Virus record (IMG/VR): IMGVR_UViG_3300018424_000006
Location: 1-64,000 of that record
Strand: one strand, 5' to 3'
Length of the DNA: 64,000 nucleotides
Both the position numbers and the translations under genes were made by a program. Within the stretch, counting starts at the first letter, position 1; each line of letters begins with the position of its first letter. Positions 1 to 64,000 of this stretch are shown one piece after another. The notes below the pieces were generated by a model. The model was not told the DNA's origin and ran no database searches. It was given only the letters and a program-made list of their open reading frames with translations.

Positions 1-459
1 CAAGACTATGAGAACGATAGAACAAATGCAATAAATATCATTACGTTGATATCCGATGTAGAACCTACGATCTATGTGCCTAGTTCATATATCGCTGGCT
101 TCCCTACAACTACTAATATTCCGTATAGTCGATTGGTTATGTCAATTGATCTAGGGGTATTGCCAGATGGCTTAGACTTAACTTCAGTAATGAGTGTGAT
201 TCAATCGCAATGCTCAGAAGTTATTGGTCAGACAGCTACGGTAGATTTGCACAAGGTATCAATTGAGAACTCTATCAGCGAAAGCCAGCATGAGCAGTTA
301 GAAGCTAACCGCTTAGCCGCCATTGTTGAGAGAGAAACTCCATATGCCGCGCTGCAAAGATTAACGAATGAAATAGCTGCCCTCAATACTCGTATAGGCG
401 AGATGGCGACGATCATTCTTAATCAGCGAGATGAGATAGAAGCGCTGACTCCGCCTTAA
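1..459 (+). CDS. 5'-truncated conserved jumbo-phage protein (putative virion/baseplate-associated), C-terminal coiled coil
   Basis: Frame 1 is open from base 1 to TAA at 457-459, so the true start lies upstream of the window. Heptad-rich C-terminus; followed by a terminator. Confidence 0.6.
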   Translation, partial: QDYENDRTNAINIITLISDVEPTIYVPSSYIAGFPTTTNIPYSRLVMSIDLGVLPDGLDLTSVMSVIQSQCSEVIGQTATVDLHKVSIENSISESQHEQLEANRLAAIVERETPYAALQRLTNEIAALNTRIGEMATIILNQRDEIEALTPP

Positions 460-462
460 GGC

Positions 463-506
463 AAAAAAATAAATAACCCTACCAGCACGAGGCTGGTAGG
501 GTTATT
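463..506. terminator. Intrinsic terminator between convergent genes
   Basis: 15-bp perfect stem AATAACCCTACCAGC/GCTGGTAGGGTTATT with 5-nt loop; A-run at 463-469 is the U-tract for the minus strand. Confidence 0.85.
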
Positions 507-507
507 C

Positions 508-1332
508 TTATGCTTCTTTCGTTTTCTTTACTGAATCGCAAAGATATTCAAAAGCTCGATCTTCAGACATTTCAAACCGATTGCCTTCTTTATCGATAAC
601 ATGAACACAGTCAATGTTATCATTAAGAATGAACGATAGACGACAATGTTTTAGATGGAGATAAAGGCTTTTATCTTTATGCCACCCAATAACAATATCG
701 GCTTCTACGCGCGGACCTTCGGTTTCCTCATTAAGGCTTTTGGCCCAATAATAGATATTGCGATCAGGAGTACATTCAGCAGTCTTAAGTCCGTCGGCTA
801 CAAGATCTGCTATCTTATCTACAAACTGCTCGATATTGACATCACTACCAATGGAACCAGTTTTACCTTCCACAAATGCCATTATGCCATCTACGGTTTT
901 ATGATCGACAACTACATCTTCTTCAATCTTGTCGTTAATAATGAAGAACTTGGTTTGTTCAATGTACTTCATCAATAACTGCAGGTGACCTTCACACTGA
1001 ACAAGATCTTCATCTTTAGCGTCAATTGCAAAAAGGCGACGAGCTTTAGTGAACAACATTAGTTGCTCTGCTGCTAGCATAAGTAGTTCAGTGATGTTGC
1101 CTAAGCGCCCCTCGCTCTTTCTTTCCAGAGTCTTATCTCGAAGGTGGATAAGAGCATTAAAGATCTTATCTAGTTCATCACGATTATCTTTGGAAATGCC
1201 CTTTAGTTTTTGATAAAGAGTTTCTAGTCGCGGTACGGTCAGTTCGTCTGCCGGCCGATATGATTTAAGGTTACTGAAGATATAGTCTTCAAACCCTTTT
1301 ATCTTTTCTTTTGCTGGAGTCATTAGTGACAA
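508..1332 (-). CDS. Hypothetical protein (early operon)
   Basis: 274-aa ORF overlapping the upstream gene; lies downstream of the early promoter at 1928. Confidence 0.75.
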   Translation of the reverse strand: MSLMTPAKEKIKGFEDYIFSNLKSYRPADELTVPRLETLYQKLKGISKDNRDELDKIFNALIHLRDKTLERKSEGRLGNITELLMLAAEQLMLFTKARRLFAIDAKDEDLVQCEGHLQLLMKYIEQTKFFIINDKIEEDVVVDHKTVDGIMAFVEGKTGSIGSDVNIEQFVDKIADLVADGLKTAECTPDRNIYYWAKSLNEETEGPRVEADIVIGWHKDKSLYLHLKHCRLSFILNDNIDCVHVIDKEGNRFEMSEDRAFEYLCDSVKKTKEA

Positions 1333-1868
1333 GTCCTTTTAGCATTAATGAGTGAGAACACGTCCCAATCATTGTTTTTTAGTAATTCCACAGCTGCCTC
1401 TACATCGTCTTCCATAGGAGCATGTGATTCTAAGTCTTCTGCCTTTTTGTTATTCAGTATGATGTAGTCATAGACATTAGCTAGAGCTACCATACGAGCA
1501 ACCGCCTTACGTACTACTTTAGTATAAGGAATGGCAGAGATGTCGTCTTTCGCTTTTGCAAAGCTAGAAGCACCAACTAAGGAAACAAAACAGCAGAGAA
1601 GATCAATAGAGACATCAAACAACATAGCGGCATGACTACCTGCCAACTCGTCTTTAATACGAAGAGTTCTACTACCAGCCACATTAGTCGACTGAGCTAT
1701 CTCTTTAATAAAAGTAGCAATGTCTCTTAGGTTATCTAGATCATCTGCATTCTGTAGATCATTTATTGATGAGATAAAAACCTTACACGGAGAATCGCCA
1801 CTGCCGTTCTTGACAATGACTGATTCATATTGACCTAAGTTATTTAACACGCCTAAAAACTTACGCAT
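1323..1868 (-). CDS. Hypothetical protein (early operon)
   Basis: 181-aa ORF with SD AAGGGAG 5 nt before ATG; first gene after the TATATTAC promoter. Confidence 0.8.
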   Translation of the reverse strand: MRKFLGVLNNLGQYESVIVKNGSGDSPCKVFISSINDLQNADDLDNLRDIATFIKEIAQSTNVAGSRTLRIKDELAGSHAAMLFDVSIDLLCCFVSLVGASSFAKAKDDISAIPYTKVVRKAVARMVALANVYDYIILNNKKAEDLESHAPMEDDVEAAVELLKNNDWDVFSLINAKRTCH

Positions 1869-1927
1869 GGGTTCTCCCTTATTATAGTAAAAGGGAGTAG
1901 ATTAAATATCTACTCCTAATCACTAAA

Positions 1928-1952
1928 GTAATATAGAATTGAAAAATCCTAG
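1928..1952 (-). promoter_or_regulatory. Putative early (virion RNAP) promoter CTAGGA-N8-TTCTATATTAC
   Basis: Matches the TATATTAC early-promoter core known for phiKZ; one of four aligned intergenic copies. Confidence 0.75.
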
Positions 1953-3091
1953 GCCGTTAATACAGGTTTCCCGGCCGAGAGAACAGGCATGCCCGCTACA
2001 AGCCCAGAGGCATTTACACCACCACAGGTTATAGGTCCAGACATCTCAGCGGTAGCGCCAGATACTCCACCGCCTCCTGCCATAGCTGCCGCACCTCCAC
2101 CTGCTGCTACTGCAGCCGCTGCTACAGGTCCAGTAAAGGTAGCATTAGCAGTACCCATTACAGGTCCATCTAACGTAATGGTGCCTGCTTTAATAGTTGC
2201 CGCACTTCCAGCATCCATTGTAAACATACCCGTCTTAACATCAATACTGGTACCAGACTCTAATGTCGTAGTATTGGTTTTAATGTTAATAGAGTTAGAA
2301 GATTCCAAGGTCGTATCTTTAGTTGTGATATTGATAGTATCTTCAGACTCTAAAGTGGTAGCCTTAGTTTTAATGTTAATGGCTGTTACCGCTTCTACAT
2401 TAAGCGTATCAGTTTTAGCATTAATAAACTCTTCTGCAAACATAGAAATGACTTTCTTGTTTACATCAATAAAAGACTTATCTACATTCTCTAAATAGAA
2501 ACGAGTATTCACAGAATCCATAAAGAGATGATTACCTTTCTCATCATGGACCTTAAATTTACCTTCACCCGGATCTACTTGAAAAGTAAACTGAGCTAAC
2601 TCCCCATTCATTGTGGAGTTCTGGAAAGTAACTATTTTCTCATGAGTATTAACCTCAAAGAAATAGCTGTTCTCTGGAGTAGGGGCGTCCTGATCATCAT
2701 TATCAGGGTTACCACTAAAGGCAAAGATAACGGTTTCTAAGCGACGAAGGTTTTGATCCAGTCCGTGTGTGCGCCAATAGAACTGATTACTATCCTTAGC
2801 AGTATAGAGCATGACCCGTTCGCCACGACGTACGTCAGGAGGTGTAATCCGGTTACTATCTGCCCCGCCTAACCACTTAGCCGGAATCGTCGTCCCTACC
2901 TTAACACTAGCTTGGTATTCTTTAGAGTCTCCGTCAATCCCCTTTGTTTCCAATTCCAATGTATCGGAGGTTAACTCCCCTTCCATGGTGGGAGTCATTT
3001 CAATAGGCCATATCTCAACTGTATCTGAGGTAAGGTCTTTATTCTCAGCTACCATACCTAACGAGTATGGCACAAAGCAACTTATTTGCAT
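1949..3091 (-). CDS. Baseplate central spike-like protein (gp5/VgrG-type: OB-fold-like N-terminus plus beta-helix repeats)
   Basis: N-terminal 'AKWL...NRITPPDVRRGERVMLY' motif typical of phiKZ-like spike proteins; 15-aa beta repeats (ESEDTINITTKDTTL/ESSNSINIKTNTTTL/ESGTSIDVKTGMFTM); divergent from sbcC. Confidence 0.7.
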   Translation of the reverse strand: MQISCFVPYSLGMVAENKDLTSDTVEIWPIEMTPTMEGELTSDTLELETKGIDGDSKEYQASVKVGTTIPAKWLGGADSNRITPPDVRRGERVMLYTAKDSNQFYWRTHGLDQNLRRLETVIFAFSGNPDNDDQDAPTPENSYFFEVNTHEKIVTFQNSTMNGELAQFTFQVDPGEGKFKVHDEKGNHLFMDSVNTRFYLENVDKSFIDVNKKVISMFAEEFINAKTDTLNVEAVTAINIKTKATTLESEDTINITTKDTTLESSNSINIKTNTTTLESGTSIDVKTGMFTMDAGSAATIKAGTITLDGPVMGTANATFTGPVAAAAVAAGGGAAAMAGGGGVSGATAEMSGPITCGGVNASGLVAGMPVLSAGKPVLTA

Positions 3092-3519
3092 TCTTTATTC
3101 CCACCTACAAAACGTTCCCATTCCATCAAGACTTTAGGGCTAAGTAATTTAGCCATATAGACCTCTTTAGGAAGAGACACTTCTTTAATCCACTTACAGC
3201 AACCTTCCCATAACGAGGTTGCTCTACAAAACCCTTCTGTAGTTCCTTCTATATAAAGAACCTCATGAAGGTTCCTTCCAAAACCAAACTCGGAAAGACT
3301 TCTCTTTAAAGCACAAAATTGTTTCTTGTTATTGTAGCGATAGTTACGAATAACTTCATTACTTCCTACTAATATAATTTCTAGATCGGGTTCCAAAGAG
3401 ACCAAACGATTAATTTCGGTTATAAATTCCATCAAGGTTCCGGGTTCAGGTACAACCTTAGAACCGTTATCAGAGAAGAAATCTACATCTACGAACAATA
3501 CTTTTTTATTATCTATCAT
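3082..3519 (-). CDS. Hypothetical protein, possible degenerate HAD-fold (RNA-repair HAD-like)
   Basis: Likely start at ATG 3519 (SD AAGGGA); N-terminal 'KVLFVDVD' resembles HAD motif I. Confidence 0.5.
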   Translation of the reverse strand: MIDNKKVLFVDVDFFSDNGSKVVPEPGTLMEFITEINRLVSLEPDLEIILVGSNEVIRNYRYNNKKQFCALKRSLSEFGFGRNLHEVLYIEGTTEGFCRATSLWEGCCKWIKEVSLPKEVYMAKLLSPKVLMEWERFVGGNKECK

Positions 3520-3593
3520 GGCCTTAAATCCCTTAAAACTAATATACAAAATAGAGGGATCTAGTAATACTAAAATCTAAACGTGTTAAGATT

Positions 3594-6038
3594 ATGTTAA
3601 TTACAGATTCCGAAATAGTTGGCTATAAGAACTTTAAACTGGCCAACATAAAATCACTTAAGGTAACGTTCACTGCGCCCCTTCAACTTATCTTAGGTTC
3701 GAATGGTTCTGGCAAGTCTAGCTTTATGTCTCAGCTCACTCCAATGCCTGCTGTAGCATCGGATTTTGAGCCTGGCGGCTATACTTACATGCGAATTGAA
3801 GACAAAGGGAATGTCTATGAATTACGTTCTGACATTACCAAAGGGGCACATCATTCCTTTGTAAAGAATGAAGTGGAAATGAATGAGGGAGGTACCGCAT
3901 TGGTACAGAAAGACCTAGTCGAATCCGAACTAGGTTTTACTCCCAGCTTACAAAAGCTCTTAACGGGCAAACTAAAGCTTTCTAATATGGGCCCTACTCA
4001 GATTATGAAAGTATTGTCAGATGCTTCTGATCTGAATCTAGATTATGCTAACTCTATCTTCGATAAAGTAAAAGAAAAGTCTAGAGACTCTGCTGGAGCT
4101 TTAAAGCATATCCGTACTAAGATAGCAGATGTGCAAACTCGACTTAGTCAATATGAAAATATTGAAGAGTTAAATGCAGAAGCTGAGTCTATTCGCAAGA
4201 CAATCCAAGAGATGATACCATTAATCTCTTTTGACCTAGACCCTATTAGTGAGGGCTTTGCCTTGGACAATACTCTAGGTCCATACGGACAGATCGTAGA
4301 TAATGTTTATTCGGCACTTAAGAAGGATAGCAGTCTTTTAGACGGGGATCAGATTAAGGTTTATAGCGAGAAGCTAGAGAAAGCCAAAGAAGAGTTAGCT
4401 GGCACAAATGCTTTAATTAACCAAAAGCTTTTGGATCACGAAGAGATTCTAGATTCTTTAGGTCGCCTAAAGGACTTGCCTAGCAATGGTAACCTTGAAC
4501 AGATTAATGAGCAACTTAAACTAGCTAATCACTATCTAGCAACCAATATAAAGCCTACTATGGATATTGAGAATCCTGCCGCTGTTCAGCGAAACGCTCT
4601 GGATTTAAGGAATAGAATAGAGGCTGTCTTAGCCAATTACTCTTCTACAAAAGTGTGGACCCGTACAGAGGCTGAAAGTCTAGAGGCTGACCATAAACTG
4701 CTTACTGAAGACCGAGCAAAACTAGATGCTATTATTAGCAAGATAGATGCGCGACTAAATCTTCACAATACTGCCAAGGCCGGCAATGTTACTTGTAAGA
4801 GTTGTGGCGAATTAAACTATGCTGAAGGTAGCTTGTCTATTTCAGATTGTAGTTCTCTAGAAGAGAAGAAGAAACAAGCTGGCGATAAGTTAGACGAAGT
4901 TCTTCAAAATCTTTCTTCATTAGAAGAGCAGCTATCCGAACTAAGATCCTTTAAAGAAGTCTTTACTCAGCTAAAGGGACACTTCCAGCTGTTCCCTGAA
5001 GAAGTTAGAATAGCGGATATCGATATTCAAAGAGCTATTAATAATAGAACTGCCTGTTTCGATATTCTACAGAGTATTTCTATCACTGCTGGTCAGTTAG
5101 TCGATTGGAATGCTATTGTTAAACAGAAAGAAGATCTAGAGGACGCTAAGCGTTTAATAGAGAACTCCGGAGCCTCTGCTATTAAAGAGAAAGGCGATCG
5201 TTTAACGATAGAGCTAGAGAAACTAACTGAACAGAAAAGTTTGTTAACGACGGCCATTGAAAGTTATCGTCAATCTTTAGTTGTTGCTGAGAAGCTGAAA
5301 GACGCTATTGGGAAAGTTAGTTCGGAACAGACTGGGACGAATGAAGCTATCTGCAAGTTCTTTGATTCCATTATGTCAAATGCAGTTAAGGAAGCAATGT
5401 CGGCTAAGGAAACTCAGTTGGCGTCTATAGTCAGTGTAGTGAACAACTATTCCCATTTGGAAGATACTCTTAAAGACCTCCAGAAGGACGAAGCGAACCT
5501 TTTAGCTAAGAAGCGTACGTTAGATATCCTGAGTAAAGAACTATCTCCTAAGGTGGGTCTGATTGCTCAGCAGATGCGTATCTTCTTAGAGGGTTTCTTT
5601 GCCGAAGTAAACTCAATCGTAAAACGTATCTTTGATTATGATATCGAGATTCGCATTGCGAAGTCTGAGTCTGCTTTGGATTATAAGTTCCCTATCTTCG
5701 TTAACGGGAAAGAGTCAGGAGAAATTACAACTGCCTCTGATGGTCAGAAGGATGTATTTGATTTAGCTTTTACTCTAGTTCTGATGTCCGTTATGGATCT
5801 TCAAGGTTACCCACTTTACTTAGATGAAATGGGAGCTACCTTTGATGATGCTCACCGAGAGAACCTAGTTAAGTTTATTAAGAGCTTATTAGAGACTGGG
5901 CAGGTAGATCAGATCTTTATGATTTCCCACTATACAGAGGTAACAGGTGGGTTAGCTAATAACGAATCATTAGTGTTACATGCAGACAACATGACGACTG
6001 TCCCTAGTAATGCTAATCGTCACGCAATATTGGAATGA
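3594..6038 (+). CDS. sbcC: SbcC/Rad50-like SMC ATPase
   Basis: Walker A GSNGSGKS, long coiled coil with central CKSC zinc hook, signature ASDGQ, Walker B LYLDE, H-loop MISH. Confidence 0.92.
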   Translation: MLITDSEIVGYKNFKLANIKSLKVTFTAPLQLILGSNGSGKSSFMSQLTPMPAVASDFEPGGYTYMRIEDKGNVYELRSDITKGAHHSFVKNEVEMNEGGTALVQKDLVESELGFTPSLQKLLTGKLKLSNMGPTQIMKVLSDASDLNLDYANSIFDKVKEKSRDSAGALKHIRTKIADVQTRLSQYENIEELNAEAESIRKTIQEMIPLISFDLDPISEGFALDNTLGPYGQIVDNVYSALKKDSSLLDGDQIKVYSEKLEKAKEELAGTNALINQKLLDHEEILDSLGRLKDLPSNGNLEQINEQLKLANHYLATNIKPTMDIENPAAVQRNALDLRNRIEAVLANYSSTKVWTRTEAESLEADHKLLTEDRAKLDAIISKIDARLNLHNTAKAGNVTCKSCGELNYAEGSLSISDCSSLEEKKKQAGDKLDEVLQNLSSLEEQLSELRSFKEVFTQLKGHFQLFPEEVRIADIDIQRAINNRTACFDILQSISITAGQLVDWNAIVKQKEDLEDAKRLIENSGASAIKEKGDRLTIELEKLTEQKSLLTTAIESYRQSLVVAEKLKDAIGKVSSEQTGTNEAICKFFDSIMSNAVKEAMSAKETQLASIVSVVNNYSHLEDTLKDLQKDEANLLAKKRTLDILSKELSPKVGLIAQQMRIFLEGFFAEVNSIVKRIFDYDIEIRIAKSESALDYKFPIFVNGKESGEITTASDGQKDVFDLAFTLVLMSVMDLQGYPLYLDEMGATFDDAHRENLVKFIKSLLETGQVDQIFMISHYTEVTGGLANNESLVLHADNMTTVPSNANRHAILE

Positions 6039-6322
6039 TAATGAAAAGCCTGAAGCAGAAACTAAAGGATGATTGGAAAGAGGTATTAGTAGGAACGCTA
6101 GTAGCATTTAGCTTAGTAGCTTTAGTCTGTTCTACTATACGCTTACTTAGAGCAATAGAAGGATATGAAAATGCGGTACTTTGCGGAATGCTTAAGGACG
6201 AGCTGGAGGTGCTTACTACACCTACTGAGGATAAGGAAGTTCCACCTAATATCGAACAGACAGATAAATATCGCTCGTTACAGGCATCGATTAACCGACA
6301 CTGTAACAGAGATCGGTTATAG
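6035..6322 (+). CDS. Small membrane-anchored hypothetical protein
   Basis: ATGA overlap with sbcC; one hydrophobic helix (VLVGTLVAFSLVALVC). Confidence 0.7.
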   Translation: MIMKSLKQKLKDDWKEVLVGTLVAFSLVALVCSTIRLLRAIEGYENAVLCGMLKDELEVLTTPTEDKEVPPNIEQTDKYRSLQASINRHCNRDRL

Positions 6323-6417
6323 GCCGGGATACATTTGTACTAGATGTCATCAGACGTTTATTACAAGAGATCTTAAATATCTGTCATATGAAGAACGCCT
6401 TTGTAAAGGAAAAGAAA

Positions 6418-6573
6418 ATGGAAGACCCGAGAGTCCTGAAAAGCAAACGGTATCTGGAATTGAGAGAAATGCGAAAGGTAGATAGCCTCACTCCTATCCG
6501 GTATATCACCTTCGGTACAATAATAATGGCATCTGCCTTACAGCTATTTGCCCCTCTTGCATGGATTAATTAA
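6418..6573 (+). CDS. Small hypothetical membrane protein
   Basis: Probable start ATG 6418 after AAGGA; C-terminal hydrophobic segment. Confidence 0.55.
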   Translation: MEDPRVLKSKRYLELREMRKVDSLTPIRYITFGTIIMASALQLFAPLAWIN

Positions 6574-6575
6574 AA

Positions 6576-7037
6576 ATGATTACAACAATTGACGGTAGGT
6601 ACATGAGAGGCTTGGTCGATCTTATTAATAAGAGACCGACTCCATGGACCGTGATTCAAAACCATGATCGTCAAGGTGAGTATATTGCGGTTCAGGATGC
6701 TACTGGGCGTCTAGTTCTGACTGCTGCTGCAATGCCGTTCGAACAGGCTCTTGTTTTTTATTCGATGATTGTCGACATGGTAAATGGTATCGGGAAACGC
6801 CTAGAAGGTAAGACCTTTACTCCAGAAGAAATAGGAAGTGCACATACCCAAGCTGGAGTGCCACACCTAGACCTTGCTGATTATAACATTGAGCGTTGTA
6901 AAGGTAACATCTTAAAATTCACCTCAAAAGTTAATGAGGGTGAGTCGCCTGATATCGCCAATCTAATTTTTAAAGATGGCTACGACCTTTATTTGAAACT
7001 AGATAGCAAGTTCGGTACCGAAGCCGTAGAGGAATAA
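6576..7037 (+). CDS. Hypothetical protein
   Basis: 153-aa ORF in a tightly packed operon. Confidence 0.75.
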   Translation: MITTIDGRYMRGLVDLINKRPTPWTVIQNHDRQGEYIAVQDATGRLVLTAAAMPFEQALVFYSMIVDMVNGIGKRLEGKTFTPEEIGSAHTQAGVPHLDLADYNIERCKGNILKFTSKVNEGESPDIANLIFKDGYDLYLKLDSKFGTEAVEE

Positions 7038-7040
7038 AGC

Positions 7041-7472
7041 ATGAAAGAACCAACCAAGTTTGATCACGCTACTGCTCGTGAACTAGTCTTAACTGGGATA
7101 CTTTATAAACGACGAGGCATTGTAGTCTCGGCCGATTGTCAGGTTCCCGGTAGACTACGAGTAGTTAGCCCTATCCACCAGACGGATAAGCAGGGACGGG
7201 TATATCTGGAGGACCAAGACCTTCCTACATTCCGCCATGTCGAATGGTCTCATTTACAAGAAGGGCTGCGACGTAAAGAAGAGTTGTTTCATCGCTTAGT
7301 TCGTTCTAAGTTAGACGGAGATGATGAAACAGAACGAGAAGAGATCGTTTCCGAATATGAGGATAGGGAGCATATGTACGACATGCTCCCTAAATCTAAA
7401 GGACCAGACGCTCTTGATATAGATAAGCTTTCATTTGAAAATGAGGATGATTTCGATGAATTTGATTTTTAG
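7041..7472 (+). CDS. Hypothetical protein with acidic C-terminal tail
   Basis: SD GAGGA; ends ENEDDFDEFDF. Confidence 0.75.
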   Translation: MKEPTKFDHATARELVLTGILYKRRGIVVSADCQVPGRLRVVSPIHQTDKQGRVYLEDQDLPTFRHVEWSHLQEGLRRKEELFHRLVRSKLDGDDETEREEIVSEYEDREHMYDMLPKSKGPDALDIDKLSFENEDDFDEFDF

Positions 7473-8193
7473 TGTCTATGACCTCTTTTCAGGCATAGAG
7501 AATGGGGCATCTAATATCTTTGAGATAGATTACCCGGAAGTTATTGCGCATGTAGAAAATACTTTGGAGACTCATGGTCCAGCAACCACTCTCTTAGTTA
7601 TGCTAGACGTGCTTTGCTCAGAGAGTTACAACTTAGGTATGTCTAACTTCGATATGCGTTTGCTAAATATAGCAGACTCTACAGTTGGACATGAAGCGTC
7701 CATCTTCGAGCTTTATCGTGAGAAGCGTATCTTCGATCATGCACTAGAAGACTCTTCCCTTACTAAGTTTGTTAGGCAGGACTTTATTCCAGTTATGCGT
7801 TCTTTAAATGTAGTTCGTAATTCATCTGGAGAACGAAGTGATACCTACCTAAACGCATTTAGTTCTGGGGCTATGCTTTTATTCTTCAATATCTATCGTT
7901 TAGCATTACGGATGGATATTAATGTCGATCTAGCTTTTTCACGAATCAGAGACAAGTTCCTTACAATAGGAATTTTAGACGAAGTCGAAGCAGATGCCCA
8001 GATTGAATACTTCAGAGATGAACATGGTATTGAGTTGTTTAAACGGCAATTTGAGAAGAAGGGGATCAAAGGCTATGTCCTTTTGATCAAAGAAACCTTA
8101 TATACGCCAGATGGAAAGATTTTTGAGACGAAGAACATGCTTGTTACTAAGCAAGACCTACAGGAGTTTTTAGATGCGACAGTTCTTTCATAA
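7456..8193 (+). CDS. Hypothetical protein, distant MazG-like NTP-pyrophosphohydrolase paralog
   Basis: Likely start ATG 7456 (SD GAGGA). All-alpha pattern; C-terminal 'EVEA..Q.EYF...GI...GYVLL..T..PDGKIF' resembles phage MazG-like tails. Confidence 0.4.
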   Translation: MNLIFSVYDLFSGIENGASNIFEIDYPEVIAHVENTLETHGPATTLLVMLDVLCSESYNLGMSNFDMRLLNIADSTVGHEASIFELYREKRIFDHALEDSSLTKFVRQDFIPVMRSLNVVRNSSGERSDTYLNAFSSGAMLLFFNIYRLALRMDINVDLAFSRIRDKFLTIGILDEVEADAQIEYFRDEHGIELFKRQFEKKGIKGYVLLIKETLYTPDGKIFETKNMLVTKQDLQEFLDATVLS

Positions 8194-9025
8194 CGCCGAT
8201 TGTGTTGCCAATATGTTAAACATAACTGGCGTTAAAACAGATCTAGATGAAGCAGAATTAGAACTTAAGTTATTGGAAACTACGAGAAAGCTTCGTAAGA
8301 CCTTTAATGAAGACTTAATTCCTTCTGCCGATTTTGAGAATCTGGATAGCGTTATGGATGCTCTTTTGTTTATGCAAGTAGATCTTTATGGTTTACTTGT
8401 TTGCGCTGGAATTGAAAACGTTCCAGCCAAATTAAAAGAGCTTTCTATTGTAGACGAACATCCTTTATATGACTCTCTGAGTGTAAGGGATGCTATTCTA
8501 CAAAGTTATATGGCAGATGGCCTAGAATTTCAGGATGATATCTTTACTAAGATTATTCCTAAAGAGGGCGGCCTTTCAGACAAGCAGTGGGATATCTTTG
8601 TATCTGAAACACTTAAAGGTATCGAGAAGTATATTGAAGTGATCGAGAAAGAGACTGCGGTAAATGGCTATTCGTCAGATATCCATGAACCAATCTATGA
8701 GTTCATTTCAATCATCTACTATCTCTCCACTATTCTTGGTTATAATTTTGATTACTCTATCCCTTCTATGGTAGAGATCTTCTTTGTGAGTCATACGACA
8801 AGTAAAGATGATGCATACGCCTATCGTCAACGTATGGCAGAGATGGGGGTTGTTAACCGTTTAGTGGAAATTAGTAAAGGGCGCTTTATGGTCTTTACTC
8901 CTGCCGATATGTCCGCCGGTCCGGATCAAATTGCCAACACTCCTATGTGTTTTGGTAACCACCACAAACCGTGTCATCGTTTCCCAGCTAACTTGAGGTT
9001 TGAATCATGTCTAAGTACTTCTTAA
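8174..9025 (+). CDS. Hypothetical protein, distant MazG-like NTP-pyrophosphohydrolase paralog
   Basis: 'ELKLLE...NEDLIPSADFENLDSVMDALLFMQVDLYGL' resembles the EE..EL..A...D..E..DA..D..Y...G pattern, with acidic residues partly lost. Confidence 0.45.
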   Translation: MRQFFHNADCVANMLNITGVKTDLDEAELELKLLETTRKLRKTFNEDLIPSADFENLDSVMDALLFMQVDLYGLLVCAGIENVPAKLKELSIVDEHPLYDSLSVRDAILQSYMADGLEFQDDIFTKIIPKEGGLSDKQWDIFVSETLKGIEKYIEVIEKETAVNGYSSDIHEPIYEFISIIYYLSTILGYNFDYSIPSMVEIFFVSHTTSKDDAYAYRQRMAEMGVVNRLVEISKGRFMVFTPADMSAGPDQIANTPMCFGNHHKPCHRFPANLRFESCLSTS

Positions 9026-9312
9026 CGTTTCTATCCCTAATTACCGTTACGTTTACCATAGACGTTTGGGGCAAAGGTGTAGGATATGCGGATTGCCCTG
9101 AAGGACAGATCGATAAGTCATTTGTTTATGAGCTGCAGAAGGTTGGTATAGCGGGACTCTATTTCGTTATGGAAGACGGGACCAAGTTCCGTCCCGGCGC
9201 TAGCTGCGATGTAACTTACAGAGAAGTAGATAACGCTACCTACCAACATGTTAAGCAGAAGCTTGAGCGTTACACTTTTGAAAAACCCTATATTTATATC
9301 TTGGATAACTAA
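9007..9312 (+). CDS. Hypothetical exported/membrane protein
   Basis: N-terminal hydrophobic signal-like segment; two Cys. Confidence 0.65.
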   Translation: MSKYFLTFLSLITVTFTIDVWGKGVGYADCPEGQIDKSFVYELQKVGIAGLYFVMEDGTKFRPGASCDVTYREVDNATYQHVKQKLERYTFEKPYIYILDN

Positions 9313-9315
9313 CCC

Positions 9316-10266
9316 ATGAAACAATATATTGAACTCGGAAAACGCATTCTAGAAGAAGGCGTTATGGTCCGAAATGAACGAACTGGTAAAGGTTGCTTAA
9401 CCGTAATCAATGCCGATTTCGTTTATGATGTTGACGAAGGGAAGTTCCCTATGTTAACTACAAAGAAAGTCTATTGGAAAATGGCAATAGCTGAAGTACT
9501 TGGTTACATTAAAGGTTTTGATTCGGCAGAACAATTTCGTGAACTGGGCACGACTAGCTGGGACGCCAACGCCAATGCGGAAGTATGGCAGAAGAATCCT
9601 GCCTGTAAGGGTAAGGATGATATCGGTCTAGCCTATGGAGCAATTGCTCGTAATTTCCCAGTAGAGCCTGTTCCCGAACACGTAGCCATGAAGGCCTGGC
9701 AAGAAGCTCTTAACAGCCATTTGTATACCATCGAGGAACTAATGGCTATCCGTAAGTCATCCGAGCCGGGACAAACTATTGATCTAGTGCAGAAGGTTTA
9801 TGATGACCTACGTCAGGGTATCGATAACCGTTTTGAGACAATTACCTTCTTGCATCCGGGCGCTTTCCATTTGGCTTGTTTACGTCCGTGTATGTATGAA
9901 CACCAGTTCTCTATTCTAGATGGTACACTGTACTTAAATAGTACTCAGCGTTCAGTTGACGTACCACTCGGGCTCTGCTGGAATATGCTCCAGTGCTATT
10001 TCCTTCTAGCCGTAATGGCCCAGATTACTGGATTAAAGCCGGGCAAGGTTTACCATAAAATGGTAAATGTCCATATCTATGAAGATCAAATCGAACTCTT
10101 CAAAGAGCAGATGGCGCGTGAACCTATTGATGCCGATATTAAGTTCATCATCAATCCTGAAATTCAAACTCTTGACGATCTAATGGAGGCAACCCTTGAA
10201 GATTTCTCAGTTGAAGGATACGAAGGTAATCACCATCCTGCAATTGCATATCCATTCTCGGTTTGA
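9316..10266 (+). CDS. thyA: Thymidylate synthase (Vibrio/Pasteurellaceae-type)
   Basis: ERTG, catalytic [14 protein letters not shown] (dUMP-specific Asn), HIYEDQ, C-terminal YPFSV. Confidence 0.96.
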
Positions 10267-10278
10267 GGTATTTAGACG

Positions 10279-10695
10279 ATGAGTAACAACGAAGAAGCAG
10301 TAGCTGAAGCTACTATGGATGTTAACCACGATACCGTTGAAAAACTTTCGTTCCTAGAGCGTATCCGTAGACGGAAAGCATACTGGGCCGGCTCAACTAT
10401 CCCATGGTGGTTTCCGTGGCCAAACAAACACTTCACTCTCTATGGGAAAGAATGGACGTCCTATCAGGACTGGGAAATTCCATTTGAAGACCCTGGATGT
10501 ACTCCTGAGGTACAGATTAATTTCTATATTAATCGCCATAGCGGCTTCCATTTCTCGGTTCAGGTAAACGGCTATAGTCATGGCGGTCGTAATCCGATTC
10601 GCTTAGTAGTTAAGCAGCTACGAAGACTGGCTAATATCGATGCGTCTCTTGATGCTCTTAAAGGAGAGTGTCGTAGAGGCCAAAACCCTTATTAG
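10279..10695 (+). CDS. Hypothetical protein
   Basis: SD GAGGT; Trp-rich 138-aa ORF. Confidence 0.75.
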   Translation: MSNNEEAVAEATMDVNHDTVEKLSFLERIRRRKAYWAGSTIPWWFPWPNKHFTLYGKEWTSYQDWEIPFEDPGCTPEVQINFYINRHSGFHFSVQVNGYSHGGRNPIRLVVKQLRRLANIDASLDALKGECRRGQNPY

Positions 10696-10696
10696 T

Positions 10697-10747
10697 AAAA
10701 AAATAAATAAGGCTATACTCCCATTGGGAGTATAGCCTTTATGCCGT
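10697..10747. terminator. Bidirectional terminator with TGCCGT tail
   Basis: Stem AAGGCTATACTCCC/GGGAGTATAGCCTT at 10709-10739; A-run on the left; convergent genes. Confidence 0.85.
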
Positions 10748-10800
10748 TCTATATCTTAATAGTAGCTTTAGACTGGAGATCCAAATAAGTAAGTATCATT

Positions 10801-11157
10801 TTAAACTCCCTTTAATTTACCAAGTAACTTTTCAACAAGGTGCTTGCCATAGGTAGTCAAAAGAACAGCCTTTCGTGCATCGCCGCTATCAAGCTTACCG
10901 GATTTAGTTAAAGGAGACTTACCCAAATAAGTACCTCGTTGGTTATCCCTATGAGTCATCTGCATGAACTTAGCAGTTAGGTTTTTGGTAGGTAATCTAT
11001 CCTTATGCTTGTTAGCCATATCAGTTAATGATTCACCTTCATCAATAGCAAAGGTGGTTAAAGCAATTGCCTGATCGATCGTCTTAAAGTTTTGGTCCTT
11101 AAGACAGGTTAATGCGGAATGGAAACTTTCCAATTTCTTTTTATCTGCTAGTTTCAT
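10801..11157 (-). CDS. MarR-like winged-helix DNA-binding protein
   Basis: Wing motif 'DSGDARKAVLLTTYGKHLVEKL' matches MarR D.RR..V.LT..G..L; monocistronic under an early promoter. Confidence 0.65.
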   Translation of the reverse strand: MKLADKKKLESFHSALTCLKDQNFKTIDQAIALTTFAIDEGESLTDMANKHKDRLPTKNLTAKFMQMTHRDNQRGTYLGKSPLTKSGKLDSGDARKAVLLTTYGKHLVEKLLGKLKGV

Positions 11158-11204
11158 TTTTAGTATCCTTTTAAAAGGTAAATTATTTATTTACTCTCAT
11201 ATAA

Positions 11205-11229
11205 GTAATATAGAATCTAAAAGTTCTAT
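11205..11229 (-). promoter_or_regulatory. Putative early promoter TTCTATATTAC
   Basis: Plus strand reads GTAATATAGAATCTAAAAGTTCTAT; aligned with the other three copies. Confidence 0.75.
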
Positions 11230-11602
11230 GAAACAAAAAAACAAGTTCGATGGATCTTATCCAGAGGACCCCATTAAACTCCTCCCTATCAATTACCATA
11301 AGGAGATTGGACATGGTACTAGTTTAAAATCGACCTATGAGTCGTCGGCTATATTAGTGACGTCAACTATAGTACGTCAGCCGTGAAGACCTTTACAAAT
11401 ATCTCGTTTATATAAAGACTTTTAATAAAGTCTCAGATCTCGCACCTCCCGAATGATTACTCGTCTCTAATTTAGGGGCTGCAAATAACATGGCATGGAG
11501 TCAGTGATTACGAGAAGACCTCCCGGAACTATAAGTCCCAAGAAGAATACCGGTTACTTGCTTGGGTAGATAGTTCGAGGGAGGGCTTTACTTTTTTGCC
11601 GT
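11230..11602 (+). ncRNA. Candidate structured non-coding RNA / attenuator leader
   Basis: About 370 nt with no SD-led ORF. At least six stems, ending in a ~75-nt hairpin (11515-11588), a U-tract and TGCCGT. Starts at a TTCTATG late-type motif; three CCUCCC motifs. Confidence 0.5.
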
Positions 11603-11653
11603 CAAAATTTACAAATCGCCAAGATTATATATTAACGAATAGAGGTTTGGGCT

Positions 11654-13860
<2,207 letters not shown>

Positions 13861-13890
13861 AACTTTATCTATTAATGGAGAACCAACCTA

Positions 13891-14271
13891 ATGGAAACTG
13901 ATTTCCTACAATTTCAATACTTCAGGCTTAAAGGCTACGAAGATTTTCCCGATAAAACAATCTTTAAACCCATCGAATATAACGAAGACGGCAGCCTAAA
14001 AGTACTTTATCCAAATAAGGTAGACGGGACGTTAGAACTAACCCATCTGGAAAACCTTAGTCGGTACGAAGTTACTGCGCTGACTCAGGATGAAGTTACG
14101 GCCATTCAGACCAACTTACATTCAGCTTCAAAGAAAGCCCATCGAAAGTTGGTAGAGGCTAGAAGGCTATTTGAAAAGGCCCAGAACGAATTGAGCCTTT
14201 CTGGAGTGACTTCTCTTGACGAGAGTCAGAGTATTATTCTTGTTAACTTTAATGCAGGTATGTCGCTATGA
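13891..14271 (+). CDS. Hypothetical protein
   Basis: SD GGAG; ATGA overlap with the DHFR gene. Confidence 0.75.
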   Translation: METDFLQFQYFRLKGYEDFPDKTIFKPIEYNEDGSLKVLYPNKVDGTLELTHLENLSRYEVTALTQDEVTAIQTNLHSASKKAHRKLVEARRLFEKAQNELSLSGVTSLDESQSIILVNFNAGMSL

Positions 14272-14765
14272 AACTTTCTGCGATTGTAGCCTGTGACCAC
14301 AACGGCGGTATCGGTAAAGATAATACCTTGCCTTGGCATTTCAAAGAAGACTTTAAACACTTTGTAGCCGAGACCAAGGGCAAGACTGTACTGATGGGTC
14401 GTAAGACCTTTGAGTCTCTTCCTAGCGGTCCTTTACCTAATCGTCATAACGTAGTGGTAACTCGGGATACTTCTTTCAAGAATAAAGGCGTAGAGGTTGT
14501 ACATGACCTTGAAGGCTGGATAGAGTCTAAGAAAGAAACTGAGGACGAAATCATGGTTATTGGGGGCGCTGATATCTATCATCAGTTAGGTCCTAAGTTA
14601 GATGAGTTTATCATTACTCGTATCTTCCATGAATACGATTGTGATACCTTCTTGGATGTTAACCGCATGCGAGAACATCTTGACCACAGAAGTCAGAAGA
14701 CCCTTCCGCATCATCCGGGTGACCCGATGATCATCGTTAGTTATTATGGACACAGTTATATCTAA
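14268..14765 (+). CDS. folA: Dihydrofolate reductase
   Basis: IVA...GIG..N.LPW...D.KHF, MGRKTFES, LPNR.N.V, VIGGA.IY, CDTF. Confidence 0.96.
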   Translation: MKLSAIVACDHNGGIGKDNTLPWHFKEDFKHFVAETKGKTVLMGRKTFESLPSGPLPNRHNVVVTRDTSFKNKGVEVVHDLEGWIESKKETEDEIMVIGGADIYHQLGPKLDEFIITRIFHEYDCDTFLDVNRMREHLDHRSQKTLPHHPGDPMIIVSYYGHSYI

Positions 14766-15051
14766 CGCTAAGGAAGAATTGATTGCTCAGGGTTTAGATC
14801 CAGTAACGACCGTTGTTAATATTGCATTGGAGCCTCATGATGTCTATATAGGTAGACGAAGTAAATGGGGTAATCCATTTAAGACGGGAAGGGATGGAAC
14901 TAAGCAAGAAGTTATAGACCGTTATAGGCAAGAGATTCTTCCTACTTTAGCTCCTTACCTACACGAACTTGTAGGTAAGCGTTTAGGGTGTCACTGTAAG
15001 CCTGATGCTTGTCATGGAGATGTATTGGCTGAAGCCGTTAATTTAATATGA
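14746..15051 (+). CDS. DUF4326-family protein
   Basis: 'VYIGR.SKWGNPF...L.GK.LGCHC.P..CHGDVL' signature. Confidence 0.88.
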   Translation: MDTVISNAKEELIAQGLDPVTTVVNIALEPHDVYIGRRSKWGNPFKTGRDGTKQEVIDRYRQEILPTLAPYLHELVGKRLGCHCKPDACHGDVLAEAVNLI

Positions 15052-15086
15052 GGCCATGCGGGTAACCCGCATGGCCTTTATGCCGT
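15051..15086 (+). terminator. Terminator with TGCCGT tail
   Basis: Stem AGGCCATGCGGG-TAA-CCCGCATGGCCT, then TTATGCCGT. Confidence 0.8.
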
Positions 15087-15088
15087 CA

Positions 15089-15095
15089 TTCTATG
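15089..15095 (+). promoter_or_regulatory. Candidate late promoter (TTCTATG)
   Basis: TATG core as in phiKZ late promoters; the same heptamer occurs at 11224-11230 and 41777-41783. Confidence 0.4.
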
Positions 15096-15115
15096 TATAG
15101 ACAGAGGGATTGTTT

Positions 15116-15430
15116 ATGTTAAGATCACTAATAACAACAATTATATTATCGTGTTTATTAATAGGAGTATGTCGTGCAGATTATTCAATTGAGGTAGGAT
15201 ATATGACAGAAGCCAAAGGCGGTCTCTATTCGGCATGCAGAACTTATCAGGCTACACTAGATAGCTCTGGATTAAACGTCTACTTCAAGTCCAAAATCAA
15301 AGGGGCTAACATTAAGACTATATCTATATCCCCTAAGTTAAAGACTTCTCCATCTATTCTTAGCCTAGATACATATACCAAAACTAAGTGTTGGACTGGA
15401 CCAATACTGACCTTCTCAAGATCTTTCTAA
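15116..15430 (+). CDS. Small secreted hypothetical protein
   Basis: SD GAGGGA before ATG 15116; signal-peptide-like N-terminus; one Cys pair in the mature part. Confidence 0.65.
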   Translation: MLRSLITTIILSCLLIGVCRADYSIEVGYMTEAKGGLYSACRTYQATLDSSGLNVYFKSKIKGANIKTISISPKLKTSPSILSLDTYTKTKCWTGPILTFSRSF

Positions 15431-15476
15431 AAAAAAGAATAAACTATACTCCTAGGCATTAACCTAGGAGTATAGT
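15429..15476. terminator. Terminator between convergent genes
   Basis: 14-bp stem ACTATACTCCTAGG/CCTAGGAGTATAGT; A-run at 15429-15436. Confidence 0.85.
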
Positions 15477-15488
15477 AGTTATGTTGTC

Positions 15489-16553
15489 TTAATAGCGATA
15501 CGTAGGCTTACCGAGATGCCATTGCTGAGGCGCTTCATGATGCTCGTATGCAACATGTCCATGAAGTCCCATGGGTCTAGGAGTATGCATATGAGGCATT
15601 GGCGCTACTGAACTACCAAAATCTTGAAAGCCTTCGACTATACTTCCAGAATACTCAACACCATTATTAAATTTAATAATGAGTAAGTTTCCAACCAATT
15701 TTAGATTATTCGGTTTGAATTTCCCAAGTTCTTCAAAAGTAGCGAAGCCCAATGAGACTTCGGCTGAACTTCGACACGTAGGCTTTATTTCTACATAGAC
15801 ATCATTTAGCCTAAAGGATTTATTCGAGAACAATGAAAAAGAGAAACCCATGGGCAAACTAAACCGTTTCTTCAAATAGAAATTAACAGAAGGATCATTG
15901 GTACGACCACCTTCTTCCTTAAGTTCATCTTCTTCATACTCGGGAGGGAAGGACTTAGGTTTATCCGAAGTTCCATCGCTAATATTGAATAGATTACAAT
16001 AACCTATTCTACCCTTTCCAGCTTTATGTAAAAACAAATCTAGTTCAGCACTAAATTTAACATCCATACTTTTATCATAGTCTTCTTCCTTAATTCCAAT
16101 GTAAACGGAATTTTTCTTTCCTACATCATTGAACTCTTCCGTAACTATACAGTAAAAGGCTTCCTGCACTTTAGCTCCGAATTCGTCGATAAAGGCCATA
16201 GTCCCTTCGGTAGGTACTGTTGCCATAACACTATCGGATATTTCAAGACAAGATCCAATGAGGGGGATAAGTTCCAACTCTTCTACTCCGTCTATTTTAT
16301 CCGCATAAGTAATAGCTACGCCATCCTGCTTAACTATTAGGTGGTGATCTTCACACACCAAAGTTAGATTATATCCAAATTTATCTTCTGGCATCTTTAA
16401 TTTAATTAGAGCTAGAACGCACCCATCTATATATCTAAATATAACTTCACCAGAAAAGGCAATGTCCGAACCACGTAAAGTAATTCCGGTACTATTGCCT
16501 AGAATAAATGCTGGCACTGATTTTTTAACTTTAAATAATTCATATAAAAACAT
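15489..16553 (-). CDS. Hypothetical protein with His/Pro-rich C-terminal tail
   Basis: 354-aa ORF; tail PMPHMHTPRPMGLHGHVAYEHHE. Confidence 0.75.
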   Translation of the reverse strand: MFLYELFKVKKSVPAFILGNSTGITLRGSDIAFSGEVIFRYIDGCVLALIKLKMPEDKFGYNLTLVCEDHHLIVKQDGVAITYADKIDGVEELELIPLIGSCLEISDSVMATVPTEGTMAFIDEFGAKVQEAFYCIVTEEFNDVGKKNSVYIGIKEEDYDKSMDVKFSAELDLFLHKAGKGRIGYCNLFNISDGTSDKPKSFPPEYEEDELKEEGGRTNDPSVNFYLKKRFSLPMGFSFSLFSNKSFRLNDVYVEIKPTCRSSAEVSLGFATFEELGKFKPNNLKLVGNLLIIKFNNGVEYSGSIVEGFQDFGSSVAPMPHMHTPRPMGLHGHVAYEHHEAPQQWHLGKPTYRY

Positions 16554-16602
16554 TTTCTAAATAACCTTAAGCGAAATATGTTTCCGCATTAAACTGAAAA
16601 AT

Positions 16603-16642
16603 AAAAAAAGACATATACCGGGAACTGTAACCGGTATATGTC
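16603..16642 (-). terminator. Intrinsic terminator
   Basis: Stem GACATATACCGG/CCGGTATATGTC with a U7 tract on the minus strand. Confidence 0.8.
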
Positions 16643-16679
16643 AAAGATACACGACAAGTGTATCGAGGGTGAACTTCCT

Positions 16680-17066
16680 TTAGGCTGCTAACCAATTCGA
16701 ATCGTCAGATTTAGAAGCCTTCAATCGAAGGCCCTTAATCACATCGTAATCCGATACTTCAAGTTTCATCACCTTGAACTCTTCCGTAAATACACTATAG
16801 ATAAACAGGTAGTCATGGAATTGAACAGTTTTTCCTAGTTGTAGTATCTTGGCATCTACATCAACAATCTTATCGATTATCAATGCTTCCTCGGCAGTGC
16901 TGGCTGGGGAATTATTCCAAGATACCTTTTCCACTAGATCTATTACTGCTCGATCATAGGGATCAAGTAAGAGGGGTTTGTTACCCAGTTTTATATTCTG
17001 AGTTTCAAGTTTCCCTCTTGTTAAGATATGGTGAGTCAAAGACTTACCACTAGTTGCTTCGCTCAC
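16680..17066 (-). CDS. Hypothetical protein
   Basis: GTG start with SD AAGGAG. Confidence 0.75.
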   Translation of the reverse strand: MSEATSGKSLTHHILTRGKLETQNIKLGNKPLLLDPYDRAVIDLVEKVSWNNSPASTAEEALIIDKIVDVDAKILQLGKTVQFHDYLFIYSVFTEEFKVMKLEVSDYDVIKGLRLKASKSDDSNWLAA

Positions 17067-17093
17067 GACTATCTCCTTATCAAACGAAACGAT

Positions 17094-17411
17094 TTAAGCT
17101 GAGTGGCTAGCAGCCATTGGCTTTGCAGAAGGCGACTTGTGCATTGAAATTAGCATGAGCTTCATGGCCACCATACCAATCAATAGAACAGCTACGATTG
17201 CCTGTCCATTACCTTTAATCACCGTGTAGACCAAGCCATAGAAAGCAAGTTCAAACGCGGCGAGTAGGAACCACTGACCAGCAGTGATTGTTTTACCTTT
17301 AAGGTTCACGTATTCATTACGCTTAAATTTCTCTAAGCGTTGGAAAACAGCAAACACAGTTAGGGCAACTGAGAACAACATTACTGCAAGTACAAAAGTT
17401 TCTAAGGTCAT
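17094..17411 (-). CDS. Hypothetical membrane protein (about 3 TM helices)
   Basis: SD AAGGAG; three hydrophobic segments. Confidence 0.75.
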   Translation of the reverse strand: MTLETFVLAVMLFSVALTVFAVFQRLEKFKRNEYVNLKGKTITAGQWFLLAAFELAFYGLVYTVIKGNGQAIVAVLLIGMVAMKLMLISMHKSPSAKPMAASHSA

Positions 17412-17445
17412 TAGTCTCTCCTTGATTACTTAGAAAGTTAATAAA

Positions 17446-17760
17446 CTACCCAACCTGCTCAAGAGGTTTGGTATAGGTACGACGTTTCTTTACTACAATT
17501 TTTACTTCTTTTTTCTTTTCCTGAAAAACTTCAGGGTGATAGGCCTCCATTAAAGAGGACCGTCCAGTAGGAATAGACGCTAGGTTGGCCATTTTACAAA
17601 GATGGTCATCCATTAAATCTTCCCAGCTTTTAAACCCATGTTTTTGGGCAGTCCGGTCTAAAGCTACGCTAGCGCTAATGCGGCGGCGGCGTGCTTCAAA
17701 ACGAGCTTGTTGGCGAAGTCGATTTAATTCGGTCGTGGTGTAAATTTTATTTTTAGCCAT
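17446..17760 (-). CDS. Small basic protein with 'glyoxalase-superfamily' (Glyoxalase_8-like) helical domain
   Basis: 'LRQQAR......ISASVALD..A...GF.SW..L' pattern. Confidence 0.6.
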   Translation of the reverse strand: MAKNKIYTTTELNRLRQQARFEARRRRISASVALDRTAQKHGFKSWEDLMDDHLCKMANLASIPTGRSSLMEAYHPEVFQEKKKEVKIVVKKRRTYTKPLEQVG

Positions 17761-17804
17761 TATTATCTAACCTTTTTTCCTTAGGGTTATTTTTATAGGT
17801 TGGC

Positions 17805-17892
17805 TGTTAGACAATATATTTATCTAACATTGTGTTTGTGAGGGAAGGAAACCATACGTCGGCCCGACTGGAAAAGATGGCCCTCCCCTCAC
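17805..17892 (-). other. Structured intercistronic RNA element (two hairpins)
   Basis: GUGAGGG-GAGG-GCCAU...AUGGU-CCUU-CCCUCAC stem with G-U pairs that form only on the minus strand, plus a second 9-bp stem at 17805-17829. Confidence 0.55.
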
Positions 17893-17899
17893 TATTGTT

Positions 17900-18316
17900 T
17901 TATAACACGCCTGCAATTTTCACATCGATGGATAGAGACCCATCTCCGCGATTCGATGTAGTACGCATTATAAAGCAATTATCTTCACGCCATAGAGTGC
18001 AGGCATCTAAAGTACCTAATGCAATCTCGGCATTTAAAAGAACGTCGGTAGCCTCGGCGGCTAGTTCGGCATCCTTCTCTTGAATCGTACGGATTCCCTG
18101 TAATAGAAAGTAGCTTCTCCGTTCAGAGATTTCCCTTTCCACTTGAAAGTCATCCTTGTGGATAAGTACTTCTACTCTGTCCCCATAAGAGACGGAGTAT
18201 GCTTCAGCACCTTCCTCCACTTCCAGTAAATCAACAGCTTCCGACATAGTCATTTCCGCATTAGAATTTCTAGGTCGATAGTCAGCTAAATTAACTACTG
18301 ATGCGGCTGCGGTCAT
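17900..18316 (-). CDS. Hypothetical protein
   Basis: SD-like GAAGGGG; 138 aa. Confidence 0.75.
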   Translation of the reverse strand: MTAAASVVNLADYRPRNSNAEMTMSEAVDLLEVEEGAEAYSVSYGDRVEVLIHKDDFQVEREISERRSYFLLQGIRTIQEKDAELAAEATDVLLNAEIALGTLDACTLWREDNCFIMRTTSNRGDGSLSIDVKIAGVL

Positions 18317-18355
18317 AATTGAACCCCTTCCTTATTGTTATCGGTTTAGACACGT

Positions 18356-18805
18356 TTAGTGCGCTAACCTCATTCCTTGTTCCATATCCCCCCTCCTTCT
18401 TTTAGGGTGTATTGTTTGCACGGTTGGTTTCTCCTTAAGCAGGCAAGCGGTTGGTTCTCGTCTCTTAAGGTCTCGGTATATCACCTCGATAAACATGGCC
18501 GCAATTTCTAAAGATTCGAGTTCTTTTGATGCATCTGGACACATCGTATCAAACTCATTACGACTCTTTAGGTTGCATAAACCGGTTATATCTTCAAGAC
18601 TTCTTCTGTAAAGTTCGATCTCTGTTTCAAATCGACGTTTAACAGTCGACATGAAATCCAAACGAAACTTCTTTTCCATCTCTGTAAACTCGAAGTGACT
18701 ATTCGGACGCATCAGTCGGTTAGACTTTGCTATCCGTTTAAAAAGTATTAGTAGTTCTGTATTGAAGCTAAGCTTAGCTTCAATACTTGCTAGTAGTTCT
18801 TGCAT
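18356..18805 (-). CDS. Hypothetical protein
   Basis: Probable start ATG 18805 after SD AGGGAG. Confidence 0.7.
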   Translation of the reverse strand: MQELLASIEAKLSFNTELLILFKRIAKSNRLMRPNSHFEFTEMEKKFRLDFMSTVKRRFETEIELYRRSLEDITGLCNLKSRNEFDTMCPDASKELESLEIAAMFIEVIYRDLKRREPTACLLKEKPTVQTIHPKRRRGDMEQGMRLAH

Positions 18806-18827
18806 AAGTCTTTTTCTCCCTTTATAC

Positions 18828-19184
18828 CTATTGTCCAACAAGCGAGGCACTTGCGAATAGAACAAAAGGTACGAATAGTAAGCTAATTAACAAACTTCCC
18901 AATGTATTAAGGTAAGACTTCCTTATTCTTATTATTAAAAATCCTTTCAAAACTCCTAGGACGATTAGTGCGTATATTGCCCATTCTAAAGCTTCCAGCC
19001 ATAGTAAGGATAACCACATTACCGTCTCGATTTGAATAAGCCATAGATTTCCCAATAATGACTTTGTGGTTTCAAGTCGATCCACAAAACTACTTAGTCG
19101 AATTGCTCCGATCAATTTCCGTCTGAACAAGTAGCCTGATAGAGATACGTTAATAACGATAAGTACCAACATAAAAAGATCCAT
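18828..19184 (-). CDS. Hypothetical membrane protein (3-4 TM helices)
   Basis: SD GGAG; first gene behind the early promoter at 19262. Confidence 0.7.
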   Translation of the reverse strand: MDLFMLVLIVINVSLSGYLFRRKLIGAIRLSSFVDRLETTKSLLGNLWLIQIETVMWLSLLWLEALEWAIYALIVLGVLKGFLIIRIRKSYLNTLGSLLISLLFVPFVLFASASLVGQ

Positions 19185-19261
19185 TTTATATTCTCCATAT
19201 AAATATTTTTAAATTGAAACTCTACTATCGTTTTTATTATTAAGTTCCTCTATGCATGTAT

Positions 19262-19286
19262 GTAATATAGAACCTTATAGTTCTAG
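19262..19286 (-). promoter_or_regulatory. Putative early promoter CTAGAA-N8-TTCTATATTAC
   Basis: Plus strand reads GTAATATAGAACCTTATAGTTCTAG, directly after a terminator. Confidence 0.75.
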
Positions 19287-19289
19287 AAC

Positions 19290-19327
19290 ACGGCAAAAAA
19301 AAAGAATCCCGATTAAGGGATTCTTTT
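19290..19327 (-). terminator. Intrinsic terminator with TGCCGT tail
   Basis: AAAAGAATCCC/GGGATTCTTTT stem, U9 tract, then GCCGT on the minus strand. Confidence 0.85.
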
Positions 19328-19334
19328 AGAGTAG

Positions 19335-19859
19335 CTACTTGACCATATAGGTTATACGGACAAGGTTCCACATATCGGCACCATACATAGCTTTCTGTAT
19401 AGGGTGCGCCTCATGCTTGGTTTTCTTGCGTTCGTTCTCATATTTAGAAAGTTCAAAACGAGAAGAGTCAGAAAGGCCACGATATACAGAAAATGCACGA
19501 GGCGTTTTAACGCTCTTAAATAGAGACGTATCTGGAGTATGCTCAATCAAATGAAGTCCAATTAAAAGAATATCATCTTTAACTGGCTCTTTAGAGATGA
19601 TGTAACCATCTTGAGATAACCATTTACGAATGGCATCTTGTCGCTTCAATACTTCTACTGGAGTAACGCCTGCCGCTTCTGCAATCGCACTAGGAGACAT
19701 CTTGGCAGCAAAGTTAATGCCAGGGTGATTTGTACGCAACTCAGGACGTGCTCGATCAGCGTACTCTGAAAAGGTGCGGATATCCTTACCTACTGACTCA
19801 GCTATTTCCATTACCACTAGGGCATTGATCATAGCGACTGAGGTTCTTTTTACTAACAT
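19335..19859 (-). CDS. Hypothetical protein, possible HTH
   Basis: 174 aa; 'MSPSAIAEAAGVTPVEV' is HTH-like. Confidence 0.65.
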   Translation of the reverse strand: MLVKRTSVAMINALVVMEIAESVGKDIRTFSEYADRARPELRTNHPGINFAAKMSPSAIAEAAGVTPVEVLKRQDAIRKWLSQDGYIISKEPVKDDILLIGLHLIEHTPDTSLFKSVKTPRAFSVYRGLSDSSRFELSKYENERKKTKHEAHPIQKAMYGADMWNLVRITYMVK

Positions 19860-19903
19860 GGGTTTCCCTTTTTTACTTTTTAGGGCTTACTTAAAATTTA
19901 TTT

Positions 19904-20443
19904 TTAAGCAGCTTCTGGTTTTATTTTTCCGATTACTTCGCGGTTGGGACGAAGTTCATCCATCATACGACAGATCTCTGGATTGAATGCTCCAGCTTTA
20001 CGGAAGCGCTGGATTACCGTTTCTATGGCACCGTCTACATCTGCGTTAATAGAAGGAGACATAAAGTACCCAGTGGAGACTACATCAACTCCACCATAGT
20101 TACCGATGCGATGACAGAAGTCTACTAGCATCGGATTGACTTTATCACGTAATTCATCCTGCATTAGGAAATCGTGAATAGCCACTTCTTCTGTACGTGT
20201 AGTTTCTGCTCCTGTTTCTTGGTCATGTCCAAAGATCATTAAAACTATTGACCATTGGCGAGGCTGACTAAGAATGAATTGTACGGCTTGCTGCGAGCGA
20301 ATAATTCCGCCCGCCTGTACTCCGTCAATACAGTTCCCGTTAAGGAACCAAGCTTTCTCAAGATTGGTTCCCACGGTTGAGGTCAAAGTACCTAGAGGAT
20401 TGTATTTTTTCTTAGGTCTTGCCTTTGTTTTCTTTTTTGCCAC
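19904..20443 (-). CDS. Hypothetical protein with basic N-terminus
   Basis: Probable GTG start at 20443 after SD GGGAG; begins AKKKTKARPKKKYNP. Confidence 0.7.
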   Translation of the reverse strand: MAKKKTKARPKKKYNPLGTLTSTVGTNLEKAWFLNGNCIDGVQAGGIIRSQQAVQFILSQPRQWSIVLMIFGHDQETGAETTRTEEVAIHDFLMQDELRDKVNPMLVDFCHRIGNYGGVDVVSTGYFMSPSINADVDGAIETVIQRFRKAGAFNPEICRMMDELRPNREVIGKIKPEAA

Positions 20444-20714
20444 GTTTAGGCTCCCGTAAATACATGTAACCATTTTTAGATGCACTACCACAACGGTTAC
20501 GAATATTAGTTTCATCTATGCCGAGGATCATAGACGCTTCCCGGACAGAGTGATATTCTACTCCGTGTATTTTTACTCTTAAGGGTTCTTTAACTCCCCC
20601 AGTAGATTTCTTCTTCTCGAAATCTTCTAGGTTTTCTTTGGAGTTATTATCCCCGTTTAACTTCCGTATCGTTGACGCGTTTGGCTTGAACAGCAAGCTT
20701 GGCTTCTGTGACAT
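20412..20714 (-). CDS. Stand-alone NUMOD1/IENR1-type HTH protein (paralog 3)
   Basis: 'VKIHGVEYHSVREASMILGIDETNIRNRC.S....GY.YL'; SD GGAGGG. Confidence 0.75.
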   Translation of the reverse strand: MSQKPSLLFKPNASTIRKLNGDNNSKENLEDFEKKKSTGGVKEPLRVKIHGVEYHSVREASMILGIDETNIRNRCGSASKNGYMYLREPKRGKKENKGKT

Positions 20715-20994
20715 AAACCTTACCCTCCGTTAGGAAAATCCAATCTTCCCATCTATCACTGTTACAACGCATTCGAACTGTAGGGGGACTAACATTAAAA
20801 GCTTTAGCCGCATCCAAGGTAGTTTCAAAGCGTTCCCCTTTAATCTCAACAGGACGAGCACGGCTATGGGGCTTAAGTTCCCCTTTGCATTTTTCCTGCG
20901 CGATTGGTTCTTTAGGTAATTCTCTACCTAGATTTGTGTACTTCTCGAACATAGCTAAGGGTGGCTTAGCTAGAATTGACTCAGCAGTTAACAT
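20647..20994 (-). CDS. Stand-alone NUMOD1/IENR1-type HTH protein (paralog 2)
   Basis: 'RPVEIKGERFETTLDAAKAFNVSPPTVRMRCNSDRWEDW'. Confidence 0.75.
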   Translation of the reverse strand: MLTAESILAKPPLAMFEKYTNLGRELPKEPIAQEKCKGELKPHSRARPVEIKGERFETTLDAAKAFNVSPPTVRMRCNSDRWEDWIFLTEGKVYVTEAKLAVQAKRVNDTEVKRG

Positions 20995-20995
20995 C

Positions 20996-21262
20996 TTAAA
21001 CGTCCTCTCTAGAGTTAACTTTTTTCCATGTAGGCCAGTCGCTTGATTCTAGGCGACGAGCGATGGTGGTCTTTGCAACATTATGATGCTCTCGAGCTGC
21101 TTTCATAGTAGGGTAATAGACACCATCTATTTCTACAGCAGTCTGAGACTCTTTTCGGCTCCCGCCCCAGTTTTTATTCTTAGCCCTGCCTCTTAGTTCG
21201 TCTGGTTCTTTTGGGTTATACTTACTAAGAACATCAGCACTAGGTTTAAATAGCAAGGACAT
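20996..21262 (-). CDS. Stand-alone NUMOD1/IENR1-type HTH protein (paralog 1)
   Basis: 'AVEIDGVYYPTMKAAREHHNVAKTTIARRLESSDWPTW'. Confidence 0.75.
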   Translation of the reverse strand: MSLLFKPSADVLSKYNPKEPDELRGRAKNKNWGGSRKESQTAVEIDGVYYPTMKAAREHHNVAKTTIARRLESSDWPTWKKVNSREDV

Positions 21263-21506
21263 TTTGAACTTCCTTATTCAGATCAACATAAGACTCAGAA
21301 TCAAACAAACCGTCTTCTATACCACGGTCAACTAATACTTCTTTTACTAAATCTTCTTTAGCTTTCTGTCGACAAATATATTTTGTCTGACTAGATTGAT
21401 TATTGCGGTGAGTAACCCATTTTCCATTAGTGGACAAAAGTACCCAACCTAAAACTTTGCCTTGCTCTACTAACGCAAGCATGCCATAAAGTAAACGAAA
21501 CTTCAT
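21246..21506 (-). CDS. Hypothetical protein
   Basis: SD AGGGAG; 86 aa. Confidence 0.7.
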   Translation of the reverse strand: MKFRLLYGMLALVEQGKVLGWVLLSTNGKWVTHRNNQSSQTKYICRQKAKEDLVKEVLVDRGIEDGLFDSESYVDLNKEVQNVLAI

Positions 21507-21568
21507 TAGTGATATTCTCCCTATTCTAATTATATATAACGTTATTTAAACCCAGTCGAGTAAGAACA

Positions 21569-21820
21569 ATGAATCTTTTAAATGCAATGTTTCCACCAAA
21601 CCTAAGAAACCAACAATTGGCTTTTGTTGGTATTGCCTTTTTAGTCCTAATGCTAGTAGTATTTGCGGCTGGATTCTTTGCTTTACTTTTCATGGGTTCT
21701 CCTATGGTAGATGCAAATACACTTGCCGAAGTTACTCAGCAAGTAGTATCTGAATCACCAAAGATTGATATGCAGAAATACACAGATCTTCTACAACGAT
21801 ACCAAGAAGGTAGACTCTAG
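21569..21820 (+). CDS. Small single-pass membrane protein
   Basis: Long hydrophobic helix; lone plus-strand gene filling a gap in the minus-strand block. Confidence 0.65.
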   Translation: MNLLNAMFPPNLRNQQLAFVGIAFLVLMLVVFAAGFFALLFMGSPMVDANTLAEVTQQVVSESPKIDMQKYTDLLQRYQEGRL

Positions 21821-22329
21821 TATTTGTAGATACGATCTAGATTGCCTGCGACTACAGGCTTATTACCCAGCATATCGGATGACACTTTGCCGGCATCTAT
21901 TTCTTTAATAGAATCCTTAAAGGTTCTCCAGTCACACATAAGTAACTGCAGATGTCTTTCTGCAGGTATCGCTCCTTCGTTATTAAGGTACTTCATAGGA
22001 GCATATAAATCAAACTCTCCATTCAGACCACAACGAATAAGTGTGCGGCATTGAGACAAGAAGTTTCTCACAACCATTTTCTTGGTACGAGTGACTTCTT
22101 GTTCTGTCATAAGTTCGACATTCGTAATGTCTTCCCCTACCCCAGTTGTCTCCTCTAAAGACTCTTGAGTTAAACGCACCAATAAGTTATCCAGAGGACT
22201 AATGTCTTCCAGCTTAGTTGGTATGTTATCAATGAGCATCTGTCTAAACACTTTCACATTATCGACATCAATCTCATAAGCAGCTAGATCCGTTAGATAC
22301 TTTCCTACGAATTGTAGTGGTATCATCAA
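21817..22329 (-). CDS. Hypothetical protein
   Basis: 170-aa ORF coupled to the upstream gene. Confidence 0.7.
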   Translation of the reverse strand: MMIPLQFVGKYLTDLAAYEIDVDNVKVFRQMLIDNIPTKLEDISPLDNLLVRLTQESLEETTGVGEDITNVELMTEQEVTRTKKMVVRNFLSQCRTLIRCGLNGEFDLYAPMKYLNNEGAIPAERHLQLLMCDWRTFKDSIKEIDAGKVSSDMLGNKPVVAGNLDRIYKY

Positions 22330-22532
22330 ACAGCAACCTCTCTTTCTTTTTCAAACTCCCCTGCTAATATAAGGTCGTTTGGGTTTTGGCCTACAGGAAC
22401 AGGATGGACAACGGCCATGAATTTGCCCTCCTTATTTTTAACTAACTTTTCTTGAGGATAGATTATACCCTCAAGCGCATACAGTCTCCCCACTGAGGTG
22501 TCGTTGTAGCGTCTGTAAACTTTCACACCCAT
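22326..22532 (-). CDS. Hypothetical protein
   Basis: SD AAGGAG; 68 aa. Confidence 0.65.
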   Translation of the reverse strand: MGVKVYRRYNDTSVGRLYALEGIIYPQEKLVKNKEGKFMAVVHPVPVGQNPNDLILAGEFEKEREVAV

Positions 22533-23073
22533 TTTTCATCTCCTTTAAAAGGGTTGCAATCAAAGTCCCGTTTTCTTGAAAGTGATCTTTATTCTCAGCA
22601 GCATCAAATACTTCTAAACGCATTTTAATAAAGTCACTTGTTGTCATCTTCCCGTCTGCAGTCAGAGGAAAAGTTTCTGCAATAGCCAAAGAAACCAGTG
22701 CCATATTCTTAAGTATACTGTAAGAACCTTCAGGACATTCTTCTTCATCAACTAGATACGCAGCCATATCTAACTGAACAGCAGCAGAGATTAGATTACT
22801 ACAGTGGCTATATTCATAGTCACGTCCTTCTAGAATGTCTTCTACGAAGAAACGTATATTACCAATCGCATCAATGATCTTTAGAACCTCAAGTGGCTGA
22901 CGACCACCTAATTCATTTAGTCCCATCTTCTTTAAATTGCGAACAGCAATAAGTTCACGATATTGATGTTCGATTGTCTCACCATAATGACGTAATGCAC
23001 GATCAGCAATCAGTCGACGTTTCTTAGACCAAATCCGATCTTTCTTTTCCCACTGTAATGTCATAGTAAACAT
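22471..23073 (-). CDS. Hypothetical protein
   Basis: SD AAGGA; 200 aa, helical. Confidence 0.7.
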   Translation of the reverse strand: MFTMTLQWEKKDRIWSKKRRLIADRALRHYGETIEHQYRELIAVRNLKKMGLNELGGRQPLEVLKIIDAIGNIRFFVEDILEGRDYEYSHCSNLISAAVQLDMAAYLVDEEECPEGSYSILKNMALVSLAIAETFPLTADGKMTTSDFIKMRLEVFDAAENKDHFQENGTLIATLLKEMKNGCESLQTLQRHLSGETVCA

Positions 23074-23096
23074 TATTAAGTCCTTTTAAGTTTATT

Positions 23097-23906
23097 TTAA
23101 ATTAAAGGGATCTCAAGAATGATATTTTCATTCATTGAAATTGATTTTAATTGCCCAGTCGCATGGAAGCAGTAGTTAAACCTAATTTCGCCAAGCGGCT
23201 TAGCGTTTTTATAAATTAAGTTGTCGCGACAATCGAACTTAAATTCATCGACAGTCCCATCGCTATACTTCTTCTGAATAACTTTACCTTTATCATTACG
23301 AATCTTTTCCCAGCCATGGCCGTACGAATCAAACATTCTGATAGACTGATTATTATCGTCATAGTGTTTGATCTGATAAAAACCACTCGGCCAAAAGGTT
23401 AAGATTCTGTTATTATGGGCATCGTAGACAGCTTCTTCGTACTCGTCCTCGCCATATTCTGTTTTTATGGCATTGCCGCGCTCATCATTGACATACTTTA
23501 TTACCTGCCCATTCCATACTACTTTGCTTGTAAAGCCATTGGAGTCATATTCGTATTCATATAGACTACCGTCACTTCCTTTGATTTGCGTACATTGTCC
23601 GGCATCATTATAAGAATAGGTCTCAGTCTTGCCGGTTAAGCGACAGCGTGTCGATAATAATTTTCCATCCGGCCCGTATTTACGCGTCTCTCGCGGCACC
23701 TCATACGTACTTCCCTCTCCTTCTCTATAATCTAGAAACTCAGCAATACGGGTATAGTGCCTAAGTCTAATGATGTGATTATTATAGTCGCCTTTTATCT
23801 CATCCAGCTTAGAATGCGGAAAACCTAAAAGGCCATTGTTAATAAACCATTCTTGCTCGTCTTTCAGGTATCTAGCAAGCCATTCTTTTGTTATAACTTC
23901 TGACAT
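23097..23906 (-). CDS. YD/RHS-repeat protein without toxin domain
   Basis: About eight ~21-aa repeats (TYSYNDAGQ, EYEYDSNGF, YVNDERGN, AVYDAHNN, KFDCRDNLI); first gene behind an early promoter. Confidence 0.8.
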   Translation of the reverse strand: MSEVITKEWLARYLKDEQEWFINNGLLGFPHSKLDEIKGDYNNHIIRLRHYTRIAEFLDYREGEGSTYEVPRETRKYGPDGKLLSTRCRLTGKTETYSYNDAGQCTQIKGSDGSLYEYEYDSNGFTSKVVWNGQVIKYVNDERGNAIKTEYGEDEYEEAVYDAHNNRILTFWPSGFYQIKHYDDNNQSIRMFDSYGHGWEKIRNDKGKVIQKKYSDGTVDEFKFDCRDNLIYKNAKPLGEIRFNYCFHATGQLKSISMNENIILEIPLI

Positions 23907-23968
23907 TATTTCAATCCCTTTATTTTAAGCTAAAAGGATAAATTATTTATTTATCCCATCTCATTAAA

Positions 23969-23993
23969 ATAATATAGAATTGTAATTTCCTAG
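23969..23993 (-). promoter_or_regulatory. Putative early promoter CTAGGA-N8-TTCTATATTAT
   Basis: One mismatch to the TATATTAC core; same upstream CTAG spacing as the other copies. Confidence 0.65.
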
Positions 23994-24056
23994 AATAGGA
24001 TAAATTTACATTTAGGTTTTATTGCATGAATCTAACTATTACGATTGGAGTAATAA

Positions 24057-24410
24057 ATGAAATACATACTACCTATGTTGTTGCTGCTAGCCGGCTGTAC
24101 TATTTCGCCTCTGAAATATGAACAACCGCCACAACCTTCCTGTCCGGATGTTTATGTCGAACAGCCAGTCATTAATGTAGAGATTCCTTCTGTAACAGAT
24201 TTCTGTCCGGCAGTTCAAGCCCCAAAGACTGTTTATCGCACCAAGAAGTGTTCTATGCCAGCTCTGATCGCTTTAACTAAAAAGCCTCGTATAGACGTTA
24301 CTCATTATGCCACTAATCCAGATGCGTTGATTGAGCGCTTACTAAAAGACGTGGCTAGTTACGAAAAGATGGTTTCCAAGGCATACGTGGAGTATATGGA
24401 ATGTCAGTAG
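24057..24410 (+). CDS. Outer-membrane lipoprotein (o-spanin-like candidate)
   Basis: Lipobox LLLAG/C; Pro-rich and Cys-containing; SD GGAG. Confidence 0.6.
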   Translation: MKYILPMLLLLAGCTISPLKYEQPPQPSCPDVYVEQPVINVEIPSVTDFCPAVQAPKTVYRTKKCSMPALIALTKKPRIDVTHYATNPDALIERLLKDVASYEKMVSKAYVEYMECQ

Positions 24411-25768
24411 TAGAGATTTATACAGACGGCGGCTGTCGCGAGATAGCTGACCGTTTACATGCAGGGTGGGGTGTCCATATTGTTGATGGAGATCGCATCC
24501 TACAGGGACGTGGAGACGCGTCTATAGACATGGATGGTAATAAGTATCCAGTTACCAATAATGTAGGGGAATTGCGAGCCTTTATTGAAGCGGCCAAAAA
24601 GACATTAGAGAGTGGATGGAAGTCTGTTACGTTTAATGTGGATTCCCAATACGTTATTAAAGGTACTGAGAAGTTTGTTATCGGCTGGGAAAAGAATGGC
24701 TGGATTACTACCCAAGGGACCGAAGTTAAAAACAAACCTCTTTGGGAAATTGTAATTGACTTAAAAGCTAAGTTAAATGAAGCTGGTGTTAACTGGTCAT
24801 TTAAATGGGTTAAAGGTCATAGCGGTATCCCGGGTAATGAAGCAGCAGATGCTTTAGCTACGGCCGGCATTACTTTCTCTACAAACGGTATGCAGGATTT
24901 ATGGGAAACTAAGTCTCCTGAAGAACCTAAGAAGAAAGTTAAGGTACCTGCAATTAGCGGTTTGGTCTTAGGTAAGCGCTGGATCTTTGTTACTGACAAT
25001 GAAGAAGCAGAATCGGCCTCTAAGAAAGAACTAGGCGGCCTAACGCCTTATATGTTCGCTGACTTTGAAGATAATGATGAACTAGCCGGTAAGTATTTAG
25101 GGAAGCCTAATGCGGCAGCCACGTATAGTATTGTTGCTACCAAAGAAAACATTGCTTACTTAGATCTTGTTAAAGAAACTCAAAACAAGCTTTCGGCCGG
25201 TAAGCTTAAGATGCCTGTTATGGGTCAACTTGATAAGATTCATAACAAAAAGAATCTAACTGAAATTGTTACCCACGACGCTAACTGTCTAGGTAATAGT
25301 AAAGGTTGTGTTTCTTTATGGAACGATGCTTTCTTAACTCGCCTTTGTTCGCCTGCTTTATTGTCTAGTTTTGCCCTTCGCTATCTAAATAGCTTATGGG
25401 ATCGTTTAGTCATGTATAAGCGAGACGGTGTAAATGAAGACGCAATTGATATTACCGATGAGTTATTCAAAAAGAATGATAAAGGTAAATATGTCCTACA
25501 TGATTTCATTACATCTCAAACTAAAGCTATTAAAGTTAAGTTGGGTCATATAGATCGTCCATATACTTTAACGCTTACTTTAGGTATAGATATTCCAGCT
25601 CGCAATGAGCTGAATCGACTAGCTAAACAAAGTACAGAAAGTCTAAAGGTCTATGTTCAACGTGAACAGATTGAAGCAAGAAGTTTCCGTCACTATCAAT
25701 TAATTGAATCTGATGGCGACCTAGCTATCTACCAAGCAGTACATTCTGCATTCAAACCTGTCCCATAA
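24401..25768 (+). CDS. rnhA: Ribonuclease HI with long C-terminal extension (jumbo-phage type)
   Basis: YTDGG, TNNVGEL, VDSQYV, WVKGHSG.PGNEAADALA catalytic motifs. Confidence 0.92.
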   Translation: MSVVEIYTDGGCREIADRLHAGWGVHIVDGDRILQGRGDASIDMDGNKYPVTNNVGELRAFIEAAKKTLESGWKSVTFNVDSQYVIKGTEKFVIGWEKNGWITTQGTEVKNKPLWEIVIDLKAKLNEAGVNWSFKWVKGHSGIPGNEAADALATAGITFSTNGMQDLWETKSPEEPKKKVKVPAISGLVLGKRWIFVTDNEEAESASKKELGGLTPYMFADFEDNDELAGKYLGKPNAAATYSIVATKENIAYLDLVKETQNKLSAGKLKMPVMGQLDKIHNKKNLTEIVTHDANCLGNSKGCVSLWNDAFLTRLCSPALLSSFALRYLNSLWDRLVMYKRDGVNEDAIDITDELFKKNDKGKYVLHDFITSQTKAIKVKLGHIDRPYTLTLTLGIDIPARNELNRLAKQSTESLKVYVQREQIEARSFRHYQLIESDGDLAIYQAVHSAFKPVP

Positions 25769-25781
25769 GACAGCAGAGAAG

Positions 25782-25824
25782 CCTATCCCTAGACTTCGCG
25801 TCTAGGGATAGGTAAGTGTGCCGT
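25782..25824. terminator. Terminator-like hairpin with TGCCGT tail between convergent genes
   Basis: 13-bp stem CCTATCCCTAGAC/GTCTAGGGATAGG. Confidence 0.75.
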
Positions 25825-27068
25825 TAGTTGTCGTTTGGCGCATAGATGTCCAATGAGAAGGCCCCGTCTAGCTTTTCAGGATCTAGAGGTTTAGCGGCAC
25901 TTGTACGAATATTACCAGTTAGTTCTCCAGACTCTTTAGCGATGAGTTCTAACTTACGGTTATCAGTAGTGCCAATTATTACTTCGTCAGGACGCTCTTC
26001 TATGATGGTGTAGTTTAACAAACGACCATCTTCACGGAATACTAATCCGTTAGGGCGACGATAGAAAGAATAGCGACGGTTTAGCCCGGTGGAATAAACA
26101 TGCTCTTTCTTGAAGCAGGTATCGTAACGATCGAAAGAGATAATAAAACTATCCCCTTGACTAAGTAGACGCTTAGCATCGAACGTATGGATATCAATTG
26201 CATCTGGATTCATGATAGTGTCAATATAAGGACTGCGGTCAGAAGTCGGACGCTTAAAGATATTATCAATTTCAACTGAATGACGAATAGGTAAGAAAAC
26301 AGTGTTCTCAGTTAACTTACGAGTATCATACCCTGGCTGCTTAAACATACCCGCCACAACTACCATATAAGTTTTATTAGCTAGGTTGTCATCTACCTTA
26401 ACACCGCACTCTGTTAAGTAGCTACGATCTGTCTCTACTGTACGTAAACGAACTTTAATGTTTTCTTCAGTAATACGGTTGATAGTTACATTACCCATCT
26501 GACTAAAGTCTACTACTGAAATAACGCCACCTGTAGGGTTCTGTAGTTTCTTGGCCGCGCCAATAATAAATAGTCGACCATTGATTAGCATAGTTGCATG
26601 GATAATACCATCTACCACGAACAAACAATTCTTGTATAAATTAGTCGTGCTATGTGGATCTGAAATACTTAATTCGTTTTCGATTACGATATCAGTCTTA
26701 TGGTGCTTGGGCACTACCTTATCTTTACCGTAGTTTGCATTTCCAATATAGACGTCAACTTCATAGTCCCAAAGATCACGCATAGTTACCATATCGACAC
26801 TATTTAGAAAAGTACGGTTACTGACTACTAGGTCGGCATACTCGATAGAGCTGATATAGTCTTGCACAGTAACTGTTTTATCAACTATAGCGTTAAAGGC
26901 ATCTAGGTTCTGGGAGCTGCGGTATTCAATGAGCGGGGTATCATTTGCTTCTGTCGCAACAATACGAAACTCTTCATAATTGGCTAGGATATCTTCGATT
27001 GTTTCTTGACGGATATCTTTACCGTCCCAATTTCCATTCGATTTTACGATTGAACTGATAAAAATCAT
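25824..27068 (-). CDS. Putative virion structural protein (phiKZ-like core gene adjacent to RNase H)
   Basis: 414 aa; 'LYKNCLFVVDG..H' and 'VVDFS.MG' motifs; context. Confidence 0.55.
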   Translation of the reverse strand: MIFISSIVKSNGNWDGKDIRQETIEDILANYEEFRIVATEANDTPLIEYRSSQNLDAFNAIVDKTVTVQDYISSIEYADLVVSNRTFLNSVDMVTMRDLWDYEVDVYIGNANYGKDKVVPKHHKTDIVIENELSISDPHSTTNLYKNCLFVVDGIIHATMLINGRLFIIGAAKKLQNPTGGVISVVDFSQMGNVTINRITEENIKVRLRTVETDRSYLTECGVKVDDNLANKTYMVVVAGMFKQPGYDTRKLTENTVFLPIRHSVEIDNIFKRPTSDRSPYIDTIMNPDAIDIHTFDAKRLLSQGDSFIISFDRYDTCFKKEHVYSTGLNRRYSFYRRPNGLVFREDGRLLNYTIIEERPDEVIIGTTDNRKLELIAKESGELTGNIRTSAAKPLDPEKLDGAFSLDIYAPNDN

Positions 27069-27201
27069 GTTTATTAATTCCTGTTAATGGGTTAGAGAGA
27101 ATATCTCAGGACATATAATCGGTAGAGAAAAAATAACGCCTTATTGTCAGGTAGGGCTGAACTAATCTTATACAAAGAACCCACCCAATGAGGTTTATAA
27201 A

Positions 27202-28197
27202 ATGCCATATAACTTTGATCCGGTTGGAGATAATATTGATAATTTTGTCTCCAACGAAGAGAAAACTATCTCAAGTATTAACGGGACGGCCGTTAACTAC
27301 TTCTTTTTAGACGCTGCTCCGTTCTATGCAGACAGTGTCGTTGTTGTCGATAAAGCTACAGGGAATGCTTTAGATCCTAAAACGGACTTTACCTTTGGTC
27401 ATGAATACGTATATGGCTCAGCTCAAATAGGTAAAAGTATCTGGGGTTCTGTAGTACTCACTGATCCAAACCGTAGTGGTACTTATAGTATCTCTTACCG
27501 TACGGTAGGCGGCGAATTTGTTAATGATGCTAACCTACTGTTAGTAGATGGTCTGGGTATTCTATCTGACCTTCAAAATATTAAATGGGAAGAGGTCGCT
27601 AATATCCCTAGTGAATTCCCGCCTACTCCTCACAATCACCCTGCAAGCGGGTTAGACGGCCTTTCAGAGGTACTTGGTAAGTTAACTGAGATTTCTAACT
27701 TATTAGAATCCTCTACAACTCAGATTCAGTTTGCAGATGTGGTTGATTTAGATATCAACTTTGTTAATCCGTTGATTGCTAATCTAAGTTCCATTGCTTC
27801 TAAAATAGAAGCAATTGCCGTTGGGAATTCTCATTACTATAAAGAGTATTCTACAATCGGTGCTTATAAAGAAATCGCTACTCCTGTTTTAGGTAACTGG
27901 AATCCTACTGATGTTAGAATTGATATTGATGTAGATGGCACTTTCTTATTAATGGTTAGCGAGTATTTGATTCCTACATGGACAAGTTCAGAAGGTAAGT
28001 TGCAATATCGTTGGACTTTAAATGGCCAGCCTCTACAAGTCTCTTACAGCCGAACTGCAATTGTAGCAGCTAAAGCAGGCCAGTACTTACGCCTTGAAGT
28101 TCGTACAACCGTCGCTAATGCGGATAAGATCGTTTATTCAGATTCTTTCCAATCTAGCTCTATAACTGCCCTACGTGTAGCTAACTTTGGAGGTTAA
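27202..28197 (+). CDS. Virion structural protein, phiKZ-like fibre/baseplate adaptor family (paralog A)
   Basis: 'YNFDPVG...N.V.NE..T...APFY.DS...YRTVGG..WEEV.N.P..FPP.PH.H'. Confidence 0.7.
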   Translation: MPYNFDPVGDNIDNFVSNEEKTISSINGTAVNYFFLDAAPFYADSVVVVDKATGNALDPKTDFTFGHEYVYGSAQIGKSIWGSVVLTDPNRSGTYSISYRTVGGEFVNDANLLLVDGLGILSDLQNIKWEEVANIPSEFPPTPHNHPASGLDGLSEVLGKLTEISNLLESSTTQIQFADVVDLDINFVNPLIANLSSIASKIEAIAVGNSHYYKEYSTIGAYKEIATPVLGNWNPTDVRIDIDVDGTFLLMVSEYLIPTWTSSEGKLQYRWTLNGQPLQVSYSRTAIVAAKAGQYLRLEVRTTVANADKIVYSDSFQSSSITALRVANFGG

Positions 28198-28199
28198 TC

Positions 28200-28778
28200 A
28201 TGGCAGCTTCAGATTATACTTTCGACCCTAGTGGCGTAGCGCCAGAAAACCTAGTGGAAAACGAAGCCCATACGCTAACAGACCGTGGCATCTTTCCATT
28301 AGCAAATGCTTTCTTTCGCGATGGATTAGAAGTAGAAGGTTATTCTAATTCTACTTGGACTCCACTGGAAGCTAACAAACATTATACATTCTCTCCTTTA
28401 TATGTAGAGATGGCAGCTGCAACAGGTAAAGAAATATTTACTTACTTGGTATTCAGTGGTGAAATGGCAACTTATAGCCGTGTACGTTTGAAGTATCAGG
28501 CAGTAGGTCAGTACTATGACCGTAGTCTTTTAAACCATGTGGCTTCTACTTCTTTCGATAGAAACAGTATAAGTGCTTGGTTGAACATTAAGAATATCTT
28601 TACCGCACCTATTTCTGTTCGTGACCACGAATTCCATAATAAACAAATTATGGAAGTGATTAACGGACAGTTGGCTAATATTTCAGCTGCTTTGACCAAT
28701 CTAAGTAGTGGTGGTACAAGTAACTTTCTTGAGCGACTACAAGATCTGGATCAGCGCCTACAGCAGCTTGAACCTTAA
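28200..28778 (+). CDS. Virion structural protein, same family (paralog B)
   Basis: 'YTFDPSG..PENLVENEAHTL...TGKE...YQAVG'. Confidence 0.7.
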   Translation: MAASDYTFDPSGVAPENLVENEAHTLTDRGIFPLANAFFRDGLEVEGYSNSTWTPLEANKHYTFSPLYVEMAAATGKEIFTYLVFSGEMATYSRVRLKYQAVGQYYDRSLLNHVASTSFDRNSISAWLNIKNIFTAPISVRDHEFHNKQIMEVINGQLANISAALTNLSSGGTSNFLERLQDLDQRLQQLEP

Positions 28779-28794
28779 TTAATAGGAGTCACTA

Positions 28795-30780
28795 ATGACC
28801 GCAGAAGCTATTAATCAAGAGATTGATCTTCTTGAACAAGTCTTGAATGGATTGGCCGACCGCGCTAATGCAGCCAAGTCAACAGTAGATACTGGCGGTA
28901 GTGCAGGTCCTTATGATGAGGCTTATTTGAATGCGGCTATCTCAACGATAGATACAAACATTACGAATAAGACTCAGGATTTAGCAAACTATCGTCTAAC
29001 CGAAATCCAGCAGTATTTATTTACTACTCTTAAGTTCTTTGATCTTTACAGTATTGTACCGACTACTCCGGGTGGCTTTACAACGTATACCGTTCCAGCG
29101 GACTCAGAAGGCATTATTAAACTTAATGCAGCTACCGAGACTAGATTAATTCTAGAAACGCCTGTAGAGAGCGCTAGAGTGTTTGTGGTTTACTTTGGTG
29201 AGTACATTGCTTCTTCATTTAATTTGATGATACAAGAGGCGGATGGTACAACTAACCGTGCAACCATCAGTATGCACAATAACAGTACTGTAGCCATTAT
29301 CATTGTAGGGACTGACGGTTCAATTCAGCATACTGGAGCCCGCACTTCTATCTTTGGTAAAGCCTTGCCGTTTTTCCATGATCAACTTATAGAAGACGAC
29401 GTTACCGATAAACCAAATATAGGTAGTAAGACACGCTCTATTGTGATTGGAGATAGTAGTCAGAGAACCGACTATCAACGTAACGAACTATTCGGCACAA
29501 TCGCTGCTGATAGTGCAACTTATAACCCGCAAGGAAGTGCGACATTTGCAGCCGCTGACCATTATACTCTTATTTCAGATATCTTGGCAAATGCCGATAA
29601 AGACTTAGGTTTAATTGTTGGTAATCAGTACGGTACTTACGACACCCTTTCGCCTGAGTATGAATTAATCTCTACAATAGAATGTGATCGTTCAGAAACC
29701 ATGCTTTCCTATAAGAAAGATGGGAAGGAATATGTGATTACCGGCGGTGCTCAATTTGGTATACCTTCTCCAGTAGAACAAAGCACTCGAATTAATTTAT
29801 TCGAACATCAAACTGACGGAAGTTTATCTCTAGCAGATTCCCATCCAAGCTATGGTACGGGAGCATTGATGTTAGTAGTTCAAGATGGTCTATTGCGCCT
29901 AATTGAATTCGAGCATCGAGTAGGCACTTCCCTTGATGCTCCTGTTCGAGTGTTTAATGTTAATACGACTATTAATAAACTTGAGTTGGTAAGTAGCTCC
30001 AGTGTAGCCTATGGCTCCAAGGGAGCTGAACACTTCACTTATAATGGCGTTAACTATTTCTTCTCATGGCCTTACGATTCTTCTTTAGGCTCTAGTCTTT
30101 ATCAGTTGGATTCTAACGGTATTCTGTTGCGAATTACTTTACCGCAAGAAATTGAAGATCTGACAGATATAAAGGTATTAGAATACACTTCTGAAGGCCT
30201 TCCTGTTATTTTTGGTGTGACTAGTACCGAAGTAGTTCAGAGTTTTGTTGGCGAGCCTGATGCGAGTCAGGGCATTACGTTCAATACAACTCCAAGACTT
30301 ACATTCCAGCCGGGTGTGGGGGACGTTCCTGCTGACCAGACTAGCGAGCAGTTTATTAGTTTCAGAGGCTCTGATGGTGATGGAGTAGTTCTATCTTCTC
30401 CGATAGCTAAAACAGACCCTCCTCCAGTAACTGCTAAGAATGTTATGGTTCATACCTTCGGTTCCGTAAGTATCACCGAAGTCACTACCACTCTAGGTAC
30501 GTATTCGGTTATCCGTCCATTTACGGCAGATGGGTATACCTACTTAGCGTGTCTAGAAACAGGGCCTGGTGGTAAACTTGAGATTGTACGTCATATCTCA
30601 GGAGCAACTTTCGAGAAGCTATTGACTATAGACCTTTCAAACCCAGTGGATGTAAGCTATAGCTATTCTAACTTCTCTCATCTCCTTAACGTTGTTACAG
30701 GTACGGGTACTCAAGTATCCACGTATGAATTTAGAACCGATAAGCGTATGCTTAACTGGATTCGTACAAGTATCCTTTAA
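28795..30780 (+). CDS. Putative tail fibre/appendage protein with EAR/EPTP-like beta-propeller (triplet 1a)
   Basis: N-terminal coiled coil; repeats such as 'SKGAEHFTYNGVNYFF..SSLYQL' and 'IRPFTADGYTYLACL'. Confidence 0.55.
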   Translation: MTAEAINQEIDLLEQVLNGLADRANAAKSTVDTGGSAGPYDEAYLNAAISTIDTNITNKTQDLANYRLTEIQQYLFTTLKFFDLYSIVPTTPGGFTTYTVPADSEGIIKLNAATETRLILETPVESARVFVVYFGEYIASSFNLMIQEADGTTNRATISMHNNSTVAIIIVGTDGSIQHTGARTSIFGKALPFFHDQLIEDDVTDKPNIGSKTRSIVIGDSSQRTDYQRNELFGTIAADSATYNPQGSATFAAADHYTLISDILANADKDLGLIVGNQYGTYDTLSPEYELISTIECDRSETMLSYKKDGKEYVITGGAQFGIPSPVEQSTRINLFEHQTDGSLSLADSHPSYGTGALMLVVQDGLLRLIEFEHRVGTSLDAPVRVFNVNTTINKLELVSSSSVAYGSKGAEHFTYNGVNYFFSWPYDSSLGSSLYQLDSNGILLRITLPQEIEDLTDIKVLEYTSEGLPVIFGVTSTEVVQSFVGEPDASQGITFNTTPRLTFQPGVGDVPADQTSEQFISFRGSDGDGVVLSSPIAKTDPPPVTAKNVMVHTFGSVSITEVTTTLGTYSVIRPFTADGYTYLACLETGPGGKLEIVRHISGATFEKLLTIDLSNPVDVSYSYSNFSHLLNVVTGTGTQVSTYEFRTDKRMLNWIRTSIL

Positions 30781-30797
30781 AAGAAAAGGAAAAGAAA

Positions 30798-32984
30798 ATG
30801 AGTGATATTTTACTCGAAAAAATGCAGCAGTATGTGGACGAAGTTTCTTTGTCCCTTACTTCTCTAGATGAAAGGATGAGTAGCCTTACAGGTGAACATG
30901 TTCTTCCTAACGTACAGGCCGATGAAGCTGTAGCGATGACCGAAGAACTTACCTACGCTCTTGTTCAGAAGCAGATAGAGGTTGGCATCTATGACGCCTT
31001 CATGGAAGGACTGCTTATGAATCCAGAGCCATGGAAAGCAGGCGATCCGGTACCTGTGTATAACGCACCTAATATACCTGTCCTCGATGTAGATACTCGC
31101 CTTGGTCCATGTACTATACATTTTGATTCTGCTCCTGACATGAGCGGGAATGGACATATATGGTTTATTCGTGACGCATTTGGGACCTTTAAAGAGAATC
31201 CTTGTACAATCATTCTTGGCCCTAAGAAAGCAGGTGCTGTTATAGATGGTACATGGGATCTCTTTGGTCCAGGTGACGAAGGTACACTTGCCCGCTATAC
31301 CCTAGAAAAGAATGATTTAATTACCGCAGTTTCAGTAGGAGATTTTTATATTCCTACTGAAATAGGTACTCCACGCGCCGCAGTAATAGAGGGGGTAGGA
31401 AATCCGGGGATGGACTACGAGAATAAATATATCTCTAGCCTAGCCGGAATTAATGGCCGTGCTATTAAGCATCCTGATGGCGATCTGACTATCTATGGCC
31501 GTTCTAAGGCAGATGGTATTTTTACAAACTGGCCTACCGATATTGGTAATCGTGAACTTTCTTCCTTTATAGTAAGTTCTGGTGGCATCGATAATGTGAC
31601 TAATATCATCGATCCTACTACCCGCTCAGGTAAGAATCGTTGGACTGTAACTACGGACTTTGATCTTCCGTATGTAAATACCGAACCGTATTCAGCCGAC
31701 CGTATGACAATCAATCTACAGAATGACTATAAGATAGAAGTAGATGCTCGTAAAGTTTCTGCTTTAGGCGATATGTCTTATGTTGGTATGAATGTTTACA
31801 ATACGAACGGTACGCGTGTTCATAGTACTCCGTTTATTACCATACCGGGTACTCCGGGAGCTAACTTACCTAACACTAGTGCAACTGGTGACCGCATTAA
31901 GATTATTGGTGTTTATCCAACTATCATTAATGACCCTAGTTACCCGGGTGCGGTATATAAGTTTAAGATTGTCATTTTCTGTGAAGTAGAAGACACGGAT
32001 ACCGGCCGAACGGACATTAATCTTATTCATGGTGAATTAGAAATCGAACATGTTTCAGTTCCTGCTAGTTCGTATAGTTGGGTAATTACTGACCCTGCTC
32101 AATCTTTAATTACGCTACGTTCAGATGACTTAAGTGCTATTAAGCCTTATATCACTAATACACTACAGAGCGATGCAGGCGTTGAATTTAGTATCGTCGA
32201 TAACTCTGGAGCCGATCCTGTCATTGATAGTTGGGTTTATAACTTTAGTACTGGGACATTCTTCCAGTCCGCTGGAGCCTACGGTTCAATTACAGTGACT
32301 GGCCTAGCCGGCGAGATTTCGCAAAGTTCTTTAGCTAGCTGGCATGCCGGTTATAACCATTACTTTGTCCATGAAACTTCTCATGCTGCATTGGTTATCA
32401 ACGACAACGGTACTCTGAAATATCTGCGCCGTAGATATACTACCACTGCATCCGAGGATACTGCGGTAGAGCACGGAATTGATGCAACTTTATTTGACAT
32501 CAATACGGGCCTGGAGCTTACATCCATACTAAAGGATGGCGCTAAGAGTCCGGGCGTTCTAGAAATAGATACTGGGTTTGTTTCTTACCACTATCTAAAT
32601 GGAGTTAAGGCTACGATCAGTCTAGCTGATATTTATGATGCAGATGTTATTCATGGCAATCTCAATGATTACCTATTTATCCTAACTAGAGATACGTTGT
32701 CTAATGAGCGTTTGTTCATCTATATGCTTCCGGATTATAACCCGGGTGCAGCTGGCGACATAACTCCTCTTTTACTGGATAGATTAATTGTTCCTAAAGA
32801 CAGTGCTCTGCAGAAGCCTAGTTTGCTGAACGGAACTGAAGGTAATAACGGTAATATTTTTGGACCGGACCTTTCCGATACTCTGGTAGGACAAAACATC
32901 ATTGTCGAATCTGACAGTCGGGAATTTAATTACCGTGCACACTTCTCTAGAAAAATAGGAGATACCGATGGCATTGCAATATAG
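30798..32984 (+). CDS. Putative tail fibre/appendage protein (triplet 1b)
   Basis: N-terminal coiled coil; T4 gp9/gp10-like module 'VDT..GP.TI....AP...IRDA.GTF..NP.TI'; beta-rich C-terminus. Confidence 0.55.
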   Translation: MSDILLEKMQQYVDEVSLSLTSLDERMSSLTGEHVLPNVQADEAVAMTEELTYALVQKQIEVGIYDAFMEGLLMNPEPWKAGDPVPVYNAPNIPVLDVDTRLGPCTIHFDSAPDMSGNGHIWFIRDAFGTFKENPCTIILGPKKAGAVIDGTWDLFGPGDEGTLARYTLEKNDLITAVSVGDFYIPTEIGTPRAAVIEGVGNPGMDYENKYISSLAGINGRAIKHPDGDLTIYGRSKADGIFTNWPTDIGNRELSSFIVSSGGIDNVTNIIDPTTRSGKNRWTVTTDFDLPYVNTEPYSADRMTINLQNDYKIEVDARKVSALGDMSYVGMNVYNTNGTRVHSTPFITIPGTPGANLPNTSATGDRIKIIGVYPTIINDPSYPGAVYKFKIVIFCEVEDTDTGRTDINLIHGELEIEHVSVPASSYSWVITDPAQSLITLRSDDLSAIKPYITNTLQSDAGVEFSIVDNSGADPVIDSWVYNFSTGTFFQSAGAYGSITVTGLAGEISQSSLASWHAGYNHYFVHETSHAALVINDNGTLKYLRRRYTTTASEDTAVEHGIDATLFDINTGLELTSILKDGAKSPGVLEIDTGFVSYHYLNGVKATISLADIYDADVIHGNLNDYLFILTRDTLSNERLFIYMLPDYNPGAAGDITPLLLDRLIVPKDSALQKPSLLNGTEGNNGNIFGPDLSDTLVGQNIIVESDSREFNYRAHFSRKIGDTDGIAI

Positions 32985-34959
32985 TGATCTATTTAAACGA
33001 GTTACGGACCTAAGTACTCTTGCTCACGCTAAGCTTCGAGAAGCATTTGAGATTCTAGAAGGCCTTGACCCTAACTCTGTTGCTAACCGCCCATTGGTTG
33101 TTGAGATAAAGAATCGGGTAGCGCTACTGGAGTCTTTACTCAGTGACATCAAAGAAGAATACGTAATTCGAAGAAGTATGTTCATTCTTCCTGAGTTAAT
33201 GACCGAAGGTGCTTCAGAGAACCAAACTGCTTTCTCCAATATGCGCTATACGGTTACCAATGCGATCAATAACGTTTTCTTGCCGCTGGCTCCGCAAGAA
33301 GGTGATGTGGTTGGTTTTGTACTGGAACTAGGTACTTCAGAATCCACTATCCGCATTCGCGGTGAACAGTTAGATGAAACAATCACTCTATCTGCCGATC
33401 GTTCTCAGGGCTGCCATTTCACATATAGCGGAACTAAGTGGTTATTTGTACCGTCTAACTTTGATATCAAAGAAAGGCCGGAGACAGGTAAGAATGCTAA
33501 GGGTCGATATAGAAAAACCGGAAGTAAGATTGAACAGATGCTAGAAGTGCGTTTGGGAGAGACTGGTGACTGGCCTATGCCGTGGCCTGACGACTACCAG
33601 ATCGTTAGTAGCATTGTGAGTCGCCAGCCTCGTAATACTGCCAATGAACGTGGGTTTGTTATCTATCCGGATAAGACCCGGATATATCTTCCTGATATTG
33701 TCGGCGGTGACAACGAACCTACTGGTAACGTTAATGGCTCCTGTACGTTCTTGCACGACAACAAGCTTGCCTTTGTAGCTACTGCTACTGACACAGTCCT
33801 AAATGTTAATACGGATGCCGGCTTGGTGCCCGCTACTGAGATTGGCTTGAATCTATATAAGGTGGACTCTGATGGCACCTTGGATAAGCTGACTCTGGCT
33901 GGCTATAGCGGCAAAGGACTTAGCTTTTCTAGCGACGTAAGCTATAATGGCAATAATTTGTTCCTAATGGAATCTGGGTATGATCCTTTGAATCCTGGGT
34001 CTAAAACCCCTTCGTTCCTTAAGTTCTTTACTTTACAATTGGAAACGAGTGAGGGAGGACCTATTGGAAGTGGTACTGTCCATAGTATTTCTACAGCTAC
34101 TTCATACGGTGATCGTCTCGAGACTGTTCGCTATAATGGAGGAGAGGCGGGGACATTAATTGCCATTACGGCTAATCCTTCTAAATACTCTCAAGCTATA
34201 TCCGTCAATGATCAATGCCAAATCTTTAAGTTGGTAGACGGCAACCTTATTGCAAATGAAGTAATCAAAGTTAATAATAGTGAAAACTATAGTTATACTG
34301 ATGTAACTACATTTACTCGCGGAGACTTCGTTTATTTTGTATTCTCTAACGATACAGATCAGATGCTTAAGGTAGAACGTTTCACTATATCCACTGCTTC
34401 CCATAGCGGCTCGTACTTGTTACAGATGGATGGTAGTAAGACGGGCGGCATTAAGAAACTTGAAATGGTACCTCTCCATGACGAATATTATCTAATTGGT
34501 CTTGGCGATACTGGATATGAAAACAGCAGCATTATTCGCTTTACATTTGATATTAGCGGCGTACCTTCAATTGGTCCCGTAACGATTAATACTCAGGCAG
34601 ATATTGCAGTTGAAGATGTGGATGGTATCCATTACTTCTTCCAAGGCGAAACGCCTTACTTAACCTATGTATCGAAAGAGCGCGGGGTTAAGATTGGTAA
34701 GATTACTGGTACTGGAGATTCTCTAAATATCTTCTTTGGTGAAGAGTACTATTATCCATATGCTAGCGACGTAAAAAGCTTTGTGCATAACGGAACTCGT
34801 ATGCTCTTCATTGACTATGATGCTTCTACTATTATTGGTGGCGTTACTGACTATCGTGAAGGTAAGAGTGATCTTGCTATCTTCCAAGATAAGTTAGGTA
34901 AGTTAGACGCTCTTGTTACTGGTATTCGTTATGATACTACCGGTGTAGTTCCACGTTAA
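32968..34959 (+). CDS. Putative tail fibre/appendage protein with EAR/EPTP-like beta-propeller (triplet 1c)
   Basis: Coiled coil, 'LP.AP.EGD.V...FTY.G..W' module, repeats 'TDVTTFTRGDFVYFVFSN' and 'SDVKSFVHNGTRMLFI'. Confidence 0.6.
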   Translation: MALQYSDLFKRVTDLSTLAHAKLREAFEILEGLDPNSVANRPLVVEIKNRVALLESLLSDIKEEYVIRRSMFILPELMTEGASENQTAFSNMRYTVTNAINNVFLPLAPQEGDVVGFVLELGTSESTIRIRGEQLDETITLSADRSQGCHFTYSGTKWLFVPSNFDIKERPETGKNAKGRYRKTGSKIEQMLEVRLGETGDWPMPWPDDYQIVSSIVSRQPRNTANERGFVIYPDKTRIYLPDIVGGDNEPTGNVNGSCTFLHDNKLAFVATATDTVLNVNTDAGLVPATEIGLNLYKVDSDGTLDKLTLAGYSGKGLSFSSDVSYNGNNLFLMESGYDPLNPGSKTPSFLKFFTLQLETSEGGPIGSGTVHSISTATSYGDRLETVRYNGGEAGTLIAITANPSKYSQAISVNDQCQIFKLVDGNLIANEVIKVNNSENYSYTDVTTFTRGDFVYFVFSNDTDQMLKVERFTISTASHSGSYLLQMDGSKTGGIKKLEMVPLHDEYYLIGLGDTGYENSSIIRFTFDISGVPSIGPVTINTQADIAVEDVDGIHYFFQGETPYLTYVSKERGVKIGKITGTGDSLNIFFGEEYYYPYASDVKSFVHNGTRMLFIDYDASTIIGGVTDYREGKSDLAIFQDKLGKLDALVTGIRYDTTGVVPR

Positions 34960-34975
34960 GGTTTGGTGAAAACAA

Positions 34976-35569
34976 ATGTATTATTTTGATGAAAATGGCA
35001 AACAGCTTATTTTAGGAGAACATATTACTTCTCCTGAACAGGCTGCTTATGCGACAGACGACAGAAACTCTTTGGTATTCAAAAGTGTACCGAAGAACAA
35101 AGCCATTAAAATTGTTAATGGCGAACCCACGTATGTAGATGTAGTAGTAGATCGTGCAGGTCTATTAGCCTATAACAAAGAACGGCGTGATGGCCGTATC
35201 CGTTCCGGCATTAGTGTAACTGCTACTTTCTATGTAAACGAAGAACTTAAGACTTCGCATACTGAAACAGTCCGTATTACGGATCGCTTAAAAAGTGATG
35301 TAGAGTCTATTGTAGTTCTGTTTAAGAACTGTCCTAGCTTTACTGGTCCTGCTTCATTACAAGTAGCGGATGATATCTACTTAGTTATCTCTAATGCTAC
35401 TGAAGCAGAGAAGCTTTTCGTAGCGGGTAGTGAACATATCTTCCTTTGTTATGTTAAAGAACGTGAAGGTAAAGCTATGATCAAGACTGCCAGTGAAGCA
35501 GACTTCGTTCAAGTTAATCGTGATCTACGTCAGCATTGGACTCAGTTCGAGACAAACGTAACGTTGTAA
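34976..35569 (+). CDS. Tail fibre assembly/chaperone-like protein (DUF4376/Tfa-like)
   Basis: 'K.I.IVNGEP.YVD......L....ERRD.RI..GI.V' pattern; directly follows the fibre genes. Confidence 0.55.
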   Translation: MYYFDENGKQLILGEHITSPEQAAYATDDRNSLVFKSVPKNKAIKIVNGEPTYVDVVVDRAGLLAYNKERRDGRIRSGISVTATFYVNEELKTSHTETVRITDRLKSDVESIVVLFKNCPSFTGPASLQVADDIYLVISNATEAEKLFVAGSEHIFLCYVKEREGKAMIKTASEADFVQVNRDLRQHWTQFETNVTL

Positions 35570-35613
35570 TTTACGGGGTGTTAATCACCCCCTCTTACTA
35601 GAGGGAATTAAAC

Positions 35614-36429
35614 ATGAGTAAGCCTCGCTTATCATACGACAAAACTGGCATTAACCCTCAGAACCGTATACCGAACGAACTGCATGACGTTGCTCTAGGC
35701 GGCCCTCGAATCATAATACTTAATGAAGGTAGTTACTATCTTGATTCTGTTGAGATTCGTGCGGGTAGTACCAGCGCGCCACTAATTAAAGGAACTGATT
35801 GGGAAATGACCCGACTGGATCTTGATGTTAGTGCAGATACCGGTAAGGAAGTTGGTTTCGGCATCTCGATTACCAACCCTACTTATCAAGGTGATACGCT
35901 CGTTACTTATCAAGCAGTAGGCGGGTATGAGGGGAAGGGACTGGGCTTCTATGAGGAATTAGCCAAGCTAATTACTGCTATTGGCACTGGACCTATCAGC
36001 TGGGAACGAATTAACCACCCCAGTACCTTTACTCCTGAAGAGCATACTCACTCAGTTAAGCAATTAACTGAATTGGAAGCTGTCTCTAATGCGTTAGACG
36101 GCTTGCGCGATGCGTTTCAGAAATCCCATTCATTGGGCATTACTGGTAACGCATTGGAAGGTAAGTCCAATCGCATACTGGCGTTGATAGCGTCATTACG
36201 TTCGGATATCAATAAGATTGCTTCCGGAGTAGTTGCTTCAGTAAGCGATGAGGATATCGGTAAGATTGATACGGATCTGGTAAACTTAGCCGCCCTTAAC
36301 GCAGATATGATGTTAAGGATGCTGTATTTTGAACAAGAGCAAGCAGAGATTAAAGACATTCTAAGTCGACTAATGACTCAGCTTTCTGAAATGTTCCAGA
36401 ATACTTCTGATACTATTAGTGTCAATTAA
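35614..36429 (+). CDS. Virion structural protein, adaptor family (paralog C)
   Basis: 'YDKTG.NP.N.I.NE.H...TGKEV...YQAVGG...WE.I..P..F.P..H.H'; C-terminal coiled coil. Confidence 0.7.
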   Translation: MSKPRLSYDKTGINPQNRIPNELHDVALGGPRIIILNEGSYYLDSVEIRAGSTSAPLIKGTDWEMTRLDLDVSADTGKEVGFGISITNPTYQGDTLVTYQAVGGYEGKGLGFYEELAKLITAIGTGPISWERINHPSTFTPEEHTHSVKQLTELEAVSNALDGLRDAFQKSHSLGITGNALEGKSNRILALIASLRSDINKIASGVVASVSDEDIGKIDTDLVNLAALNADMMLRMLYFEQEQAEIKDILSRLMTQLSEMFQNTSDTISVN

Positions 36430-36462
36430 TACCTAATACAAAAGTACTTCATGCTTTCTTCT

Positions 36463-36503
36463 GATTGTCTAGATACCTTAACGGGTATCTAGACAGTCTT
36501 TTT
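36463..36503 (+). terminator. Intrinsic terminator
   Basis: GATTGTCTAGATACC/GGTATCTAGACAGTC stem plus T5. Confidence 0.8.
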
Positions 36504-36522
36504 ATGCTTGGAGGTATTGACA

Positions 36523-37542
36523 ATGAAAACGCTAATGGATACAAGACTAACTAATCTGCTTCATAAGGCGAATATGTCGTTGACGAAAACAGCCAGTAGC
36601 ATCAATGAAGTAGACGACGATACTGATAGTAACCAGCTATCTATTCAGGATGCCGTAGTTAGAATCTTGGCCATTGAAGCTATATTAAATGGTGAGGCAG
36701 GAGACCTACCATTTATCCATTCGTCTAAGATTACGAATGACCTTACTGTACCTACTGCCCCAGCTACAGATACTGTAGCAGGCGCTACTGAAGTATGGGA
36801 GATGCGTAAGAAGCTTTATGAGCTCCTAGATGCTTTAGCTAACTTTGATGGTAATGCCGACCCCAATGATTATCTTACTAACCTTAATCAGGTTATGGCA
36901 TGGGCAAATGCTAACACAGACACTCTAGCCGCAATGGAGCCTGCTACTCCTACAGCAGCAGGTTTTATGTCAGCCCTGCAGGCCGGTAAACTAGCCAGTA
37001 TACAAGAAGAAGCAAATAAGACAGTAGTTACTACCGATATCAACTCTACGTCTGGCACAGAAGCAGCTGCCGCTTCTATAACCAACCAACTAAAGACAAT
37101 GATAGAGCAACAGGCTCTTAGTCAGGTAACAGCTGGGGAAATAGATAACCCGACCGCAATCACTGATGCTAGGAAGTTCTCACCTAATGACATTCTAGAT
37201 ATCATCAAGAAGCATGCAGTAACTCTTTTAGATGCCTCTAAGTTTGAGCGCACTATCTATATTCCGGGTGAAGTATTGGTGCAGGAATTTGGCACTAAAC
37301 TAAGTGTACCTGATGGAGATTGGAATGGTAAGGTACATACGTCTTCTTCTAACTCTTCTGGTACAACTATTGTTAAGTTGACCCATACAGATGCTACTGA
37401 AGTAACATTAACTCATTCGGTAATAGCTCAAGAGATTTCGAATGTAACGCTTAAGGGCGGGACATGGACTATAGCAGTAACTCAAGCAAATCCAGTTATT
37501 GCTCAAGACCTTACTTTACTTTTCAGTCTAATAAAGCAATAA
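36523..37542 (+). CDS. Short fibre protein with shared N-terminal anchor domain
   Basis: Start ATG 36523 after GGAGG; first ~190 aa align with the 41814 and 47182 proteins; fibre motif 'ATPTAAGFMSALQAGKL'. Confidence 0.75.
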   Translation: MKTLMDTRLTNLLHKANMSLTKTASSINEVDDDTDSNQLSIQDAVVRILAIEAILNGEAGDLPFIHSSKITNDLTVPTAPATDTVAGATEVWEMRKKLYELLDALANFDGNADPNDYLTNLNQVMAWANANTDTLAAMEPATPTAAGFMSALQAGKLASIQEEANKTVVTTDINSTSGTEAAAASITNQLKTMIEQQALSQVTAGEIDNPTAITDARKFSPNDILDIIKKHAVTLLDASKFERTIYIPGEVLVQEFGTKLSVPDGDWNGKVHTSSSNSSGTTIVKLTHTDATEVTLTHSVIAQEISNVTLKGGTWTIAVTQANPVIAQDLTLLFSLIKQ

Positions 37543-37555
37543 TAAGGAGTCTAGT

Positions 37556-38545
37556 ATGTACTATAGACTTAAACCTAACTTTACGGTAGGGAGTCTGGGA
37601 GGCTCTATTGGTACCGATATAGCAAAATGCTTATGCAATGAAGTTTCTGATGTTGATAGCTCTGCCCTTGAAAAGTTCACATTAATTGATTATCGAAATG
37701 ATATTCCCGGTGGATGGACTAGCCGATCTGGCTCTACAATTAGTAAGGCTGACCCTTATAGCGGCGAAACTATAACACTTACTAATGCGACTGGTGGTAA
37801 TGAAGGTAGTTTCACAGAAACTAAGTTTCAACTTGCATGGAACGGAACTACCACTACTATCTCCTTAAAGTCCGTTGGCGCGCCACTTAACAATTTTTAT
37901 GAAGCAATTGGAACCGGAGATGTTATTCATATTTACATGGATAAGTGGTGTACTATAGTAGTCCCGACTAAGGCCAGTTTTGAAATGTCAACTGGAAATG
38001 GATTTATTCTCCTACATGGAGATGCCTTCTTTGAAAACGATGATTTAAGTACAGCGTACTCGTTGGCCTTTATAGGCATAAATGGCAATGGCTATGGACC
38101 CTCTAGTGGTACTAAAGGGCCAATACTAGACCTATCCACCGGAACCATATCATTTTCAAAAATAAGTTCTCCCGTACAGCTTTATACAGCAGGCACTAAG
38201 ATCCAAGCTTTAGAGGAATCTGACATAGAGTATTTCTTTTCAGATCCCAATATAGTTATGGGGCTTGACATTTCGTATTGTGCCACTCCAGGGGCGGGAG
38301 TTGAGTCAGGCGGTGTCCAGAGAGTCTGGCCCTTAGAGTCTCCTGTATTCTTCCAGCCTGGAAAAAGTAGCTTTGGAAGTTCTGGCACAGTTGCTACCTA
38401 TAATGGAATCGAATACCTAGCCTTAGGTTATCAGGCAAGTCCATCGCAGCCTGAAGAGGGAGTTAGAGTAGAGATTCCACTAAATACGGATGACCCAGAC
38501 ATAATTAGACCTAAGTTCACTTTTATCCATATCCCTTTTGCATAA
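37556..38545 (+). CDS. Putative fibre-tip/receptor-binding protein (triplet 2a)
   Basis: Starts MYYRLKP; internal 'IYMDKW.TIVVP'; ends FIHIPFA. Confidence 0.55.
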   Translation: MYYRLKPNFTVGSLGGSIGTDIAKCLCNEVSDVDSSALEKFTLIDYRNDIPGGWTSRSGSTISKADPYSGETITLTNATGGNEGSFTETKFQLAWNGTTTTISLKSVGAPLNNFYEAIGTGDVIHIYMDKWCTIVVPTKASFEMSTGNGFILLHGDAFFENDDLSTAYSLAFIGINGNGYGPSSGTKGPILDLSTGTISFSKISSPVQLYTAGTKIQALEESDIEYFFSDPNIVMGLDISYCATPGAGVESGGVQRVWPLESPVFFQPGKSSFGSSGTVATYNGIEYLALGYQASPSQPEEGVRVEIPLNTDDPDIIRPKFTFIHIPFA

Positions 38546-38557
38546 GGAGACAAAGCA

Positions 38558-39619
38558 ATGTTCTTTAAGTTTAGGGTCAATCCTAGCACCCCATTAAATA
38601 CCTTTGGCTCTCTAGTTCCAGATTTTATAAAGGCATTTAGTGGAGAAACTGACCCGAGTGCATTCGACAATATTACGTTGTTGGAAGCTACCGGTAAAAT
38701 ATTCCCGGATAATTGGGAATATAAACTGGAAGGTAGGACATTTAGTATTTACGGGAAAGATCCTAATAACCCGCAAGGCTTGGATTGTAAAACTGGTATT
38801 ACTATAGATCTAGGTATCAACGATGCCGATTTTAAAGGCAACTACGATATAAACCGTTTTGATAACGCCGGCAATATTATCAAGACTCACATGAGCTATA
38901 ACCTTCAAGGGAATACAAATTTTAATGCCCAGGCATTAGCTCTCGCCAACGTTTATGCAGACTATTGTTTCTATATAGATGAAGAGACCTTTGTATTCCT
39001 TCCTTTAGAGTGGACCAATACCAGTCTTACAACTACTACTTATTTTTGGGGAAGAAATGCCGGGTTCTTTATGGGATTCTCTAGTCCATTTAACCCTTCT
39101 GCAGATTATAGTCAGTCGACTGGTTTCTTTCTTCAGTCAATAACTGGGGATGTTTATGCGCCATCCATAGGTTTTATTGATGATTATCCCGTTTATAAAG
39201 ACCATCCATATTCATCAAAGAGGTTTAATCCGGGAGGGAGCTTTACTAGATTTTATTGGAGGTCTTCTGTAGATAGATTTATGGCTCTTAATGCCGATGT
39301 AACTTCTTTGGAAGCTATAGTTAGGCATCCGTCTGATAACAGACTAGCGAACGCTTGGTTTGTTAATAGCTATCGGAGCGGTATAAATAACACGAATACT
39401 CCATCTAACTGCTACGTATGGAAGGGTAAGCGAGTTAAGAAATGGATGAGGTTTGTTCCGGCAAACGCTCTTAGGAGAAAGGTGCAAATGGATGGCAAGA
39501 AAGGTTACCTCATGGCGCTACCTATCGCAGAGCTACCCACTAATGGGTCAGTGGCGACAACAATATCTGAATATTATTTAGATAAAACAATTATTATTTT
39601 TATGCCTATAGAGGCGTGA
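38558..39619 (+). CDS. Putative fibre-tip/receptor-binding protein (triplet 2b)
   Basis: Starts MFFKFR; internal 'FYIDEETFVFLP'; ends IFMPIEA. Confidence 0.55.
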   Translation: MFFKFRVNPSTPLNTFGSLVPDFIKAFSGETDPSAFDNITLLEATGKIFPDNWEYKLEGRTFSIYGKDPNNPQGLDCKTGITIDLGINDADFKGNYDINRFDNAGNIIKTHMSYNLQGNTNFNAQALALANVYADYCFYIDEETFVFLPLEWTNTSLTTTTYFWGRNAGFFMGFSSPFNPSADYSQSTGFFLQSITGDVYAPSIGFIDDYPVYKDHPYSSKRFNPGGSFTRFYWRSSVDRFMALNADVTSLEAIVRHPSDNRLANAWFVNSYRSGINNTNTPSNCYVWKGKRVKKWMRFVPANALRRKVQMDGKKGYLMALPIAELPTNGSVATTISEYYLDKTIIIFMPIEA

Positions 39620-39631
39620 GGAAATAGAATT

Positions 39632-40600
39632 ATGTTTATGCATCTAAAGCCGAAAACTACGGCAAATATATATCCCCATCAAGCAGTGCAAGATATCTTT
39701 GATATCGTAGAAGGTGAGACTTTATCTGAAAATTTAACGTACTATAACATTGAAACTCTAGATAGCCGTTATAGTACTACAACATGGAAACGTATTATCG
39801 ATGGATCTTACATCCATATCATTTCCCCTGATCCGGATGATCCAGCCGGCAAATGGGGCGGGTTCTCCCTATTGACTACTACCAACGGAAGGATGTTTAG
39901 CTGTCTATCTGATGACGGGGTGACTGCCACTTCAGGATCGTCTTTTATTACAATTGCAGGTAATGCCAGTTATTGCCAGTTTAACGACACAACGGCAACT
40001 GAACTATTTGTCTATATGGACGAGCAGACTTTATTAATTATACCTACAGACGCATCCTACTTTACAGGTAGTAATCCAGGCTTGTGGGCCACTCATTCAA
40101 AGCGGCTGGCATCGGATGACCTACCTGCTAACTACAGTACCGTTAGTACTACATATTCGGTAGTAACAACTACCACTTCTTCCGCTAATCCAAGAAGTAT
40201 TTGTTGTAGCGTGCCCGGGTTTGGTAGCTATAAAACACACGTCAATGAGCAAGCCGTCTTTAGATACAACGGCAAAACAGTAGCAACTCAATCTTCAGTA
40301 ATGACAAATGCTCCGGGCACTGCAGATAACATGGTCGTTGGTGGACTTTACCTCGGTAGTGACACAACTGGATCGCTCCCGGTTTACAGAACTCTTAGGG
40401 ATGATAGTCAGCTTCTTATCCAGCCAGTAACTGCATCTGGCGCATACGTCGGCCAGACTTTACTGATAGGTCCTTCTGGTAGTGAGAAAGAATATATCTG
40501 CCTTGGGTTCTCTATGTCAACAAGTAATAGCTCAGCGGCTACCACTTCTATACTGGCGTCAAGGAGTGGTCTACTCTTTATGTATTTACCTAAGGGGTAG
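39632..40600 (+). CDS. Putative fibre-tip/receptor-binding protein (triplet 2c)
   Basis: Starts MFMHLKP; internal 'VYMDEQTLLIIP'; ends FMYLPKG. Confidence 0.55.
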   Translation: MFMHLKPKTTANIYPHQAVQDIFDIVEGETLSENLTYYNIETLDSRYSTTTWKRIIDGSYIHIISPDPDDPAGKWGGFSLLTTTNGRMFSCLSDDGVTATSGSSFITIAGNASYCQFNDTTATELFVYMDEQTLLIIPTDASYFTGSNPGLWATHSKRLASDDLPANYSTVSTTYSVVTTTTSSANPRSICCSVPGFGSYKTHVNEQAVFRYNGKTVATQSSVMTNAPGTADNMVVGGLYLGSDTTGSLPVYRTLRDDSQLLIQPVTASGAYVGQTLLIGPSGSEKEYICLGFSMSTSNSSAATTSILASRSGLLFMYLPKG

Positions 40601-40603
40601 AGT

Positions 40604-41143
40604 ATGGCGGAATATACAGCAATATCTCTAAACTATTTGGAGTCACTAGTATCGTCACTGAATGTAATAGGGGACCCGGTAAGTCCGGGTCGACTTGTCG
40701 TAAAAAAGGGTACCTATACTTCAGAAACTATTCCTGAAGTTAGCTTCGTCCCTGACGGACTAAATAATTCATTTAAAAGTCTATCAGATTCTAGTCTAAT
40801 TATCCTTAATGGTAATTATACTGCTTACGACGTTAGTAATGAAATATTCATTTTAAATCCCGTTTTAGACTTCAGAACCATCGACGGAGTTCAACTGATA
40901 ATCTTTCCAGATTCATTTGAGTTTGAACCTGTATTAATGGATCTTCAAATGAAGCCTTCTGAGATAGTAGGTTCTAGAGCTATAGTCTTTAATGGACAGG
41001 TTCAGCCTAACTTTAAAACTAAACTAGAATCTACGGCGGCAGTTACTATAAATGGTATTAAAAGACTAACTCCTACTTTTGTTCCATTTGGTGCTGAACC
41101 GGATAAAGAGATAGTAGTAGATACTGATATTGCAATCATGTAA
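40604..41143 (+). CDS. Hypothetical protein in fibre operon
   Basis: 179-aa ORF, tightly packed. Confidence 0.7.
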   Translation: MAEYTAISLNYLESLVSSLNVIGDPVSPGRLVVKKGTYTSETIPEVSFVPDGLNNSFKSLSDSSLIILNGNYTAYDVSNEIFILNPVLDFRTIDGVQLIIFPDSFEFEPVLMDLQMKPSEIVGSRAIVFNGQVQPNFKTKLESTAAVTINGIKRLTPTFVPFGAEPDKEIVVDTDIAIM

Positions 41144-41152
41144 GGAAAAGAA

Positions 41153-41725
41153 ATGATAGAGAAATTCATAACCTCTAATAGAGAGGCAGGCTTTGTCTTC
41201 TCCAAAATAGAAGGGGAGAAAGGAGACTTCTTTATTCACGAAGTTCCTGAAGAACGTGATATGAAACCAGTCAGTATTCCTGTATTGGTTAAAGGTGTTA
41301 TTGAAGGGAATCGTAACGGTAAGTCCTATGGCATCATTAAAGCTAAGGATACGTTCGAAAGCCAAGATGCGATGTGGGGCCCTAGGTTCTATAAAGCTGG
41401 TACTTACCATATGCGTATCAAAGAGCCTACGGTCCATTACTGTATCTATTCGGTTAAAGATAACAAAGTAATTGTTCAAAAGAACTTTGTTATCCTAAAA
41501 CCCGGAGAATCTATTCGTCAGTTTATGGGTAGTCATGTAGCCGTAATAGGCGGCTGTACTTATAACGATAGAGAGTATGTAAAGACTCGTGTATTTCCAG
41601 TAAGTGGAATTGGAAGCGATATCTTAAACTCTACTGAAAAACCTATTATTGTAGTAGCTTTCTCGGTGGAAGATGAAGATAAAGTGGAAGTAGAAACTGA
41701 TTTCCCAGAAGAACTTATTATCTAA
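41153..41725 (+). CDS. Hypothetical beta-rich (cupin-like) protein
   Basis: SD AAGGA; 190 aa. Confidence 0.65.
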   Translation: MIEKFITSNREAGFVFSKIEGEKGDFFIHEVPEERDMKPVSIPVLVKGVIEGNRNGKSYGIIKAKDTFESQDAMWGPRFYKAGTYHMRIKEPTVHYCIYSVKDNKVIVQKNFVILKPGESIRQFMGSHVAVIGGCTYNDREYVKTRVFPVSGIGSDILNSTEKPIIVVAFSVEDEDKVEVETDFPEELII

Positions 41726-41730
41726 ATAAA

Positions 41731-41770
41731 GACCTACTATCCTTAACCGGGTAGTAGGTTATTCTGCTGT
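41731..41770 (+). terminator. Terminator-like hairpin
   Basis: GACCTACTATCC/GGGTAGTAGGTT stem followed by ATTCTGCTGT (TGCCGT variant). Confidence 0.65.
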
Positions 41771-41813
41771 TTCTGATTCTATGACCTAATACTAAAGCAT
41801 TAGAGAGAAAGAA

Positions 41814-44800
41814 ATGAAAGACTTACTCAATAACTTATTATTGAAAGTTAATGCTGCTAACAAGAAAGTTGCAGATAGTATAAATCTAGTAGACGACGAC
41901 ACGGATCTGAACGAGTCTGCTATTGCAACAATCCAGACAGAATTACAGAGTATCTCGGATGCTCTGGCGGGAACTAGCGGTAACCTTTTATTTGAAAGTG
42001 ATGTACTCCAATCCTTAGGTACTCCAGAAGCTCCTGCTGCAGGTTCGGTAGTCGATGCCTCCTTATTATGGCAGATGAAGAAAGACTTAGATTCGCTACT
42101 GACTTCCTTTGCTAATTTCGATGCTGATGGAAACCCTAACGACTATATAGACAATCTAAATACAGTACTTAGCTGGGTGGATGCTAACAGTGCATTCTTA
42201 GACGCTATGTCTCCAGCTACCACTACTCAGTCTGGTTTCATGTCTAGTCTACAGGCAACTAAACTAGAAGGTATTGAAGAGGGTGCTAATAAGACAATAT
42301 TAAATAGTGATCCTTCAACCAACAATGCTAATATAGCAGCCAGTACGGCGCTGACATTTGCCCTTAGAGAATTGATAAATAATCTTGAGCTAAATAAAGC
42401 CGCTGCCGACCATAGTCATCCAGTAGCAACTGACATTGCTGATGGATTAATGTCAAAAGAAGATAAGTCTTATCTAGATTCTTTACCTGCGGTTATCTCT
42501 GAACAAATAGCTAATAATTCTAGCTCTGGAAATTTTGAAGGCTTAGGTATCTTTAGAGCAGGGGCGATAACTGGGGGACATCAGCCTATAATTTCAGAGA
42601 CTTATTATGGCAAGAACTTCTATATAGCCAGTAGAGATGGAACTAGACGCATTGCCTCTACTAATACTCATAGTACTATGTATTATGAAATAGGAGACTT
42701 TAAAGAAGGCGTTGTTACTGAACGCTTGAACACGTATGAGTTATTTGGTGATAATGTAGGCACCTTGGATAACCATTGCGTATGGGCAAATGAGGACCTC
42801 ACGCAGTTATTAATAGGTTCTAACTATAATTATGGGTTCTTCTTACATCTATGGAGAAACGCTACTGATGATGGGTGGGACTTTAAGCGCTACGACAGAC
42901 CTGCTGATTTAACCAGTACTGAATTCAGCGGTTTTGGATACGGTATGGCTGCTACTAAGGATATGTCTAGGATTGTTGTTGGCACCAGTGCTTCTGGCAA
43001 TAAGATCTATTCTTTTAGCGTTTGGGAATGGAACGGTAGCGAATATATAGAGTCTTATAGAGAGCCTTTTACTTATAACTCTTCTACTCGTAATCATGGA
43101 CTAGGAACGAATTTCGAGATGTCTGATGACGGCAGTATTCTATTTGCCGGCAATATGTACTCTACAAATAGTACGGGTCAAACCACAGGCGTAATTGAAG
43201 TCTATAAATGGAATGACGACACAAGCCGCTATGAACACTACGATACTATCGAGGGGCAGAGTACGAACTCAGGAAATAACTTTGGCGCGCAAACAAACCA
43301 AGATATGTTTAGAATTACGAATGATGGTACTGAGTTATTCCTAGGTGATCGATTCCAAGTAGTAACTGGTTCCTACTCCCGAGGTTGCGTAACTCGTTTC
43401 ATAGACAATGGTACAAGTTTTGAAAAGGTAAGTGATGTAATCACAAATAGAATTCCTAGTGTTAATAGTTCCGGGTACTTCGGACAAAGCTTTACTGTAT
43501 CGGAAGATAAGCAATATCTTTTTGTTATTGATCCATACAGACGCTTGCAGATAGGTTCCCATTACTACAACTATATTTCTTTCAGCGTTCATAAGCGAAC
43601 AACCAATAGCGACTATGAAGAACTCTCTATGATGTTCATGTCGGATTTCGACTTCCCGTCAGTAATTACAGATTGGAGTATGGGTCAGTCTTTACCTTTT
43701 GCACAAGGTGCAGGATTTGGAATGGACTTTAAGGATGGTAAAGTATTTATGTCTGCCTATAAAAACTATGGCGGCTATAAAGGCTATACTTTCCAGCTTG
43801 AAACTTCCACAGACTGGAAAGAATCTGGCCCGGATAAAAACTTTACAACTCTTGTAGCGAATACCGGTTATCTAGATAGAGGTCCCGGCCTATGGCGAGC
43901 TAGATGGATCTATGAAATGATCTTGCAGTACTCCTCTGCTTCTAGTAGCGAACGGAATGATATAGCTACGGCTTTACAGAATTCTTTATTCAATAGTAAT
44001 GGAACTACCTTCTCTCCCATGCATGCCGAAACAATAGGCTATGAAAACTTAAAGACAGAGAAAGTATTAGAATCTTCAAATACGACTCCTTATGGAGATA
44101 TGTTGATTCCTGAAATTATCTACAAGAATGGTAAGTTATTTGCGTGTAGTTTTAATGGTCAGAATCCATCCTTGACCAATAAGTCAGATACTATCAATAT
44201 CTTTAGCGTAAATGGCAGTGAGTTTACTCATCAACATTCCATAGGTGTCAGAGATGAAGGACTAAATGATCTCGATACCCTCCATTTTGTGAGTAATGAT
44301 CACAGAGTTATTTGCGTAAGAGACAATGCCAACTTCTATTTCTTCATTGATGATGATGCAGGAGGCTATGTATTAGCACCGACTACACTTACTTTAACGA
44401 GTAGTTCCTACTCTCAATTCTGTGAAGTGAACGGCAAGGTCGTGGTCTTCTCTAGTAATGAGGTAGTGGGTAATTCCAGTAACCATGGTAAATTATTGGA
44501 AGTAGTAGTTGACTATGTAGGTAAGGATGTCTCGGTTGCTGATTATTTTGTGCCTCCCGAAATAGCCTCTAACTCACTTTGGGGACGTTCAGGTAGAATC
44601 TCAGAAGACGGTTCTGTCATAGTAGTTAGTATTAAAAACGGACGAAATGATATTTCTGGTAACCTTCTCATATATAGATGGAATGGTTCTGGTTATGACC
44701 AGATTCACGACTATGTTTATGACGATGTTGTCGAAGGTTATAACTCTAATTCTAGTAGCTATAACGGCTGGCCCTATAACGTAGATATGACTCCTGATGG

Positions 44801-46937
44801 AAAAGTCATTGTAGCAGGTACTATTCAGGCTAGTAGGGAAGTAGGCGAGTTAGTTGTCTTTCAAGATAATGGTACTACGTTTGATAAAGTCTGCAGTTTA
44901 CCAGAACTGAAGCTTTACGAATACAGAAATGGAGAAGGTTTAGTTAGAGGATTTAAGATATCTGATGATGGACTTACCATAGCCCAACATACTCTAGCAG
45001 GTACGTTTGTATGGGCAAGGGCTAGCCTTAACGATGTCTTTGAAGCAACTACTTGGTTAGTTGATGCAAACACTCGTATAGGTGGCCAGGAGTTTATTGG
45101 TAATGATAAGTTCCTTTACCTTCGTACGCCTCGTTATAATCGACAAGACTATGCTCTGATAACGGCCGAAAATGGCTCATTTGTACCATTGAAGGCAACT
45201 GGAAATAAGGACATCCTAACAGCAGGAGAGAAGGACAATAACTTTATACCTTCCAGAAGGAAACTTAGAGATGATATAAAAGCCGTTGTAAGAGAAGAAG
45301 CTTTAGCCCCAACTATAATTACTAAGAATGGCGTTAAGGATTACTCTCGTAGTAGTAGTGGGAAGTTTGCCTATTCGACTAAGTATGATAGGGATATCTA
45401 TTTAGCCGGAAGCAATACCGTTGTTTATCGTCCTTCAGACTTAACCACTTTGAGAACAGTACCTAGACCGACTGCAAAGTCAGTCTGCTCTGTCAACATT
45501 ATTGATCAGGATAGATTTGTGATTACAGATCTATCTAGTACGACAAACAACGTTCATGTCTATAGTTACGTTAGCGATAGCTTTACGACATTTACTTATC
45601 CCGGAAATATAATAGACTCAACGGTAGATACGGAACAAGAGATACTTTGGATTCATGATCAAGATACTAATGTAATTTCTTCATTAAGACTTAGCGACGG
45701 AGGTGTACCTAGCGACATAACGTTTACTGTAAATACGTCTACATCTAAGCTTCTTTATGTAGGAGGTAATACTGTCTTACATATTCCTAATAAGTCGGAT
45801 GCTGAAGATGCTCGTTTACTAGATGTTTCTTCTGGGAATGTTTTAGTAATTGACCCTAGTCATAAAGACGCTATGAACAATAACTTCAGTACGCTTATTT
45901 ATGATGAAGGATACATAGTTCTGATTAGCAGCGAAGGGACTCCTGAGTTTAAATCATATGGTATGCAGGTTAGTCGATTACTAACCCATGAAGAACTAGG
46001 GGGATTTGATGGCAGGGAATCGGCAGGTAATGCCATTGGGTCTTTACGCCCCGGCGAGGTTTACCGTACTTCCACTCAACTTTCTTCTTATGAGTCGAAT
46101 ACGTCAGCTACAAGAAGTAGTATTCTGTCAAGCTTTGTGTCGAGAACAGAGGCTGGACATAGTACGGTAATGAATTCTCAATATTGTACTACTCAGGGAT
46201 CATGGGGGAGCATACTAAGTTCTAAGGCTACTTTATCTGACGATACCTATTCCACTACATGGGGCTACCATGCAGCAGAGACGACTCCGACAACTGCCAA
46301 TGCAACTGCAAGAATCGACTCTAAGACAGGAATAGGACATTTTTCAGGAGGAACTAGTACGACAGGTGCTGACTATGCAGAATACTTTGAAAACTTAAAT
46401 GAAGAAGAAGTAATGGTTGGTACTATTGTTACATTGGAAGCGGGTAAGATAAGGAAGGCTACCGAAGGGGATGATATACTAGGTATCATTTCTGCTACAG
46501 CAGGCGTGGTCGGTAACGATGCTCCAATTAGCTGGAATAGTCGTTATCTAAGAGATGAGTTCGGACGCATAATGACTGAGAAGGTTACTATGGTTAAATT
46601 TACTATAGGAACTAAGGAGTTTGAAATGCCAAGAGCGCAGACCTCTGTCTTACCTGAGGTATATGAAGAGTATGTTGTTGACGTACCTTTAGAAAATCCA
46701 GAGTTCAATCCGGACTTAGCTGGGGATTATATCCCTCGTTCAGAACGGAAAGAAAAATGGTCTCTAGTGGGATTACTAGGGCAGCTTTATGTACGAGTCA
46801 ATGAGGATATTACGACTCGCTATATAGGTGCTACAGGATATGGTTCGACAAAGAAAACGTCATTACGGCTAATGGAAATGACAACACCTTTCGATCTTAC
46901 CAAAGGCTATGGAGTGGCCAAATGTTATTTTAAATAA
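41814..46937 (+). CDS. Long tail fibre/appendage: shared anchor, FG-GAP-like beta-propellers, C-terminal Peptidase G2 autocleaving chaperone
   Basis: Fibre repeats (GFMSSLQATKL, DGLMSKEDK); FG-GAP-like 'FGYGMA..DMSRIVVG' and 'LGTNFEMSDDGSILFAG'; 'GADYAEYFE...GIIS...RDEFGR...YIPRSER..W..VGLLGQ' as in phi29 gp12-type domains. Confidence 0.85.
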   Translation: MKDLLNNLLLKVNAANKKVADSINLVDDDTDLNESAIATIQTELQSISDALAGTSGNLLFESDVLQSLGTPEAPAAGSVVDASLLWQMKKDLDSLLTSFANFDADGNPNDYIDNLNTVLSWVDANSAFLDAMSPATTTQSGFMSSLQATKLEGIEEGANKTILNSDPSTNNANIAASTALTFALRELINNLELNKAAADHSHPVATDIADGLMSKEDKSYLDSLPAVISEQIANNSSSGNFEGLGIFRAGAITGGHQPIISETYYGKNFYIASRDGTRRIASTNTHSTMYYEIGDFKEGVVTERLNTYELFGDNVGTLDNHCVWANEDLTQLLIGSNYNYGFFLHLWRNATDDGWDFKRYDRPADLTSTEFSGFGYGMAATKDMSRIVVGTSASGNKIYSFSVWEWNGSEYIESYREPFTYNSSTRNHGLGTNFEMSDDGSILFAGNMYSTNSTGQTTGVIEVYKWNDDTSRYEHYDTIEGQSTNSGNNFGAQTNQDMFRITNDGTELFLGDRFQVVTGSYSRGCVTRFIDNGTSFEKVSDVITNRIPSVNSSGYFGQSFTVSEDKQYLFVIDPYRRLQIGSHYYNYISFSVHKRTTNSDYEELSMMFMSDFDFPSVITDWSMGQSLPFAQGAGFGMDFKDGKVFMSAYKNYGGYKGYTFQLETSTDWKESGPDKNFTTLVANTGYLDRGPGLWRARWIYEMILQYSSASSSERNDIATALQNSLFNSNGTTFSPMHAETIGYENLKTEKVLESSNTTPYGDMLIPEIIYKNGKLFACSFNGQNPSLTNKSDTINIFSVNGSEFTHQHSIGVRDEGLNDLDTLHFVSNDHRVICVRDNANFYFFIDDDAGGYVLAPTTLTLTSSSYSQFCEVNGKVVVFSSNEVVGNSSNHGKLLEVVVDYVGKDVSVADYFVPPEIASNSLWGRSGRISEDGSVIVVSIKNGRNDISGNLLIYRWNGSGYDQIHDYVYDDVVEGYNSNSSSYNGWPYNVDMTPDGKVIVAGTIQASREVGELVVFQDNGTTFDKVCSLPELKLYEYRNGEGLVRGFKISDDGLTIAQHTLAGTFVWARASLNDVFEATTWLVDANTRIGGQEFIGNDKFLYLRTPRYNRQDYALITAENGSFVPLKATGNKDILTAGEKDNNFIPSRRKLRDDIKAVVREEALAPTIITKNGVKDYSRSSSGKFAYSTKYDRDIYLAGSNTVVYRPSDLTTLRTVPRPTAKSVCSVNIIDQDRFVITDLSSTTNNVHVYSYVSDSFTTFTYPGNIIDSTVDTEQEILWIHDQDTNVISSLRLSDGGVPSDITFTVNTSTSKLLYVGGNTVLHIPNKSDAEDARLLDVSSGNVLVIDPSHKDAMNNNFSTLIYDEGYIVLISSEGTPEFKSYGMQVSRLLTHEELGGFDGRESAGNAIGSLRPGEVYRTSTQLSSYESNTSATRSSILSSFVSRTEAGHSTVMNSQYCTTQGSWGSILSSKATLSDDTYSTTWGYHAAETTPTTANATARIDSKTGIGHFSGGTSTTGADYAEYFENLNEEEVMVGTIVTLEAGKIRKATEGDDILGIISATAGVVGNDAPISWNSRYLRDEFGRIMTEKVTMVKFTIGTKEFEMPRAQTSVLPEVYEEYVVDVPLENPEFNPDLAGDYIPRSERKEKWSLVGLLGQLYVRVNEDITTRYIGATGYGSTKKTSLRLMEMTTPFDLTKGYGVAKCYFK

Positions 46938-46954
46938 TTAACACATTTCATAGC

Positions 46955-46991
46955 AGAGGGTACGGATTTCCGTACCCTCTTTTTTTGCCGT
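46955..46991 (+). terminator. Intrinsic terminator with TGCCGT tail
   Basis: AGAGGGTACGGA/TCCGTACCCTCT stem, T-tract, then GCCGT. Confidence 0.88.
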
Positions 46992-47181
46992 TAACCGGTA
47001 ATAATAAAGTATTAGTTTTGTGTTTTTTACGCACTACAAAAATTCTGATCCTTTGTAGAAAATGGCCACAGAGTCATTTGAAGTACTACCCTTCTAAGCT
47101 GGATTTTTAAGTGTTACAATGGATGTAGTTTAGTTGGAACATTGTCCTTTTTTGCGACAAATAGTCATAGGAGACTAGGGT

Positions 47182-50100
47182 ATGCACCTCTCTAATCAAC
47201 TCGAAACCTTGTTAGCCAAAGCATCTCAGGCCTTACAGGAAACGAGCCAAAGTATAAACTCCGTAGATTCTCAGTCGGATAACAACGTTGTTCAGATTGC
47301 TACACTCACAAACCAAATTCAACAGGTTTTAGATCTTCTATCTGGTATTACCAATATTAATGAATTTCTTTCTGACCAAGATATTATCTCGGACTTGGAT
47401 ACTCCAGCACCTCCTGAGAATAATAAATTGGTTCAAGCCTCAACAGTTTGGCAAATCAATAAAGAGCTAGAATCCTTACTAGATACTCTAGCCGCTTTCG
47501 ATGGCGATGCTGATGGCGTCGATTATGTCGAGAATTTAAATTCAGTTATGACTTGGGCTCGGGCCAACAAAGACATACTGGATGCGATGGCACCCGCTAC
47601 GCCAACGCAAACTGGTTTCTTTTCAAAGGAAGACAAAGCCAAGTTAGATGCACTTGAGCAGGGCGCGACTGCGACCAATCTTTCTGACGATGAAACAACG
47701 AATGATTCAGCTACCGCAGCTAGTACTGCATTGACATTCAAATTAAAAACTGCCCTAGATGACCTTGCTCAAACTGTTAGTGACATTCAGGCTAATGGCG
47801 GAGGAGGCGGTGGCGGAGGTTCCATTACGGATGCTGATGGTGCCGCAATCGAATCTGCTCTAGATGCTCGTTATAACAGTACAGCATGGCGTGATGGATT
47901 GTCCGAATGGACAAATACATTACCTACTATAGTCGATATTAATCAGACTACTAAGGCAACTCAAGACCTAATTATTAACTTAGATAATTATGGTTCTGAT
48001 CCTGACGAAGGTCAGACCTTGACGTATACTTGTTCGCCAATGACTAATGTCACATTAGCGGGTTCCATACTGACTTTCAATAGCCCTAATGTAGGTACCG
48101 AAGTATTTACTATTACGACTGACGATGGAGCAGGCGGTGGCGCGAGCGCAACACTAACGATAACGGTTACTCGTTTCGGATATGTTGAAATAGTAGATAA
48201 GACTGAATATGCTGTTCAGGGAATCGCCAAAGTTATTACACTTGGCCCTACTCATGACGATGAGAATGATCAGGCGGTCTATACTGTTACCGGTAGTACA
48301 GATTTCGTAATGGGCCCAGGTACTAACGAAATAACATTCACGGGTACTACTGTTGCTTCCGTTCCTCTTTCTGTACAAGCAGACGATGGTAATGGGAATA
48401 TATCTAATGCTACTATTACCGTTGAAGTAGAAGCGCCAAGTACTAATCCTTGGCCTGTTGTACAGAACGTGTCACCGCAATATGTAGCTAAGGGAGCGAC
48501 CTTTAGTTTAACGCCAGTAATTACTAACCCAGCTACGGCTGGTGAAGTGAACTGGTTTAAAGAGTTTGGGCCAGATGACCTAGAAGTTAATCCTATTACT
48601 GGCGAGATTACGTGGAATACGCCTTCTGATTGGCAAGCAGAATCTTTTCACGTTATTATCAGGGCAGTTAACTTAGATGCAACAGATGGGATGCTTGAAT
48701 TCATACTACACTACGGAAAGACTGCCGGCGATGTAGTTATGGTTGGTCCTAGTCATTCCTATAAGACATGGCAAGAAGCGCATCCTAACCTTGTTTCAGG
48801 ACAATCTATCATTATTGAAGATGGTAGCTATTCTGATTTTGGTATGGGTATAGGCCGTTTTAATAACGGTAACTGGTATCCGCCTTCAGGTACAGCTACG
48901 GCCCTGACATGCGTTATGGCAGAAACAGTGGGCGGTGTTACGCTAACTGGTGATGCAGGCGTTTCATTTGTTCTCTGGAGTGCGGGAAAGAGTGAAGCTC
49001 AGGACATATCCTTTAGCGGGTTATTCGTTAAAGGCGGTCCGTCCATCAATTTCAATGGGGATAGTAACGATAAACTAAATACTCGTGTTAAGCGCATTAA
49101 AACTATTGCCTGTGGTTGTGATGGCGATGACGCCATTCCCATTTATAGTCGTATTGCCGACGACATACTCATTGAAAGCTGCTATGCTTTTGGTGGAGGT
49201 CGCTATAAGATATCGACTAACGAGTCAACTCGTGTAGTTCAGCGTCGTAATTTAGGACGTATGGATAGAACTGATATGGATGGCGTAGAGGACCCCAAAG
49301 GCACATTCATGGCGTACAATACGTGGGAATTCTACTGGTCTAACCTTATTGATCTTGATGCCCTAGATCGTTTCCGTTCCAACGGTGAGATAGTTGGGGC
49401 CTTCGGTACCCCTGTAACAGGTACCGGAACTACACCTGAAGGTTCGTTTGGTATCATTACTACCTGTATCCACCTTAACTCTGAAAATCGTCTTTGTAAC
49501 TTCGATTCCCAACTCTCGTCTGCAGGTGGCCATTCTGACGTCAAGATGGAACATGTTGCAAGTTTCAATATTAAACCGGACTGGGCCTATGGTTATTCAT
49601 GGGGCTCTGGTTGGTTTGACCGGATGAGTATTGTTAATATTCAACCATTGGCTCCTGTTGACAGTGCTATGATAAATACGGGCGGTCGTTACTATTGTCG
49701 AGGCATGACTAACTCGATTATAGATCAGGTTGATATAACTACTAATGGCGGCACTGGTGACTTTTTCCGAGAACTAAATACTGGTCCGGTAGACATACCG
49801 TATAATGGCGGCGTATCCCGTACAGTTGAAAAGTATGGCGTCTATGGTAACAACATAACCAATGTCGATACGGCAGGTATGATTGGTACAGGCGCACAAT
49901 ACGAAATAAATACTACGACGGTTGATGTTTCAGCAGCCTTTGACTACTTGACTCGCGTAAATGACGACCATGCGCTTGCAGGTCAAAAGGGAGCCGAGGT
50001 ACTTTATCTGAAAGGGAAGTCTGGGCGTTTCTTTGGAGACGCCGGATATGATGAAGATACGAAGATTCCTATGTGGCCGTTTCCACTTCAGCATAAGATG

Positions 50101-53100
50101 GCTGAGAAAATGCGTGAGTGGACTTACACTGGACCTACTTATAGTGGTTGGGATTACACTAACCGAACTGTTGGGGCTAGTGAAACGGCAGACGGTAATC
50201 GTGGCGCATCTGCAATTGGTGAGACCATTACCAATTACGTCTGGGGAGCCTTAGGAAAAACAGTACCTCCGTTTAATGTAAAGGCCGTTCCGGAAGACGG
50301 TGGCTGCACGATTGTTTGGGAGAAGCACGCCCCGATTTCTCGTGATACCATTACCGGCTATAGAATTTACGACTACAGTCAGGTAGACGGTTCCTTGAGT
50401 AATCCTCGCACTATTTCGCGAGATTCTCACAGACACCAGATAACCGGTTTATTGAATGGTTTTGATGCAACGTTTGTCGTGACAGCTATTGATTCTGTTA
50501 AAGGGGAGTCGGGATACGGATATCCGGTGACGGTTAGACCGAATGGTACGCCTACGGTCAAGCCTACTATAACTAATGTGACTGGCAACTTAAACCTAAT
50601 TGAAGGTACAAACTTTACGTTAGGGGCGGTAGTTCAGGGTTACGAAACGCTCTCATGGCTACGGAACGATGTTGTTATCAGTTCTGTAACTGAAGAATCG
50701 TATTCGTCCGTAGCCGCTTTGGTCGATGATGGTGCAGTTTATAAAATCCGTGCCGGTAACCCGGTAGGCATTACCGAGGTCGTCATTTCGACACTCTCCG
50801 TAATTGCCGTGGATTCTACTCCTCCGTCTGTCACTATTGCATTAAATGGTGATACGTTAAACATTGGCTTAGTTGATAACCTCTATCAGAAAGCTGATAT
50901 TAGCCTGCAGCTTTTTGCTGATGATACCCCTGTCGGAAACTCGTTTTCTGGCGCAGTAAGTTCCATAGATTTACTAAATGAAAATTTACCTTTGGGTAAC
51001 CTTTCTTTACGTGTGGAAGCCACTGACCCGCAAAACAACACAGGGACGTCTAGCACAGTACAGTATACAGTAGGTAGTCCGATCTTTACTGATGACTTTA
51101 CAGACGCAAGTCAATGGCTTGCTGGTATTTCTGCGGTAGGTAATATTGGTACTGTAACTGAAACTGCTAGAACCTCAAGTGACGTCTGGACGAATACGAC
51201 CGGCTTTACGTTAAAGTGGAAGCAGAAGATCTTGGATCAGATGGGCGATTACGTCCTTTTCAATATGGATATAGGTATCGCTGTAGACGGTAACCGTGCA
51301 GGTTCAGTCCGACTACGTTTTTATAAACGAAGCGGAAGTAACTCCCTTGCCAGCTATACTAGCCGAGCGGGCGTCGCTACAGGCTTTACTGATACGTTTA
51401 ATGCTGGTAACCCTACTTCGGATACTGGCGGTAACGAACCTTTAATTCAGTATGAGGCAACTGCAATAGGCACTACCTTCACGTTAAAGGCAGATGGTGT
51501 AGTTATTCTGACTGAAACCCTACCGGAAGACATCGGACCGTTCGATGGTAGAATTCAATTTGACCCGGATACTGCTGGAGATATTGAAATTTCGGATATA
51601 GTTGCATATGGAGAAGAAATTCCCGTTAATGCTGCGCCTACCGTAGATCCCCAAACAGTAAATGTAGGAGTTGGTCAAAGCCGAGTCATAACTCTCGGAG
51701 AGCTAACGGATTCTGATGGAGATACGTTGGTCTATAGCGTTACAGGTTCAAGCGACTTTGTTGCAGGACCGGGCGCAAACGAAATAACCTTTGAATCAGC
51801 TAGTGCCGGAGTCCATACGCTTACCGTGACTGCTGACGACCAGAAAGGCTTAAGTACTTCAAACACATTAACGGTTATTGTATCCATTCCACGTCCAGTA
51901 AGTCTAAAGTATGCTTTTAGCGGCTGGGCAAGTATGCAGAATAATCTAGGCGGCCAAAATGATGGACTAGATCCTTCCCTCTATAATCTTGTCGGTAAGA
52001 TGATGACTGATAATGGCATTCTTGGCTACGTCAGTGATTTTGAATACCTTCCAGAAGGGTCTCCTGACATTGACGGAACAGTCGCTACTGCACACGCAAA
52101 TTCCACCGATTCCGAAGTATTTATTATTTCGGCCTATCCGGGTTCTGACGGTATTTGTGCAGATCCTGCTACGTCATCTGGCGCTAAGGGCTCCGGTGCC
52201 GCCGGCTGGGTTCAGAGAGTAGTTGATATTGCTACGCTAGCTGAAAGTAACGGCATGCATCCCGTTCTGTTCCAAGCATGGGGTAATGAAAATGCAAAAG
52301 CGGACTGGGGCAATGCTAAACTTAACACCGATGCCATTCTAGGCATTAAACAGATTGGGGTTATTCGCACAGCAGAAATACTCAAAGCAGTGTACGACGA
52401 TACTGCTTCATATGCAACAAACGTTGCCAATGGCAGGACTAAGTACGAACCTCCTGTGGATACCATGTGGTCTGGCGATATCTCAGATACAATTAATGGT
52501 TCTTATGCAATGCTTTATGCAAATGCGCTAGCTACCATGAAATATATTTCGGGAATAAGTGCTGCTGACAACGCATATGTCGTACCAGCGTACTACCAAA
52601 TGCCTGCTGCATTAGTTAGTCTCATTAAGCAGAAGGTAGATGAGATTCAGGTAGAAACAATGAATGTCTACATACCGGTTGGCGTAGCGCCATCTGCAAA
52701 CGACATTAATGTAAACGCATATCAGGGTGATAGCTATGCCTATGATTTAGAGGCATTAACGCTTATTTCTGATGATGTTGCGATTATACCTGCAAACTTT
52801 ACGCTTTCTAGCGCCACTGCTGCTCACTATACCAGCGCTAATATAGCTAACGGTATTTTGACGATAGTGCCCGGGAGTTCTTATGAGGGCCTTTCCCCTA
52901 TTATAGTAACTTATACGGATGCTGATGGAAACATTACACCTTTTAATGTTAACGTCAATATAAGTGCTAAGCCATCTTCAGATGCAGTAAAGGTCTGGAT
53001 AGATTTTGGTAAAGGGTCGGGTAGTGCATTCGGAACCGACGGGAATCTTTATAACCACGCTACTGCACTCGATGGCGGCGGTGAAGTTATAAACCTTATT

Positions 53101-55038
53101 CGTAGAATGGACGCACTTACCACTCAAGGTAACCTACAGGACGTTAATGGTGTCGTAGTAGGGTCAGTTAGTGCATTGACAACGGATATGTACTCTCCGG
53201 GATATGCGTCTCAGACAGATCCGATTGTAGTTGACTATAACCCTGATAGTTACTTTGACGGCTCGTTGGCTACCATACCTAAAGGTACAACTGTATCTTT
53301 CTCTATCAACGGCTTAACGCCGGGAGATAAGTTCGTAGTTGGTATTGGCGGTATGTATCCATATGCAGATGCTACTAACGTAGTAGATGTAAACGTCAAT
53401 GGGGTAACTGGCAGCTATAACTCGTCTCGTCTATCTAACTTGTTCAGTACATGGCAAGATATAGTGACGGTAAATGCAGATGGTAAAATTATCTTTGCAC
53501 TTAGTCAAAATAGTACTGCCGATCGAGGAGGTTTGTCTTATGTTACCTTAGAGAAGCAGGCAGGTTTACCGCCAGCTACTTCTAACTATTCAGCTGGCGA
53601 TCAGGTAATCAATCCTAATATGCCAACGGCCATGCCAGATAAATGGGTTAATGTTGAAGATCCGACTACAGGAACGCGCCTAACGCGTGTAACTGACTCT
53701 AGTACAGACATGCAACTATCTACCCAGGCGTTAAATGGCAGCTCCAGATGGAGTCAAGAAAATGCTGACGGCTCACTTTATATTGCCTTTGGAAGTGACT
53801 TATCGTCGTCTACCGTACTTAGGAAGACTACTGGTGCGGTTGTAGCCTATCTGGCGTCTGATGACTCAGGAGCCGATGCTAGCACTTTAGGTCTAGAGCA
53901 TGAAGTGCGGTGGGATAAGACTGGTAATCACGCAAACAGGGTTTACTTCAGAAGCGGCATGAGTCTATATCAGATTGACGATGTAACTCAAAACGTTAAT
54001 GCAGATCGTTCTAATCCGACTCGCTCAGTAATTAAGGACTTTAGTTCGTTAATTGACTGGCCTGCTGGAACAGAAGCGTTTGATAAGAAAATCTTCAATG
54101 GTCAGAAAGGGGATAGCTCTTTAGATTCCGACCATTGGGCATTTATGGCTGCTTACAATGACGGCGGTACTTGGAGAATTCGTGCTATAGTGCATTATCA
54201 GATTTCTACTGATACTACGCATATTCTTTATCCGTCTGACTTGATAGGTAGTAGCCTAGATTCTACTCAAGCAACTTCCGACTACTTCACTAGACAACCT
54301 AGTGCAGTAGGTATTTCTCCTTTGGCGACTGGTATTGTAGTACACGTTGCTCGTTCAGATACTGGCGTTTTCGAAGACTTAGCCGATACATGGTTGGATG
54401 GTACACACTTGTGGCCATTAGACTTAGATTGGAGGGCATCAAACCCATTTAAGATTTCGATTAGTGATACCAACTCAGGTTGGTGTTGGTCAGCAGACGG
54501 TCGGGAAATGTTTACATACCTAGATGACCGACGGGATATGTTGTGTGCCACTTATATATCTGGTGCATACAAAGGCTATAGCTTACCTAATACTGCAGTA
54601 CCGGGTCAAGATCCGGGAGTAGGTACAATAGACTTTGCTAGACATATTGATCTTGCATATACAGAAATACATTTTAGTCAGATGCCTCAAAGTAAGCCGG
54701 GCTGGGTTTTATTATCCACCTACGATACTAGTGACGAATGGGCCGATGATCAACTAATGATGTTTGAAGTCGTTGACCATAACTCCTCTCCTAATTGGTG
54801 GAGGGTTAGTCCTATGTATAGTAAGTATAGCGGTCAGGCTTTTGATGAAGCTCCTGCGAGCATGTCTTTGGATGGTAATTCTATCTATGTGTCACAGAAC
54901 TGGGGAACTAGTGACGGCGCATCGAATGAAGTATTCCGATATGACTTACCTGAAGATTGGCAGACTACTGCACCTACCACTAACAGTGGTGTTGTATATG
55001 GTGAAGTAATTGAAATAACAGGCGTGGAGGTTTCCTAA
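47182..55038 (+). CDS. Giant multidomain appendage protein (2618 aa): anchor, Ig/cadherin-like repeats, beta-helix, FN3, lectin-like, SGNH-like, lyase-like beta-propeller
   Basis: Shared N-terminal anchor; Gly8 linker at 47797-47820; DxD(G/N)D Ig repeats; parallel beta-helix about 48730-50260; FN3 'PPFNVKAVPEDG'; propeller beginning 'DPTTGTRLTRVTD'. Confidence 0.8.
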   Translation: MHLSNQLETLLAKASQALQETSQSINSVDSQSDNNVVQIATLTNQIQQVLDLLSGITNINEFLSDQDIISDLDTPAPPENNKLVQASTVWQINKELESLLDTLAAFDGDADGVDYVENLNSVMTWARANKDILDAMAPATPTQTGFFSKEDKAKLDALEQGATATNLSDDETTNDSATAASTALTFKLKTALDDLAQTVSDIQANGGGGGGGGSITDADGAAIESALDARYNSTAWRDGLSEWTNTLPTIVDINQTTKATQDLIINLDNYGSDPDEGQTLTYTCSPMTNVTLAGSILTFNSPNVGTEVFTITTDDGAGGGASATLTITVTRFGYVEIVDKTEYAVQGIAKVITLGPTHDDENDQAVYTVTGSTDFVMGPGTNEITFTGTTVASVPLSVQADDGNGNISNATITVEVEAPSTNPWPVVQNVSPQYVAKGATFSLTPVITNPATAGEVNWFKEFGPDDLEVNPITGEITWNTPSDWQAESFHVIIRAVNLDATDGMLEFILHYGKTAGDVVMVGPSHSYKTWQEAHPNLVSGQSIIIEDGSYSDFGMGIGRFNNGNWYPPSGTATALTCVMAETVGGVTLTGDAGVSFVLWSAGKSEAQDISFSGLFVKGGPSINFNGDSNDKLNTRVKRIKTIACGCDGDDAIPIYSRIADDILIESCYAFGGGRYKISTNESTRVVQRRNLGRMDRTDMDGVEDPKGTFMAYNTWEFYWSNLIDLDALDRFRSNGEIVGAFGTPVTGTGTTPEGSFGIITTCIHLNSENRLCNFDSQLSSAGGHSDVKMEHVASFNIKPDWAYGYSWGSGWFDRMSIVNIQPLAPVDSAMINTGGRYYCRGMTNSIIDQVDITTNGGTGDFFRELNTGPVDIPYNGGVSRTVEKYGVYGNNITNVDTAGMIGTGAQYEINTTTVDVSAAFDYLTRVNDDHALAGQKGAEVLYLKGKSGRFFGDAGYDEDTKIPMWPFPLQHKMAEKMREWTYTGPTYSGWDYTNRTVGASETADGNRGASAIGETITNYVWGALGKTVPPFNVKAVPEDGGCTIVWEKHAPISRDTITGYRIYDYSQVDGSLSNPRTISRDSHRHQITGLLNGFDATFVVTAIDSVKGESGYGYPVTVRPNGTPTVKPTITNVTGNLNLIEGTNFTLGAVVQGYETLSWLRNDVVISSVTEESYSSVAALVDDGAVYKIRAGNPVGITEVVISTLSVIAVDSTPPSVTIALNGDTLNIGLVDNLYQKADISLQLFADDTPVGNSFSGAVSSIDLLNENLPLGNLSLRVEATDPQNNTGTSSTVQYTVGSPIFTDDFTDASQWLAGISAVGNIGTVTETARTSSDVWTNTTGFTLKWKQKILDQMGDYVLFNMDIGIAVDGNRAGSVRLRFYKRSGSNSLASYTSRAGVATGFTDTFNAGNPTSDTGGNEPLIQYEATAIGTTFTLKADGVVILTETLPEDIGPFDGRIQFDPDTAGDIEISDIVAYGEEIPVNAAPTVDPQTVNVGVGQSRVITLGELTDSDGDTLVYSVTGSSDFVAGPGANEITFESASAGVHTLTVTADDQKGLSTSNTLTVIVSIPRPVSLKYAFSGWASMQNNLGGQNDGLDPSLYNLVGKMMTDNGILGYVSDFEYLPEGSPDIDGTVATAHANSTDSEVFIISAYPGSDGICADPATSSGAKGSGAAGWVQRVVDIATLAESNGMHPVLFQAWGNENAKADWGNAKLNTDAILGIKQIGVIRTAEILKAVYDDTASYATNVANGRTKYEPPVDTMWSGDISDTINGSYAMLYANALATMKYISGISAADNAYVVPAYYQMPAALVSLIKQKVDEIQVETMNVYIPVGVAPSANDINVNAYQGDSYAYDLEALTLISDDVAIIPANFTLSSATAAHYTSANIANGILTIVPGSSYEGLSPIIVTYTDADGNITPFNVNVNISAKPSSDAVKVWIDFGKGSGSAFGTDGNLYNHATALDGGGEVINLIRRMDALTTQGNLQDVNGVVVGSVSALTTDMYSPGYASQTDPIVVDYNPDSYFDGSLATIPKGTTVSFSINGLTPGDKFVVGIGGMYPYADATNVVDVNVNGVTGSYNSSRLSNLFSTWQDIVTVNADGKIIFALSQNSTADRGGLSYVTLEKQAGLPPATSNYSAGDQVINPNMPTAMPDKWVNVEDPTTGTRLTRVTDSSTDMQLSTQALNGSSRWSQENADGSLYIAFGSDLSSSTVLRKTTGAVVAYLASDDSGADASTLGLEHEVRWDKTGNHANRVYFRSGMSLYQIDDVTQNVNADRSNPTRSVIKDFSSLIDWPAGTEAFDKKIFNGQKGDSSLDSDHWAFMAAYNDGGTWRIRAIVHYQISTDTTHILYPSDLIGSSLDSTQATSDYFTRQPSAVGISPLATGIVVHVARSDTGVFEDLADTWLDGTHLWPLDLDWRASNPFKISISDTNSGWCWSADGREMFTYLDDRRDMLCATYISGAYKGYSLPNTAVPGQDPGVGTIDFARHIDLAYTEIHFSQMPQSKPGWVLLSTYDTSDEWADDQLMMFEVVDHNSSPNWWRVSPMYSKYSGQAFDEAPASMSLDGNSIYVSQNWGTSDGASNEVFRYDLPEDWQTTAPTTNSGVVYGEVIEITGVEVS

Positions 55039-58000
55039 TGCCATTTACGTACATTGTCGATACGAATCCTGCGGTACAAGGTAATGCGGATACATTCGCT
55101 ACCTTTGATGCCTGCATGACTCATATCTATGATACACATGGCGTTTACCTCGATAGTGGTGGTGATGCCGGATTGGTTACGATTAATTTCCGTAACTCAT
55201 CTGGCGTCCCATTAAACGAGTTTGTAGACGTTAATAGGTTCTTCCCTAACGGTACAAACCGTATTGAGATCGTTGGCCAAATGGCCAACGGTTTTCCTGC
55301 GGTTGTAGAAGACTGGGTTGATAACACAGAAACTCTCGTATTCCGAGTCTACGATGACTACATAGATGTTTATGGAGAAACTGAAGACTCGTTTATAATT
55401 CGAGGTGATTTAGCGGTAACCACCGGCAAGGCGCTCTTTTCAGTATCGAAAGATATGTCGAAGTTTGAGCGCATTTCACTTGACGGTGTAGATAGTAGCT
55501 ATTACGCTGGTATAAGCGGAAGTAATACTGCCACCGGCTCTCATCTTAAAATTGTTCGTTGTAAACGTCAGTTTTATGGTGCCATTCGTGCAGGTAATGT
55601 TTCACTTGACCATTGTACCATAAATAACTGTCGTCTTATCCGTAGTTCAGGAATCATCACAAATAGTATTGTAGCAAACATCACTTCTCATTCTGAGAAT
55701 GACGGCTTTATTGATGGCTCGGATTACAATATCTACGATGTTGATAAAGCGACTATAAAATATAACTCAAGTGTAGCGGATACTAGTCTAGTTGATGTAA
55801 ACAGCCAGTTTAGTGTCGACATTGCGGCTAACTTCAACGAAGATACCTTTGGGGCTTATAACCTTAAAGCGGGCTCCGTTGCCGAGAATGCGGATTCTAC
55901 AGGTACCGGTAACCCGGGTGCTGATACGGATGCGTTAGTCGGCGAGCCGCCACAATTAAGTATCTACTTAAATGGCGATACTCTAACTGCGGTAGTTTCG
56001 GATGACGCCACCGCTAACCCTAGCCTACAGCTTTATATAGACGGGGTGGCTCAAGGGAGTGCTCAAACAGCAACCTCTTGGGATATGACTCAGTTTGCTT
56101 TAGCTACTGGTGTTTATAGGTTATCGGTAGAGGCTACGGACGACGACTCTAACTCTGCCGTGTCTAACGAGCGCTACTATTCAGTGGGAGGGATACTTAA
56201 GGTACTTTTCTTAGGTAACTCCTTGACTCAAACACCTGTAGAACCCGCTGGGGTTTCTGACGCACTTTACCATACCGTCCGAAAAATGTTTCAGTCTGTC
56301 GGCTCCGACATTTTTATAGACTGGAGTATGATTGGCGGCGCTACATTTGAAGAGCATTATGGCAGTACTGTTTCAAGATCCAAGATCAGTTCTGGTAACT
56401 ACGATGTTATCTTGATGCAAGGTGAAGGTAACGACTATGCCGATGATGCGTGGTATGATACCTGGTGTAAACCAATGGTTGACGATGCTAAGGCGGCAAA
56501 TACCGACTGGGTTTTCTGGGCACACTGGCATCGCGAGAATGAAACTGATCGATATGCCGATCGACTGGCAAATCAGGTAAATGGCGCGGCACGAATGGGT
56601 TGTGACTTAATTGACACAATCTCTGCATGGCACAACATTCAGGCTAATAACCCTACGTTTGACCTTTATGCAGATAACACCCACCAGAACTTGGCAGGTG
56701 AGTTCATAAACGCCATAGCCATTTACCGTTACCTTACAGGTAATCCATCTTCAACACCGTCTTATGTCCAACCCTTACTTACTACTGATGTAGGTAGTGG
56801 TGGTCTAGGTTATACTACAGCTGATCTTGATATTATCCGAACTCAAGTAGATACGGACATTACAAATCAGTTTGTTAGGACTGGGGTAAATAGCTGTAGC
56901 GTTATAATTACACAACCGTCGGGCGCGATTGACGTCACTGTAGGTACTGAAGTTACTTTCACGGCAACTGCTACAGATAGCTCTACTGGCGATCTGTCAG
57001 CAAATATAGTCTGGAAAGATAATGACGGTGTTACTCTACATACAGGCAATACGTTTTCTACTACAACCCTACCTACTGGTAATTTGCTTATTACTGCAAA
57101 CTGTGTAGGTAGTGATGGAAAGACAACTACTGCCGCACGGTCGGTGAAGGTTCGTACATTAGTCAATTCTGCTCCTGTTACTCAGAAGGGCTATAGGGAA
57201 GTTGATTACCAATCTCCGTTCACTCAGCTTAGTTTAGCAGCTTTGATGACGGATGATAACGATGAACTTGATCTTAATACACTGACGATTACTCAGCAGC
57301 CTCGTAACTGTACGGCTGTGCAGGACGGTCAAACGTTAACTACGTTAAATGTTGACTATTCTGGCACAGAGTTTTATGGTACGGATACCCTAAAGTATAC
57401 AATTGCTGATATGGATGGCGCTGTATCAAACGAGTCTGTCTATGAGATTTACGTTAAGCCGCCACCTGCTTCTACGGGTACCCTTCGGGGCGGCCTGAAT
57501 ATTACAAGAGGCTCTGCCTTTGTAATTGATCTGGAGCGGTACTGGCCTAATGGCGATGCGTCTATGGTGGAGGTCTATGTTGTCGATACTAGTGATGGGA
57601 CTGAATATAAGTGTACCGTTACAGCGAATGCTAAAAACGAGATTACTTGTACAGCACCAAACACAATCGATTTAACTACGACTTTGTCAAACGCAACAAT
57701 TCGAATAAAACCGATAGCCACTCTGGGAAAGGGTGATGGCAGTAGTACGGCTAATACGAATGAGCTGCAGGATCTCAGCTTTAGTATTGCTGCCGGTGCA
57801 GATGGAATTCTTCGTAGTACGCATGAAAATGGTAGCGTACCTTCATTAATAGCGGGGCCATTAAATGTTTATCATTTTGATGGTTCAGTAGCAGTAGGAG
57901 GTTTGTTTGATAGGCCGGGTGTAGTAGTAACGGCCAATGACGCTACATGGGAAGTGATTGAAGAAGACGCCTTAGGTGGTAGCTTTGAGTACTTTACTGG

Positions 58001-58112
58001 TGGCGGTTATTCCTATAGTGCTGGTAGCACTGCAGGTATCGCTTACTTTAAATACCTTGTTCGTGACGGTAATGAAATCGCTATTGCAGTGGAACGCATT
58101 ACAGTTACATAA
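55038..58112 (+). CDS. Beta-helix + Ig + SGNH/GDSL esterase + Ig/PKD multidomain protein
   Basis: Block I 'VLFLGNSLT', block V 'ADNTHQNLAG' (DxxH); TAATG overlap with the upstream gene. Confidence 0.75.
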   Translation: MPFTYIVDTNPAVQGNADTFATFDACMTHIYDTHGVYLDSGGDAGLVTINFRNSSGVPLNEFVDVNRFFPNGTNRIEIVGQMANGFPAVVEDWVDNTETLVFRVYDDYIDVYGETEDSFIIRGDLAVTTGKALFSVSKDMSKFERISLDGVDSSYYAGISGSNTATGSHLKIVRCKRQFYGAIRAGNVSLDHCTINNCRLIRSSGIITNSIVANITSHSENDGFIDGSDYNIYDVDKATIKYNSSVADTSLVDVNSQFSVDIAANFNEDTFGAYNLKAGSVAENADSTGTGNPGADTDALVGEPPQLSIYLNGDTLTAVVSDDATANPSLQLYIDGVAQGSAQTATSWDMTQFALATGVYRLSVEATDDDSNSAVSNERYYSVGGILKVLFLGNSLTQTPVEPAGVSDALYHTVRKMFQSVGSDIFIDWSMIGGATFEEHYGSTVSRSKISSGNYDVILMQGEGNDYADDAWYDTWCKPMVDDAKAANTDWVFWAHWHRENETDRYADRLANQVNGAARMGCDLIDTISAWHNIQANNPTFDLYADNTHQNLAGEFINAIAIYRYLTGNPSSTPSYVQPLLTTDVGSGGLGYTTADLDIIRTQVDTDITNQFVRTGVNSCSVIITQPSGAIDVTVGTEVTFTATATDSSTGDLSANIVWKDNDGVTLHTGNTFSTTTLPTGNLLITANCVGSDGKTTTAARSVKVRTLVNSAPVTQKGYREVDYQSPFTQLSLAALMTDDNDELDLNTLTITQQPRNCTAVQDGQTLTTLNVDYSGTEFYGTDTLKYTIADMDGAVSNESVYEIYVKPPPASTGTLRGGLNITRGSAFVIDLERYWPNGDASMVEVYVVDTSDGTEYKCTVTANAKNEITCTAPNTIDLTTTLSNATIRIKPIATLGKGDGSSTANTNELQDLSFSIAAGADGILRSTHENGSVPSLIAGPLNVYHFDGSVAVGGLFDRPGVVVTANDATWEVIEEDALGGSFEYFTGGGYSYSAGSTAGIAYFKYLVRDGNEIAIAVERITVT

Positions 58113-58126
58113 ATGGAGTTTGAAAA

Positions 58127-59878
58127 ATGAAACGTTTAATCCAGCTTTTGGTTTGGTCTATTTCTTTAACCATTATGTCAGAAGCAAGTGCGCTTAAACT
58201 AAACTCCGGTAACAGTACCACAGTGGCCCGTGGGGCCACTGTATCTGTATCGGCCGGGAAAGTTTATTATGTTAGGCCGGGTGGAGGGAATGACACTCAA
58301 TGTACTGGCCTTGCTGATGTTGACTATGACGGTAGTGGGACAGGAGAAGCTTGTGCTTTTTCTACTCCATTCTACGCCCTTGGGTCTGGCGACGTAGGCC
58401 TTAAAATGGTTGGGGGTGATACACTAATAATTGCTGACGGTAATTATGATATTGGGTACGGTGCAAAAGGTACTGAAGGCTTAAGTTGTAGTACGTCTTG
58501 GGCTTGGTCATGCCATTTAAGTGCTATTCCCTCAGGAACCCCCGGAAGGCCAACGCGAATACTTGGAGCTAACTATAAAACAGGTTGTGCAACCAGCCCT
58601 AAGTTTATAGGTATAGAACGGGCCGAAGCAATTCTTAACTTAGAGGATTCCAACTTTGTTGAAGTTCAATGCCTTGAGCTAACGGATGATGAAGAATGTG
58701 GACAAGGACATCTCTCTACTCCTTATGGAATTGGGGTCGCTGCGGCATGTGCAGGAGAGTATCCATTCGGCCGGTGGGCACGTAATGGAATCTATGCGGC
58801 GAGATCCGACAATGTTTATCTGAAAGATATCCATATCCACGGAACAGGCTCTAACGGACTCTATTCGCATACCCTATCAAACTGGCATCTAGATAATGTT
58901 GATATCATTGGTGTTGCTAGCGCAGGTTGGTCAGGTGATGCCGGCGGCAACCCTACCAACAATACGGGTTATTTTAGATGGTGGAATAGCGAAATTAGCT
59001 GGAGTGGCTGCATAGAGTCTAAAACACAAAATGGTTATATGCTAGATGCTAGCTGTACTGGTCAGAATGGTGGCAACTATTCAGACGGTATCGGTTTCAG
59101 TAAAACAGGCGGTAATTACCATTTTAAAAATATGCTAGTCCATCACAATGTTCAGGACGGCATAGACCTACTCTATCTTGACGGCGAAGTAGGGACTGAA
59201 CTGCTCGTTGAGGATTCTTTATTTTACGGGAACGGTGGTAACGGACTAAAGTCAGGACCTACATATAGCGGACAGCTCACTCGTGACAGTACGATAATCG
59301 CTAACTGTAGTGAGATGGGGGATAGTAAACGCTGGGTAGCTGCCGGTACAAACACAATGTGTCGGGCAGGCGGTGGTCCTATTAGTGGACGAGGAGTTTA
59401 TGAACGCGTCTCTATTTATACAAATGGCGATGGAATTTTCTCTACTCAATGCCGTTATGAAAAATGTGGCAATGTCCACTTTATAGACTCTATCTTATTT
59501 GCCGGTGATGAAGTAGACTGGACTGGTGGTGATGATACTAGGACAGTTGAGAAAGCGGCATTAGGCTGGAACGATGCAGCTGCCAACCCGGCCTCGGAAT
59601 GGAGGTTTACGAATACCATAGTTTGGGACCCAAAAGGCACCCTAGCTAACGGAGTGGTGTATTTCGTAAATGGGGTAGAAACGACAATAACCGATAACTG
59701 TCAGGTATCTAGTTTTAAGGATGATACGTTAGACCTTACTGGCTGTCAAGACCCCGGCTTCACCGCATTCCCCGGAGGAGCAGATGGACCACTATACTGG
59801 AATGACGTAGAGTCTTTAGAGATAGATCCTAGTAGTCAGTTCTTTGGAAAAGAAATAGGCGATTGGAGAAGACAGTAA
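58127..59878 (+). CDS. Secreted right-handed beta-helix protein, PL9-like polysaccharide lyase
   Basis: Sec signal MKRLIQLLVWSISLTIMSEASA|; 16 Cys; 'SDGI', 'HNVQDGIDL' and 'GNGGNGLKSG' resemble PL9 Ca-binding and catalytic-Lys motifs. Confidence 0.65.
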   Translation: MKRLIQLLVWSISLTIMSEASALKLNSGNSTTVARGATVSVSAGKVYYVRPGGGNDTQCTGLADVDYDGSGTGEACAFSTPFYALGSGDVGLKMVGGDTLIIADGNYDIGYGAKGTEGLSCSTSWAWSCHLSAIPSGTPGRPTRILGANYKTGCATSPKFIGIERAEAILNLEDSNFVEVQCLELTDDEECGQGHLSTPYGIGVAAACAGEYPFGRWARNGIYAARSDNVYLKDIHIHGTGSNGLYSHTLSNWHLDNVDIIGVASAGWSGDAGGNPTNNTGYFRWWNSEISWSGCIESKTQNGYMLDASCTGQNGGNYSDGIGFSKTGGNYHFKNMLVHHNVQDGIDLLYLDGEVGTELLVEDSLFYGNGGNGLKSGPTYSGQLTRDSTIIANCSEMGDSKRWVAAGTNTMCRAGGGPISGRGVYERVSIYTNGDGIFSTQCRYEKCGNVHFIDSILFAGDEVDWTGGDDTRTVEKAALGWNDAAANPASEWRFTNTIVWDPKGTLANGVVYFVNGVETTITDNCQVSSFKDDTLDLTGCQDPGFTAFPGGADGPLYWNDVESLEIDPSSQFFGKEIGDWRRQ

Positions 59879-61575
59879 TGGGACAAACACTTAGAGTCGG
59901 CTCGGCTCAAGCTCATACGAATATTATTTCAGCACTAACGGCTCTAGGTGATATTGCCGGTACTGGAGAAAACATCATCTTGGTGGATGCTGGGTATAGC
60001 ACAACTGAAGATTTGGTTTTAGGTAGCTATATATCGAACTCTGGATCTGGAGACTTCATCCGTATTTCTGGAGACAGTGGAAGGTTTACCCTTACACCCT
60101 CCGTTGATTCGATTGAACTAGATGCTACAGATTGTATCTTAGAGAATGTCGATATAGTTACAGGGATAGCTAACCAAACGGCAGTACGACTAACCGGGAC
60201 CAACGTTCTCCTTAGACATTATTCTATTACACGCAATGCAAATGGATATTGTATTAGTGGTACTGGGGGCTCCGGAACGATTGAAGACGGTATCCATTAC
60301 GGAGATATCTCTTATCAAGCAAGGACTCTCCCTACAGCCAGAAGAATAACATGCGGCCCTTCCGATTACGGGCTTCATGTAACGACAGCCGAAGACTGTT
60401 TGGTATTTGATACGTCATTTAGTGACGATATAAATGCCACTACAGTAACCAACTGTGCGACGTCAGATACATCTGGTACATCTCCGTATCAGAACATAGT
60501 TCCGGCAACAGAGTTGGTGGACCCGACAAATAACGACTATACCTTAAAGGCCGATTCTCAGCTCATTGGTAAGGGTGTTACTGGGTTCAGTATCGGCGGA
60601 GACCAAACGACAGGCTATACTGCCCCAGCCACGCTCTCCTCTCTAACTATTAATAGCATTACCCAAACCACCGCCACAGCGAACTTAGATACAGATTTTG
60701 GAGACGGAAGTCTTTACTGGGTTTTAGTTACTGATGGAAGCAGTCCTTCAGTAGACCAGATTAAAGCTGGTACTAATGAAGACGACACTGTAGCAGCGTT
60801 AAGTGGTAGTCAAGCTGTAGGCGGAGTGGGCGCGCAAATTGTCAGTCTGACAGGTTTGACGCTCTATACTGACTACGTTATCTTTATCGTACATGCAAGA
60901 ACGGCAGTCTCTAACTCTAATATCCTTACGGCGGCGTTTCAGAGCGCAGATACTCCAAGACCGGTAATATCTAGTCTGAGTGGCTCAGTTGTTGAAGGAG
61001 AATCTTTATTGATAACCTGTACCGCAGCCGGAACATCTAGCGGAAAGGTTACTATAGGGGGAGTACAACAACGCGTCACTAGTTGGAGTCCAACTTCTAT
61101 AACAATTAATATAGCGGCTGGCGATCAAGCGTTTGGAGTAAAAGATCTTTTAGTGGAAGACGCTGGAGGTATTATATCTCGTCCTTACTCCGTAGAGTTA
61201 AAGCCAGGAGCTACCTTTACTTATACCGACTTAACCAATCCCGGGTCAGGTCCGGAACACCTATTTCAAGGTGCTTTCCCTGCAGTTAAAACTGGTGATC
61301 AGGTTATCTTTGAAAAAGTAACAAATCTGTCCCATGGCGTATATGTCGGGGAAGATGGCATTTTCTATTTAATGGGAGCAGGCGGGGTAGGAACTACCCA
61401 AACCTTTAAGATAAAGGTTTTCTTCAACGACTTATCAAGATGGTCAAATGAAGCTACAGTGACAGTTAATGAAGTAGTGGCACAAGTGGTTTTTGATAAT
61501 AATCTTCAACACGAGCCAGTGGCGGTTGAAGGCTATGACTTCGAGTTAACACTGGATGGAGTTCAGGTATCATGA
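59878..61575 (+). CDS. Beta-helix + FN3 + IPT/TIG multidomain protein
   Basis: Start ATG 59878 (TAATG overlap); 'DPTNNDYTLKADSQLIGKG' helix cap; FN3 'LTGLTLYTDY'; IPT 'VTSWSPTSITI'. Confidence 0.7.
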   Translation: MGQTLRVGSAQAHTNIISALTALGDIAGTGENIILVDAGYSTTEDLVLGSYISNSGSGDFIRISGDSGRFTLTPSVDSIELDATDCILENVDIVTGIANQTAVRLTGTNVLLRHYSITRNANGYCISGTGGSGTIEDGIHYGDISYQARTLPTARRITCGPSDYGLHVTTAEDCLVFDTSFSDDINATTVTNCATSDTSGTSPYQNIVPATELVDPTNNDYTLKADSQLIGKGVTGFSIGGDQTTGYTAPATLSSLTINSITQTTATANLDTDFGDGSLYWVLVTDGSSPSVDQIKAGTNEDDTVAALSGSQAVGGVGAQIVSLTGLTLYTDYVIFIVHARTAVSNSNILTAAFQSADTPRPVISSLSGSVVEGESLLITCTAAGTSSGKVTIGGVQQRVTSWSPTSITINIAAGDQAFGVKDLLVEDAGGIISRPYSVELKPGATFTYTDLTNPGSGPEHLFQGAFPAVKTGDQVIFEKVTNLSHGVYVGEDGIFYLMGAGGVGTTQTFKIKVFFNDLSRWSNEATVTVNEVVAQVVFDNNLQHEPVAVEGYDFELTLDGVQVS

Positions 61576-63593
61576 AGCGAATAATGAACATCAATGCAAC
61601 TGATGTAGTCTCACCCGGCGAAGTTGTTGATATACAACTCGCTGAATGTAATCCGATAAAGCTTTACGGAGCTTTACGGAAAAATGCAACCGACTATCCG
61701 CTAGAAGAAATTAGCTGGGATAAAGCTAGTAATGTTTGGCGGGTACGTACGGCTGCAAATCTACCTATTGATACTGGTTATCAGCTACGAGTATGGTTTA
61801 ATGATGCTAACATTATACCTGTTCCCGATGGTGGTCAGTACAGCGGGTTTGTAGGCGTAGACCTACAGATCCGTTTAGGTGACGTAGTAGATGGCGATAA
61901 TGAAGCAGTTACTTATAGCGCTATAAGTAGCGGTGACGCATCACTATCTATTGTAAATAATATTTTAACAGTTAACGCTAATACGGAAGGTACTGAAACA
62001 ATTACAGTGACTGCTACAGACTCTGTAGGAGCTTCTGGACAGAATACCATTACTCTAGAAGTTGTAGGCGAGGCGGTAACGACATTTGCGTACTTAACAA
62101 ACGACGTAAGTGTTATTGCTCCGTATTATGACGCAGGGCAGCCTGCCAAATTAGGTACGGTAACCGACCCTGTTACTGGTGTAACTATTCGCCGTATGTC
62201 AGATTCATCTACTGACTTGCAGCAATCCGATCAAGGTCTAAATGGTTATTCAAGATGGACCCAGATTAATTCGGACGGGACTAAGTTGCTGATCTTCGGT
62301 TCGAACTCTACTTCGTGTACAGTCCTAGAAGTTTCTACTGGCGCTGTCGTAGCATATTTAGCTTATGACGACTCTGGCAATGGCGTGACTACATTAGGTA
62401 TGGCCCATGAAGTAAGATGGGACTTATCTGGTAATCACCCCAATCGAGTTTATTTTAGAAATGGCACCCAATTCTTTCAGATTGATGATGTTACTCAGAA
62501 CAACAATGCCGATCGATCTAACCCAACTAGATCCGTTATTAAAGACTTTGAATCATTAATAACGTGGCCATCGGGTAGTTCTGGCCATCAGATAGAAAAT
62601 GATCAAGAAGGCGACTCGTCTAATGACTCCGACCATTGGGCATTTATGGCGACGTATTATGAGGCTGCTGGAGATACGACTCGCTGTAGAGCATTTATCC
62701 ATTACCAGATCTCTACCGATACAATGCACATTATGTATCCTAGTGACTTAGCCGGTGCTCCTGTAGCGACCTTTAGGATAAACGATTCAAGTGATTTTGC
62801 CAGTCTTGATAGTATTAAGGATATGGATTATTTCCCTGCTCGTCCTAACATGGTAGAGATATCTCCACTAGGTACAGGGTTTGTAATCCATAACGGTCGG
62901 GCTTGGGACCCGGCTACAACCATCTCGGGTACTTGGTTCGATGGTCCTCATTTATGGCCTCTAGATTTAGATTGGCAGCGTGAAGCGCCTTTCAGAATCT
63001 CTATTGACCAATCTCACTCCGGCTGGGCGTTTGCTAAAGACGGAAGAGAGATGTTTGTTTATCAGGACAACAGACGTGACTTCCTAACTGCCACCTATAT
63101 CAGTGGTGCAGTTAAAGGTTATAACCTTAATTCTGATGCCGGTCCTAATGACGTTACTAATGAAGGTAGTATAGATTTCGCTTATCATAGCGATCTATCG
63201 TGGACTGGATTCCACTTTGGTAAGATGCCTCCTAATCGTCCAGGATTTGTTATGGTATCTACCTACTCAGGCGGTATCGACGAATGGGCCGATGAACAGC
63301 TTCTTATGATCGAAATTAAAGATAAAGATGCTCCCACACCCCCTAAGATTCTTAGGATTGCTCCTATGTACCATGAGTATGAAAGTGCTTACTGGGATGA
63401 AGCAACTGCTAGTATGGACGTAACTGGAAATATAATTTGTGTGGCTCAGAACTGGGGTCTTGCAAATGGTGCTTCAAATGAAGTATATTTCTATGAACTA
63501 CCTAACGACTGGCATGCGAAGTTATCTGCGCCGACGTGGTATCCTCCGGAATACTACCAAACCGTAATTGTAAATAGTGTAGAGGTGGTCTAG
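61572..63593 (+). CDS. Ig-like + oligogalacturonate-lyase-like (PL22-type) beta-propeller protein
   Basis: 'DPVTGVTIRRMSD...YSRW..INSDGTKLL'; clearly paralogous to the C-terminal domain of 47182-55038; ATGA overlap. Confidence 0.7.
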   Translation: MKRIMNINATDVVSPGEVVDIQLAECNPIKLYGALRKNATDYPLEEISWDKASNVWRVRTAANLPIDTGYQLRVWFNDANIIPVPDGGQYSGFVGVDLQIRLGDVVDGDNEAVTYSAISSGDASLSIVNNILTVNANTEGTETITVTATDSVGASGQNTITLEVVGEAVTTFAYLTNDVSVIAPYYDAGQPAKLGTVTDPVTGVTIRRMSDSSTDLQQSDQGLNGYSRWTQINSDGTKLLIFGSNSTSCTVLEVSTGAVVAYLAYDDSGNGVTTLGMAHEVRWDLSGNHPNRVYFRNGTQFFQIDDVTQNNNADRSNPTRSVIKDFESLITWPSGSSGHQIENDQEGDSSNDSDHWAFMATYYEAAGDTTRCRAFIHYQISTDTMHIMYPSDLAGAPVATFRINDSSDFASLDSIKDMDYFPARPNMVEISPLGTGFVIHNGRAWDPATTISGTWFDGPHLWPLDLDWQREAPFRISIDQSHSGWAFAKDGREMFVYQDNRRDFLTATYISGAVKGYNLNSDAGPNDVTNEGSIDFAYHSDLSWTGFHFGKMPPNRPGFVMVSTYSGGIDEWADEQLLMIEIKDKDAPTPPKILRIAPMYHEYESAYWDEATASMDVTGNIICVAQNWGLANGASNEVYFYELPNDWHAKLSAPTWYPPEYYQTVIVNSVEVV

Positions 63594-64000
63594 TGGCTAT
63601 TAATTTAACTCTGGATACTGATCCATTACAGGCTAATGGCTCAACTATCTTTAATACATTTGAAGACTTAAAAGCATATATAACGACTACTTACGGCAAT
63701 AGCTGGACCGGACAAGGAACATTAACTGTTACGTGTCAATCTAGTGACGGCCAGCCTTATGTAGGTGGTATTGTTGTAGACGACTTCGTCCCTAGTGAAA
63801 CAGATAATATGATTATCCGTGCCGTTAAAGTGGGCAATACTCCATTCCGCCAAACACCCCCAGATAACTTTACTAGTTCTCTTATAGGTATAGCTGACGA
63901 CTATGTTGACGTTATAACGGAATTAGGCACTTGGTTCTTGGATGGAAGTCAGGGAGCGATTAATAATCACTTCTTCTGTCACTCTTCTAAGGCGGGTGTA
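63593..64000 (+). CDS. 3'-truncated paralog of the 55038 protein (absent from the ORF track)
   Basis: GTG overlapping the TAG (TAGTG) with SD GAGGTGG. Open to the window end: MAINLTLDTDP..NG.T.FNTF...DDYVDV aligns with MPFTYIVDTNP..GN..TFATF...DDYIDV. Confidence 0.75.
   Translation, partial: MAINLTLDTDPLQANGSTIFNTFEDLKAYITTTYGNSWTGQGTLTVTCQSSDGQPYVGGIVVDDFVPSETDNMIIRAVKVGNTPFRQTPPDNFTSSLIGIADDYVDVITELGTWFLDGSQGAINNHFFCHSSKAGV

What the first reader, a model, noticed from the sequence alone, without database searches (positions are those of the whole stretch)
11230..11602. Candidate novel phage ncRNA/attenuator with three anti-Shine-Dalgarno CCUCCC motifs and a switchable terminal hairpin
This is the largest intergenic gap in the window and it is densely paired. 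Stems: 11251-11263; 11275-80/11321-26 enclosing 11294-99/11313-18; 11331-44; 11346-50/11379-83 enclosing 11358-63/11374-79; 11416-33; and a long hairpin CCUCCC(11519)-GAACUAU-CCCAAG...CUUGGG-AUAGUUC-GGGAGG(11584), followed by a U-tract and the phage's TGCCGT end motif. CCUCCC occurs at 11281, 11445 (CACCUCC, as in the 16S 3' end) and 11519. The 11445 CCUCCCGAA copy can compete with 11519 for UUCGAGGGAGG, giving two alternative folds. Inference: a late sRNA that could mask GGGAG-type SD sites (used by several early genes here), or an attenuator for the ligA-DHFR operon.
Basis: partly seen in the sequence, partly recalled or inferred. Interest (0 to 1): 0.72.

Follow-up and report, generated by a model that had tools for sequence, protein, structure and literature searches.

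The report
Abundant 311-nt jumbo-phage non-coding RNA
The largest gap between genes in this stretch of an uncultured, nucleus-forming jumbo phage makes a discrete, highly abundant RNA of about 311 nt that codes for no protein, matches no known RNA family and ends at the phage's own type of terminator; what it does is still unknown.

Summary
Public data add the missing evidence. In three independent salt-marsh metatranscriptomes, one contig covers exactly 11273-11583/4 at word depth 28-49. Every flanking gene has depth 0-5, and depth is zero immediately on both sides.

The genome is a 219.8-kb phiKZ-like (chimallivirus) phage. The gap holds three things:
- An early-type promoter at 11195-11238 on the minus strand, one of 23 copies that all point the same way. 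It drives the neighbouring 118-aa gene.
- The RNA itself.
- A phiKZ-type terminator on the plus strand: a long hairpin at 11515-11588 (z -5.1), a U-tract, then TGCCGT.

It has 38 intergenic copies here against 4.8 expected.

CCTCCC occurs 9 times on the plus strand of the whole genome, and 3 of those lie inside this RNA. That is the most improbable hexamer triple in the genome.

Several tests gave nothing:
- Overall folding is no better than shuffled sequence.
- There is no Rfam match.
- No usable ORF lies within the RNA.
- No homologue or sequence variant exists anywhere searched, so covariation cannot be tested.

I think it most likely belongs with the leader or intergenic ncRNAs already described for phiKZ and 201phi2-1. 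The anti-Shine-Dalgarno and attenuator mechanisms remain untested and weakly supported.

The parts
10801..11157 (-). 118-aa orphan gene, divergent from the RNA and driven by the early-type promoter
   Evidence: ORF. No Pfam or PHROG family. The only homologue is a 99%-identical copy of itself. Low RNA depth of 0-3.
11195..11238 (-). Early-type (virion RNA polymerase) promoter, core TCTATATTAC, serving gene 10801-11157
   Evidence: A PWM scan finds 23 strong copies, all in the minus orientation. In 22 of them a minus-strand gene starts 5-77 nt downstream. This copy scores 34.1 and lies 38 nt from the start codon. It matches the AT-rich motif centred at -10 that is described for RNAP-encoding jumbo phages (PMC7598289).
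11228..11386 (+). 52-codon ORF; probably not a gene
   Evidence: Its ATG lies inside the early promoter and 45 nt upstream of the 5' end of the RNA. There is no SD. It has no homologue other than itself among 1.84 billion representatives and no family.
11233..11272 (-). Terminator-like element on the minus strand: hairpin 11245-11269, then TTGTTTTTTTGT
   Evidence: The tail fits the pattern TT[AT]T[GT][CT][CT]GT, with dG -12.9 upstream. The hairpin has z -2.29. It abuts the 5' end of the RNA, and RNA depth over it is zero. Its role is unexplained.
11273..11583 (+). The abundant non-coding RNA of about 311 nt
   Evidence: Contigs cover 11273-11583 (X3, X5) and 11273-11584 (X4) at word depth 47.7, 28.2 and 49. 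Flanks are at 0-5. X6 has two pieces inside the same interval. The share of sampled words is 0.73 for 11200-11640 against 0.22-0.52 for 10700-12000. In X3 an Illumina adapter follows 11583 directly. No ORF longer than 24 aa lies wholly inside it.
11281..11286 (+). CCUCCC copy 1
   Evidence: Mean unpaired probability of the surrounding 14 nt is 0.44. It is the best alternative partner of the 3' GGGAGG when the native arm is blocked.
11416..11433 (+). 7-bp hairpin AGACUUU/AAAGUCU with loop UAAU
   Evidence: dG -6.1, z -2.95, matched or beaten by 4 of 200 shuffles.
11445..11450 (+). CCUCCC copy 2, in the context CACCUCC
   Evidence: In the minimum-energy fold it pairs with GGGG at 11475-11478. 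Its duplex with the 3' arm is -17.7 kcal/mol.
11515..11588 (+). Long 3' hairpin. Its base, CCUCCC (copy 3, 11519-11524) paired with GGGAGG (11579-11584), resembles the phiKZ terminator stem; the upper part is an extension of about 50 nt
   Evidence: dG -32.5, z -5.10, 0 of 200 shuffles. The published phiKZ consensus stem is CCYCCCC...GGGRRGG (PMC10914365, read).
11590..11602 (+). U-tract plus TGCCGT: the terminator tail
   Evidence: TT[AT]T[GT][CT][CT]GT occurs 63 times, 38 of them intergenic against 4.8 expected. Of those 38, 29 have an upstream hairpin of -13 kcal/mol or stronger, and 32 are co-oriented with the gene upstream. It corresponds to the phiKZ motif ...YTTATKYYGT.
11654..15051 (+). 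Downstream co-oriented operon: 70-aa ORF, NAD-dependent DNA ligase (11866-13842), 126-aa ORF, DHFR (14268-14765) and a 101-aa ORF. It ends at a phiKZ-type terminator at 15055-15086
   Evidence: RNA depth is 0-3. One X3 contig starts at 11647.

Best explanation
The gap encodes a discrete, stable, very abundant non-coding RNA of about 311 nt (11273-11583, plus strand) in a phiKZ-like nucleus-forming jumbo phage. Plus-strand transcription that starts at or upstream of 11273 runs into a phiKZ-type intrinsic terminator. That terminator is a CCUCCC/GGGAGG stem carrying an unusually long extension, followed by a U-tract and TGCCGT. Most polymerases stop there. The product is trimmed back to the base of the strong stem, at 11583/4, and the 3' hairpin protects it, so it accumulates about 10-fold above neighbouring mRNAs. 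By position it belongs to the class of jumbo-phage ncRNAs produced by termination just upstream of an operon, here the 70-aa ORF, ligA and DHFR. My preferred reading is that it is a leader-type or insulating transcription unit. On that reading, its terminator limits how much transcription enters the nucleotide-metabolism and ligase operon, and the stable RNA may in addition act in trans. What is shown: the RNA's existence, its ends, its abundance, the absence of coding capacity, and the identity of the terminator. What is inferred: the strand, the 3' trimming, the origin of the 5' end (a transcription start or an endonuclease cut in the sequence CC/AUUAAAC), and any regulatory role.
For: Existence and ends: identical contig ends in X3, X4 and X5 at depth 28-49, with 0-5 in the flanks, zero depth over 11042-11272 in all four runs and over 11585-11646 in X3 (to about 12100 or further in X4-X6), no sequence differences and no joints. 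Strand (three lines): (1) the phage's standard terminator tail follows the hairpin on the plus strand; (2) the plus-strand RNA ends flush with a hairpin of z -5.1, as expected for a 3' end protected from exonucleases; (3) the adapter joined after 11583 is the read-2 read-through type, and read 2 is the sense read in dUTP-stranded libraries (the library type is assumed). Non-coding. Phage type: RNAP beta-like subunits, a nuclear shell protein and a phiKZ-type major head protein. Precedent: 17 ncRNA candidates in phiKZ and 11 sRNAs in 201phi2-1, mostly derived from 5'UTRs by premature termination (PMC10914365, PMC11512511). No early-promoter copy and no TATGTAT late-type motif lies between the terminator and the 70-aa ORF. 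Read-through is therefore a plausible source of operon transcription.
Against: No promoter could be assigned to the 5' end at 11273. No motif recurs upstream of it. The nearest TATG (11227-11230) is 43 nt upstream and lacks the enriched TATGTAT form. No RNA contig bridges the terminator into the operon, and one low-depth contig starts at 11647. An AT-rich stretch centred about 24 nt upstream of 11647 could be a separate middle-type promoter. At 311 nt it is longer than the jumbo-phage sRNAs described so far (under 250 nt). Contigs carry no strand information, and the strand argument from the adapter rests on an assumed library protocol. No homologue or variant exists, so nothing shows that the structure or the motifs are under selection.
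Confidence: 0.45

Rival explanations
1. A trans-acting riboregulator that uses its C-rich CCUCCC motifs, which resemble the anti-Shine-Dalgarno sequence, to pair with G-rich ribosome-binding sites (GGGAGG or GGAGG) of host or phage mRNAs and block translation initiation.
For: Three of the nine CCTCCC copies on the genome's plus strand lie in this RNA, the top hexamer-triple outlier in the genome. One copy reads CACCUCC, as in the 3' end of 16S rRNA (the 16S sequence is from general knowledge). The RNA is about 10-fold more abundant than neighbouring mRNAs, as a stoichiometric competitor would need to be. C-rich regions that pair with SD sequences are an established sRNA mechanism (RoxS; PMC8216469, which I listed but did not read).
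Against: Copy 3 is buried in the terminator stem, with unpaired probability about 0.1. Copies 1 and 2 are about 44% unpaired on average, and each has a G-rich partner nearby within the RNA. Duplex energies with 222 phage translation-initiation regions (mean -19.5) are no better than with coding-region controls (mean -22.2). Only 2 of 222 phage genes have GGGAGG in their SD region and 14 have GGGAG. C-rich 5' arms belong to the phiKZ-type terminator consensus, so the motif may have a structural rather than a targeting origin. The host is unknown, so host targets could not be examined.
Confidence: 0.2
2. A conditional attenuator. The single G-rich 3' arm (UUCGAGGGAGG) can pair with any of the three CCUCCC copies, and a factor or signal that shifts the pairing decides between termination and read-through into ligA-DHFR.
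For: Alternative duplexes do exist: -14.7 kcal/mol for copy 1 and -17.7 for copy 2. The RNA sits directly upstream of a co-oriented operon. Antitermination has been proposed for 201phi2-1 (PMC11512511).
Against: The native hairpin is far stronger (-32.5 kcal/mol). Blocking its 5' arm costs about 16 kcal/mol. The alternatives pair with the 3' arm, so they recreate the same CCUCCC/GGGAGG helix next to the U-tract. That is not how an antiterminator works, because an antiterminator has to sequester one arm of the terminator. There is no riboswitch or leader family in Rfam, no leader peptide with an SD, and no read-through contig.
Confidence: 0.12
3. The RNA is the minus strand (11583 to 11273). 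It would then carry three GGGAGG SD-like sites without ORFs and could act as a decoy for 30S subunits or the anti-SD.
For: Logan contigs have no direction. A terminator-like hairpin plus T-run lies on the minus strand just beyond 11273. Whole-RNA folding is slightly better on the minus strand (z -1.47 against -0.94).
Against: A minus-strand RNA would end 3 nt before that hairpin and so lack a protected 3' end, and depth over the hairpin is zero. There is no promoter motif upstream of 11584 on the minus strand. The adapter type at 11583 fits a plus-strand 3' end in a dUTP library. The phage's terminator tail follows the hairpin on the plus strand.
Confidence: 0.1
4. A protein-binding or structural RNA, such as a sponge or scaffold for a phage or host protein, unrelated to SD pairing or to the operon downstream.
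For: High abundance and defined ends. A long irregular 3' hairpin unlike the phage's short perfect terminator stems.
Against: There are no repeated loop motifs of a known sponge type: only 5 GGA in 311 nt. Global folding is not exceptional. No partner gene is evident, because the neighbours are orphans or metabolic enzymes.
Confidence: 0.1
5. It is not an RNA gene: either an mRNA for a small protein, an excised intron, or an artefact of DNA contamination or assembly.
For: An ORF of 52 codons overlaps the region and my crude codon-usage caller accepted it, with a score of 7.4. The genome does contain two group I introns. One of the contigs is chimeric at its 5' side.
Against: The ORF starts 45 nt upstream of the RNA, has no SD and has no homologue. 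Rfam finds the two real introns but nothing here. There are no joints in the reads, the base before 11273 is C rather than the usual U, and there are no credible exons. DNA contamination cannot produce a 10-fold step with identical ends in three libraries.
Confidence: 0.03

Closest known systems
ncRNA/sRNA candidates of phiKZ (17 derived from 5'UTRs) and 201phi2-1 (11; 3 intergenic, 8 derived from 5'UTRs) found by ONT-cappable-seq (PMC10914365, PMC11512511)
   Same: Same kind of phage, with two multisubunit RNAPs and a nuclear shell protein. A short discrete transcript is made when a terminator follows a transcription start just upstream of a gene. There is no ORF with an SD. The same conserved terminator type is used. 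Function is unknown in those cases too.
   Different: No sequence similarity to any deposited phage. At 311 nt it is longer than the under-250-nt set. A primary transcription start has not been shown. It is known only from environmental metatranscriptomes of an uncultured phage. It carries a triple CCUCCC motif.
phiKZ conserved intrinsic terminator, 5'-BCCYCCCCHWWDGGGRRGGBYTTATKYYGT-3' (PMC10914365)
   Same: C-rich 5' arm and G-rich 3' arm (CCUCCC/GGGAGG). A T-rich tract followed by K-Y-Y-G-T (here TTTTGCCGT). The motif is strongly enriched in intergenic DNA downstream of co-oriented genes.
   Different: The loop is replaced by an extension helix of about 50 nt. Seven extra bases (GCTTTAC) separate the strong stem from the T-run. 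The tail reads TTTT rather than TTAT, as it also does at 19290, 46983 and 168866.
C-rich-motif sRNAs that pair with Shine-Dalgarno sequences (RsaE/RoxS of Firmicutes; UCCC motifs of S. aureus sRNAs)
   Same: Several C-rich motifs complementary to G-rich ribosome-binding sites, carried on an abundant, terminator-ended RNA.
   Different: Those RNAs are about 100 nt long and display the motifs in unpaired loops. Here exposure is only partial, one copy is part of the terminator, no targets were found, and there is no homology.
Processed stable phage RNAs of unknown or regulatory function (PAK_P3 ncRNA1/2; T4 'species 1 and 2' RNAs; P1 c4 and P4 CI RNAs)
   Same: Abundant phage RNAs with sharply defined ends that can arise by processing rather than at a primary transcription start.
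   Different: No sequence or structural relation.

Membership tests
phiKZ-type intrinsic terminator (stem-loop + TTATKYYGT) | T-rich tract followed by K-Y-Y-G-T immediately 3' of a hairpin | tested here: met
   TTTTGCCGT at 11594-11602. The pattern has 38 intergenic copies against 4.8 expected, and 29 of them follow a hairpin of -13 kcal/mol or stronger. The consensus was read.
phiKZ-type intrinsic terminator (stem-loop + TTATKYYGT) | Short stem with a C-rich 5' arm and a G-rich 3' arm, closed by a loop of about 4 nt | tested here: inconclusive
   The base of the stem is CCUCCC/GGGAGG, as in the consensus. The 'loop', however, is a 54-nt extension helix, and 7 nt separate the strong stem from the T-run.
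phiKZ-type intrinsic terminator (stem-loop + TTATKYYGT) | The transcript's 3' end maps at the element | tested here: met
   RNA contigs end at 11583/4, and depth is zero beyond that point until 11647. The end lies at the base of the stem rather than in the T-run, so 3' trimming is inferred.
Jumbo-phage 5'UTR-derived / intergenic ncRNAs (phiKZ, 201phi2-1) | Discrete short transcript enriched over its surroundings | tested here: met
   Depth 28-49 against 0-5, with identical ends in three runs.
Jumbo-phage 5'UTR-derived / intergenic ncRNAs (phiKZ, 201phi2-1) | A primary transcription start with a promoter, followed closely by a termination site upstream of a gene | not testable with these tools
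   The chemistry of the 5' end is unknown. No promoter motif lies upstream of 11273. The termination site is present.
Jumbo-phage 5'UTR-derived / intergenic ncRNAs (phiKZ, 201phi2-1) | No ORF of 10 aa or more preceded by an SD | tested here: met
   Six-frame translation. The longest internal ORF is 24 aa and has no SD. The 52-aa ORF starts outside the RNA.
Jumbo-phage 5'UTR-derived / intergenic ncRNAs (phiKZ, 201phi2-1) | Sequence conservation in related phages at the equivalent locus | tested here: not met
   No DNA match among 50,697 phage records. The nearest cultured relative, Vibrio phage Yong XC31 (major head protein 38% identical), has no gap upstream of ligA. So this is an analogue of those ncRNAs, not a homologue.
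C-rich anti-SD sRNAs (RsaE/RoxS type) | Multiple C-rich motifs | tested here: met
   Three CCUCCC copies, P 3.4e-7.
C-rich anti-SD sRNAs (RsaE/RoxS type) | Motifs exposed in single-stranded loops | tested here: inconclusive
   Mean unpaired probability is 0.44, 0.44 and 0.36. Copy 3 is paired within the terminator stem. This is prediction only.
C-rich anti-SD sRNAs (RsaE/RoxS type) | Preferential pairing with the ribosome-binding sites of target mRNAs | tested here: not met
   Phage translation-initiation regions pair no better than coding-region controls. Host targets cannot be tested because the host is unknown.
Transcription attenuator / riboswitch | Mutually exclusive terminator and antiterminator of comparable stability, or a known aptamer | tested here: not met
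   The alternative folds are about 16 kcal/mol worse, and they pair with the 3' arm, which rebuilds the same helix. No Rfam family appears even at E up to 10.
Group I intron | Match to the catalytic core (Rfam RF00028), flanking exons, and spliced reads | tested here: not met
   No hit here, whereas two introns elsewhere in the genome score 74-83 bits. There are no joints in the RNA contigs, and the locus lies between divergent genes.
tRNA / tmRNA / any Rfam family | Covariance-model or ARAGORN match | tested here: not met

The most novel reading that the evidence does not exclude
A nucleus-forming jumbo phage makes a very abundant RNA that displays several copies of the ribosome's own anti-Shine-Dalgarno sequence. 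The RNA acts as a competitor that titrates strong GGGAGG-type ribosome-binding sites, so that host or early phage mRNAs are translated less and the cell's translation capacity is redirected. That would be an RNA-based takeover of translation initiation. A variant of the idea is that the same C-rich motifs pair in trans with the G-rich arms of the phage's CUCCC/GGGAG terminators and modulate termination across the genome.
Probability: 0.1. Interest if true: 0.8.

Novelty: new member of a known kind. Interest (0 to 1): 0.5.

Why it matters
Small and non-coding RNAs of nucleus-forming jumbo phages have been catalogued only recently, in phiKZ and 201phi2-1, and none has a known function. This example is about ten times more abundant than its neighbouring genes in natural salt-marsh communities. 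It has exact ends and belongs to a lineage with no cultured relative, the nearest major head protein being 38% identical. It also shows that the phiKZ terminator signature (stem plus TTATKYYGT) and the one-orientation early promoter architecture extend to a very distant marine member of the group. Those signals can therefore be used to annotate transcription units in uncultured chimalliviruses. If the triple anti-SD motif turns out to be functional, it would be a new way for a phage to interfere with translation initiation. If it does not, the locus is still a clean, well-delimited model for how these phages make and stabilise ncRNAs.

Tried and rejected
- **Rfam.** Gathering thresholds on the window and on 140 kb of the remaining genome, plus permissive searches of 901 and 336 nt around the RNA, gave nothing at the locus.
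- **tRNA and tmRNA.** None anywhere in the genome.
- **Homologues for a covariation test.**
  - DNA searches of 50,697 phage records, near and distant modes, found nothing.
  - IMG/VR scans with the ligase and with the major head protein returned only an identical copy of this phage.
  - A search of 5.8 billion proteins with the ligase gave at best 46% identity, to marine Gammaproteobacteria. The same search with the 118-aa neighbour returned only a copy of itself.
  - The ENA contig L009 and the JGI contig L019 are 100% identical across the locus.
  - Covariation and R-scape-type tests are therefore impossible at present.
- **Positional conservation.** There is no gap upstream of ligA in Vibrio phage Yong XC31.
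- **Coding hypothesis for the 52-aa ORF.** Rejected.
- **Sigma-70 promoter scan.** Nothing at the locus. It is irrelevant in any case once the phage is recognised as one that encodes its own RNA polymerases.
- **A recurring motif upstream of 11273.** None found.
- **Target search.** I used RNAduplex against all phage translation-initiation regions and saw no enrichment over coding-region controls. One outlier, the initiation region of 168025-168495 at -39.8 kcal/mol, has large internal loops and was not pursued. The first attempt timed out.
- **Base skews as a strand indicator.** Uninformative.
- **The 85 foreign letters before 11273 in the X4 contig.** They are not from this phage, so the contig is chimeric and the junction is not a splice.
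- **dsRNA reading.** Both strands forming a 311-bp duplex is unlikely, because only a single adapter type was assembled at 11583.
- **Read laying.** It was busy once and succeeded on the repeat. It is capped at one call, so I could neither calibrate library strandedness on known genes nor compare depth with, for example, the capsid gene.
Full report
**Where the finding lies.** The window is the first 64 kb of a 219,819-bp virus record with direct terminal repeats. PHROG matches identify a phiKZ-like, nucleus-forming jumbo phage (chimallivirus). They include three RNA-polymerase beta-type subunits, a nuclear shell protein, a phiKZ-type major head protein, a tail sheath and a DNA polymerase.

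The nearest cultured relatives are Vibrio phages of the Yong group, with only 38% identity in the major head protein. The ligase next to the finding has no relative above 46% identity among 5.8 billion proteins.

The finding lies in a 496-bp gap, 11158-11653. On its left is a minus-strand 118-aa orphan gene (10801-11157). On its right is a plus-strand operon: a 70-aa ORF, NAD-dependent DNA ligase, a 126-aa ORF and DHFR. It is the largest gap in the window.

**Checking the observation.** All the listed stems are complementary at, or within one base of, the stated coordinates. The three CCTCCC copies (11281, 11445, 11519), the long hairpin, the T-run and TGCCGT are all there.

Against shuffled controls, only part of this stands out:
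- The terminal hairpin 11515-11588 has dG -32.5 and z -5.1, and no shuffle out of 200 folds as well.
- The 7-bp hairpin 11416-11433 has z -2.95.
- The other stems, and the region as a whole, fold no better than chance. The z values range from -0.8 to -1.7, and one segment gives +0.5.

The motif claim holds up better. CCTCCC occurs only nine times on the plus strand of the entire genome, and three of those are here. This is the most improbable triple of any hexamer in the genome (P 3.4e-7, rank 1 of 1583; the next best is 1.9e-6).

**RNA evidence.** Public salt-marsh metatranscriptomes contain this phage. For 11200-11640 the share of sampled words held is 0.73, 0.73, 0.73, 0.63 and 0.44 in five RNA runs. 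For the wider interval 10700-12000 it is only 0.52, 0.32, 0.22, 0.19 and 0.13, so the RNA signal is concentrated in the gap.

Laying the contigs of four runs on 10000-13000 gave the following:
- X3 has one contig covering exactly 11273-11583 at word depth 47.7.
- X4 has one covering 11273-11584 at depth 49.
- X5 has one covering 11273-11583 at depth 28.2.
- X6 has two pieces, 11300-11450 and 11422-11579.
- All flanking genes are at depth 0-5.
- Depth is zero over 11042-11272 in all four runs; to the right it is zero from 11585 to 11646 in X3 and to about 12100 or further in X4-X6.
- There are no base differences, indels or joints.

In X3 the contig continues after 11583 straight into an Illumina adapter, so many inserts ended exactly there. 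In X4, 85 foreign letters precede 11273. They are not from this phage, so that contig is chimeric.

A discrete transcript exists, but it is 311 nt (11273-11583) rather than about 370 nt.

**What flanks the RNA.** The left 40 nt of the gap are a promoter for the divergent gene. A motif of about 45 nt with the core TCTATATTAC has 23 strong copies in the genome, all in the minus orientation. In 22 of them a minus-strand gene starts 5-77 nt downstream. The copy at 11195-11238 lies 38 nt from the start of 10801-11157. This fits the AT-rich motif centred at -10 that marks early, virion-RNAP promoters in every RNAP-encoding jumbo phage (PMC7598289).

On the right, the "TGCCGT end motif" is the tail of the phage's standard terminator. 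The pattern TT[AT]T[GT][CT][CT]GT occurs 63 times, 38 of them in the 7.6% of the genome that is intergenic (4.8 expected). Of those 38 copies, 29 follow a hairpin of -13 kcal/mol or stronger, and 32 are co-oriented with the gene upstream.

It is the same signal as the conserved phiKZ terminator, 5'-BCCYCCCCHWWDGGGRRGGBYTTATKYYGT-3' (PMC10914365). The base of the RNA's 3' hairpin, CCUCCC/GGGAGG, also matches the C-rich/G-rich stem of that consensus. The hairpin looks like a phiKZ-type terminator whose loop has been replaced by a helix of about 50 nt.

**Strand.** Contigs carry no direction, so the strand is inferred. Three lines agree on plus:
- The phage-typical terminator tail follows the hairpin on the plus strand.
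- The plus-strand RNA ends flush with a very stable hairpin, as a 3' end protected from exonucleases should. A minus-strand RNA would instead stop 3 nt short of the weak hairpin at 11245-11269, and depth over that hairpin is zero.
- The adapter assembled after 11583 is the read-2 read-through type, which marks the 3' end of a sense RNA in dUTP-stranded libraries. The library type is my assumption.

A terminator-like element on the minus strand at 11233-11272 (hairpin plus TTGTTTTTTTGT) remains unexplained.

**The 5' end.** No promoter could be assigned to 11273. There is no early-promoter copy on the plus strand and no recurring motif upstream.

The likely late-type motif of this phage is TATGTAT. 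It has 12 intergenic copies against 3.4 expected, and 10 of the 12 lie 12-96 nt upstream of a co-oriented gene. That fits the phiKZ late signal T(-3)ATG(+1). It is absent here. Only a plain TATG sits at 11227-11230, 43 nt upstream of the RNA.

The end is therefore either an unrecognised (middle-type?) transcription start or an endonucleolytic cut in the sequence CC/AUUAAAC.

**Coding and family tests.** No ORF longer than 24 aa lies within the RNA on either strand. The 52-codon ORF starts inside the early promoter, 45 nt before the RNA. It has no SD, no family and no homologue other than itself among 1.84 billion representatives.

Rfam gives nothing even at E up to 10. It does detect two genuine group I introns elsewhere in the genome, so an intron here would very likely have been seen. 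No spliced reads exist either.

**Mechanism.** What is shown is a stable, abundant, non-coding RNA that ends at a phiKZ-type terminator immediately upstream of a co-oriented operon. This is the anatomy of the ncRNA candidates described in phiKZ (17, derived from 5'UTRs by premature termination) and in 201phi2-1 (11 sRNAs). I place it in that class by analogy, not by homology.

My preferred reading is that the terminator stops more than 90% of transcription, the product is trimmed to the stem base and accumulates, and any read-through feeds the ligA-DHFR operon. No recognisable promoter lies between the terminator and that operon. Against this reading, no contig bridges the terminator, and one low-depth contig starts at 11647, downstream of an AT-rich stretch that could be a separate promoter.

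- **Anti-SD masking.** The motif statistics are striking, but copy 3 is part of the terminator stem. Copies 1 and 2 are only about 44% unpaired in the predicted ensemble, and each has a G-rich partner nearby. Phage translation-initiation regions pair no better than coding-region controls. GGGAG-type SDs are rare, in 14 of 222 genes, and I did not test whether early genes carry them more often.
- **Attenuator.** The alternative pairings are real (-14.7 and -17.7 kcal/mol). But they engage the 3' arm, so they rebuild the same helix beside the U-tract. Blocking the native arm costs about 16 kcal/mol.

**Limits.** Every other copy of this phage that was found is 100% identical across the locus (L007, L009, L019), and no relative carries anything similar. 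Covariation, the strongest computational test of a structured RNA, therefore cannot be done now. Expression timing, 5'-end chemistry, the host and any trans targets are all unknown.

**Verdict.** This is a real and well-delimited new ncRNA of a known kind, in a very divergent uncultured chimallivirus.

Noticed in passing
genome-wide; in the window at 1918-1961, 11195-11238, 19252-19295 and 23959-24002 (all minus orientation): An early-type promoter motif (..GTGTTCTAGAA..N..TTCTATATTAC.TTAATGAG) has 23 strong copies, every one in the minus orientation. In 22 of them a minus-strand gene starts 5-77 nt downstream. The part upstream of the AT-rich core often contains an inverted repeat (TAGAA..TTCTA).
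   Followed up: partly
genome-wide; in the window at 10709-10747(+), 15055-15086(+), 15479(+), 19290(-) and 46983(+): The phiKZ terminator signature (hairpin + TTATKYYGT) is conserved in this very distant marine relative: 38 intergenic copies against 4.8 expected. Several are bidirectional, with TTTATTTTTTTGT on the opposite strand.
   Followed up: partly
L014:3794-4126 (-) = genome 147794-148126; L016:6713-7078 (-) = genome 190713-191078: Two group I introns (Rfam RF00028, 74 and 83 bits) lie in two of the largest apparent gaps of the genome. The interrupted genes were not identified.
   Followed up: no
genome-wide; in the window at 15092: TATGTAT is 3.5-fold enriched in intergenic DNA, and 10 of its 12 intergenic copies lie 12-96 nt upstream of a co-oriented gene. 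It is probably this phage's extended version of the phiKZ late promoter TATG(+1).
   Followed up: partly
window 11233-11272 (-): A hairpin (11245-11269) plus TTGTTTTTTTGT on the minus strand looks like a weak phage-type terminator pointing into the early promoter. It has no obvious minus-strand transcript to terminate, and it abuts the 5' end of the RNA.
   Followed up: partly
whole genome (G000): There are no tRNA or tmRNA genes in a 220-kb jumbo phage. The adjacent 118-aa gene has no homologue other than itself, and the 138-aa, 126-aa and 70-aa neighbours match no Pfam or PHROG family. The ligase is closest, at 46%, to ligases of marine Gammaproteobacteria (Kangiella, Spongiibacter) rather than to phage ligases.
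   Followed up: no
genome 168025-168495 (-), translation-initiation region: This is the single outlier in the duplex scan with the RNA, at -39.8 kcal/mol against a control minimum of -34.8. The predicted duplex has large internal loops, and the gene start comes from my crude gene caller.
   Followed up: no
window 10050-10089: In two RNA runs, contigs from other organisms share a 40-nt stretch (4 mismatches) with the 3' part of the phage thymidylate synthase gene. This is presumably a conserved ThyA segment from other community members.
   Followed up: no

What the first reader, a model, noticed from the sequence alone, without database searches (positions are those of the whole stretch)
28795..35569. 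Triplet of fibre-like paralogs with EAR/EPTP (epitempin)-like propellers plus one chaperone: a heterotrimer?
Three adjacent 661-728-aa genes share one layout: N-terminal coiled coil, gp9/gp10-like module, beta-propeller. Repeats such as SKGAEHFTYNGVNYFF..SSLYQL, TDVTTFTRGDFVYFVFSN and SDVKSFVHNGTRMLFI fit the EAR consensus (A.DWE.F...G..FL.VAN...S.IY.W), best known from animal LGI1/TSPEAR/ADGRV1. One Tfa-like chaperone follows all three. Inference: a heterotrimeric, three-specificity receptor-binding head rather than the usual homotrimer.
Basis: partly seen in the sequence, partly recalled or inferred. Interest (0 to 1): 0.62.

Follow-up and report, generated by a model that had tools for sequence, protein, structure and literature searches.

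The report
Three-subunit propeller tail-fibre module, jumbo phage
Three neighbouring genes of a phiKZ-like jumbo phage encode three different, always co-inherited subunits of one host-recognition fibre, at least two of them ending in seven-bladed propellers that most resemble the animal LGI1 EPTP domain. Whether they form one mixed trimer is plausible but unproven.

Summary
The genes are real: 661, 728 and 663 aa, plus a 197-aa gene. They lie in the tail-fibre operon of a complete 219.8-kb phiKZ-like phage, syntenic with phiKZ gp130-gp135 and flanked by three genes with the gp131-like N-terminal anchor domain.

They are not detectable paralogs. They define three separate, unannotated families (A, B, C). 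Only the A and C propellers are remotely alike (hhalign E=5e-6).

In six other metagenomic phage loci the order A-B-C-197aa-anchor is kept. In two of them the whole triplet is duplicated as a unit, with still only one 197-aa gene.

AF2 gives C a helical hairpin, a beta-sandwich and a seven-bladed propeller. The best PDB match is LGI1 EPTP (Z 22.5-22.9; next 20.2-20.7). The Pfam EPTP model does not match, so this is fold likeness, not family membership. B also has the hairpin and a sub-threshold T4 gp9/gp10-like motif; its head is poorly modelled.

Complex prediction for the three N-terminal modules gave weak support (0.43; best control 0.01).

A three-subunit fibre complex is well supported. 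A strict 1:1:1 heterotrimer is one of several possible stoichiometries. The "Tfa-like chaperone" rests on position, size and one weak DUF4376 hit.

The parts
25824..27068 (-). Divergently transcribed virion structural gene (414 aa). It sits where phiKZ gp130, the fibre-docking protein, sits.
   Evidence: phrog_3337, E=5e-31. Same position and strand as phiKZ gp130 next to gp131. Ortholog in L014, 28% identity, E=1e-50.
27202..28197 (+). Anchor 1 (331 aa): gp131-like N-terminal domain protein.
   Evidence: phrog_2163, E=2e-38. BLASTP against phiKZ gp131 residues 9-164, E=2e-19. Orthologs in Vibrio phages BONAISHI and pir03 at 29% identity.
28200..28778 (+). Anchor 2 (192 aa): little more than the gp131-like N-terminal domain.
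   Evidence: phrog_2163, E=2e-15. Matches gp133 and gp131 at E about 1e-5. This type is present twice (662 and 422 aa) in L012, the locus with two triplets.
28795..30780 (+). Subunit A (P0001, 661 aa): N-terminal helical region (inferred), beta-rich middle module, C-terminal propeller from about residue 290 to 655.
   Evidence: Family of 7 (alignment A2). ESM Atlas model: residues 282-652 match 7-bladed lactonase and EPTP clusters, TM by row 0.60-0.78. Propeller profile matches that of C, E=5e-6.
30798..32984 (+). Subunit B (P0002, 728 aa): helical hairpin 4-73, conserved module to about residue 265 with a gp9/gp10-like motif at about 95-141, poorly modelled beta-rich C-terminal head.
   Evidence: Family of 8 (alignment A3). 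AF2 pLDDT 43. T4_gp9_10_N in one member, E=0.008. hhalign against T4 gp10 residues 67-112, E=0.0015, prob 17%. VIA top 50 are all propellers over residues 450-710, Z 8-10.
32968..34959 (+). Subunit C (P0003, 663 aa): helical hairpin 2-76, beta-sandwich 78-250, seven-bladed propeller 240-654. Overlaps gene B by 17 nt.
   Evidence: AF2 pLDDT 69. Blades listed. LGI1 EPTP is the best PDB match. Family of 11 or more (alignment A1).
34976..35569 (+). 197-aa gene (P0004), conserved immediately after the last C gene: probable fibre-assembly chaperone.
   Evidence: Orthologs of 197-203 aa directly after C in 7 related contigs, 27-37% identity in the six with DNA. One copy only where the triplet is doubled. 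DUF4376 E=0.0027, below the cut-off.
35614..36429 (+). Anchor 3 (271 aa): gp131-like N-terminal domain protein that closes the operon.
   Evidence: phrog_2163, E=2e-29. Matches gp134 at E=2e-9. Orthologs at 30-41% identity in the same position in five related loci with a 267-278-aa form, in L009 as a 528-aa form, and in BONAISHI.
36463..36498 (+). Terminator-like hairpin (16-bp stem followed by a T run) that ends the seven-gene unit.
   Evidence: It is the only long-stem site in 25.5-41.9 kb. Sequence shown.

Best explanation
Genes A, B and C encode three non-interchangeable subunits of one receptor-binding fibre complex of a phiKZ-like jumbo phage.

The seven-gene unit at 27202-36498 holds anchor 1, anchor 2, A, B, C, a 197-aa gene and anchor 3, and ends in a terminator-like hairpin. 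It is the counterpart of the phiKZ gp131-gp135 fibre cluster. Here the gp131-like baseplate-docking domain sits on three short proteins. The distal heads sit on three separate proteins.

Each head protein starts with a helix-loop-helix of about 75 residues, followed by a conserved beta module. Each ends in a fast-evolving head. In A and C that head is a seven-bladed, EPTP-like beta-propeller. The likely role of the propellers is binding of a host surface structure.

The subunits join through their N-terminal modules. The simplest stoichiometry is 1:1:1, with three hairpins forming a six-helix bundle. That would give one stalk with three different heads. The complex would dock to the baseplate through the anchors. 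The 197-aa protein would help it fold or assemble.

Shown: gene structure, synteny, family separation, co-inheritance, duplication as a unit, and fold of C.

Inferred: physical co-assembly, stoichiometry, receptor binding, and chaperone role.
For: 1. Locus identity. The flanking genes carry the gp131-like N-terminal domain. The arrangement mirrors phiKZ gp130-gp135. In phiKZ the fibre base is modelled as a hetero-hexamer of gp131-like N-termini with a six-helix bundle, and a seven-bladed propeller sits at the distal end (PMC13250141).

2. Conserved module. A-B-C-197aa-anchor is found in L014, L011, L015, L012 and L010. L009 has C-197aa-anchor. L012 and L010 have the order (A)BC-ABC with a single 197-aa gene.

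3. Co-inheritance. The A, B, C and 197-aa trees share the clades (L014, L015), (L012, L010) and (window, L011[, L009]). First and second copies of B group across L012 and L010, so both complete triplets were kept after one old duplication.

4. Concerted N-terminal length. In the window and L011 the N-terminal region is about 6-10 residues shorter in B (invariant Asp at 83-84 against 88-92) and in C (invariant Arg at 90-93 against 99-103). It is probably also shorter in A.

5. The same N-terminal hairpin in B and C.

6. Complex prediction for A 1-290, B 1-270 and C 1-250: weak support, score 0.43 (runs 0.33, 0.43, 0.50) against a best control of 0.01. The tool's mark was reached by 58 of 80 solved complexes and 2 of 110 mismatched pairs. 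At 0.60 or under it was reached by only 7 of those 80 and by both mismatches that passed. The runs agree in at least 26% of contacts, and the partner's pLDDT is at least 66. My own alignments were used, so these counts hold only roughly.

7. One transcription unit. The genes are tightly packed or overlapping, and one strong terminator-like hairpin follows anchor 3.

8. Typical receptor-binding-protein pattern. In B and C the middle module is more conserved (24-26% mean pairwise identity) than the C-terminal head (16%).
Against: - No experiment and no homotrimer-versus-heterotrimer prediction is available.
- The complex score is in the band where a pass is 'more often wrong than right unless the guess was likely beforehand'.
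- Known phage fibres and the T4 gp9/gp10 family are homotrimers (established knowledge).
- Conserved order and duplication as a unit are equally expected for a branched or serial assembly of homotrimers.
- The length covariation may be a single evolutionary event.
- The duplication is a single event.
- The head of B is not reliably modelled.
- No homology links A, B and C in the N-terminal module, apart from a 30-column motif between B and C at E=0.018.
Confidence: 0.5

Rival explanations
1. Branched complex of homotrimers. A3, B3 and C3 are each ordinary homotrimers. B, through a T4 gp10-like adaptor module, carries A and C as side branches. This is the arrangement of the tailspike trees of phages CBA120 and G7C, where gp10-like domains bind the N-termini of the other spikes.
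For: - B carries the only gp9/gp10-like signal: PF07880 in one member at residues 103-169 (E=0.008) and T4 gp10 residues 67-112 by hhalign (E=0.0015).
- The same B-profile segment hits twice in tandem in BONAISHI ORF298c, as gp10-like domains do.
- Conserved order, duplication as a unit and a predicted contact between the N-terminal modules all fit this model equally well.
- Homotrimers are the rule for fibres (established knowledge).
Against: - The gp9/gp10 signal is below Pfam's cut-off (16.7 against 25 bits), and the hhalign probability is only 17%.
- All three proteins, not only A and C, start with the same kind of hairpin of matched and co-varying length. That points to a common bundle rather than adaptor-client docking.
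Confidence: 0.3
2. Three independent homotrimeric fibres. Each docks on its own to one of the three gp131-like anchors, giving the phage three alternative receptor specificities with no contact between A, B and C.
For: - The window and L014 have three anchors and three head proteins.
- Multiple independent receptor-binding proteins are common in jumbo phages (established knowledge).
- There is no sequence similarity between the N-termini of A, B and C.
Against: - L012 has six head genes but four anchors.
- Independent fibres should be gained, lost or duplicated singly. Only whole triplets are seen, always in the order A-B-C.
- The controls of the complex prediction scored 0.00-0.01 against 0.43.
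- A, B and C lack the gp131-like domain that phiKZ uses for docking.
Confidence: 0.15
3. Serial fibre like the T4 long tail fibre (gp34-gp35-gp36-gp37 plus chaperone gp38). A, B and C would be consecutive segments joined end to end, and only the last would touch the host.
For: The gene order is fixed, and a small conserved gene follows the last member. That is the arrangement in T4 (established knowledge).
Against: - Both A and C end in fast-evolving propellers, which is the mark of distal host-contacting heads rather than of joints.
- All three share the same kind of N-terminus rather than complementary head-to-tail ends.
Confidence: 0.05

Closest known systems
phiKZ tail fibre, gp131 with gp133-gp135 (Sycheva 2012; structural atlas PMC13250141)
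   Same: - Same genomic place, next to the gp130-like gene.
- Fibre built from several different proteins.
- Helical bundle at the base.
- Seven-bladed propeller at the distal end.
- The gp131-like N-terminal domain is present in the operon.
   Different: - In phiKZ, anchor domain and propeller are on one chain (gp131). Here they are on separate proteins.
- A, B and C lack the gp131-like domain.
- There is no sequence likeness to the gp131 propeller, and no phiKZ gp131 structure is among the top 50 structural matches.
- The A-B-C triplet families are absent from phiKZ and from the 50,697 phage records searched.
EPTP/EAR propeller of LGI1 (PDB 5y2z, 5y31, 9kzc); Pfam PF03736
   Same: - Seven-bladed propeller.
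- Best solved structural match to C: Z 22.4-22.9, rmsd 3.2-3.6 A, 293-308 residues aligned.
- Also the top Foldseek hit, E=4e-9.
- EPTP clusters are among the nearest Atlas models for both A and C.
- The blades show the same alternation of an acidic/aromatic first strand and a hydrophobic second strand.
   Different: - About 10% identity.
- The Pfam EPTP model gives no match in the window's genes. It gives only E=0.12-0.24 in one member each of families A and C.
- The margin over unrelated WD40, DDB1 and YncE propellers is only about 2-3 Z units.
- Different partner domains and biology.
T4 gp9/gp10 N-terminal domain (PF07880) and the gp10-like branching adaptors of CBA120 and G7C tailspikes
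   Same: B has helices followed by a module with the motif shared by gp9 and gp10. The motif lies at the matching place of the Pfam profile, positions 77-143 of 175.
   Different: - Sub-threshold: 16.7 bits against a cut-off of 25, in 1 of 8 members.
- No signal in A or C.
- gp9 and gp10 are homotrimers (established knowledge).
Staphylococcus phage phi11 receptor-binding protein Gp45 (PMC4901313, seen in the search list; details from my own knowledge)
   Same: A trimeric stalk of N-terminal helices carrying propeller 'platform' domains that bind a cell-wall glycopolymer.
   Different: Homotrimer of one gene, five-bladed propeller, siphovirus baseplate. Not compared here by any tool.
Tail-fibre chaperone gp27 of Alteromonas phage V22 (DUF4376; PMC7289586, PMC10579305)
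   Same: Size (195 against 197 aa). Gene lies directly after the fibre gene. Weak DUF4376 match over P0004 residues 60-176.
   Different: The match is below the cut-off and is seen in 1 of 7 family members. The family profile against gp27 gives E=0.15.

Membership tests
EPTP/EAR repeat family (Pfam PF03736) | Match to the Pfam EPTP repeat model at or above the gathering score | tested here: not met
   No hit at E<=1 in P0001-P0003. No hit at E<=10 in the whole 219.8-kb genome. Only E=0.24 in 1 of 11 C-family members and E=0.12 in 1 of 7 A-family members.
EPTP/EAR repeat family (Pfam PF03736) | Seven-bladed beta-propeller built from seven repeats of about 45-60 residues | tested here: met
   The AF2 model of C has 28 strands in 7 blades over residues 240-654. 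The Atlas model of A aligns residues 282-652 to 7-bladed propellers. B is uncertain.
EPTP/EAR repeat family (Pfam PF03736) | An EPTP domain is the nearest structure among all solved folds | tested here: met
   LGI1 EPTP ranks first by Foldseek, by VIA on Foldseek's list (Z 22.9; next family 20.2) and by VIA on 48,161 representatives (Z 22.5; next 20.7). The margin is modest.
phiKZ gp131-type fibre protein | gp131-like N-terminal domain (phrog_2163) | tested here: not met
   Absent from A, B and C. Present in the three flanking genes at 27202, 28200 and 35614.
phiKZ gp131-type fibre protein | Encoded in the cluster next to the gp130-like structural gene | tested here: met
   The same layout is found in L014 and L012.
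phiKZ gp131-type fibre protein | C-terminal propeller homologous to that of gp131 | tested here: not met
   hhalign of the A and C profiles against gp131 gives E=0.32-0.35. No phiKZ gp131 structure appears in the top 50 structural matches. The fold class (seven blades) is shared.
T4 gp9/gp10-like N-terminal domain (PF07880) | Match to the Pfam model, or to T4 gp9 or gp10 | tested here: inconclusive
   B family: 1 of 8 members at E=0.008, 16.7 bits against a cut-off of 25. hhalign against gp10 gives E=0.0015, prob 17%, and against gp9 E=0.11. C and A against gp10: no signal.
Tail-fibre assembly chaperone (lambda/Mu Tfa type, or V22 gp27 DUF4376 type) | Sequence match to a chaperone family | tested here: inconclusive
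   No Tfa-type family at E<=1 or, for any of the seven members, at E<=0.1. DUF4376 at E=0.0027 in 1 of 7 members, below the cut-off. No PHROG hit. The family profile against V22 gp27 gives E=0.15.
Tail-fibre assembly chaperone (lambda/Mu Tfa type, or V22 gp27 DUF4376 type) | Small gene directly downstream of the fibre gene, better conserved than the fibre | tested here: met
   A 197-203-aa gene lies directly after the last C gene in all 7 related contigs. Identity is 27-37% in the six with DNA, against 15-25% for A, B and C.
Obligate heteromeric (1:1:1) fibre | The three genes always occur as a complete, ordered set | tested here: met
   5 complete triplets (window, L014, L011, L015 and the second set of L010) plus two in L012 = 7. 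The first L010 set is cut by the contig end. L009 and the P0005 contig are also cut upstream.
Obligate heteromeric (1:1:1) fibre | Direct contact between the three chains | tested here: inconclusive
   Complex prediction gave weak support: 0.43 against a best control of 0.01 (with the caveats quoted in the report).
Obligate heteromeric (1:1:1) fibre | One copy of each chain per stalk, and no homotrimers | not testable with these tools
This needs homo-versus-hetero predictions and experiments.

The most novel reading that the evidence does not exclude
An obligate 1:1:1 heterotrimeric receptor-binding fibre. Three long-diverged chains each give one helical hairpin to a six-helix stalk and carry three different heads, at least two of them EPTP-like propellers. 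One fibre would then read up to three host surface features at once. The whole three-gene cassette would be the unit that duplicates and evolves.
Probability: 0.33. Interest if true: 0.75.

Novelty: new variant of a known kind. Interest (0 to 1): 0.55.

Why it matters
Phage receptor-binding fibres are almost always homotrimers of one gene. Host-range prediction and engineering assume this.

A conserved cassette of three different subunits that is inherited and duplicated only as a set would be a different design rule. This holds whether it forms a mixed trimer or a fixed branched complex.

It would also extend the hetero-oligomeric fibre base recently proposed for phiKZ to the distal, host-binding part.

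The three families have no Pfam or PHROG model, so they are currently annotated as hypothetical in jumbo-phage genomes. Profiles built from alignments A1-A4 would annotate them.

The EPTP-like fold adds a phage example to a propeller type known mainly from animal synaptic and sensory proteins. No evolutionary link is shown.

Tried and rejected
- PHROGs on A, B, C and the 197-aa protein: nothing.
- megablast and tblastn against 50,697 phage records with the locus, A and C: nothing. The 197-aa protein gave only chance hits at E>=2.
- Word search with C: blank. With the 197-aa protein and with B residues 1-270: only the query itself.
- IMG/VR pattern scans. C gave none. A gave one near-identical contig end.
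- Self-comparison of single sequences for internal repeats: not significant.
- PDB sequence searches with single proteins and with the family profiles A1-A4: nothing meaningful.
- 197-aa family against phiKZ gp136, the gene in the equivalent place: no likeness.
- AF2 of B with 8 sequences: pLDDT 43. Only the hairpin and some C-terminal blades are usable.
- BFVD search with the C model: many phage propeller proteins, none close.
- IQ-TREE runs: branches of 1.5-2.5 changes per site and poorly resolved. Only the three major clades are used.
- Idea that BONAISHI ORF297c (2008 aa) is an A+B+C fusion: rejected as shown. It holds propeller segments matching the A and C profiles, but no hairpin or middle modules.
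- The beta-sandwich of C (residues 78-250) could not be searched alone, because fold searches take whole models and the propeller fills the lists. Nothing is claimed about its fold.
- Sequencing-run and read tools were not used. No alternative genetic code was used.
Full report
**1. What is there**

The window is the first 64 kb of a 219,819-bp virus record with direct terminal repeats, rated complete.

Its genes mark it as a phiKZ-like jumbo phage. They include an RNase H, a phrog_3337 structural protein, phrog_2163 'virion structural/tail' proteins, an SbcC-like nuclease, an NAD-dependent ligase, and giant ORFs of 1707 and 2618 aa. The nearest named kin are Vibrio phages BONAISHI and pir03, at about 29% protein identity.

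The finding's ORFs are exactly as described:
- A = 28795-30780, 661 aa
- B = 30798-32984, 728 aa
- C = 32968-34959, 663 aa, overlapping B by 17 nt
- a 197-aa gene at 34976-35569

. A, B and C have Shine-Dalgarno-like sites. Table 11 was used throughout.

**2. The surroundings identify the locus**

Three flanking genes match the N-terminal 150-170 residues of phiKZ gp131, gp133, gp134 and gp135. They are at 27202-28197 (331 aa), 28200-28778 (192 aa) and 35614-36429 (271 aa). The best match is E=2e-19.

Upstream, on the other strand, lies a structural gene in the position of phiKZ gp130. The only strong terminator-like hairpin of the region, with a 16-bp stem, follows the third anchor at 36463-36498.

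So anchor 1, anchor 2, A, B, C, the 197-aa gene and anchor 3 look like one seven-gene unit. It is the counterpart of the phiKZ gp131-gp135 fibre cluster.

The 2026 structural atlas of phiKZ (PMC13250141) describes that fibre as follows. [quoted passage not shown] The seven-bladed propeller of gp131 sits at the distal end. Propeller-tipped fibres with a hetero-oligomeric base are therefore already a known kind in this phage group.

**3. Are the three proteins paralogs?**

Not detectably.
- BLASTP between them finds nothing.
- Pfam and PHROGs find nothing.
- The exhaustive HMMER search with C found 11 relatives of 636-705 aa.
- Fetching their contigs gave six related loci with DNA and one gene list without DNA.
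- All-against-all BLASTP splits the large proteins into three clean families: A with 7 members, B with 8 and C with 9 or more. The 197-aa family and the anchor family are also separate. No cross-family links appear at E<=1e-4.

Profile comparison detects only the A and C propeller regions as related (prob 86%, E=5e-6, out of register as expected for repeats). A against B gives nothing. B against C gives one 30-column motif at E=0.018.

**4. The triplet is a unit**

Gene orders in the related loci (protein lengths in aa):
- L014: RNase H, (-)409, 325, 194, A692, B791, C665, 199, 269. This is the same order as the window.
- L011: A687, B762, C665, 203, 278.
- L015: A689, B781, C665, 199.
- L012 (a 228-kb contig): 327, 662, 422, A687, B827, C656, A702, B803, C676, 197, 274.
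- L010: B816, C661, A682, B761, C666, 200, 271.
- L009: a cut ORF weakly B-like, C636, 199, 528.

.

The order A-B-C is never broken. Where there are more copies, there is a whole second triplet. Only one 197-aa gene follows the last C.

FastTree topologies of A, B, C and the 197-aa family share the same three clades. The first and second copies of B pair across L012 and L010. So one old duplication of the whole cassette was kept intact in two lineages (IQ-TREE was poorly resolved).

The N-terminal region is shorter in the window and L011 in at least two of the three proteins:
- B: invariant Asp at 83-84, against 88-92 elsewhere.
- C: invariant Arg at 90-93, against 99-103 elsewhere.
- A: about 94, against 97-116 elsewhere. 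This is measured on a less certain column.

. This is consistent with a shared bundle, but it may be a single evolutionary event.

**5. Folds**

AF2 of C, with 11 sequences, reached mean pLDDT 69. It gives:
- helices 2-31 and 42-76
- a confident beta-sandwich at 78-250 (pLDDT 80-89)
- 28 strands forming seven four-stranded blades at 240-654

.

Against the PDB, the LGI1 EPTP domain ranks first in three searches:
- Foldseek: E=4e-9.
- VIA-align on Foldseek's list: Z 22.4-22.9, rmsd 3.2-3.6 A, 293-308 residues aligned, about 10% identity. The next family, DDB1 and WD40 proteins, is at 20.2.
- VIA-align on all 48,161 representatives: Z 22.5, with the next at 20.7.

The ESM Atlas's own models of A and C, and my AF2 model searched against the Atlas, also bring up EPTP clusters (bacterial ones and LGI/TSPEAR). 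These appear beside 7-bladed lactonase and haemolysin-type propellers.

At sequence level the EPTP model does not match the window. It appears only at E=0.12-0.24 in one member each of families A and C. The honest statement is this: these are seven-bladed propellers whose nearest solved relative is EPTP, by a modest margin. Family membership is not shown.

No phiKZ gp131 structure is among the top 50 matches, and there is no sequence likeness to gp131.

AF2 of B was poor (pLDDT 43). It still shows the same hairpin (helices 4-31 and 37-73) and some blade-like hairpins at 566-665. All 50 best VIA matches are propellers over residues 450-710, but only at Z 8-10.

B carries a sub-threshold T4 gp9/gp10 signal just after the hairpin. 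PF07880 matches one member at E=0.008. hhalign against T4 gp10 residues 67-112 gives E=0.0015 with prob 17%. A and C against gp10 show nothing.

**6. Do they bind each other?**

One complex job was allowed. I used A 1-290, B 1-270 and C 1-250, each with its family alignment.

The verdict was weak support: score 0.43 (runs 0.33, 0.43, 0.50) against a best of three controls of 0.01. The tool's calibration is as follows. The mark was reached by 58 of 80 solved complexes and 2 of 110 mismatched pairs. At 0.60 or under it was reached by only 7 of those 80 and by both mismatches that passed. The runs agree in at least 26% of contacts, and the partner's pLDDT is at least 66. My own alignments were used, so the counts hold only roughly.

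Given the strong genomic prior, I take this as a modest increase in the odds of contact. It says nothing on stoichiometry.

**7. The 197-aa gene**

It is the best-conserved member of the module, at 27-37% identity. It always lies directly after the last C gene. It is single even where the triplet is doubled.

There is no Tfa-type (Caudo_TAP) match. The only signal is DUF4376 at E=0.0027, which is 18.6 bits against a cut-off of 25, in one of seven members.

DUF4376 is the C-terminal domain of gp27 of Alteromonas phage V22. That protein is 195 aa, is encoded directly after the fibre gene, is required for a functional fibre, and is absent from the final complex (PMC7289586, PMC10579305). The family profile against gp27 itself is not significant (E=0.15).

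A chaperone role is therefore a reasonable inference from place, size and conservation. It is not a demonstrated homology.

**8. Verdict**

The best-supported reading is a three-subunit host-recognition complex, attached through gp131-like anchors. Two of its heads are EPTP-like propellers and the third is uncertain.

A strict 1:1:1 heterotrimer is attractive: three hairpins would give six helices, echoing the phiKZ six-helix bundle. I give it about one chance in three. A branched assembly of homotrimers with B as a gp10-like adaptor is the main rival.

This is a new variant of a known kind. The fibre class and the idea of a mixed fibre base exist in phiKZ. The A-B-C cassette, its behaviour as a unit, and the split between anchor and head proteins are not described in anything I could find.

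Noticed in passing
window 36463-36498: Long perfect hairpin (16-bp stem, 4-nt loop) followed by a T run, directly after the third anchor gene. It is the only strong terminator-like site in 25.5-41.9 kb. The listed TTG start of the next ORF (36508) abuts it, so that gene probably starts further downstream.
   Followed up: partly
window 36508-40600: Four tandem ORFs of 344, 329, 353 and 322 aa with only faint mutual similarity (E 0.01-0.09). Residues 14-201 of the first are 36% identical to the N-terminus of a 1029-aa Peptidase_G2 protein at the same place in L007/L012, and its residues 99-277 are 30% identical to part of a 1156-aa protein in L014. This looks like a second modular fibre or tailspike set with a shared N-terminal adaptor.
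   Followed up: partly
L012:2050-5329 (ENA contig k141_493246): The locus with two A-B-C triplets also has two copies of the anchor-2 type, here extended to 662 and 422 aa. The window and L014 have one triplet and one short anchor 2 (192 and 194 aa). This may be one anchor 2 per triplet, but the sample is very small.
   Followed up: partly
L003:4747-10773 (Vibrio phage BONAISHI ORF297c, 2008 aa) and L003:3262-4728 (ORF298c): BONAISHI has the same frame of anchor 1, anchor 2 ... small gene, anchor 3. Between the anchors lie a 488-aa protein, with two tandem hits to the B-family gp10-like segment, and a 2008-aa protein with several separate stretches matching the A and C propeller profiles. This may be several propellers on one chain.
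   Followed up: partly
window 41814-46937 and 47182-55038: ORFs of 1707 aa (C-terminal 284 residues match phrog_4775, pre-neck appendage protein, E=3e-55) and 2618 aa follow, with four more of 570-1024 aa. G+C rises from about 0.40 to 0.43-0.46 beyond 48 kb. The host-recognition region seems to span more than 35 kb.
   Followed up: no
L002 (IMGVR_UViG_3300023116_000042, contig end): A second IMG/VR contig carries residues 1-324 of protein A at 100% identity and then ends. The phage, or a near-identical one, was therefore assembled at least twice. The protein table lists P0002 and P0004 on 7 contigs.
   Followed up: no
window 32968-32984; L014:7331 and L014:9703-9706: Genes B and C overlap by 17 nt in the window. 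In L014 the A/B and B/C junctions overlap by 1 and 4 nt. This tight packing is compatible with coupled translation of the three subunits.
   Followed up: no

What the first reader, a model, noticed from the sequence alone, without database searches (positions are those of the whole stretch)
36523..47800. One ~190-aa anchor domain reused on three appendages of 339, 1707 and 2618 aa
The N-termini of 36523, 41814 and 47182 align along their length (L.NLL.KA...SIN.VD...D.N...P.AP...V..A..VW...K.L..LL..LA.FD......DY..NLN.V..W..AN...L.AM.PAT.T..GF.S....KL..I..GA..T) and then diverge completely. Each gene follows a terminator, and TTCTGAT occurs upstream of all three (36459, 41771, 47043). Inference: interchangeable plug-in appendages that compete for, or hetero-oligomerise at, one virion socket and are separately transcribed.
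Basis: partly seen in the sequence, partly recalled or inferred. Interest (0 to 1): 0.62.

Follow-up and report, generated by a model that had tools for sequence, protein, structure and literature searches.

The report
Shared plug domain on giant phage fibres
An uncultured phiKZ-like giant phage from salt marshes puts the same ~190-residue N-terminal module on four tail-fibre-like proteins of very different size. The module is most likely the plug that fixes each fibre to one kind of socket on the tail, a new domain used in a well-known modular design.

Summary
The N-termini of the 339-, 1707- and 2618-aa proteins share 37-44% identity over about 190 residues (E 1e-33 to 1e-40), then diverge. 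A fourth copy (892 aa) lies just outside the window.

The genome is a 219.8-kb phiKZ-like jumbo phage. The module has two parts:
- Residues 1-135 are an undescribed helical domain. It has no Pfam or PHROG match, and only seven other clusters carry it among the 150 best hits listed from 1.84 billion representatives.
- Residues 136-195 are one copy of a very common trimeric fibre-stalk repeat (phi29 head fibre, monocin FtbO).

Four pieces of evidence bear on the mechanism:
- All four genes sit in a variable island. It lies downstream of a gene whose N-terminus is homologous to phiKZ gp131/133/134/135, the baseplate fibre-attachment domain.
- Relatives carry 0, 2 or 15 genes in this island and different cargo at the same positions.
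- A complex prediction passes its controls narrowly (0.70 against 0.46). It packs the anchor's first helix against the C-terminal helix of that gp131-like protein as a 3+3 helix bundle.
- Truncated natural anchors keep exactly that first helix.

Each anchored gene follows a strong hairpin. TTCTGAT is not significant.

Verdict: a new anchor family in a known modular design. The socket is predicted, not shown.

The parts
36523..37542 (+). Anchored gene A1 (339 aa): anchor plus a ~140-aa C-terminal domain. First gene of a cassette that runs to 41725.
   Evidence: A full-length orthologue, P0007, lies in a related metagenomic contig.
36523..36927 (+). Anchor N-domain of A1 (aa 1-135). Helical, with two conserved acidic loops (INxVDDDTDxN and FDGDADxxDY). 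No known family.
   Evidence: Residues 3-31 and 35 form the predicted interface.
36928..37107 (+). Fibre-stalk repeat of A1 (aa 136-195; ATxTxxGFMSxxxxxKL...). One copy of a widespread trimeric fibre repeat.
41814..46937 (+). Anchored gene A2 (1707 aa). Anchor, an HxH motif plus a second stalk repeat, two related beta-rich modules with propeller-like blades, and a C-terminal intramolecular chaperone.
41814..42383 (+). Anchor of A2 (aa 1-190).
46212..46928 (+). Peptidase_G2 / IMC autoproteolytic chaperone domain of A2 (aa 1467-1705).
   Evidence: PF11962, E 2.3e-54. phrog_4775 pre-neck appendage. PDB matches to phi29 gp12 and Dpo31, E about 1e-29.
47182..55038 (+). Anchored gene A3 (2618 aa). 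Anchor, a nine-glycine linker, Ig-like (Big_9) domains, a weak fn3 match, large unassigned beta-rich parts, and a C-terminal module duplicated in 61572. First gene of a cassette that runs to genome position 64729.
47182..47766 (+). Anchor of A3 (aa 1-195).
53377..55032 (+). C-terminal cargo module of A3 (aa 2066-2617). It is 51% identical to aa 104-672 of the separate gene 61572-63593.
   Evidence: E 8e-161. Atlas lead to Ig plus PD40-type propeller, below the reliable score.
61572..63593 (+). Unanchored paralogue of the A3 cargo module (673 aa), in the same cassette.
36463..36498 (+). Hairpin with a T run directly upstream of A1 (16-bp stem, dG -24.7). It is followed by TTTTTATGC.
   Evidence: A contig from an RNA library ends at 36454 (weak).
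41731..41760 (+). Hairpin upstream of A2 (12-bp stem, dG -18.5). No clean T run. A TATG lies 19 nt downstream.
46955..46980 (+). Canonical terminator hairpin between A2 and A3 (11-bp stem, T7).
35614..36429 (+). gp131-like adaptor (271 aa): phiKZ gp131/134/135-type N-domain, an HxH motif and a long helical C-terminus. Its last helix (aa 245-271) is the predicted socket for the anchor.
   Evidence: It is directly followed by an anchored gene in five of six related phages, this genome included.
27202..28197 (+). Second gp131-like N-domain protein (331 aa).
   Evidence: phrog_2163, E 2.4e-38. phiKZ gp131, E 3e-19. PhiPA3 gp150.
28200..28778 (+). Third gp131-like N-domain protein (192 aa). It ends in a helix.
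55038..58112 (+). 1024-aa protein in the A3 cassette. Its first ~350 residues are shared with the 378-aa product of 63593-64729, which may be a second-tier anchor family.

Best explanation
The window is the start of a 219.8-kb phiKZ-like (chimallivirus-type) jumbo phage assembled from salt-marsh metagenomes. Four genes, three of them in the window, encode trimeric tail-fibre-type appendages that share an N-terminal attachment module.

The module has two parts:
- Residues 1-135 are a lineage-specific helical domain with two conserved acidic loops.
- Residues 136-195 are one unit of a common trimeric fibre-stalk repeat that starts the shaft.

Proposed mechanism:
1. Each fibre forms a homotrimer.
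2. The first helix of its anchor (about residues 3-31) packs against the C-terminal helix (residues 245-271) of the short gp131-like protein encoded directly upstream (35614-36429), giving a 3+3 helix bundle.
3. The N-domain of that gp131-like protein sits on the baseplate periphery, as the gp131/133/134/135 N-domains do in phiKZ.

In this lineage, then, the gp131-type proteins would be short adaptors, and the receptor-binding or enzymatic cargo would sit on a second, exchangeable plug. Because all four fibres carry the same plug, they would occupy equivalent sockets. phiKZ has twelve fibre sites.

Each anchored gene opens its own unit behind a hairpin. The island they occupy gains and loses cassettes between related phages.

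Shown: the homology, its composite nature, its rarity, the synteny, the cargo exchange, the hairpins, and the gp131-like homology of the neighbouring genes.
Inferred: virion location, trimer state, and separate transcription.
Predicted only: the 3+3 bundle with 35614.

My odds are about 0.75 that this is a fibre attachment module and about 0.4 that the 35614 C-terminal helix is its socket.
For: - Homology of the four N-termini.
- Fibre nature: the Peptidase_G2/IMC domain of A2; the stalk repeat shared with phi29 gp8.5-type and monocin FtbO trimers, plus an HxH motif; Ig-like domains in A3.
- Phage type: major capsid protein and other phiKZ-type families; portal gp129 and baseplate gp139 orthologues.
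- Locus: 27202, 28200 and 35614 carry the phiKZ gp131/133/134/135 N-domain. In phiKZ that domain forms the fibre base with a six-helix bundle under gp130 (PMC13250141).
- Synteny: the 35614 orthologue is directly followed by an anchored gene in L009, L012, L013 and L017. The cargo lengths there are 334, 266, 1160 and 1029 aa. L010 has a 1568-aa cargo at the position of the fourth gene.
- Complex prediction, 3 x 35614[136-271] with 3 x anchor[1-140]: score 0.70, best of 3 controls 0.46. That mark was reached by 58 of 80 solved complexes and by 2 of 110 mismatched pairs. The runs agree in at least 97% of contacts and the partner's pLDDT is at least 74. The interface is 245-271 against 3-31 and 35.
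- Independent support: the natural truncated anchors (P0146 and the L017 338-aa protein) retain exactly helix 1 and the first acidic loop.
- The Vibrio phage Yong relative lacks the anchor, and its 35614 orthologue diverges over the last ~60 residues and continues into another domain.
- Transcription units: the only gaps of 35 nt or more in the 21-gene block lie before 27202, before 35614 and before the four anchored genes, each of the four with a strong hairpin. No comparable hairpin was found elsewhere in the window's part of the block.
Against: - There is no virion proteomics or imaging; the phage is uncultured.
- The complex job is unlike the tool's calibration: six chains, and my own shallow alignments of 4 and 10 rows.
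- Its margin is narrow (+0.24, with 0.20 needed). The control that kept the anchor and swapped in an unrelated protein still scored 0.46, so helix bundling is partly unspecific.
- The monomer AlphaFold2 model of the anchor is poor (pLDDT 42).
- One relative (L019) has the gp131-like gene, with a helical C-terminus, but no anchored gene beside it within a 14-kb contig.
- Two other gp131-like proteins (27202, 28200), or the conserved 197-aa protein (34976), could be the socket instead.
- The fourth anchor's first helix is divergent.
Confidence: 0.6

Rival explanations
1. Same plug, different socket or branching. The anchors dock on another protein (28200, 27202, the conserved 197-aa product of 34976, or a gp130-like platform), or on each other. 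The result would be a branched or hetero-oligomeric fibre complex, as in Ackermannviridae and Alcyoneusvirus.
For: - Three gp131-like proteins exist, and two of them end in helices.
- phiKZ builds a hetero-hexameric base from paralogues.
- The fourth anchor's first helix is divergent, which suggests a different partner.
- The downstream genes in each cassette, and the shared N-terminus of 55038 and 63593, suggest further tiers.
- L019 has the 35614 orthologue but no anchored neighbour.
Against: - Only the 35614 pairing was tested, and it passed its controls.
- The 35614 orthologue and an anchored gene are adjacent in five of six related phages, this genome included.
- Fibres of 339 to 2618 aa, one of them with a trimerising IMC domain, cannot form regular heterotrimers along their length (inference).
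Confidence: 0.25
2. The shared region is only a common trimerisation and shaft start, inherited by duplication. It is not a docking element, and attachment is made elsewhere or by other proteins.
For: - Residues 136-195 are a generic stalk repeat found in more than 1400 proteins, mostly in internal tandem arrays.
- The N-domain is helical and has heptad-like spacing.
Against: - The rare part lies at the extreme N-terminus, which is where fibres generally attach (established knowledge).
- Truncated natural variants keep helix 1 rather than the stalk repeat.
- The replacement controls for the anchor scored 0.00 against 0.70.
- The anchor is kept while cargo is swapped at fixed genomic positions.
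Confidence: 0.1
3. They are head or neck (collar) fibres rather than baseplate fibres.
For: - The stalk repeat is best known from the phi29 head fibre, and the IMC domain from the phi29 pre-neck appendage.
- The HxH plus coiled-coil part of the gp131-like proteins matches a 'tail collar fibers gp4' chain, 9d93.
Against: - The neighbouring genes carry the gp131-type N-domain, which cryo-EM places on the phiKZ baseplate periphery.
- The phiKZ neck whiskers are a different protein, gp34.
- The stalk repeat and the IMC domain occur in all kinds of fibres.
Confidence: 0.04
4. They are not virion proteins, for example secreted or cell-surface proteins that share a leader-like N-terminus.
For: There are no direct virion data.
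Against: - All recognisable domains are of fibre type.
- The genes lie in the late structural block, downstream of gp131-like genes.
- The N-terminus is an amphipathic helix, not a signal peptide.
Confidence: 0.01

Closest known systems
phiKZ gp131/gp133/gp134/gp135 paralogue set (gp131-like N-terminal fibre-base domain)
   Same: - It occurs in the same phage group and the same locus.
- Several proteins share one N-terminal module and differ downstream.
- The shared modules assemble at the fibre attachment site together with a helical bundle (PMC13250141).
- This genome has three such proteins.
   Different: - The anchor described here is a different, unrelated domain. It does not match phrog_2163, and its HMM finds nothing in phiKZ gp129-146.
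- Here the gp131-like proteins are short (192-331 aa), and the large cargo (up to 2618 aa) sits on the second module. That implies a two-tier adaptor and plug arrangement not described for phiKZ.
Branched multi-RBP systems with T4 gp10-like docking domains (CBA120 TSP1-4, G7C, phiKp24, RaK2/K64-1)
   Same: Many receptor-binding proteins are encoded in one cluster. Each has a conserved N-terminal attachment part and a variable C-terminal part, and the cluster changes by module exchange (PMC9700779; PMC6872550, PMC10253068 and PMC11414711, listed).
   Different: - No T4 gp10-like or other known docking domain was detected.
- The anchor is helical rather than a beta-rich XD-type domain.
- Only one cargo shows a weak beta-helix signal (58127).
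Podophage RBP1 branching domain plus RBP2 conserved docking peptide (KP32, K11, KP34)
   Same: A short conserved N-terminal element of one fibre plugs into a dedicated site on another protein (PMC13352976, abstract).
   Different: The phages are unrelated, and so are the sequence, the size and the predicted geometry (a 3+3 helix bundle).
phi29 gp8.5 head-fibre repeat and monocin FtbO stalk
   Same: Residues 136-195 of the anchor belong to this repeat class. The A3 profile matches FtbO at E 6e-6, and the proteins it finds carry PF11133-region matches. FtbO is a solved trimeric stalk with HxH metal sites (PMC11830787). A2 has the HxH motif at residues 200-202.
   Different: There is one copy per anchor (two in A2) instead of long tandem arrays. 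PF11133 itself did not reach threshold on the window's proteins.
phi29 gp12 pre-neck appendage, Dpo31 and endosialidase-type fibres with a C-terminal intramolecular chaperone
   Same: The C-terminus of A2 is a clear Peptidase_G2/IMC domain. That marks an obligate trimer which cleaves off its own chaperone.
   Different: Only A2 (and the 1029-aa relative in L017) has it. The rest of the protein is unrelated.

Membership tests
phiKZ gp131-like N-terminal fibre-base domain (phrog_2163/13857) | Sequence homology of the N-terminal ~160 residues to gp131/133/134/135. | tested here: not met
   The A-anchor proteins have no such hit, and the anchor HMM finds nothing in phiKZ gp129-146. The neighbouring genes 27202, 28200 and 35614 do meet it (E 3e-19 to 7e-5; phrog_2163 E 2e-38 to 2e-15).
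phi29 gp8.5 / FtbO-type trimeric fibre-stalk repeat | The ~40-60-residue motif AT.T..G(L/F)MS..DK.KL..I..GA, recognisable by profile. | tested here: met
   Profile positions 137-190 hit more than 1400 proteins, with up to 20 tandem copies each. Tested hits carry PF11133-region matches. The profile matches FtbO chain 9j1l at E 6e-6. PF11133 did not itself pass on P0001-P0003, so membership rests on the profile chain.
phi29 gp8.5 / FtbO-type trimeric fibre-stalk repeat | Forms a trimer in the assembled particle. | not testable with these tools
   The trimer state is inferred from the solved FtbO and gp8.5 structures (and general knowledge) and from the IMC domain of A2.
Peptidase_G2 / intramolecular-chaperone fibres (PF11962) | A C-terminal IMC domain above the Pfam gathering score. 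| tested here: met
   A2 residues 1467-1705 score 184.6 bits against a cut-off of 25. PDB matches to 3gqh, 3suc and 28lx have E about 1e-29. This applies to A2 only.
T4 gp10-like branching/docking domain RBPs (CBA120, G7C, phiKp24) | A detectable gp10-like (XD) domain in the N-terminal part. | tested here: not met
   No Pfam, PHROG or PDB sequence hit of that kind on any anchored protein. Tested by sequence only; no usable structure model was obtained.
EF-hand Ca-binding helix-loop-helix | A 12-residue loop of the form DxDxDGxIxxxE flanked by helices. | tested here: not met
   Calmodulin matches are weak, E 0.008-0.09, at profile positions 97-126. The loop FDG(D/N)ADxxDY lacks Gly at position 6, a hydrophobic residue at position 8 and Glu at position 12 (reading). 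Metal binding by the two acidic loops remains possible but was not tested.
Rho-independent terminators upstream of each anchored gene | A GC-rich hairpin followed directly by a T run. | tested here: inconclusive
   Met at 36463-36498 and 46955-46980. At 41731-41760 and upstream of the fourth gene there are strong hairpins without a clean T run.

The most novel reading that the evidence does not exclude
In this branch of phiKZ-like phages, fibre attachment has become a two-tier plug-and-socket system. The gp131-type baseplate domain is reduced to a short adaptor that ends in a helix. A new helical plug zips onto that helix as a 3+3 bundle, possibly tuned by its two conserved acidic loops. The same socket could then accept any of several giant fibres, and whole fibre cassettes could be gained or lost (0, 2 or 15 genes in relatives) without changing the baseplate.
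Probability: 0.25. Interest if true: 0.6.

Novelty: new variant of a known kind. Interest (0 to 1): 0.45.

Why it matters
The 2026 phiKZ structural atlas could not build atomic models of the distal fibres. How chimallivirus-type phages attach and exchange their receptor-binding proteins is therefore still poorly understood.

This locus offers a concrete hypothesis that can be tested by co-expression: a defined ~30-residue helix on the fibre and a defined ~27-residue helix on a gp131-like adaptor. Natural deletion variants and cargo swaps among relatives already point to the same element.

It also defines a new domain family (residues 1-135) that can be used to mark fibre genes in uncultured jumbo phages. 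Their giant fibre proteins otherwise have no annotation.

The general principle, a conserved N-terminal anchor with variable cargo, is well established. The value of this finding is as a new case and a specific structural prediction, not as a new concept.

Tried and rejected
- Close relatives in cultured phages: none by megablast or tblastn.
- Pattern scans: IMG/VR scans with two alignments found nothing.
- Word-index protein searches: with P0001 and with the P0002 anchor they found only the query's own proteins.
- AlphaFold2 of the anchor (4-row alignment): pLDDT 42, unusable, so no fold search was run.
- AlphaFold2 of the shared A3/61572 cargo module (2 rows): pLDDT 32, unusable.
- ESM Atlas look-alikes: for the anchor, only generic helical hits. 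For 61572, Ig plus PD40-propeller leads below the reliable score.
- PDB sequence searches: nothing for A3 or the fourth protein.
- A weak BLAST hit between the 32968 N-terminus and the anchor (E 0.31) was rejected by profile-profile comparison (probability 0.2%).
- P0054 looked like a full-length anchor match but lacks the N-domain.
- TTCTGAT as a shared signal: rejected.
- Sigma-70-type promoters are not enriched. That is expected for a phage with its own RNA polymerases.
- EF-hand membership: rejected on loop geometry.
- Rfam and tRNA scans of the window: nothing.
- Searching the 228-kb relative's whole record was not possible.
- RNA evidence: only assembled contigs from one metatranscriptome were available. 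These cannot show transcript ends or strand.

Full report
**1. The observation**

The window holds three plus-strand ORFs at the coordinates given: 36523-37542 (339 aa), 41814-46937 (1707 aa) and 47182-55038 (2618 aa). Their first ~190-195 residues align with 55 invariant columns. Pairwise BLAST gives E 1e-33 to 1e-40 at 38-42% identity, and there is no further collinear similarity after about residue 200.

A search of the whole genome shows a fourth gene with the same N-terminus just beyond the window, at genome 64823-67501 (892 aa). A profile of the four finds no fifth copy.

**2. The genome**

The window is the first 64 kb of a 219,819-bp virus record with direct terminal repeats. The record has a phiKZ-type major capsid protein (phrog_3231), about 38% identical to that of Vibrio phage vB_VmeM-Yong. 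It also has other phiKZ-group families, including a split RNA-polymerase subunit, and orthologues of the phiKZ portal gp129 and baseplate protein gp139.

The DNA occurs in salt-marsh metagenomes from separately filed studies. One of these may be the source sample.

**3. The module is composite**

A profile of the four N-termini was run against 1.84 billion cluster representatives. It returned 1484 hits at E up to 0.001. Nearly all of them match only profile positions ~137-190, often many times in tandem (up to 20 stretches).

That segment (ATxTxxGFMSxxxxxKLxxIxxGA...) is a common fibre-stalk repeat:
- The proteins found carry matches to the phi29 head-fibre family PF11133.
- The profile also matches the solved monocin side-fibre protein FtbO (9j1l, E 6e-6). 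FtbO is a trimeric rod with HxH iron sites (PMC11830787).
- The 1707-aa protein has such an HxH (HSH at 200-202) followed by a second repeat.

Residues 1-135 are rare. Among the 150 best hits only seven clusters outside this genome carry them: P0007, P0031, P0062, P0074, P0080, P0087 and P0146. No Pfam or PHROG family matches.

This N-domain is predicted helical. Its most conserved features are an N-terminal amphipathic helix, an acidic loop INxVDDDTDxN, and a second acidic helix-loop-helix FDGDADxxDY. Weak calmodulin matches to the second loop (E 0.008-0.09) do not satisfy EF-hand geometry.

**4. The cargo**

- The 1707-aa protein ends in a clear Peptidase_G2 intramolecular-chaperone domain (PF11962, E 2e-54). 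This domain is found in phi29 gp12 and in depolymerase tailspikes, and it marks an obligate trimer. Its middle holds two related beta-rich modules with propeller-like blade motifs.
- The 2618-aa protein has a nine-glycine linker after the anchor, Ig-like Big_9 domains and a weak fn3 match. Its last 550 residues are 51% identical to a separate gene, 61572-63593, in the same cassette. An Atlas lead suggests Ig plus a PD40-type propeller (below the reliable score). My own fold of this module failed.
- The 339-aa and 892-aa proteins have unassigned cargo.

**5. The neighbourhood**

Three genes of the block (27202, 28200, 35614) carry the phiKZ gp131-type N-terminal domain. They match phrog_2163 at E 2e-38 to 2e-15, align directly to phiKZ gp131/133/134/135 at E 3e-19 to 7e-5, and hit PhiPA3 gp150/gp154.

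The 2026 phiKZ atlas shows six such N-domains plus a six-helix bundle forming each fibre attachment site beneath gp130, with twelve sites per baseplate (PMC13250141). In this genome these proteins are short (331, 192 and 271 aa). 35614 consists of the gp131-like domain, an HxH motif and a long helical tail.

Gene spacing is informative. In the 21-gene plus-strand block from 27202 to 67501, the only intergenic gaps of 35 nt or more lie before 27202, before 35614, and before each of the four anchored genes. Each of those four gaps holds a strong hairpin (dG -18.5 to -26.7 kcal/mol, z -3.6 to -8.0). Two of the three hairpins in the window qualify as canonical terminators. No comparable hairpin was found elsewhere in the window's part of the block.

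**6. Comparison with relatives**

- In four related contigs (L009, L012, L013, L017) the orthologue of 35614 is directly followed by an anchored gene, but the cargo differs. It is 334 aa (the same cargo as here), 266, 1160 and 1029 aa. The 1029-aa protein has the anchor, a different middle and an IMC domain.
- In L010 a 1568-aa anchored protein occupies the position of the fourth gene, upstream of orthologues of 67912 and 68442.
- The interval between the 35614 orthologue and the 67912 orthologue holds no gene in L019, two in L017 and fifteen here (31 kb).
- The nearest cultured relative, Vibrio phage Yong, keeps the gp131-like genes and has giant proteins in the locus, but lacks the anchor. 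Its 35614 orthologue diverges over the last ~60 residues and continues into another domain.
- Two natural variants have truncated anchors, and both keep helix 1 and the first acidic loop. P0146 lacks helix 2 and the following loop. The 338-aa protein of L017 has only helices 1-2.

**7. The docking test**

I submitted three copies of 35614 residues 136-271 and three copies of anchor residues 1-140, each with my own alignment.
- The score was 0.70 and the best of three controls 0.46.
- That mark was reached by 58 of 80 solved complexes and by 2 of 110 mismatched pairs.
- The runs agree in at least 97% of contacts, and the partner's pLDDT is at least 74.
- The confident interface is 35614 residues 245-271 against anchor residues 3-31 and 35 in all three copies, that is, a 3+3 helix bundle.

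Caveats: the job differs from the calibration, the alignments are shallow, and the margin is narrow. The control that kept the anchor and replaced 35614 still scored 0.46, so part of the signal is generic helix packing. The result supports binding but does not show it.

The interface coincides with the element retained in the natural truncations. That evidence is independent of the model.

**8. Transcription**

- TTCTGAT is not enriched and not consistently placed.
- phiKZ late promoters have the motif TATG, with the G as the start site (PMC4666361).
- In this genome a composite of hairpin plus TTTATGC(CGT) recurs in intergenic regions. TTATGC occurs 12 times against 3.2 expected, and TGCCGT 12 against 2.7.
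- A TATG lies between the hairpin and the start codon for three of the four anchored genes, but not for 47182.
- In a metatranscriptome library, a 2454-nt contig covering the upstream genes ends at 36454, 9 nt before the first hairpin. Only read-sized pieces lie downstream. Contigs cannot prove RNA ends.

Separate transcription is therefore plausible but unproven.

**9. Interpretation**

The best reading is that the four proteins are homotrimeric tail fibres. They share an N-terminal plug that docks, through its first helix, on a short gp131-like adaptor, and the adaptor sits on the baseplate periphery. The island evolves by exchange of cargo and of whole cassettes.

Still open are whether the four fibres compete for identical sockets, use the three gp131-like proteins selectively, or carry further branches. 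The non-anchored genes in each cassette, and the shared N-terminus of 55038 and 63593, point to possible branches.

The design principle is long known from T7-like, Ackermannviridae, Alcyoneusvirus, phiKp24 and phiKZ gp131 paralogues. The new elements are the anchor domain itself and the predicted two-tier arrangement.

Noticed in passing
Genome-wide. In the window at 1935, 11212, 19269 and 23976 (minus strand).: A ~30-nt motif, AGxxxxTTxxAATTCTATATTACTTxAATG, occurs about 24 times. Almost all copies are intergenic and on the minus strand, ahead of minus-strand genes. It is probably this phage's early (virion RNA polymerase) promoter. I recall a similar TATATTAC-type early-promoter core in phiKZ, but did not check that.
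   Followed up: partly
Window 15052-15109, 36463-36510 and 46955-46995, plus genome 75.7, 100.8, 104.4, 119.4 and 207.9 kb.: Intergenic hairpins are followed by a conserved tail, TTTATGCCGT(G)TTCT (TGCCGT 12 times against 2.7 expected). This may be a combined terminator and phiKZ-type TATG late promoter.
   Followed up: partly
Window 53377-55032 and 61572-63593.: The last 550 residues of the 2618-aa fibre are duplicated as the body of a separate 673-aa gene in the same cassette (51% identity). An Ig-like unit of 61572 also matches three places in the giant protein.
   Followed up: partly
Window 55038-58112 and 63593-64000 (runs on to genome position 64729).: The 1024-aa and 378-aa proteins share their first ~350 residues (26% identity, E 8e-12) and a second ~80-residue unit. 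This is a further shared N-terminal family inside the third cassette, possibly a second-tier anchor.
   Followed up: no
Window 37556-40600.: Three consecutive genes of similar size (329, 353 and 322 aa) show only faint collinear N-terminal similarity (E 0.03-0.2) and match no family. They may be distant paralogues that assemble on the 339-aa anchored protein.
   Followed up: no
L019:10816-11252 (related 14-kb metagenomic contig).: A relative has the gp131-like adaptor gene directly followed, after a 436-nt gap, by the orthologue of 67912. The whole fibre island is absent there.
   Followed up: partly
Window 46938-47181.: At 244 nt this is the largest intergenic gap of the fibre block. It has a terminator at its 5' end and no ORF, Rfam family or TATG before the 2618-aa gene.
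   Followed up: partly
Window 47794-47820.: A run of nine glycine codons lies directly after the anchor of the 2618-aa protein. It is likely a flexible hinge between plug and cargo.
   Followed up: no
Window 25824-27068 (minus strand).: A 414-aa gene (phrog_3337) is transcribed divergently from the first gp131-like gene. It has the position, strand and size of phiKZ gp130, the fibre platform (427 aa), but shows no BLAST similarity to it.
   Followed up: partly
Window 3594-6038, 11866-13842 and 24401-25768.: The left part of the window encodes an SbcC-like nuclease subunit, an NAD-dependent DNA ligase and an RNase H-type ribonuclease. As in phiKZ and phage Yong, the RNase H gene lies near the fibre locus.
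   Followed up: no
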